Origin: Sphaeroforma arctica JP610
Lineage: Eukaryota
Reading direction: 5' to 3'
NCBI RefSeq assembly: GCF_001186125.1
Contig: NW_014039867.1
Span: forward strand, 1-36,208
Length of the DNA: 36,208 bases
In this document: positions 1-36,208 of the stretch, piece by piece
Layout of the letters: the number at the start of each line of letters is the position of its first letter
How positions within the stretch are numbered: the first letter of the stretch is position 1
Program-made: the position numbers and the translations under genes
Notes under the pieces: model-generated
What the model saw: only the letters and a program-made list of their open reading frames with translations
Database searches by the model: none
What the model was told of the DNA's origin: nothing

Positions 1-25
1 GTGTGTGTGTGTGTGTGTGTATGTC

Positions 26-95
<70 letters not shown>

Positions 96-106
96 ATATA
101 TATATG
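1..106. repeat. (TG)n/(TA)n/(TATG)n microsatellite, probably intronic in the minus-strand gene
   Basis: Direct reading of simple repeats. Confidence 0.9.
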
Positions 107-452
107 AGGCGTAAACAACTATATTTATAGATGTGTGGAGCTAGCACAGTCATCTCGGCGTTCTATAAAATGCTAATATGATGGTTGGACTCAAACTTGT
201 ACAAAGTTATGTACATATGCTGGATAAGAATTAATCGAAAAACTAGAAGATACTTTGAAACAATGAACATACCACACACTAAACAAGCATTGTTATTCAA
301 AATCTACACAGCGTTCTTCAAAGTATGTACAAATACCTCGTACTTCACCTATGTATGTACCGCAATTTAAAATTCAAGCCCTTACATAGCATATAGCATA
401 TAGAATATAAGACAACACATATATATACATATATATACATATATATATATAC

Positions 453-903
453 CCTCGTCGTCGCTCTCATCTACCGGCATAGGTACGCCCTTGATCTCTT
501 TGGCCCTAGCTTTGGCTTTCCTTTCCCTTTGACTCTCTTTCTTAATGAAGCTGCCGTGCACCTCGGTTTCATACACAGGCAAACTATCGTCTACTTTAAC
601 ATTGGTTGGGATATTCTTAGTACCATTTGCTTTCCTAGAAGCTGTTTTGCGTTGCTTGTTGTTCATATTACCGCTATGTGCGACCTCCTCTATAAGCGTG
701 TCCACGTCTCGATTGAACTCACTGTTTGCGCCTGTTTTCTTCTTTTTCCGTTTCTTCTTAGCTGTATTCTCAGATGCGGACGTATCCTCAGCAGATGATG
801 ATAATAGTGATAATAAGTAGCCTTTAGGAAGGTTTATGTACACCACTGCAGCAACCACGACTACTACGCCAAGTGTAGTGGCATCTATCTCAATAAACGC
901 CAT
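453..903 (-). CDS. First coding exon of an uncharacterised protein with an N-terminal hydrophobic (TM/signal-anchor) segment followed by Lys-rich and acidic low-complexity sequence; gene continues beyond the window start
   Basis: ATG at 903-901 gives MAFIEIDATTLGVVVVVAAVVYINLP...KKKRKKKK...DESDDE. A GT donor at 452-451 leads directly into a (TA)n intron microsatellite. Confidence 0.7.
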
Positions 904-1718
904 AATGCTAGGTATTTCAGTTATATCAATAGTAGCTCTGAGGTGTCGACGTTTAGATGTGTATTTGAGTGGGTAGAGTGTAGTATAGGATACTATGACA
1001 CCATACACACAGTCGTATGTTAGCCAAATAGAGCCGTATATGTGTCCCTGATGATGGTCTGCTTATCTATCTAGATCATAGCTGTTTCATTTAGGTCATG
1101 TCTAGATATATCAGCATCAATCGGTGAGCTCACTGAAATACACAAGAGAAGGAATCTCTCTTTATTTATTATTATTATATAGTTAGATATATATATAGTT
1201 AGATATATATGCATAATATGTATGTAAAAACAATAATATTTTTTTTACAAAGGGGGACATAAAAAGCCTCGTTCTTTTCATGTTTTTAAACCAGCCGTTT
1301 CATACACTAAAATATATAAAACGGGCCCCCCAACATTGAAAATTGGGCGCGGTATTTTCAATATCTATTTTTAGATTTGTACGGATGAGTAACAAGTGAC
1401 AATAACTGATGACAGTGATGAGTGATGTGAATATTATTGACTATTGACTATTGATGAGTGCAACTGCGAGTACAGTTCGGTGAATGAAACTCAGAAACTG
1501 GTGACTGACTGACTGGGTGTCGGTGAGTGGAGCAATCACTGGGTGCAATTTTTATATTTCACTGTCACACGCTCTGTATAAAATAGATAACACACGTTAG
1601 TCTGTATTTAGTATTATACACCGAATGCAAGTATTTATAGTATGATATCAGTAAACACTAGTCAGAGTCTTTCGTGTGCTGATATATCAGAAGTATATAT
1701 CAGTGTATAGCATATTAT

Positions 1719-1724
<6 letters not shown>

Positions 1725-1780
<56 letters not shown>
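1725..1780. repeat. (TA)n microsatellite in the intergenic region
   Basis: Direct reading. Confidence 0.9.
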
Positions 1781-1785
<5 letters not shown>

Positions 1786-2038
1786 ATTACATGTACGCGC
1801 GAGACTCTATAGAGCACATAACCTTGTCAAGTCTGTATGCTACACTTTTTAAATATCATAAGAGTACAACATAGCTCACACGCAAATATAATCGTCATAC
1901 AGCACATACAATATAAGATCGCGCACAGTAGAGCGCCAAACCAGTCTCCAACTGGTACATTTATACTTTGAATAATATAACCCTATTTATAGATACATAC
2001 CTCCTCTTCAATTATAGTATTACACCACTCACAACAAA

Positions 2039-2167
2039 ATGCCCAGCTCACTATTGGACGCAGTAATTAAAGGCGACATAGCGTCGATGAAAACATTTAT
2101 AGATGATGGCGAAGATGTCAATCTGGCAGACCATTTCAACCGCACTTATGTGCACTGGGCGTCTCAG
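2039..2167 (+). CDS. Ankyrin-repeat protein, exon 1
   Basis: MPSSLLDAVIKGDIASMKTFIDDGEDVNLADHFNRTYVHWASQ has the ankyrin pattern. Donor CAG|GTATGT at 2168, phase 0. Confidence 0.85.
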
Positions 2168-2230
2168 GTATGTAGGTCGAGAAAACCTTTCGCAAATTTG
2201 ATGTATATAAGTAATCCATTAACGCTCATT

Positions 2231-2283
<53 letters not shown>

Positions 2284-2382
2284 TATGTGTGTGTAAGTGT
2301 CTGTGTATGTGTGTGTGCGCGTGAGTGGGTGTGTGCGTAGGTGGGTATTTATATATATATATACATATAAATGTATATATTC

Positions 2383-2413
<31 letters not shown>

Positions 2414-2450
2414 TTGTCCGTTTCTGTCTGTGTGTGACTGTGTGTGTACG

Positions 2451-2485
<35 letters not shown>

Positions 2486-2993
2486 NNNNNNNNNNNNNNN
2501 NNNNNNNNNNNNNNNNNNNNNNNNNNNNNNNNNNNNNNNNNNNNNNNNNNNNNNNNNNNNNNNNNNNNNNNNNNNNNNNNNNNNNNNNNNNNNNNNNNNN
2601 NNNNNNNNNNNNNNNNNNNNNNNNNNNNNNNNNNNNNNNNNNNNNNNNNNNNNNNNNNNNNNNNNNNNNNNNNNNNNNNNNNNNNNNNNNNNNNNNNNNN
2701 NNNNNNNNNNNNNNNNNNNNNNNNNNNNNNNNNNNNNNNNNNNNNNNNNNNNNNNNNNNNNNNNNNNNNNNNNNNNNNNNNNNNNNNNNNNNNNNNNNNN
2801 NNNNNNNNNNNNNNNNNNNNNNNNNNNNNNNNNNNNNNNNNNNNNNNNNNNNNNNNNNNNNNNNNNNNNNNNNNNNNNNNNNNNNNNNNNNNNNNNNNNN
2901 NNNNNNNNNNNNNNNNNNNNNNNNNNNNNNNNNNNNNNNNNNNNNNNNNNNNNNNNNNNNNNNNNNNNNNNNNNNNNNNNNNNNNNNNNNNNN
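2486..2993. other. Assembly gap within the microsatellite-rich intron 1
   Basis: N run flanked by (TG)n/(TA)n. Confidence 0.99.
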
Positions 2994-3015
2994 TGTATGT
3001 ATGTATGTATGTATG

Positions 3016-3048
<33 letters not shown>

Positions 3049-3260
3049 GTTTGTGTGGGTGGGAGGGTGAGAGTTTGTTTGTGTACGTGTGCGTGTGTGT
3101 GGGTATGTGTGCACATTTTCGCACATACACACACATATATATATATATATATATAAATATGTATATGTATATATATTTATATATATTTGCGTATATATAT
3201 ATATGTGTGTGTGTGTATGTGTGTGTGTATGTGTGCACATATATATATTCGTATATATAG

Positions 3261-3306
<46 letters not shown>

Positions 3307-3849
3307 TGTATGCATATGTATATATATATTTTTATATATATGCAAATGCATTTTAATGTCAAGAGGAACGTCCATTGACTGATTCGGACCTCTATGAACG
3401 GCAAGCGAGTATTATCCGCTATCTCATTGACACGAGAAAGGAAATTGACTTATCTTATTGCAAGCTGCACTTATCACTGAGCGTGTAAACCGAGAAAATA
3501 CTGAACCAAGCTGTATTAAGCAGCTTTGAAATGCTAAAGCCGAGGTTGAATTATGATATGAAGTATGTTTATATAGACAGTGCCATATGTCAGCAAGTGT
3601 GTTTGAACACTACTTTCGGTAGCGAGTTTGATTACATGCTGTATCGAATGGAAGCTCACTTGTGTACACAAATAAAAATATCGACGGAGTTCACATTGTT
3701 GTTGTTTCCCGCGTATATATTCAGAGGTACTAAAGAGATATGGTACGAGGGCTTGTACATGGCGTTGGCTGTATTCATTTGTATCTGACCGGAGCCGCCG
3801 GCAGCAAACAGAGCTATGATCTCATAGTGTTTCATGCTCACGCGTTCAG

Positions 3850-4119
3850 GGAGGCAATAAAGAGGTGGTTGATATTTTGATCAAAGCTGGAGCCGTTTTC
3901 GATATCCGCACCAATTCGGGTGTGTCGCCGTTGCACAATTCCCTGTACTGTGGCAACCATTCCGTGACCAAACTTCTGCTGGAATCTGGGGCCTCGCTAG
4001 ACAAACCTGAATTACCGTTCGACCAAATGGCACTACATTGGGCGGCTCGGAGTGGCAATATAGAGGTTGCGCAGATATTGTGTGAAAAGGCGGGCGCTGA
4101 CCCGAGCCGATTAGACAAG
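3850..4119 (+). CDS. Ankyrin-repeat protein, exon 2
   Basis: Acceptor TTCAG| at 3849. GGNKEVVDILIKAGA...SPLHNSLYCGNHSVTKLLLESGAS...ALHWAARSGNIEVAQILCEKAGADPSRLDK are canonical ankyrin repeats. Donor AAG|GTACC at 4120. Confidence 0.9.
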
Positions 4120-4375
4120 GTACCGACGATTGTTTAGTTTTAGCTCATCACATATATGGAATACATCAGATCTACGTAGTATGTCAAGCACTAACGCTAT
4201 TCGGATATAGAGGTATATATATATGTGTGTGTGTGTATATCTATATATATTTATATATCTATATATATTTGTATATATTTGTGTTTGTATATATTTATAT
4301 TTGTATATTATATATATATATATATATATTTATATTTGTATATATATATGTATATGTATATATTTATATATATGT

Positions 4376-4395
4376 NNNNNNNNNNNNNNNNNNNN
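4376..4395. other. Assembly gap (20 N)
   Basis: N run. Confidence 0.99.
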
Positions 4396-4737
4396 GCTCG
4401 GAATCACACTGCGCAAGGCGATGTTTCTTGTTCAGCGTGTCGTATTTTGGTGGTGAAAATCATTAGCTTGATTAGACCTTTCATGCCACACATTTATTGT
4501 CCGATCATCTTCTCTCAACTCATTTACGATCGATCGCGAGAGGGAAAATATCATCTCGTGTCTATACGCATTGTGCAATATCCGGGCATTTGTCGACACT
4601 GTGGTATCCCGCCAGGGTGTACGTTCTCTGTGTATTAGACGGTTTCACTCTCGGATTAAAATCGTATACACAGATTAAAGTTCAATATCATAGCGTATGT
4701 CTCTTATGTTTGTTTGTGCTCGATTATTCCATTGTAG

Positions 4738-4821
4738 GCAGGGCACAGTTGCGGAGACGTGGCTAGGAGGCATGGGCACCGACGGCTCGCCATCGTGCTT
4801 GATAGGCTCAGAGGAGTAGAT
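4738..4821 (+). CDS. Ankyrin-repeat protein, exon 3
   Basis: TGTAG| acceptor. AGHSCGDVARRHGHRRLAIVLDRLRGVD completes the last ankyrin repeat in phase 0. Donor GTATGT at 4822. Confidence 0.75.
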
Positions 4822-5173
4822 GTATGTGAACATATGAAACAATGTCTACCCAGTGTCGACTCAGCGCTCTATGCAGCACTGTGTCGGTGGAAATGTCGTA
4901 TGTGTGACACTGTCGCACGTACCGTTAGAGCGTCGTGTACTATCTGTCACATTTAAGTGTGTGATGGCGTCGCGTGCGTAGTGCCCACATTTGGGTCTGT
5001 GTCTCTGCCCGTCTCCTGGTGTATTCTTTAGTTTCTGTTAAGCCGAGGGTCTCGATATAAGCTACTTCCATTTTTTTAACTTCCTAGGGTATTCAGTTGT
5101 GTGTCAGTGTATCTGATGTGTATATGGGGTGTGTTTTGCCCTTATCTGTCAAGTATCAAACTGAAACTAAGTG

Positions 5174-5213
<40 letters not shown>

Positions 5214-5521
5214 ATATGTGTATATGTGTATATATGTATATATGTATACATATGTATATATATATAGCTCCTTAGAAACTTCCTTCATGTAGATGTTGAA
5301 TGCACATAACTTGTGAATTTAATCACTTCTGTGAGTCTAGCATTATGAATCTATCATACACTCATACTCATCTACGAACAGATAGAATCAGAATATGGAT
5401 TGAACACCTTATACACCTTATATACTATCTTATATGCTTCCAAATATATTGTGGGATGAGCTTACGTCCCATAAGGTTAAATCATAACGTGTACGTCTGG
5501 TCAACAATTGTCTCTTAACAG

Positions 5522-5703
5522 GTCAAGTCAGACGCCGAGGACGAAGACGAGAAGTCAACAAGCAGCAACATCAAACAAGAAACTACCGGCGAACACCCAA
5601 GTGTTCAAAGCAGTTCACAGACACATACAAGCACAAGCACACTCACAGCCAACGAGCATACAGAAGCGCCTGAAAGGAAAGAACGCCCATCGCAGAAAAA
5701 GAG
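5522..5703 (+). CDS. Ankyrin-repeat protein, exon 4 (acidic/Ser-Thr low complexity)
   Basis: AACAG| acceptor. VKSDAEDEDEKSTSSNIKQETTGEHP...ERPSQKK(R) is open. Donor AG|GTCAGT at 5704 is phase 2 and matches the next exon. Confidence 0.7.
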
Positions 5704-5759
5704 GTCAGTGGGATGCTTCGTACATGTATATATATCTAAGAGAGCTACGGGGGGCAATG

Positions 5760-5793
<34 letters not shown>

Positions 5794-6304
5794 TGGTAGG
5801 GGGGGGGGCGCATGGATGGCAATCTGGGCATTCTCAATTCAGAATGCCGTATCAAGACTCGCTTGCCAGACGTGTGTATCAGCACTTTGATTGATAAGTT
5901 CATTCGAAGTATTTGCTTGTGCTTGTGATGGTCCAGCCACTTGTGCGAGTGAGCGTATTGTATATGGCAGGCCTGCGATCGACTTGTGTGTTCATATATC
6001 GTGATATACAAATTAAGTGCACTTGCCATGTTGGGTGGGTATGCACATATCACCACCTGTTACGAAGGCGTGCATTTGCGCAAAATCTACTTATCAAATC
6101 GAATTGATTGCAAGTGCACAACTACACGGCCGTGTGTGCGTAAATCAGTCCCACGACGACGACCACGCGTACGGGCATATGCATATAAGGAAGATTGCAC
6201 ACCAACTGCGAAGCATGCCAGTACTTACGGGCGGGCTCAGGTTGCTCGAAACAGACATGTGCACGAATTTATGGATGAGTTGTACTGTTAATCTTTAAAT
6301 TTAG

Positions 6305-6662
6305 GTCTACCAAACGCCGCGGAGATGATAGCGACGATATGCCTAATAGTAAGGCCAAGAAAAAACCCAAGGCAGTACGAAAACCCAAGGCAGCGGGCAA
6401 CAAGGGACGGCATTCGCCTGAGAAGCCCGGGGGTGGCAGATCAACGGGGCCCAACAACGGGTTAAACCGCAAACGGTCACGAGTGAGACCTCGGGACGGC
6501 CATAGCGCGTCCAGAAAATCAAGCACGATGAGTGGTGAGGAAATAAGGGAGAAGAAAAAGAAACCACCCGCCGTATCGTTTAATTACGACAGCCTATTCG
6601 GCGGTGATGGAGGGAATAGTGAAGCGTCTATGACTATGAAGATACCCAAGCGCAAGATATGA
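6305..6662 (+). CDS. Ankyrin-repeat protein, exon 5 (basic, Lys/Arg-rich C-terminus)
   Basis: TTTAG| acceptor at 6304. The phase-2 join gives (R)STKRRGDDSDDMPNSKAKKKPK...MKIPKRKI, stop TGA at 6660-6662. Confidence 0.7.
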
Positions 6663-6744
6663 CATATCTTGCAGTGGTTTGGCCTGGTGCAGAAATAAAT
6701 ATACTCGCGCGGTCAACGGTTCGGGGTTCGTGTTTATATATACA

Positions 6745-9700
6745 TTTGTGCTAAAGTGATCGATCTCTTTACTGGACAGTTACTTAATAATAATATTGTG
6801 CTAAATTGATCGATCTCATCAATGAATACATACTTTGTTAAAGCTATTGTGCGAAATTGATCGATCTCTTTACTAGACAGTTACTTAATAATAATAATGT
6901 GCGAAATTGATCGATCTCATCAATGAATACATACTTTGTTAAGCTATTGTGCTTGATTGATCGATCTCATTTTAATGGACACATACTCTATTAGAGCTAT
7001 TGTGCTAGAGTATTCGATTTATGCAACAGACAGCTGCTTCAATTAAATACTTTTGTACTAAAACAGTTGATCTTTATAATGGACAGATACTTTTTTTAAT
7101 AAAAGGCAAGCTACTTTGATAACATTATTATACTAAAGGAATCAGACACATTATTATCAAAAGCCACTTTATTCGTTCTATTGTGCAGAAGTAATAGATC
7201 TCTATTGTGCAGAAGTGATGGATCTCTTTAAAAACTAATGGCTACGGTATTAGTATTATTGCGCTAAAATAGTTGTTCACTTTGATGATTAGCTACTTTA
7301 TTAATTATATTGAGCTAAAGTAATCGAACTCTTTAACAGACGGATAATACAATTGTGACAAGTACGATTTAATGACAATAATGTGATAAAGTAATCGATC
7401 TCTTTAACAAACCGATACTTAAATAATACTATAGTGCTAAAGCAATCGATCTATTTAATTGAAAGATACTTAAATAATACAATTGTGTTAAAGCAATCGA
7501 TCTCTTTAAAATACTTCAATAATACTATCATGTTAATGCAATCGCTCTTTAATGGATAGTTAAAGTAATCGAACACTTTAATGGACAGCAACTTTATTAA
7601 TTCTGTTGTGCTAAAGTACTTGCTCTCTTTAATGGACAACTACTTTGTCAAAGCTATTGAGCTAAAGTAATCAATCACTTAATGAACAGATACTATAATA
7701 AAGCTATTGTGATAAAGAATTCGATTTCTCTATAGATCAGCTACTATATTAATTCTATTGTGCTAAAGCAATCGATCTCTTTAAAGGCCATCTACTCCGT
7801 TAACATTCATATGCTAAAGTAATCATCTATACCGATAATTTTATTGTGCTAAAGCAATCGAGATCTATAATGGACAGATACCATATCATTGCTATTGTGC
7901 TAGAGTAATCGACCTCGTTAAACTGGACAAATACTTTGTCAAAGCTATTGAGCTAAAGTAATTGATCTCTTTAATGATCAGGAACTTTGTTAATTCGTTT
8001 GCGCTAGCTGTTGATCTCTTCGATGGACAAAGAATTAGTCAAAGCTATTGAGCTAAAGTAATCGATCTCTATACTACTTCATTGGTACTATTGTGTCAAT
8101 ATAATCGATCTCAAAAATAAACAGATTCTTTGTGAAGGCAATTGTGTGGTTAAGTAATAGAACTCTATAGTGGGTAGATACTATATTTATTATATTGTGC
8201 TAAAGTAATCGATCTCTTGAATAGACAGATACCATATTAAAGCTATTGTGCGAAAGTAATCATTCTGTTCACTGAAGAGCTATTTTAATAATCATATTGT
8301 GCTAAAGTACTCGATTTCTTTAATAGTCAGGTCCTATATTAAAAGCTACTATGTTAGAGTAATCGATTTCTTCAATGGGCAGCTACTTTAATGATACTTT
8401 TGCGCTATAGTTATTTATCTCTCTAATGGACAGTTATTTCATTAAGGCTATTGTGGTTGAGTAATCAATCTCTTCATTGTGCATCTACTTTGAAAATCAC
8501 ATCGTGCTAAAGCGATATATCTCTATAATCAACAGATATTATATCAATGTTATTGCGATAAAGTAATCGATATCTTTAATGGGCATATACTTAGTCAAAG
8601 CTATTACGCTAAAGTAACCAGGGTTTTTTTACTGGTCAGATACTTTTGTGATACAAATAGTGCTAAAGCATTAAATCTCCCTAATGGACAGATGTTTTAT
8701 TAGGAAAAATTATTGTGCTAGAATAATCCATCGTTTTAATAACTGCATACTTCATTCAAGCTATTGTGTTAAAGTAATCGATCTCAATAACGGATAGATA
8801 CTTTAATAAAGCTATTGTGGTAGAGTTATCGGCCTCTTTAATGAAGGACTACTTTGATATCTCTACTGTGGTGAAGCAATCCATCTCCACAATGGACATT
8901 AATTAAAGGTATTGTTCTAGAGTGTTCGATCTCTTCAATAGACAAGTACTTTAGAAGTATTAGATCTATTTAACGGACAGTTACATGTAAAATACTATTG
9001 TACTTAAGTAATCGATATTCTTATTAAACAGCTACTTTATCAATGCTATTTTGCTAAAGTAATCGATACGTTGAGTGATCAGCTACTTGGCGAAAAAAAC
9101 AATTGTGCTGAAGTATTCGATTCCTACAACGAACACAGACTTTTCGGAAGCTATTGTGCTAAAGTAATCGATCTTTTCAATGGCCAGCTTTTATATTACC
9201 ATCGTGCTAAAGTATTAGACCACTATAATGGACAAACCCAATAAACCCTAATATTCCAAAGTAATCGATATATTCAATGATCAGCTAGATTAAAAATACA
9301 AGTTTGCTTAAGTATTCGATCTCTATGACGGAAATTTACTTTGTAAGTGTGCTTAAGTATAACGGGCATCTACTTTATTATGGCTATTGAGCTAAAGAAA
9401 TCGATATCTTTATTGGTCAGCTACTTTCATAATACTATTGGATAATAAGTATTGGATCTCTATAATGGACTGCTAATTTATTGATACCAATGCACTAAAA
9501 AATTCGATATCTTTATTGGACGGCTAAGTACTTTATTAATACTGTTGTAATAAAGTGACAGCTAAGTACTTTATTAATACTAATGTAATAAAGTGTACGA
9601 TATCTTTAATGAACAGCTATTTTATCTATTATATTGTGCTAACGTAATCGATCTCTTTTTAATGGTCAGGTACTTGATTAAAGCTACTGCGCTAAAGTAC

Positions 9701-10932
9701 TCTATTTCTTGATTAACAGCTACTTATTAATGTTATTGTGCTGAAGTCATAAATCAAACTATTGGATCTCTAAGATGGACATCTACTTTATTAAAACTAT
9801 TTGATTTGAAGTTATTGATCCCTTTATCAACTACTTTCACAGTACTATAGAATAATACTATTTTGCTAAAGAGATCGATCTCTACAACAATGGGCAACTA
9901 CTTTAGGTGCCAAAGTAACCGGTCTCTATATAGGACACCTACTTTACTATTTTTATTGTCATAAAATAATATATCTCTTTAATGGTAAGCTACTGTCTTT
10001 CATAATACTATCTTTTCGTGGTCTCAGAAATTTGGGACCACGCGGCCAGGCTTTGTCAACCCGAAACCTTAAATTGTAAAACCTATTCCCTAGACTGAAT
10101 TCGGTATGGCCCAGGCCGGATCAAATTAATCTATTAAATGGACAGCTACTTTTAATAAGTTATATTGTGCTGAAGCAATTGATCTTTTTAATGGACAGAT
10201 ACATTAACAAAGCAATTGGTACACTAGAGTGATTGGTGTCATATGTGGACAATTACTTCAATAGTGCTAAAGTAGTCGATATATTTAATGGTCAGCTACT
10301 GTCGTATCGTTATTGTGCTAAAGAATTTGATCTCTATAGTGGACTGCTACTTCATTAATTTTATTGTGTTAAAACCCTATCAATTCTATTGTGTTAAAGT
10401 ATTTCATCACTTCAATGTTCATTTATTTTTTTAATACAATGGTGTTAAGTTACTCGATTTTTATATTAGGTATCTACTTGATTAATCCTAATACGCTATA
10501 GCAACCGATATCTTCAATGGTCAGCTACTTACATAATATTTTTGTCCTACAAGATTCGATCGTTAAAGGACAGCTACATGAGTAATACTATTGTGCAAAT
10601 GCAATCGATCTCTATAATAGGTATCTGCTTTTTATTTCTATTGTGCGAAAGCAATCTATCTCTTCAATAGACAGATTCTTTAATAAATCTTTTGAGTTAA
10701 AGTAATAGATCCTTCTTTCATAATACTTTTGTGCTAAAGTGATCGATTTCTTTAGTGGACAGCGATTTTCATAATTATATTGCGCTAATATAATCAATAT
10801 TGTTAATGAACAGATACTTCAACAAAACAATTGTTTTTAGAGTGATTGATGTCATCAATTGGCAGCTACTGTAATAACGCTAAAGTAATCAAACTCTTTA
10901 ATGAACAGATACTTTATTTCAAAGCTATTGAC
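6745..10932. repeat. Degenerate AT-rich tandem array (satellite/minisatellite), ~51-bp unit, roughly 80 copies
   Basis: Recurring unit, approximately GCTATTGTGCTAAAGTAATCGATCTCTTTAATGGACAGATACTTTATTAAA, seen throughout with many substitutions and indels. The copy number is estimated as length divided by unit size. Confidence 0.92.
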
Positions 10933-11179
10933 CATAGAAAAACTTTAATATTTCTACATACGTTCATGGAGAACTCTTAGTTGACTTTTAAGACCCCCTC
11001 GACTATGTCTACCACTCTTTTTTCACCGCCACCATGATCATCGTTCTTTTTCATCGCCCCAACGCTAATTTCCCCTACTTCCTATACCTAGCTGACACGC
11101 ATTCGTTGCAACGATCGCCAAGTCCAATTTCCTCCGTCACTATGACAATCGCTACACAACTGTCACCTCTTCATATGCT

Positions 11180-11296
11180 AACACTAATTTTCACCCTCTT
11201 TCTATACCGAACACTAATTCTCATCTCTTTTTATACCGGACACCAATTTTCACCTCTTTCTATACCGAACACTAGTATTCACCTCTTCCTACACCC
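11180..11296. repeat. ~29-30-bp tandem repeat, 4 copies
   Basis: AACACTAATTTTCACC(C)TCTTTCTATACCG-like units adjacent to each other. Confidence 0.8.
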
Positions 11297-14229
11297 AGCC
11301 CTGTCGCTCACCTACACTATGCCCAGCTCTGTCCCTCAACGCCTCTATACTCAATATTATTTTTTACAGCCCCACAGACATTACTGGTTTATCACTAATG
11401 ATTATTTTTCATAATGCAGGACACATACTACATATTGTCATGCTATCAATCGCGTACGTCTACGTAGGGGTTGAATGATACAAATGATATAATATATTTC
11501 AAAATGCTGCAAAATTGATCGCTTATATTTAAGTTGTATAAACTTGAAAACCTGTATGCTTAAAGAGGATACAACAGATAACGATATATATTATTGACCT
11601 TGGAGACGACACGCCACCTCATAAAAAAAAAAAGTATGCGAGACCATAATTTGCGCATAATTTTTCACGTACATAAATTTATATAACAAATGCTCGAGAA
11701 ATATTATTTAAAACTGATATTTACTGTTCGAGAAATCGAACCCCGCTCAGGGGCGATAAACTTATATTCAAGCCGATTATCGCACATAGTTTTCACATAC
11801 ATATAATAGTATAAGACCCAGTCTGAACGATTAAAGCCATGTAACGTTAAAGTATAATATTAAAGTTAAAAAAGGGCCGACGTGCCTTGAAAGTTGCACT
11901 TTCCTTTTCACAGGTGGGGCCATAGGTGCTTTTTTTTTCACGTACTTTCTCTATAAATTTTACTCGGGACTATAGGTACGTAAATGACATCATACCCCCT
12001 TTGACGGAGGATTTTTGTGACCTTTTGCGTACTTTAATCAGCGAGCGACGAATTTTTACCAAGTAAAGTTCTTTCAAAAGAACACAAAAATTGGACAAAT
12101 CCATTCGGCTATATCATTGGGTTAAGGCTGGCAAAAAAACGCCATAAAAATGGGTCGGCGAAAAATGATGTAGCAAAATTCAGGTCTGACCATGCCCAAA
12201 CAGCCAATATTAGGACTATTGATGTCGAACGTGAGGGTCTCGCACAAATTTATACAATTGTGACAAAAACAAACAAATACACTATTTGTATACACACAAC
12301 GTTAAACATAAATAGTCTATATATACACACACGATGCTGGGAGGACACCGGAAACTCTCTCTGACTTCGAAGAGGAGTTCATAAGAGAAGATGTCTATGA
12401 AAAGAAAAAAGTCAGAACTACATATTTGACGTTGAACTGAAGTACACACGCTTTGGTATAGATGTAAAGATCGATGATTGTTGGTGGATATATGCGTACC
12501 AATACGAAGTAGAACCTACGGGTAATTGGGCCGAATATTGGGATGAAGGACTGGGCGTATATCAAACCAAAAGAAAGATTGAAAGGGTAGGTACGGTTTG
12601 TGCTGAGCAATTGATCGTAGAGACTTACATCTTCCTCTTCAATGAGGGTGACACTGCCATAATCCTATCCAACTTCATCATCGCGTGTGATAGGAATGAA
12701 CTTTCCTCCACTACCCTTCAGATCATGTTTGCTCCCTGTAAGATGTCGCGCACGCTTGGGCATTGACTACATACTGATAATCTGACTTCCAAAGTTATCA
12801 ACAATCAACTTTGTACATTTTTTTCTCGTTCTGATATTGCCTGTCAGCCGTCAGTGACTGGCCTGTCATCAGTGAATCAATTTCGAGCTTTTGGCTTGCA
12901 CGCGGAAAGTGTAACAAGCCGCATATGGCCCAGATACCGCAGTACCAGCACTATAGGGACATTTATAGTACAGTCCCTAAAACGGCAAAAATTCCCAACA
13001 TGTGAAAAAAAATTAATTTTAGGAGACACATGAAAATTTTGTCCGAGTGATTTTGTTCCCATGGAAATTTGAAGCACTTTGCCGCCATAAAATGTTCGAA
13101 TTGATATAATATTCGAGGTGCTGTGGTCATCCATGGGCTCTAAATTACGTCAAACTATACGCGAGTGCACCATAGTAGCCAGGTAGTAACCCTAGTGGTT
13201 GATAATGTGTGACCCATAGTAAACTCTAGAATCCATTGGGTCTCGCATCCACCAAGTCTGTAATTTTACAAGATAAATACGATTTATGTCAGTTAGAGCC
13301 CTTCAATATCTTGGTATGCCTCTGTCAGTTCAGAGCCTCATTGGATTGATATACATTCTTCGCTGTCAGAACTGAAATCCAGTGGTGCTTCTGGACTGTT
13401 TTTTTTTAATGTAAGCTGTGTTATGTGGTCTAGGAGATGATTATGTCATCGGCACCGGCATTCTGAACTATGCAGTCGTGATACACACATATATAGTATC
13501 ATAACCATTACAGTACATATAGATTGTATTATTATCGTGCACACACATATACGTAAACGTGGTAGTATATTGTTAATAGACCTAGCGTTGAGATTTTGAA
13601 CGACAATCTCATATTTGGGGACGCAGCCCCTTGTGTGGATGTGTAGAAATACGGCCTCCGGTCAGTCTAAAATATCAAGATCAAATGAGATAACACATTG
13701 GTTATTATTTTTATTTAAGATAATTTAATACAAGTTTTTTTCTTCTTCCAAAATTTCCAAAGTGTTCTAAATTCACTTTTGATGGCTCCAATAGCCTGAG
13801 TATTTGGTATGACTCATTTAATTGGACCTATTTGAGACAATAGTAGATGTAGAATATTATGAACTAAATTTTATAATCTCTGAACTACTACTTACAGGTT
13901 TTGGTCTTCCCGTCAATCTCCAAAATCCAATAAGTTTTTTTCTTTTTTAACTTTTCTTCAGATGGAACTTTATTTATATTAGCGAATGTATTAACTTGAC
14001 TTACGTTCTTATGTCTATCTACAAATTAGACATGTGGTCATGAACACTTAGTACTTCTAGTGAAAAGTATTCGATAAAGAACAGCTAGAGGTACGTCCTG
14101 TGTGACCGAGGATATTAAGGCTCTGACCAAGAGGTAGTCCCGATCATTCTTGCACAAGCTACCACTGCTAAATCCTAACTGACTTAAATTGTATCTTGGT
14201 TTATATAACATAGTTTAAAACATAGAAAT

Positions 14230-15200
14230 ATCTATCGAAGTTTACAGATGATGATATTGAGCTCGATCTCGACCTCGAGGGGGAGCTGGACGACGATTTG
14301 GAAGAGACAGACACTATTCCAACACCAGAATATGGGTTTTGAGACAAGTTATGGAAACATGACATACCAGCGGACGAAGATACTACAGATACTCTTATTT
14401 GGCGCCGAGTGCTCAGAGATGTATTCCATCTGATAGACCTCATTCCAGTCAGCCGCAAGCAGGGTAGTCACTACTTATATAATCAAGCAATCAGAAACGC
14501 GATCTTTGTTGATGACCAATACAACTTCGAAAAGGGTTTAAAAGTGCTCTGGCAGAGGAGAAGAAAGCTTGAGAAAAATTTAGACAGTCTCGGCATGAAA
14601 ACCGATCTATATCTTTTCGCATCAGAGGACATATACCTGAACCTAGTAAGTTGCTCTATGAACAGGTTAAATGTGTATTGGATCTCTTTCAAGATCATAA
14701 TGATGACAACACAAGTCAGAAATTCTTTTCTATCGAGGCTCGAAAGCAGGTTAAGGCTGTATTAGATTCAATTGAGCAAGGGTATGTCTCAGACCCGCCT
14801 GGTACTACAATATATACAATATATCGAACGGACAATGACAGTCTTGATATCTATGTGTTGTCGATCACCAAGTGGCCCTGAAGGATTACATATACGTGAG
14901 AGGTACTAAACAAAGCGATATACTAACTACAAAACTCACCATGGACCGTGCGTCCATGCATTATCATGGTCAATCCATAAGCGTCAGATAAAAAAGCATC
15001 GTAATTACAATGGAACAAGGCAGTTAATAACAGTATTGTATCCTTACTACACTGCAGATCAAGCAAGACGAATGCAAGCTAATGTTGAAGCAACGAAGGC
15101 TAAGTCTGGTATTACGGACCATGAATATGTTGCACAACAAGAAGGACTGCCCACACCCTGTGTCCGTGTGCGAATACATTCGGATATCGATGTCACGCAT
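14230..15200 (+). pseudogene. Decayed DDE-like transposase fragment (DUF6729-associated, Mutator/ISL3-like motifs)
   Basis: Joined frames give RVLRDVFHLIDLIPVSRKQG...AIRNAIFVDD...ARKQVKAVLDSIEQGYVSDPPGTTIYTIYRTDNDSLDIY/CCRSPSGPEGLH...EYVAQQEG. From memory this matches the D-x2-H, SDPPG and RCxRGTNxxEGxH motifs of this family. Stops and frameshifts are present. Confidence 0.6.
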
Positions 15201-16289
15201 GAGGTATCCATTTACACAATACCCACTGAATATTGCTGTGGAGATAACTCTTAGTATAAAGCATCTGGCACTGGGATTGGCGTTAGAAACGGATTATCCA
15301 AAAGGAACATTGCCAAATGAACAACTCAATAAACAGGTAAGCTCCATATGCGATTGCAAGAAGCCAAATGTAGGCGAAGAACCTGCACAGTACTCCGGAG
15401 CAATGGGAAGATATATAGACAGCTACATGTCCAAGTACGGTATCGAACCTAATCTGGAAACACAGACGGCGGAAGAGTTTAGCAGTGTAATTAACATCGA
15501 TGTGTTGTTTATTAAAGACGAAAACGCAGTAATTCACCTTGAAGAGACCATCAAAGATTTACAAGATTCCGTCTTTTGCTCTGCCACTGTCACACGGACG
15601 TACTTCTTTTTCTAGGCGGTTTTCACACTGCATCACGTACTAAAATTGCTCTATCTCGTATGTAGTCTTGTGTTTTGAGTACATCCAGTTCCGCTTCATG
15701 ATTTCTCTAGATTGATTCCGTACTCAGCAAGCTTAGAATCGGAAAACTTCTTAATATGTGGTTGGTTGATGGGCGTTTCAATGTCGCCGAACGCTTAGAA
15801 ATCCTTCGTCTTGCTTCATTGATCTGAGTATAGCAATATCGGTTCCTTGCACCCATTTTCTTCTTAACTTTAGACACACAAAATTCTTCCTGCTTACGTA
15901 TTTATCCTATGAATAGTTTTGCGTAAGCGTTTGAGTCGAGTGTCCGTGGCTAGTACTGCAGAGGTATACGCAAAATTAAATGTTTTTCTGGTTGCTGCTG
16001 TCCTGGTACAATTTTTAAATTTACTTGCTCAATCTCTTCAATTCCCAACCATCTTGCAAAGCACTGTGTGTGCGTCCTGGCGTGCTCATGAGATGCCATT
16101 TCAGGAACTTGTGTGAAGGATGTGTTGTGTGCCATAGCGTTACAGTAATGATTACATGCTTCCATGCTTATTATAATATACCCGTCAGAGTAAAATGGAA
16201 CACTCTCCTGCAGATATCTAGGAAGTTGCTCAATTATGTTAGAGTGAAGTAGTACTGCTTGTGCTCAGGATTATTTTTGTTTTGTGTTT

Positions 16290-16470
16290 TGTTCCCCAAC
16301 TTGCAGCTAGCACATATAGCTATTGTATATTACGTATTCAGTACTAGTCAAGCCCAAAGCCGTACATCGTCCTTGCTGCATAACCATTTGACTGTAAAAT
16401 GTGCTCCCCATTGTTTGGACACCGAATCTTGAGTGTTGCATCCCACCAATCCGGAAGAAAGAATTACGCT
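16290..16470 (-). pseudogene. DUF6729-like cysteine-cluster domain remnant (copy A)
   Basis: FFLPDWWDATLKIRCPNNGEHILQSNGYAARTMYG/LTSTEYVIYNSY/ICASCK across two frameshifts. Confidence 0.55.
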
Positions 16471-16985
16471 TGTATGTCTTTTCGAGCTGGATTTGTTGTC
16501 ATAGGTAGGACAACACAAGCTATAGCACTGAACTTTGTAATCGATCCATTCTCTGGCTTTATAACTCGAATGCCTTTTAGGTTTCATAAACCCACGCACA
16601 ATACAACTCTTCAAAGCGAATCAACTGATCATCGCGCGATGTAGCTGCAGTGATGAAACATGCCTCGAAATATTCTTCTAGCTCATCGGCTTTGTCCAAG
16701 CCGTCATTGTCAATGTCAACACTATTATTAAAATATCATCACTATATCACTATTAGTGTTAGAGTGCAATGTAGTAGACTTTAAATAAAGTGCAAATGCA
16801 TGTATTTATTTCTGACCTCACCTTTGGTTTTATACTTAAGGTGTTTGTGCTAGTCTCCAGCCGCTTGGTCTGGCCAGGGTAAAAACTCATATGGTCAGTA
16901 TGAGAAACCTTATTATTTTTGCGGATCGTTCTACTGTTGCATAATCTGAGCAAGGGTAATTAGGGTATTTTTCCGGAAAAGAACC

Positions 16986-17354
16986 CACAAGCTCTCCCAA
17001 CCGTTTTCTATTGATATGAGATCGATGGGCGCTCGATCTTCGGGGAAGTGTTCGAGCTGAATTTTGCGAGCACTAGTAGCTTGTTGCAGAGCTTTATTCC
17101 TTTGCAGATAGCACAAACGAACTTGTTGTAAATAGGAAACTCTGTGCTTCCGAGACCTTTTAACGCCTGCTGCCGCATAACCATTAGATTGTAAATCGTG
17201 TCCGCACTCATTTGAACGCTGTGTTTTCAACGAAGTATATCACAAATGTGGTAGAAAAAGTACACAAGCTCTTCCAACCGGTTTCTATTGATATGAGGTC
17301 GATGGGCGCTCGATCGTCGGGGAAGTGTTCGAGCTGAATTTTGCGAGCACTAGT
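16986..17354. repeat. 92-bp direct repeat (16986-17077 and 17263-17354)
   Basis: CACAAGCT...GGGGAAGTGTTCGAGCTGAATTTTGCGAGCACTAGT is present twice and nearly identical. Confidence 0.9.
17095..17270 (-). pseudogene. DUF6729-like cysteine-cluster domain remnant (copy B)
   Basis: ACVLFLPHL*YTSLKTQRSNECGHDLQSNGYAA/ALKGLGSTEFPIYNKFVCAICK is clearly paralogous to copy A (LQSNGYAA, STExxIYN, CAxCK). Confidence 0.6.
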
Positions 17355-17415
17355 TTGCTCTACGATGACCCTCAAATATATAATTACTCGGGTTTGGGTC
17401 TGCATCGTTCGAAAT

Positions 17416-17730
17416 ATCATCAAGGTTGTCTCCATGTTTGTTTCCATTGTGTCATTGTCAACCGCCTGTGCCACTCCGATTCAATGACATCGGTTCCTTG
17501 TAAACTGTGCCACGGTACAGAACACGTAGGCTCGTAGACTCTGTTATATTAATTGTCTCGCTTGATTCAACGATCATCAAGGTCGTCTCCATGTTTTGTT
17601 TCCATTGTGTCATTGTCAACCGCCTGTGCCACTCCGATTCAATGACATCGGTTCCTTATAAACTGTGCCACGGTACAGAACACGTAGGCTCGTAGACTCT
17701 GTTATATTAATTGTCTCGCTTGATTCAACG
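17416..17730. repeat. ~157-bp tandem duplication (17416-17572, 17573-17730)
   Basis: Two nearly identical consecutive copies starting ATCATCAAGGT(T/C)GTCTCCATG. Confidence 0.93.
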
Positions 17731-19031
17731 ATCTTGTCTAATTGACTCTCACGATCGCTAGCTGCCAACTCGAGGGCCTCACATTCGAGTGTTTTTCTAT
17801 GGGCAGCAGCTGCTGCTACCCATGTTTCATAATCACACTGCATTTGCAGCCTGCAATTCACGGTGCACTTCTTGAATATTTAGGCAATTGTCGGCGGCTG
17901 TTGCTAGCTGCGTTTGTTGCGCCAGGAGATACCATGATGAATTAGACTAGAGTCATGTAAATATATATTTATATTGGTACGAGAGCGTTGAAAATTTCAA
18001 TTTATGTGTGTGTGGTTATTGAATTTTGTATTTCGTAAAAGCCTACATGAATACTCAGAACTTTCACCTTGGAAATTGTCAGTACTGTGTAGACTACTCC
18101 GGTCTCCAGCTAAAGGTCAAACCAAAGGAGGAGTCTACCATACTGTGTGACGTATACTTACATTACCGGCCCTAAGCCAATTATTATGAACAAGTGTGGG
18201 GTCAGTCCGTCTCCAATTTCTGAGGTTTGCATTTTTGTCCTTAGGGGTTCGTAACCCTGCGGAAGTTTGGTACTAAACTGGGGCACCTTTATAAGTTGAA
18301 AAAAAAACCATATAGAAGTGACACGCACCATATTTTTATCGCCATAAAGAGGGTGTTAGAACTCTCCATCGCGTCCCAATAAGAAAGAGAACGTGGGATC
18401 GTGCTTTGAAAGATCGTGTTGATAAGCTGGCATCGATGAGAATATGTTCCCGCCACTTTCGGAAGTCGGAAAGGGCTGATCTTAAAAAGGGGAGAAGGTG
18501 AACCTGAGTCTGAACCTAAACCTGAACCTGATTCAAAAGCGCATGGGCCGAAGGTTATGACAGTTGTTCTTGACCAACAAAAAAAGCAGCTCGAACCTAA
18601 AGCAGTAGATACTCAAGGAAGACAGCAGATCTCGCAATCTTCCCTAGACCAGCAGATCTTGTAATCTCCCCTAGTTATTTTACCAGCTGTCGCTAGCATG
18701 CCAGCAGTCGATATCATGGCCGTACCACGGCTATTCACAGGAGGCAACAGCCGTACTCAACAAGATATCGACCTTGCTCGTATCTTTAAAATCAGTATGT
18801 TAGGAAATCGAGTATTAAGCATGCCCGAAAGTGTTGATAATTTGAGCGACCTTGTTTGTTGCCATTTGGAATATAGTAACGATAGTAAGACCCAGAATGA
18901 TGGTTGGGCACTGACTTCCAGCGACTACGGCACCAATATGATAATCTCTCGGCCTGTATACTTTGAAGAAGGTACCAAATCATCCTTGCAGACGGTAGAC
19001 GTTGTTTGTATGAGAGGGACTTTCAACTTGA

Positions 19032-19129
19032 CATATCGGACAATTCTGCCGGGTCTGGAACTTGTAGACGCCAACACATTCATATCGGACAATTCTGCCA
19101 GGTCTGAAACTTGTGGACGCCAACGCTTT
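19032..19129. repeat. 49-bp tandem duplication
   Basis: CATATCGGACAATTCTGCC(G/A)GGTCTG... begins at 19032 and again at 19081. Confidence 0.9.
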
Positions 19130-19242
19130 CACGCAACAAGTGATAGTACACAAACGCTATAATATATATATTTTCACGTGTCGGAACTCTGAAGCGATTT
19201 CTACTAGTGTCATGAGTGGCCTCAAATGGCAGTGGCGACAAA

Positions 19243-19404
19243 TATCTACGAAACCCGCTGTATCTACGAAGCCCGCTGTATCTACGAAGCCCGCTATATC
19301 TACGAAGCCCGCTGTATCTACGAAGTCCACCATGTCTACGAAGCCCCCCGTGTCTACGAAGCGCACCTTGCCTACAAAGTGCACTATATCTACGAAGTCC
19401 ACAA
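19243..19404. repeat. 18-bp minisatellite, ~9 copies (TATCTACGAAGCCCGCTG)
   Basis: Units start at 19243, 19261, 19279, 19297, 19315 and so on, degenerating 3'-ward. Confidence 0.92.
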
Positions 19405-19599
19405 CCATATTTATGAGCAGTTTGGCAACAAGGCTATTTATGGGAGAATAAAGTATACATGTAAACATTTATGATAAATTGTCTTCTCTTGCTCTCTTCG
19501 CCGCTGCTTCATCTTCATTTGCCTCACGTTTGAGGCCTTTAGCATTGGCCTTTTCATTTGTATATGCATGTAAAACATCGAAGTGATTACTCGCGTGTA

Positions 19600-22424
19600 A
19601 ACTAGCTAGTCTGGCAGCAAATAGTTTTGGTTTGGTCAAAACTGTGTGGTTAGGGTCATGATGAATTAGAAATTGATGCCCTGTATAATTCTGTGCGAAT
19701 CTGGTTTGTGCAGCCGTCGATTATCTGATACACTGATACATACTTGGTATTATAGTCTCGCGGGGTGATGTTTAAACCTTCACTCCAGCCTCGCTGACCT
19801 GCTAAGGCAAAATAGTCGTCTACTGAAATACGCCCGTCCTGGGCTAGGAATAATAGCTCTCGGATCTTTGAGGCTGTGGCCTTTTCAGGTAAATCAATTC
19901 CTAGCTCCGTACCCAAAGCGATCAGTATTTGTCTATTACTAATTGTTTTGTAGTCTACAAATTTGTCTGATATGGCACCGAGGTTTTCGTCAAACCTTTT
20001 CATCCTCAAGATAAGGTCAGACTTGGACCCTGTGCTGTACAACACCTAATGCGATCAGCTTCTATTGCAAGCCGGTTTTGCTACAAGCAGCATATATACA
20101 TAGCAATACTTCCATGTCCTTAATAGATCCTAGTATTGTAAACATCGATTGTATTTGTTTGTGATCCGGTAATAAAGCTGGGTGTAGACTTGTTCGACCG
20201 TCTTCTCGCAAAGACGTGAGCCATATCTCTCGTAGCTCGGCAAATGTATATCGACATCCTGTTATGCCTCCAACGTACTTCTCGTGTGCTTTAAATCGTA
20301 CGATGTCATCGGTAGCCATAAAACCACCTTTACAATGTGCCCACCCTTCTGATTCATTTGTGTTTGCTTCCGTTTCATTTCCGATGCATATGGGAGCTGC
20401 ATAACGGATATAGGTCTGACATACATCTTACACTTGGGATCCAGTAACAATTGAATGCCCTTCTGCAAAGCTATCGATATCTGGTCCTTAGGCATTCTGC
20501 TGCCAACACACTTATGATTGTCAGGATCTGATTTTTCTTCGGATAGAACACCTTTGGACAAATATAGCATGGAAACAGTCCAGCATTCTCATCCTCTTCT
20601 TTATCTTCTTATTTTTTTTTTGTACATGGTTTGCTTTCTAATTGCTTAATACACTGGCATCATTGTACTCCCCTCGAGCAAGAAGTTCATCCACGCGCGA
20701 AGCTCTCCCAGGATTCAGAGTGAAGACACAGCTAGTGAATGAGCACGCATGTTTGTTGTGTATCCCTGTTCTGCTGGCTCTATACGCTTGTATCCTGATT
20801 TATATTTGTCAGTACTATACTCGACTTGTCAGCTCTATATATTTTGCAATAGTATACATTGCCGTCAGCGTAATATACAACAAGCCCCGATCCGACGCTA
20901 TCAAGACCACTGTCTTCTTCTGCATCATCTTCTATATCGAGTACATTGTCTTTATCATCATCTGCGGTAGCCACGTCCTTAATGCACGATAGTATAGTTT
21001 TTGTGTCTATGATCATTCCAGCAGTGTTATTGAACATTTGCCATGGCATCATCATGTTACTTTGGTTTAGTGCTGAGGTTTTAACTGACTTGGGAGTCGA
21101 AGCATTTTGGTCACGGATATCCTTCCCGCATCCAGGTTCGTTGTGAACGTATCCAATCAGCAATCCACGGGACTTGCATATATGGGGCAGCGCCAATGTC
21201 GTTTTGGTACTGACATAATTGCTGCTCCAATCACATTGCATGGGCTTTAGGGTCAATCTGAGATCTGATTCCCTGCCCAGACAATTAAAATCATCGTTTA
21301 TATAGGTTGTAGGAAGTCTAATCATAATTTTTCAATCCCTCAGTTGTCTCGAGTAATCTTTCAATAAAAATAAAAATATTCGAACAGTCTAAGCATTCAC
21401 TGTCATGTTCACGTAAACAACCACTCGCAAATTGCAGGCCTGATGATATACAGTGTGCACTAACTCCGCCACATTCACTGCGCTTGAGATGTTGTTTATG
21501 AACTTAAATATGCTTATCAGTGCTTTCATGTCTCTACATACTGGACAGGTTTTTAAGTTCCTCCCTTCGATCTTGAACTTCTGTATGTGCCTTTCGATAT
21601 ATACCCCTTTGATCAATATTTCCAGTTTCTCAATAAGGTCATATAAATAACGCCTTTCCACGTGGTCCACTCCATTCAGCGTCTTATCTTCTTCACCGGT
21701 AAGTTCGCGGGCTATTATCAAAAAGTATAAACGAGACATTGCCTGTTCCTCGTTCTGTCTGCAAGTTTGGAGGTATTGTCGAAACAACGTTTCTAGTGGC
21801 GGTTTTCGTATCACCTTAGGCACATCTACTAACCCATCTCTGCCCGCGATGTTCTTCCTGGCAAAAGCCACCAATTGCACATTGGCGTCGCTGAGAATGA
21901 ACCCCACAGCGGTGTGTGCGAGCTCTTCGCACCTCATGTTTTGGTGTGTTTGTCGGTTTAAGTTTTTGACTTCTGACTTTATCCTTGTCATATCATTTCT
22001 GGCACGTCTATACTGTCTTTCATTAAGGCACGCCAATTGAAATTTTGTTCGTTTTAAAGTTGAGGTTATCTTACGCTTATCTAACAGTCCTTTTTCATGT
22101 TTGTGTAGCACGTAAGCAAAACTTGGATCCTGCTTTCTATTTTTACCCTGTTTTCAATTGTCACCCGGCTCTTCACTATCACCCTGCTCCCCATCTTCAC
22201 TTCATTCCTTCGAACTATCGTAACTACTTGTACTGCTGTGACTCTCTTCATTTGTATGCTTTTTAACGCGAGATACCGGTCTCGCAAACTGAGAGAGCAC
22301 AGCTAATCCTACCCTCAACGCCTCTCCGTCATAACCCTTCAAGTAGTCATAGACTGTTGTAAACTGTTGTATGTACGCCTTTTCTGTGCGATTAAGCGCG
22401 TTGATGATGAGCCCTGATCATCAG
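19600..22424 (-). pseudogene. Sola-type (Sola3-like) DNA transposase pseudogene with a C2H2-like finger and a C-terminal SAP-like motif; interrupted at 22424 by the LTR element
   Basis: FILSDANVQLVAFARKNI...VPKVIRK...QYLQTC...AMSRLYFLII...KTLNGVD; QCDWSSNY...HNEPGCGKDIRDQNAS (cf. SDNAxxYH...EPxxGKxxCDR); LFPCYICPKVF; EGWA; GITG...QIQSMFTIL; LIALGVLYSTGSKSDLILRM (SAP-like). Many stops and frameshifts. The family name is from recalled motifs. Confidence 0.6.
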
Positions 22425-23179
22425 TATAAGATTCGGTCTATCAAGGCGATATTAACGCCTTAGAATAAATAAACGCGTAGGTTAATTCTAAGTATTGTGA
22501 AACTTTTAAAGTAAATTAACGAAATGAGACTTTTAGTAAAGTTATGTATGCCTCGTGAAAACAGCAATACTCTGAGGGATTGTGAGGCTGAGACATTGCC
22601 TATATATAATCCTCTCAGTATTGTTTCCGCCGAAGGGATTTTATTTAGTGTTTCGTTGTCGCTCTACTAGAAACTATGGTATGTTTCGTTGGGGCGAATC
22701 TGAGAGACTCGTAAAATCCTATCTTTAAAATAAAATAAAATACTCTTGATGTCCTTAGTTATTGTCTTAACCAATAACTTGCCACTTATCAAGAATTGAC
22801 GATTTAGCCTTCATCAGACTGGCACATCTGGTTGGCTGATCGGAGGATCAACTAGGTAACGTTAATAGTCCCTAGAAACCTATATTCGGTTGAGCCATCT
22901 CGCTACCGAAGTTTTCAGATATAAATAAAGTTGGAAAGTAAATATACTTCTATTAATAGAACTAGACCAACTCTTATGTTTGGTATTTTACTGGGGCCTT
23001 TTAATGGCTTTGTCCAAATATCTGATATGTAAAATAGAAAAGGTATTAATTAATAAAACCATTAAAAACCATTTAGGAAACTTAAGTTCCTTGTACTATT
23101 AAGAGTACGTTTTTAGTATGCGTACTGCTTAAGCGTACGTTTATAACATAGAGTCTAATGTGGAGGCCCGGCTATTACA
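22425..23179 (-). repeat. 3' LTR (755 bp)
   Basis: On the minus strand it starts TGTAATAGCC and ends ...CTTATA, where the canonical CA is mutated (the other LTR ends CTTACA). Matches 29668-29787 plus 34198-34837. Confidence 0.93.
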
Positions 23180-23191
23180 CAGCCCCCACCC
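23180..23191 (-). other. Polypurine tract
   Basis: Minus strand GGGTGGGGGCTG immediately precedes the TG of the 3' LTR. Confidence 0.6.
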
Positions 23192-23332
23192 AGCTTTGAG
23201 ACCCAGGAGAAGAAAGTTGCTCACTCAAGCTGATTATGGGTCAAAAAGCGAGAAAGGAAAAACAGGTCGAAAACATTAAGTAGCATAACATATAGATAAT
23301 GTTTCTCAGGCGGAGAAGTTAAGCGTTCTCGG

Positions 23333-24600
23333 TTACCCTGTGAGTTTTGGGCTTAGGTCCAGTAGGTCCGTGGTGGTCGACTGGACGTTTCTTGAAGGGT
23401 GAGCATTAAAGTTCGGGATAAATGCTGTAGGCGGATAAGTGTTAACTTCCGTGCCTTCAGACGATGGAAACATGCTATTTTTTTCAGCTTGTGACTTATG
23501 CAGGCGTTTACGCCATTTTCGATTAAAGGCTTTTAAATAGTCTTGATTATCGAAAGCATCTGAAGTCAGCTCAGCGATTGTACCGTCTATAAAGCGTGTA
23601 CGATAGTATGTATAGCCTCCCTTATCCGTTCTCCATATAATATCGTTAAATTCAGTACGATCAAGAGGGGCATTAGAGTCATGTCTTCTTGCGAGTATAA
23701 TCTCTGTAGTCGGAATATGACGTGTGCCTAGAACAATCGGGGTTATTTACCTCGTATGTTCCACTTTTAGTGTCTGCTACAGAGATTATGTATGGACCTA
23801 TCCATTTAGATGTTAATACAGTAGCATCGGAATTACGATGACGGATATTAACTCTGTCACCGACCTGATACTCTGCTATCTTCTTGGTAGTGTTCCAACG
23901 CTTTTGCCTTTTTAATAAGGCTATATTGCGTATTTCTCGCAAGCAAGGATATACAACGTTATACATACGTTGTACCTTCACTAACCACGGTAACTCATGG
24001 TGATCAGGTTCGTCCTTATTAAAAAATAGTGAGCGGGTGTAGTTCCTGTAACCGGATCAGCACACTCGTTCATCTGTGTTTGTACCCACTTAAGGTGTTA
24101 CGGCCAATCATCTGCATCATCCGTTAATGCAATACGCAAGAAGAACTTAAGTCTTCTATGGCGCGTTTCATTCGCGCCTTGCGTTTGCGGCTTATATGGC
24201 ACATAATACCTGGCCACCCGTGGTCAGCAAAGACTTGGCAACATAATTCTGCCACGGTCTGCGTATTCTTTTCCTTTAATGGATAGAGCAAGTTAAACCG
24301 TGACGCCACATCAAAGAAGTGGCATATGTAACGGTCGCCTGTGTGCTCGGACGTGGGCAGGTCAACCAGATCAATGATGACCCTGCGCCATGGAACATCT
24401 TCAGTCACACTCTTAAGCGGTGCGAACCCATAGCGCTTGATCTGATTGAGATCACAGTCTGTACATGACTAATATACTCTGTCAACTAAAGTTGCCAGCT
24501 TAGGGTGCGCGATCCATTTCGTTTAACATCTTTAAGTGCGTCTACTACGTTCTGGTGCTTCAGCTTATGATTTTGCGTCAGCCAAGCAAGAATGTTTTCA
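23333..24600 (-). pseudogene. Integrase: HHCC zinc finger, partly deleted DDE core, GPY/F motif and C-terminal chromodomain-like segment
   Basis: HKLKH...SCTDC; PWRRVIIDLVDLP...FFDVASRF...FADHGWP with the second-Asp region missing; YQVGDRV...KWIGPYII; EFNDIIWRTDKGGYTYYRTRF...AFDNQDYLKAFNRKW; stop at 23335-23333. Confidence 0.8.
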
Positions 24601-25039
24601 TCATTCTGCTGCTCCAGAATAAAGGTAGGGTGTTGAGAATTCACTTGCGTGGTCTCTAAGTCTGTAGTATTTCCAGACTCCTGTCTTGCTTTCGCATGAG
24701 TGTCATAAGTGTGCTCATGTACGTTAGATACACCTGACTTATTAAATAGTCGCATTATATGTGTATACGCTTCAGGATTGACTTTCATTATCCCCTTTAG
24801 AAATAAGGTTTGAAAGACCTCAGGCTTGGACTTTATGTTATTAAACAAAGTTCTAGCTAGAGACTGACGCTTCTTAACAGTAGTGTCATTAGTATATTGT
24901 ATTTCTTGTGCATAGACTTCAAGTGCTGTGTTGCCTTTGAACTGCTTAACGTTCAATTGGGTAGAGAGTGGAATCTCTGATTCTTTGACCTTGTTAAGGA
25001 AGGTCTCAGAAGGGGTCCATTTGGTTGTCCCAATGGGAC

Positions 25040-25445
25040 CTATACGACATATTATAGTATGTTTCCAGGGCGTCTTCTGGACGGCTCGGGTACCCTGATA
25101 TAGGAAAGTATCTACTTCCCTATCTAAATATATTGGCTCGCATTGTATCATGCTTATCAATTTATTGAGCCATGGATCTTTACTCCGTAATGGGCAACAC
25201 AACGTGATGGTCGCTTTATGTATATGAACATAATTTAATAGCTGGGCAATTAACTGCCATGGCGGATTAGCCCACGCATTATGTTTGGAGAGGTCTATTT
25301 GAAAGGCGTCTCCCAAAGGATGATTTAAAGTCCTGTAATTCGATAGTTGTGCATTATGATGTGCAGCAAACATATCTATGGTATGTGGCCCAAATATCGT
25401 TTGAGCCAGTTCAAACCACCTGAGATTATACTTCCAGTCAGTGGC
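25040..25445 (-). CDS. Dam-like N6-adenine DNA methyltransferase domain of DIRS type, in frame within pol
   Basis: TDWKYN..WF....FGPHTIDMFAAHHNAQL..Y.......DAF..DLS..NAWANPPWQLIAQLL.......TLCCP....PW. DMFA at 25376 is the motif-I-like SAM-binding region and NPPW at 25268-25257 is catalytic motif IV. Confidence 0.85.
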
Positions 25446-25489
25446 TAGTATCTCACGTACGGATTTATTAAAGTCCGGTACGAAGCGTG

Positions 25490-25850
25490 ATAACATATCC
25501 GGTAAATGGTTATGTATTCCTGGCAGATGTTTTATATCAAAATGAAACTTTGATATTGTATCATGCCAGCGACTCAGTAATTGTGAGTCGGGTTTCATCT
25601 CTTTCATACATTGAAGAGATTTCTGATCACACATCAGCGTAAATGCTGTTCCGTATAAGTAATCTCGGAAGTGTGTTAGAGCTGCCACTATGGCTAATAG
25701 CTCTTGTTTAACGGTTGGGTAATTCAACTGTGAAGCATTCATTGCTCGATTAAAGAATTGTATATATCTAGGTTTGTCATCTATAACCTGATATAATACT
25801 CCTCTTAAGGCTAAGTCGGAGGCGTCCGTTGCTATTTCAAACGGCACGCC
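25490..25850 (-). CDS. Ty3/Gypsy RNase H domain of pol
   Basis: FEIATDASDLALRGVLYQ...NYPTVKQELLAIVAALTHFRDYLYG..FTLMCDQKSL...RW...I.HLPGIHNHLPDMLSR. Confidence 0.92.
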
Positions 25851-26830
25851 ATCGACTGGTCCTTGTACAACAGGGGCTTGTTGGACTGCGTGCTTTGAGC
25901 GCTTTAAACGCGTCATCACACTCTTTAGTCCACAAGTCTCCTAGTTTGCCTTTATGACATCGTAAGTGTCCAAAAGGTTTAAGGTAATCAGCCAAGTGTG
26001 GTACTCCATCTGAAAAGAAGTTTACAAACCCACACATGCTGTTAACATCTCTTCCTGTAGTTGGTGTTCGCCAATCTAACAGGTGTTCTACCTTACCGGG
26101 GTCGATTTTAACACCGTCCCCAGATATACGGTAGCCTAAGAGCTGTATTTCGCTCATAATGAAGTGACATTTCTTCTCGTTAATCTTGAAGTTTTGTTCG
26201 TTGAGTCTCTTAAGGACTCGTCTGACTAATGCGGCGTGTTCGCCTGTAGTCTTAGAAAAGACGACTGTCATCTATATAGTCTTGCACGTTAGGCATGTCT
26301 GCAAACATTTCCTCCATTACTTGTTGGAAGAATGCTGGTAAAGAGTGTAACCCGAAAGGTGCACCTCTGAACCTGTATTGTTTACCTTTCCACGTAAAAC
26401 TATAGTATTTACGATGTGGTTTATATACCTGCATTTGATGATATTCGTGTGTAAGGTTTATAGTTGTAAATACTGTAGCACCTTCCATCCTTCGCAGTAG
26501 CTCGTTAATACGAGGTAAGTGAAAGCTATAAGTCGGCAAAAAAATATTTATCAGACTCATATCTAAACATACTCTGACTTTCTTAAACGATCCGTTAGAG
26601 TTATGTTGGTCTACGGCTAGCAGCGCCAAGTTTACTGGCGTTTGTTGATAGTTAATTTCTATCACTCCATCTGCTAGCTATTTCTCAACTTGTTCTTTTA
26701 CCACAGCCTCGTGTCTCCAGGATACATAGTTCCTTGAGGGACACCTTAACTGTGTAACGTCTACCTTGGTTAAGTCAAAGCTGACATACCCGTCGTTAAA
26801 ACGGAATTTTGCCCAATCTGTGATCTTTAA
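25850..26830 (-). pseudogene. Ty3/Gypsy reverse transcriptase (frameshifted)
   Basis: KVRVCLDM..IN...LPRINELL...FTTINL...YHQM...FTW.G.QY.F...PFGL...PAFFQ...YIDD / VVFSKT..EH...VLKRL...KKCHF...LLGY.IS..G...DP.K. There is a frameshift immediately after YIDD. Confidence 0.93.
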
Positions 26831-26856
26831 TCAGATCTATGATTTTGTTCGCAAAG

Positions 26857-27260
26857 TCAGGTATTAATGTCTGGCGGGGGCTTACATGGATTCAGACAGT
26901 TATCGTCTGACTGATCCTTTAATGGAAATATGCTATTTGGTAGATCAGTTACGGTTATACCTAGAGTGAGTAAATCGCTCATTCCGACTATAATGTCGTA
27001 CTTCTGTGACATCTTAACTATCACAGCTTGGGTAGTGATACTCCTATCATCGGCCAGAGAGATTTTAACATCTGTGGCCATGGTATCACACTTAGAAGTT
27101 TTATCATCAGCTAAAATGAGGTGAGTTGTTGTGTTCTTCTTTCGATATCTTTCATTAATGCAAAGCGATCGGATATACATGAAATTTCTGAACCAGGATC
27201 AATCAATGCAAGTATTTTATTTCCATTGCATTATACAGGGATTATTACACGCTCATCTAA
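26857..27260 (-). pseudogene. Retropepsin-like aspartic protease (frameshifted)
   Basis: CNGNKILALIDPGSEISCIS (Asp at 27200-27198), then a shifted frame LADDK...YDIIVGMSDLLTLGI. Confidence 0.8.
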
Positions 27261-27305
27261 AGAGTCGTTGTATTGTCTGTGTAACGATTGTACCTGGTAG
27301 TACTT

Positions 27306-29540
27306 TCACTCCAACTTAATGTCGGGAGTTTTGTCACAAGACAGAGTGTGATAGCCATTGGTCTTCTCACACTTGTCGCACTTAATAAGAAAGTGTGTAC
27401 AGGTGGATGCATGCCTGCCATTCCAATAACCGTTAGGGGTCAATTGGTACATGTCATACCCACACTGTGCGTCGGCACATTTCTTAATATCCTTAAATGG
27501 AGGTTCCTTGTCCTTCGCCTCCGCGCGTGCCCGTTTATTGGGTTGCGTGGATAGAGTGGAGTCACGAGCACGTGTATGTTGGGGTCTCTCGTTTGAGGTC
27601 TGCCTGGATACGTACCCGTGATCGGTGTGCTCCCGCGGCTTCTTAACAGCCGCTTTTCCCTTCGATGTTACTCGGTGTGCGGGAAAAAGGGTGAATACAG
27701 TATCATAAAACTGTTCCCACGTAAGTCGGGATATATGAAACTTTGTTTCATGTCCCTTGTCTCGAGCCTCAGTAGCGTGTTTACGTCGCAACTCGGTGTA
27801 CAGGCTCTCACGGTCGTTATTCCCTATGTTTTTACAGAACACGTTCATAACCAGGAACTCGTATCATCGCTGTGCCTTGTCTTTTGTTATATCTGGACGT
27901 TTCAGGTCAGCATCTAACTTCAGAATATAACTCTGAATGGGCGTGTTCTCAACTGGTCCAGTTAAAATTGAATTCAGTCCTGTGCTACGCTTGTCTTTAC
28001 TTAATAAGGATGTAATCAATCAACACACAGCTGGCCAGTCACGGCAAGTGTCTAGCTCATGCTGGTGTCGCTGCAGGATCAAGTAACTTGTAACTGTAGG
28101 GTCAAACGTCTGCATTAAAGCGGAGATCCTTTGCTGGGGAGCGATATCATTCGTCTCCAGCATGACCGTAAACGCATTAAGCGTACGGGTTAGTGTGTCG
28201 AGGTCATGGTTGTTTTTAAACTCGACCTGCTTACTGTTGGCATCCCAGTTCGACTGAAGTCGACTGATCTTTCCCTTGTACTTCTGGTTATCCCTGTGGT
28301 CTTGTCCACGTTGGGCCAGAAGTAGCTGATCGATGCGCTTTTGCTTAATCGCAATCATATTAGCAAAATATGATACATCATCAGCATGATGCGCATCGTG
28401 GGTTTTAGGGTTTTAAAACCCGATTTGTTAAGTTCGGTCACCTCGTCAGAGTGGAAATCCTCTGCGGGCTGGTGCAACGCTGTGCGATCGAAGCGATTCA
28501 ATTCGACTTCGTTAACACGTTTACGGGGGTGTCGATTACCCCTTGTAAAATCCATGGTCGAGGCCTTTCGGTGCTCTGTCCCTCGGATAGTGGTTGGTTT
28601 TATAATCTTAGGTGATTCATGCGTCTGGATAACATACCCAGTCTTAACTGGTTTCCGACGATTGTCATCCCAATTGGGTAAAGGTGGCGGAGTATTTCTA
28701 CCTGCCTCTGGGTCTATAATACTCTCAAGGTCGGGTGACTCACGGCCGGGTGTCAGAACAGGCGAGTAATTAGCCTGAAGTTCTGGTGGTAGTACCTCGT
28801 AAGGTATAGATACGCTGAGCACATCTGGCTCATATGCCCACAGGTGTAGCGCTCGAGTCTTTACGCTCTTCGGGCGTAATTGCCTGTCGACGTTCTGACC
28901 ATTTCTGTAGGGCTTCAGTAATGCCCGGTGAAACATGCTCGCGTAAGTGCTGTGTATGTTTTCCTGATCTATACAATCGATCTACATGTTCAATAGTCAA
29001 GTCTTTCATAAGGATGGCTAACTGATTCTTAAGATCAGTGTTTTCAGTAATTAGCTTACTTATGCGCGCTGGCTTAGTAGTCTCGGTCGTAGATTCGGGT
29101 TTGCTACTTGAGCTTGCCTCCTCTTCTGGTTCCGTTATAGGTTCCTTCTGAGATTTGTCCTTGTCCTTTATAATTGGGGACTCCCTTATAATTGGGAACT
29201 TTTCTTTCTGAGTTTCGTCAGAAGAATCGGTTGGGTTGTCTTGAGACGTGTCCCTTGTCTCACTTCTTGGCTTCGTAAATACAAGCTTTGAAGTTGAGGC
29301 AATAGTTGGCCTTCGGGCTCTGTCAGTGGGAGTAGTCTTCTTAATCGGAGTGGCCACATCCTTATCTGAGGCATTGTCTTGTTGACTATTATTGTCGGAG
29401 GCAAGTTCTTCGGCTACTGTGCGGTTAAACGCATCGGCAGCGGCGGCGGTTGCTTCTGCGGCAGCACTAGCGCCTTCTCTCTCCACCTTCTTCTTTTCAG
29501 CTCTACGCTTCTTAGAAGGAGTATTGTCTTTCTTGGTCAC
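27306..29540 (-). pseudogene. Gag-like ORF1, broken into 4 or more frames, with C-terminal Cys/His knuckles
   Basis: It lies between the 5' LTR and the protease. It has a low-complexity N-terminus, a helical middle region (DWPAVC; LTWEQFY) and terminal C-x4-C-x16-H-x3-C and C-x2-C-x6-H-x3-C motifs. Confidence 0.7.
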
Positions 29541-29667
29541 AATCTTAACTTATGACAACTAGCTTGTCTCTTAAGGACTAGCTTGGACAAGATTTTGTGT
29601 GTGGTAGTTAATCTACCTTTACGCTTAAATAGTCTAAGTAATTAATACCTTTGCTAACTTTAAAATG

Positions 29668-29787
29668 TGTAAGATTCGGTCTATCAAGGCAATATTAACG
29701 CCTTAGAAAAAATAAACGCGTAGGCAAATTCTAAGTATCGTGAAACTTTTAAAGTAAATAAATAAAATGAGACTTTTAGTAAAGTTA
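29668..29787 (-). repeat. 5' LTR, 3' (U5-side) portion
   Basis: TGTAAGATTCGGTCTATCAAGGC...TTTTAGTAAAGTTA matches 22425-22544. Confidence 0.92.
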
Positions 29788-29799
29788 GGGATAATATTA

Positions 29800-30273
29800 N
29801 NNNNNNNNNNNNNNNNNNNNNNNNNNNNNNNNNNNNNNNNNNNNNNNNNNNNNNNNNNNNNNNNNNNNNNNNNNNNNNNNNNNNNNNNNNNNNNNNNNNN
29901 NNNNNNNNNNNNNNNNNNNNNNNNNNNNNNNNNNNNNNNNNNNNNNNNNNNNNNNNNNNNNNNNNNNNNNNNNNNNNNNNNNNNNNNNNNNNNNNNNNNN
30001 NNNNNNNNNNNNNNNNNNNNNNNNNNNNNNNNNNNNNNNNNNNNNNNNNNNNNNNNNNNNNNNNNNNNNNNNNNNNNNNNNNNNNNNNNNNNNNNNNNNN
30101 NNNNNNNNNNNNNNNNNNNNNNNNNNNNNNNNNNNNNNNNNNNNNNNNNNNNNNNNNNNNNNNNNNNNNNNNNNNNNNNNNNNNNNNNNNNNNNNNNNNN
30201 NNNNNNNNNNNNNNNNNNNNNNNNNNNNNNNNNNNNNNNNNNNNNNNNNNNNNNNNNNNNNNNNNNNNNNNNN
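29800..30273. other. Assembly gap hiding the LINE 3' end
   Basis: N run. Confidence 0.99.
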
Positions 30274-30510
30274 AATGGAGGATATGCGCTGGGTCAATTC
30301 AGGCCGATGTTGACAAAAAACTGACACCATCGAGTGTGCCTATTCTCTTTCTGACCTACTAAATAGCGTACCCACCTCTGTGGTTAGGATCGGGTCTTTA
30401 TCGTGTAGTGCTGTGGAATGGGTTGGTGCAGAGTACGAAATGCCAAGTAGGACCAGGTTATCCGTCACAATTCGGTCGAGGAGCGAGGTTGGGGGTGAAC
30501 CGATGCCGCA

Positions 30511-33500
30511 TCAGACCACGGATGCACTCGGTATGTGCTGGTTTGCCTGTATTGGAAGTATCATAGGCGGAACCAACAGGCGCGATGAATTGGTTTGGAC
30601 CGAAATTTGGAAGTAGTACTTCAACAGCGTGATTAGCCGGGGTATAGGAAACATTTGTTGATATGTCAGAGACGGGTGTGGGTACAGGGGTTGTTCTACA
30701 TGCTGGAGAAAAGATCCAAGGTGTTCATGGAGGGTCCAGATACCGTGGAAGTCGTGGCGCTCCTGTAGTTGCTGGAGGAGATCAGGGCCAATGAGAGGCA
30801 GTTTTGGGCCTACCAGGATGCATTGGATCAGTTGTTGGATGCAGGCAAAGTGGCTGGTGGTGAAATTTTGACCACCGGGGCAGACAGGGCAAAGACAACC
30901 GTCAGTGCGGTAGTCGAGCAGTATGAACATGTACGTATTTGTTACAATCATAGCACAGAGCCGGATTGGTGTAGGCTCGAAGCAGTGGTTGAAGCTGTCG
31001 TGTCTGGCTTTGTCCCGATCTGAGGTTGGCGGTTTGCCCATGACCAATTGGTAAAAGCATTGACGCCGGGCCATTGCCGCGATCTTCTTGTTGGACCAGC
31101 GTTTCGTTGAATTCTTTCTAATGTCGTCACATCGTCGGCGGAGGGCTACATGGTCTGGTGTACGCCCGTCCGTGATTTTGTATACAGTCTTCAAGTGGGC
31201 ATAGATACTGTACGGGAAGCGCAGTGAGGGTTTGTCGTGGCCCCAGGCGGGTTGCGTCAGAGGGGTGAGTGGGTTTGTGCTGGCCATTTAGTCGAGTTGC
31301 AGTCCCAGGCAACCTCCGAGGTAGTCCGCGAATGCTCGCGTGGGGAGCAGGCCACAAAAATGGAGTAAGTTGGTTTGATGTTTGGGAAACCTAGGGTATT
31401 TGGTGCCCGTGATGATGGCTGCTGCTCGAATGAGTGCTGAGTTATAGCGCCCAAACAAGGGGCCCAGCGCATCCTTCCATATAGGTGGAGCCCAGGCAAT
31501 AATGTTCAGGCCATATGTAGCCGTGGATAAGATGAATGTTTTGAACAGCACCAGCCTGTTGCGGGGGTGTCGCCACGGAAACCATAAGCGCGGAAGGAGG
31601 CGATGTCCAGAGACAATGCTGTACTCAGGGATTCCATATGTCTGGCGAGATTTATTCTGGTATTCCGTGGGAGAGTGGGAAACCTAGGCATTTGGAGAGT
31701 TTAGGCTTGACATGTGTGGGAGCCATCTTCAGGGGTAGGTGACATGTGTTCCAAGGGGCATCTGCAAGCGTCGGCGTGATAAGCTCACCATTTATACGGA
31801 GGGTTGGTGCCGCGTGTCGCAAGTTGGTAGATCGTACTCGGGGTTTGATGACACCCTGTTTGAGGCCAGATTTGCGTCCCCAAACATCAATGTCGTCTAA
31901 AAAGGGCTGGAGCGGAACCGGTTGGGGGGCGTGGATCCGTGTGTCGTCGACAAATAAATAAAAGCGAAGGAGCTTGGGCCGGAATTGTGCTAGTGTGACA
32001 GCCAAAGAATCCATGTAGATAATAAAGAGCTGGGGGCCAACGATTGAGCTTTGTAGGATGCCATTTGTTCTATGAAATAGATGCGAGAGCATGCCGCGGT
32101 ATGTCACTCGGGTAGGGGCCCTCTCAAATAGCGCGCGGAGGCAGTTGATCCAGTTTTCGGGCATTCCAGCGTGGTGCAAGAGTACCCACAGGCGCGGGAG
32201 AGCAACCTTGTCGCAGCCTTGGTAATTTCCAGACAGACGTTGTTCCACTCCTCTTCCAACTGTGTCTCAGATTCCATGGCGGCGAGTGCTTGGGTATGGC
32301 GGGAGTATCGCGATTTGAAGCCAGCTTGGGTTGCGTAGGTAGCAGAGCCGGGGTGGCTAGTAATCAGCTTGAGGAAACACTTTTCAAATATGCGTCTGAC
32401 TATTTGCGTTAACCTTGTTAAGGCGAAAGTCGGCGGGGGAGGTGATATCTGTATCGGGCTTTATTTTTGGGTGCGCTGTCAGGAGGGTGCAGTTCAGGGC
32501 GGTAGGGAAGGTACCCGCCTTTAGTAGCTCAGTGAATGCTTCGGCAAGGAGTCTAATCAGCGGGCTATTGGCGTCCGGGCGTCCTAGTGTCCTGTGTTCG
32601 GTGGAACGCTCCACTACGTCCTTCAGAAGGAGGATGTGGATTCCGTCAGGGCCAGGCCTCTTATTAGGATAGCGTAGTATAGCCTCCATTACATCGTCGG
32701 GGCGTATGGCGGGAGTTACATCTGGCGAGGGTTCGGTATCCGGTGGAACAACGTACGGATTCGTGGAGTTGAATAGGTCCTCAAAGTAGCCAGTGAGAGT
32801 GGCGCCTGTGTCGTCGGCACCCGGTATGCAGGGTTGGCGTGGAGATCGTCGTTGGTACGCAATATCTTGGAACATTTGGGTATTGCTTTGGGCGGTCAGA
32901 CGTGGGCGGAACGAGTGGTTTGGTAGCCGTTGTACCCAAGGTCTATTTATGTTGTAGTAGAATCCCCCAAATATTTGTGGGTTAGCGGCATAGCCTTCCA
33001 CTGGAAGTAGCAAGCCTTCCGCTGGACCATGCAAGGTGAGATACGACCGTAGTAGGTTCTGATGCACCTACATTTCGGCTTGGAATAGTCGTGCGCGAGA
33101 TTTGTTGCGTAAGTGATAAAGTCGATGGCGATATCGGTTATATCCATGAGAGAGAAGGCGTTGGTCCGGAGGCGGCGGCATTGTTGGCATTTGTTGGAGC
33201 CGATGGATGTGTTCCGTTGGAAGTACCTGGATATCAAGCCCAAAGGTGTGGTCACCATAGATGCTGTAGTCTGTCAGCTTATAGGTCTGGAGGGAGGCGG
33301 AAGTCGTGAGCCGGTGATACGCATGTTCTGTACCAGTTGAGCCGCAAGCATAGAGATAGTCCAAGTGCTACGTGTTATGTAGAGTAGTTTTGGTTGTGTT
33401 CATACGTAGTCCATGAATTGTGGATGCGTGGCCATACTTACGGGCTTTAAAGTTAAAGTCGCCCCAAACGACGTCTGGTTGGAAATTGCCAATCTCGGGA

Positions 33501-33865
33501 GGATTCATGTATCTCCTGACGCCTTCGTCGGTGAGTGATTTGAGTGGGAGGTAGAACACGGCCATACGGACGCCAAAGCATACAAAGAACACCGCGTATG
33601 GCGAGGAGTGAACCAGTTTGAATTGAGATGAATGGTGTTTGGAAAATATGCCAATACAACAGTGTGAAGGTTGTAAAATGTTGTGCCGTGTTGTGTGATG
33701 TAGAATATGATAGTCTATATGATTAAGAATTGTGGTGTTATGTCAGGTTTCAACCACACACATAACATCAACCTGACTCAAAATCGATATAACGTTCAAG
33801 CACTTATCTGTATGTGCTGCATTGTCCATGTTGAGTCCTTGTGGGTTGAAGAGCGTCATCCTCAT
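30511..33865 (-). pseudogene. LINE ORF2 (APE-RT-CCHC-like)
   Basis: ATG at 33865: MRMTLFNPQGL...DVMCVVET*H; FYLP; WGDFN; LDY; GDH (APE). RPGPDGI, DFRL, QAGF, GILQSSIVGPQLFIIYMDSL, LFVDDT (RT). CPVCPGGQNFTTSHFAC. Confidence 0.9.
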
Positions 33866-34197
33866 TGGTCCTAATATTGTTCATCCTCGGTCAATACTAC
33901 TGGGCCCTGGTCCTTGTTGATGTCAGCCATTTCTATATCGTTTTGCGGTTTGTCGTATGTTTTTCTTGATATGCCTTCTGGAGCCGGTCCGTGGTACATT
34001 GGAGAATATCTGCGTTGGTGGAATTAACAAGGGGGTCCAGTAAAGCATCCATGCTACGGGCAAGAATTTTTGGTGCTCGTTCATGTGTGCAGCAGGCTTC
34101 CCGCTTGGTGCGGAGATAGTGGATTAAGGCTGCTTTCGTAGCGTCAGGATGTTGTTGGGAGCGGGGGTCTATGGTTTTATCAAATTGCCACATCCAC

Positions 34198-36208: not shown

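What the first reader, a model, noticed from the sequence alone, without database searches (positions are those of the whole stretch)
25040..25445. Ty3/Gypsy LTR retrotransposon carrying an in-frame N6-adenine DNA methyltransferase between RNase H and integrase
Seen: a single 477-codon open frame (24486-25919, minus) runs from a standard Gypsy RNase H (TDASD...ELLAI...CDQKSL...PDMLSR) straight into DW...FGPHTIDMFAA..NAQL..Y...DAF...WANPPWQLI...P...W, then into the first half of the integrase HHCC finger. The element has true direct LTRs, a 4-bp TSD, a protease and a DDE integrase. Established: this Dam-like MT domain placed right after RNase H is a hallmark of DIRS1/Ngaro tyrosine-recombinase retroelements, and NPP(Y/W/F) is the catalytic motif IV of amino-methyltransferases. 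The standard Gypsy pol is PR-RT-RH-INT with no MT. Inference: this is a chimeric Gypsy lineage that captured a DIRS-type or phage-type 6mA writer. It might mark its own cDNA or integration site, for example to mimic active host chromatin or to evade defence. The catalytic motif is intact, and this stretch is unbroken while flanking domains are frameshifted, although that could be chance. I do not know of this architecture being described but cannot confirm novelty.
Basis: partly seen in the sequence, partly recalled or inferred. Interest (0 to 1): 0.92.

Follow-up and report, generated by a model that had tools for sequence, protein, structure and literature searches.

The report
Gypsy retrotransposon with adenine methyltransferase
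This is a broken copy of a multi-copy Ty3/Gypsy jumping gene with a conserved adenine-methyltransferase domain between its RNase H and integrase, a design already described in a 2026 preprint; the domain likely methylates the element's own new copies, and the element's tail is predicted to be a worn-down chromodomain.

Summary
Observation confirmed: a 477-codon frame runs RNase H, a Dam-like domain (DMFA...NPPW), a linker and the first half of the integrase zinc finger. It lies in an LTR element with a 4-bp target duplication; the 5' LTR is split by a LINE. Two intact sister polyproteins read (PR-)RT-RH-Dam-INT. The domain is 67-74% identical between them (linker 22-26%), variants shared among copies are 11 synonymous to 3 non-synonymous, and the model has an adenine-methyltransferase fold, closest to PCIF1.

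It is not new. A May 2026 preprint describes DAM-LTR elements, including an ichthyosporean lineage. On RT and MT trees this element falls in one clade with Abeoforma DAM proteins. This scan has noted the design before on other DNA (23 findings, at least 3 genomes). This copy is dead (12 breaks in pol), and its unbroken stretch fits chance.

Two additions. The C-terminus is predicted to be a chromodomain fold without its aromatic cage, although the preprint says this lineage lacks chromodomains. One intact sister has CPPW instead of NPPW. Catalytic activity and substrate remain unshown.

The parts
34838..34841 (-). Target-site duplication, upstream copy (CTGA)
34198..34837 (-). 5' LTR, first part (starts TG)
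   Evidence: 87.7% to the 3' LTR with gaps
29793..34197 (-). Decayed LINE-like element inserted in the 5' LTR (endonuclease-like and RT pieces; N gap 29800-30273); not part of the Gypsy element
   Evidence: RVT_1 E 1.6e-7 at 31655-32266; endonuclease-like reading by eye from ORFs
29668..29792 (-). 5' LTR, last part (ends ACA)
27306..29549 (-). gag-position region in several broken frames; no Gag family matched
   Evidence: assignment by position only
26875..27290 (-). Aspartic protease (DPGS), broken
   Evidence: tblastn with sister P0003, whose aa 27-112 match Asp_protease_2 at E 1e-6
25873..26830 (-). Reverse transcriptase (YIDD), one stop and frameshifts
25482..25844 (-). Ty3/Gypsy-type RNase H
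   Evidence: PF17917 E 7e-27
25032..25442 (-). Dam-like / PCIF1-like N6-adenine methyltransferase domain; DMFA at 25365-25376, NPPW at 25257-25268
24600..24986 (-). Poorly conserved linker
   Evidence: 22-26% identity between sisters
23703..24570 (-). Integrase: H2C2 finger split by a frameshift, DDE core with an internal deletion, GPY motif
23483..23656 (-). Predicted chromodomain fold lacking the aromatic-cage residues
   Evidence: no Pfam hit
23180..23191 (-). G-rich polypurine-tract-like stretch before the 3' LTR
   Evidence: sequence
22425..23179 (-). 3' LTR (TG...ATA; terminal CA mutated)
22421..22424 (-). Target-site duplication, downstream copy (CTGA)

Best explanation
This is a dead copy of a multi-copy Ty3/Gypsy LTR retrotransposon whose family encodes protease, reverse transcriptase, RNase H, a Dam-like methyltransferase domain and integrase in one polyprotein; it likely belongs to the ichthyosporean DAM-LTR lineage, and in active copies the domain likely methylates adenines on the element's own newly made DNA. 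Shown: architecture, LTRs and target duplication, intact sisters, purifying selection, and joint inheritance of RT and MT in one clade. Predicted: the SAM-dependent adenine-methyltransferase fold and the C-terminal chromodomain fold. Inferred, following the preprint's model: being part of Pol, the domain is packaged with the RNA template and acts in cis on the cDNA or RNA:DNA intermediate; the new insertion arrives marked with 6mA, which host AMT1 could maintain, so the copy looks like active chromatin. The cage-less chromodomain would at most help integrase bind chromatin or DNA, not read methyl-lysine in the HP1 way. Identity of the element: about 0.95. This mechanism: about 0.5.
For: Intact sisters P0002 and P0003 (68-71% identical over the MT region) read RT-RH-Dam-INT in one frame. 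20 of 34 selected relatives scanned have RH, Dam and rve in this order. MT identity among the three is 67-74%, against RH 69-78%, RT 62% (P0002 vs P0003) and linker 22-26%. 11 of 14 shared variants are synonymous (pN/pS 0.07, binomial p 6.5e-6). Model pLDDT is 91.8. Best structural matches are adenosine N6-methyltransferases: PCIF1 Z 10.3, rmsd 3.1, 138 aligned; ErmE Z 8.4; M.TaqI Z 7.5; T4 Dam Z 7.4 (Foldseek agrees). NPP[WF] is complete in 14 of 16 distinct clade members, with one truncated after NPP and one CPPW. On the RT tree the element is in a 13-row all-DAM clade (100/100) with two Abeoforma whisleri proteins, and all 13 lie in one MT clade (99/97). The preprint reports more 6mA and more expression on DAM-LTRs than on other LTRs in two ichthyosporeans.
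Against: No activity has been shown. Eukaryotic DAMs expressed in Dam-deficient E. coli gave no rise in 6mA (preprint). Iyer et al. 2016 judged DIRS1 MTase domains likely inactive and probably derived from PCIF1 (PMC4738411, passage). Intact P0003 has CPPW with the rest of the domain conserved. 9 of 32 distinct MT slices have a changed motif IV. The closest solved structures act on RNA. The 6mA enrichment in the preprint is a correlation and could be written by host AMT1 alone. The window's Dam score is under Pfam's cut-off. The host was not identified (no genome held), so AMT1 and host 6mA were not checked.
Confidence: 0.5

Rival explanations
1. The domain is kept as a non-catalytic binding or structural module (nucleic-acid or SAM binding, or a folded spacer between RH and IN), and the 6mA on these elements comes from host AMT1.
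For: Negative E. coli assay. CPPW in the intact sister P0003 and changed motifs in 9 of 32 slices despite a conserved fold. Iyer et al. 2016 call DIRS MTases likely inactive.
Against: NPP[WF] and DxxA are kept in 14 of 16 clade members across long branches, which a dead enzyme would not need.
Confidence: 0.27
2. The domain is an RNA methyltransferase like PCIF1/CAPAM and marks the element's own genomic RNA (for example the cap-adjacent adenosine) or the RNA strand of the hybrid.
For: PCIF1 is the best structural match and stands 1.9 Z above the next; the next rows are Erm/KsgA RNA methyltransferases. Iyer et al. place DIRS MTases in the PCIF1 clade. An RNA substrate would explain the negative DNA assay.
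Against: Sequence profiles point to phage DNA methyltransferases (PF05869, PHROG 111). Identity to PCIF1 is only 12-16%, and from recall no PF05869-type phage enzyme has a solved structure, so PCIF1 may simply be the nearest one solved. PCIF1's match spans chain residues 234-655 with a large insertion that this 140-aa domain lacks. The preprint's 6mA signal is on DNA.
Confidence: 0.2
3. The domain order is an accident of this locus: a DIRS fragment nested in a Gypsy element, a misassembly, or a neutral passenger.
For: The locus has one nested insertion (LINE in the 5' LTR) and N gaps. No single listed contig spans the whole element.
Against: Two intact single-frame sisters. Contigs of run X15 bridge RH-MT (25394-25871) and MT-linker (24613-25285). 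RT and MT clades agree. Synonymous excess. No tyrosine recombinase family among 15 ORFs scanned in and around the element.
Confidence: 0.03

Closest known systems
Ichthyosporean DAM-LTR lineage (Fernandez-Moreno et al., bioRxiv 10.64898/2026.05.21.726589, May 2026; whole main text read, supplement not seen)
   Same: Ty3/Gypsy-like organisation with a eukaryotic DAM domain and NPP motif. Nearest named relatives are Abeoforma whisleri proteins, in the same RT and MT clades.
   Different: The preprint says this lineage lacks chromodomains; here the family and its clade carry a divergent chromodomain-like module below the Pfam cut-off. The window's subfamily is far from the Abeoforma proteins (about 44% over the MT match). 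One intact sister has CPPW.
Chlorophyta DAM-chromovirus-like clade (same preprint)
   Same: DAM plus chromodomain in a Gypsy Pol. Several of my outer hits have RH-Dam-INT-Chromo above the Pfam cut-off.
   Different: Those Chromo-positive hits fall outside the window's RT clade; their hosts are unnamed, so I cannot say they are the chlorophyte clade. The window's chromo-like domain has lost the cage residues.
DIRS1/Ngaro tyrosine-recombinase retrotransposons
   Same: Dam-like MT directly after RNase H (established; PMC5890265 and PMC4738411, passages).
   Different: This element has a protease, an H2C2/DDE/GPY integrase, direct LTRs and a target duplication. The sister's RT-RH is closest to Ty3 among solved structures (E 6e-63). 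No recombinase was found.
PCIF1/CAPAM cap-adjacent adenosine methyltransferase
   Same: Best structural match of the MT model (Z 10.3, rmsd 3.1, 138 aligned).
   Different: 12-16% identity, no WW domain, no large insertion; PCIF1 is a cellular RNA enzyme.
Group II chromodomains of plant chromoviruses (PMC3350952, passages)
   Same: Integrase C-terminal chromodomain lacking the first and third aromatic cage residues.
   Different: In the window's subfamily the central Trp is also replaced (by Phe) and the TWE motif is lost; the host is likely not a plant.

Membership tests
DAM-LTR retrotransposons | Ty3/Gypsy-type RT and RNase H | tested here: met
   PF17917/PF17919; sister's best solved match is Ty3 Gag-Pol, E 6e-63; RT sits among rve-type Pol proteins. 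No DIRS rows were in the tree.
DAM-LTR retrotransposons | DAM domain (PF05869-like) with NPP triplet inside Pol | tested here: met
   E 6.8e-6, under the gathering cut-off; relatives up to E 2e-14; fold; NPPW.
DAM-LTR retrotransposons | DDE integrase, direct LTRs and target duplication rather than tyrosine recombinase | tested here: met
   the integrase is broken in this copy and intact in sisters.
DAM-LTR retrotransposons | Raised 6mA and expression of insertions; AMT1-positive host | not testable with these tools
   No methylation data and no host genome.
Ichthyosporean DAM-LTR lineage | DAM domain and RT group with Abeoforma/Pirum/Sphaeroforma elements | tested here: met
   RT clade 100/100 and MT clade 99/97 include Abeoforma whisleri proteins. 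Only Abeoforma was available by name; the preprint's sequence lists were not seen.
Ichthyosporean DAM-LTR lineage | Host is an ichthyosporean | not tested
   Inferred only from the named relatives; run organisms are coded.
Ichthyosporean DAM-LTR lineage | Lacks a chromodomain (as the preprint states) | tested here: inconclusive
   Met by the preprint's own criterion: no Pfam Chromo hit. But fold and profile tests show a divergent chromodomain, also in Abeoforma P0007, so the stated feature looks like a threshold effect.
DIRS1/Ngaro | Tyrosine recombinase; no protease or DDE integrase; inverted or split repeats | tested here: not met
   Protease, DDE integrase, direct LTRs and target duplication are present; no recombinase family in 15 ORFs.
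Chromoviruses | Chromodomain C-terminal to the integrase GPY motif | tested here: met
   Predicted fold: 42 of 43 Foldseek rows are chromo or chromoshadow proteins, none at E <= 0.001; top 11 VIA rows, best Z 6.0; profile bridge 94% then 98%.
Chromoviruses | RT groups with the reference chromovirus clades (Tf1, MAGGY, Reina, Tekay) | not tested
   No named reference RTs were in hand.
Active N6-adenine DNA methyltransferases | Methyl transfer to adenine in DNA | not testable with these tools
   Motifs and fold are present; the preprint's assay was negative.

The most novel reading that the evidence does not exclude
The retrotransposon 'Dam' is a miniature PCIF1-type enzyme that methylates the element's own RNA or RNA:DNA intermediate inside the particle, which would explain why DNA assays in E. 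coli fail. The ichthyosporean lineage is also a writer-plus-reader chromovirus whose chromodomain lost its methyl-lysine cage and was retargeted away from heterochromatin, towards 6mA-marked active chromatin.
Probability: 0.15. Interest if true: 0.75.

Novelty: already known. Interest (0 to 1): 0.3.

Why it matters
The design itself is published, so this copy adds an example. It matters in two smaller ways. It likely corrects the published description, since the ichthyosporean DAM-LTRs appear to carry a hidden chromodomain, which bears on where they insert and on how many independent captures need counting. It also supplies a natural test pair, intact NPPW (P0002) and CPPW (P0003) polyproteins about 67% identical in the domain, for the open question of whether retrotransposon Dam domains are active and on what substrate.

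Tried and rejected
No host genome is held, so copy number and solo LTRs could not be counted. A homolog search for 262-835-aa proteins found 0 of 35 candidates; the search seeded with P0003 returned only the same two sisters among 115 candidates. No DIRS outgroup was obtained: the locus search could not use my alignment, so the DIRS-versus-phage donor question rests on the preprint. No RNA holder was listed on record; this says nothing about expression. Summed contig depth was not used as copy number or to rank domains. Direct HMM and HH comparison of the window's C-terminus with Pfam-positive chromodomains was weak (HMM not significant; HH probability 2.6-3.2%, though above all 100 and all 60 shuffles), and only 1 of 5 structure models exceeded pLDDT 70. 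The ESM Atlas did not answer. No tRNA-type primer site (TGG) follows the 5' LTR by eye; a short match to the LTR that might allow self-priming was not tested. Fifteen ORFs left of the element and in the LINE gave only ankyrin hits (1 of 15), so they did not identify the host. A paper search on caulimovirus Dam returned 0 papers. The idea that the unbroken frame shows selection on this copy was rejected: P = 0.06-0.26, and its private MT substitutions are 2 synonymous and 2 non-synonymous.

Full report
Observation. Pfam finds Gypsy-type RNase H at aa 26-125 (E 7e-27) and Dam PF05869 at aa 162-225 (E 3.8e-5). The domain alone scores E 6.8e-6 and 26.3 bits, still under the 28.1 cut-off, and PHROG 111 'DNA methyltransferase' at E 3.5e-4. 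The motifs are DMFA (aa 182-185) and NPPW (aa 218-221). After a linker come two His of the integrase finger; the CxxC follows in another frame.

The element. On the minus strand the 5' LTR starts TG at 34837, is interrupted after 34198 by a 4.4-kb decayed LINE-like element with an N gap, resumes at 29792 and ends ACA at 29668. The 3' LTR is 23179-22425, preceded by a G-rich tract. CTGA flanks both ends. The LTRs are 93.0% identical over 739 columns (K2P 0.074). Pol is colinear with intact relatives from protease to C-terminus but has 12 breaks in 3873 bp, including loss of about 23 integrase codons that hold the second catalytic Asp in the sister. This copy cannot be active. An unbroken run of 1394 bp has P = 0.06 under random breaks, and the MT alone escapes with P = 0.26, so the open frame says nothing about this copy.

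The domain belongs to the family. A search with the MT region found 2 proteins among 39 candidates, P0002 (1376 aa) and P0003 (1400 aa), 71% and 68% identical. Both read RT-RH-Dam-H2C2-rve in one frame, and P0003 has the protease too. Across the three, identity is 67-74% in the MT, 69-78% in RNase H and 22-26% in the linker; RT is 62% between the sisters. Public runs hold many related contigs over all 30 bins of the element, and contigs of run X15 bridge the RH-MT and MT-linker junctions, although no listed piece spans the whole element. In the MT, 18 variants were listed. Of the 14 shared among copies, 11 are synonymous and 3 are not (pN/pS 0.07, p 6.5e-6). The 4 private to this copy split 2 and 2. 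These variants are weighted by contig depth and are not independent events, so this is a rough measure.

Fold. The model from 23 sequences has pLDDT 91.8. Foldseek's four matches at E <= 0.001 are all PCIF1/CAPAM. VIA-align gives PCIF1 Z 10.3 (rmsd 3.1, 138 aligned), ErmE 8.4, DIMT1 8.3, M.TaqI 7.5 and T4 Dam 7.4. So the fold is that of SAM-dependent adenine N6-methyltransferases, but the substrate is not settled by it. Motif IV is NPP[WFY] in 22 of 32 distinct slices, truncated in one and changed in 9. Within the window's clade it is complete in 14 of 16, truncated in one and CPPW in the intact P0003.

Relatives. A search of 1.84 billion representatives with RH+MT listed 150 hits. I scanned 34 proteins chosen mainly for MT similarity; 20 have RNase H, Dam and rve in that order. 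Three are named Abeoforma whisleri proteins (P0007, P0014, P0032); the other 17 of the 20 looked up gave no organism. On the RT tree the window sits in a clade of 13 rows, all DAM-bearing, including P0007 and P0014 (SH 100 with 53 rows; 100/100 with 35 rows after dropping 18 non-DAM rows for time). All 13 lie in one MT clade (99/97). RT and MT therefore travelled together in this clade, which fits one old capture. Other DAM-bearing rows are scattered among non-DAM RTs (at least 4 changes forced by starred branches), as repeated capture or loss would give. The sister's best solved match is Ty3 Gag-Pol (E 6e-63). No DIRS sequence was in the trees, so the donor was not tested.

Prior art. Fernandez-Moreno et al. 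[quoted passage not shown] They find more 6mA and expression on DAM-LTRs than on other LTRs, and no activity in Dam-deficient E. coli. Iyer et al. 2016 (PMC4738411, passages) place DIRS MTases in the PCIF1 clade and think them likely inactive. De Mendoza et al. 2018 (PMC5890265, passages) note Dam-like domains in DIRS and a DNMT3 in a Gypsy element. The scan's own notes hold 23 findings with these words in at least 3 genomes and none matching this sequence; I had found the preprint, before that look-up.

An addition: a hidden chromodomain. The preprint says the ichthyosporean lineage lacks chromodomains, and it used an E-value threshold of 1e-5. Pfam indeed finds none in the window or its sisters. 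But the region after the GPY motif is 46% identical between sisters and is predicted as three strands and a helix (best model pLDDT 71.7, the other four 50-52). 42 of 43 Foldseek rows are chromo or chromoshadow proteins (E 0.013-0.11, none at 0.001), as are the top 11 VIA rows (best Z 6.0, rmsd 3.5, 58 aligned, within the tool's caution range). Profiles bridge the gap: family to nine clade members 94% (score 37, shuffles at most 14), clade to Pfam-positive chromodomains 98% (score 62, shuffles at most 18), while the direct comparison is only 3%. Abeoforma P0007 scores E 1.3e-8 (search space of 16 proteins) against a profile built from those chromodomains, and P0158 hits Pfam Chromo at E 0.001. 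In the window's subfamily the first and third cage positions are lost and the central Trp is Phe, further decayed than plant group II chromodomains (PMC3350952, passages). A search for chromodomain, ichthyosporea, retrotransposon and gypsy listed 3 papers; I read only the preprint, and saw the other two as listings, so I do not claim this is absent from print.

How it likely works. Because the MT is part of Pol, it is made and packaged with the template, RT and integrase (inferred from established Ty3 biology). The likeliest role is cis methylation of the nascent cDNA or hybrid, so that new copies enter a genome where 6mA marks active genes already marked (about 0.5). A non-catalytic role (0.27) and an RNA-directed, PCIF1-like role (0.2) remain open. 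A locus artefact is excluded for practical purposes (0.03).

Verdict. Real, well supported and already described. Interest 0.3, for the chromodomain correction, the PCIF1 link and a natural NPPW/CPPW test pair.

Noticed in passing
window 29793-34197 (-): Decayed LINE-like element (endonuclease-like piece, RT with YMD/FVDD motifs, C-terminal Cys/His-rich region) inserted into the 5' LTR; no target duplication is visible and its 3' end runs into an N gap.
   Followed up: partly
window 6745-10835: About 4 kb of diverged 51-bp repeats (60-80% alike, about 30% GC), satellite-like; not checked for coding.
   Followed up: no
window 19224-19402: 18-bp tandem repeat (about 9 copies) that is open in several frames (STKPAV repeats on the + strand).
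   Followed up: no
window 12000-22400: Intron-poor region with many broken ORFs (for example 14343-15615, 19656-22153) and no Pfam match at E <= 0.05-0.1; probably other decayed mobile elements, into one of which the Gypsy element may have inserted.
   Followed up: partly
window 2018-4137 (+): Exons of a host ankyrin-repeat gene (Ank E 2e-16 at 3820-4134) among AT/GT microsatellite-rich introns.
   Followed up: partly
window 29650-29667 (-): No TGG-type tRNA primer site follows the 5' LTR; the priming mode of this family is unexplained.
   Followed up: no
P0003 aa 694-697 region (motif IV): An intact 1400-aa sister polyprotein has CPPW in place of NPPW while the rest of the domain is 68% identical.
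   Followed up: partly
window 25030-25450, runs X1, X5, X11, X14: Contigs only about 82-85% alike and shared loose ends suggest further, more distant DAM-LTR subfamilies in the same organism.
   Followed up: no
window 17416-17733: Two tandem copies of 158 bp, 98% identical; a recent duplication or an assembly artefact.
   Followed up: no
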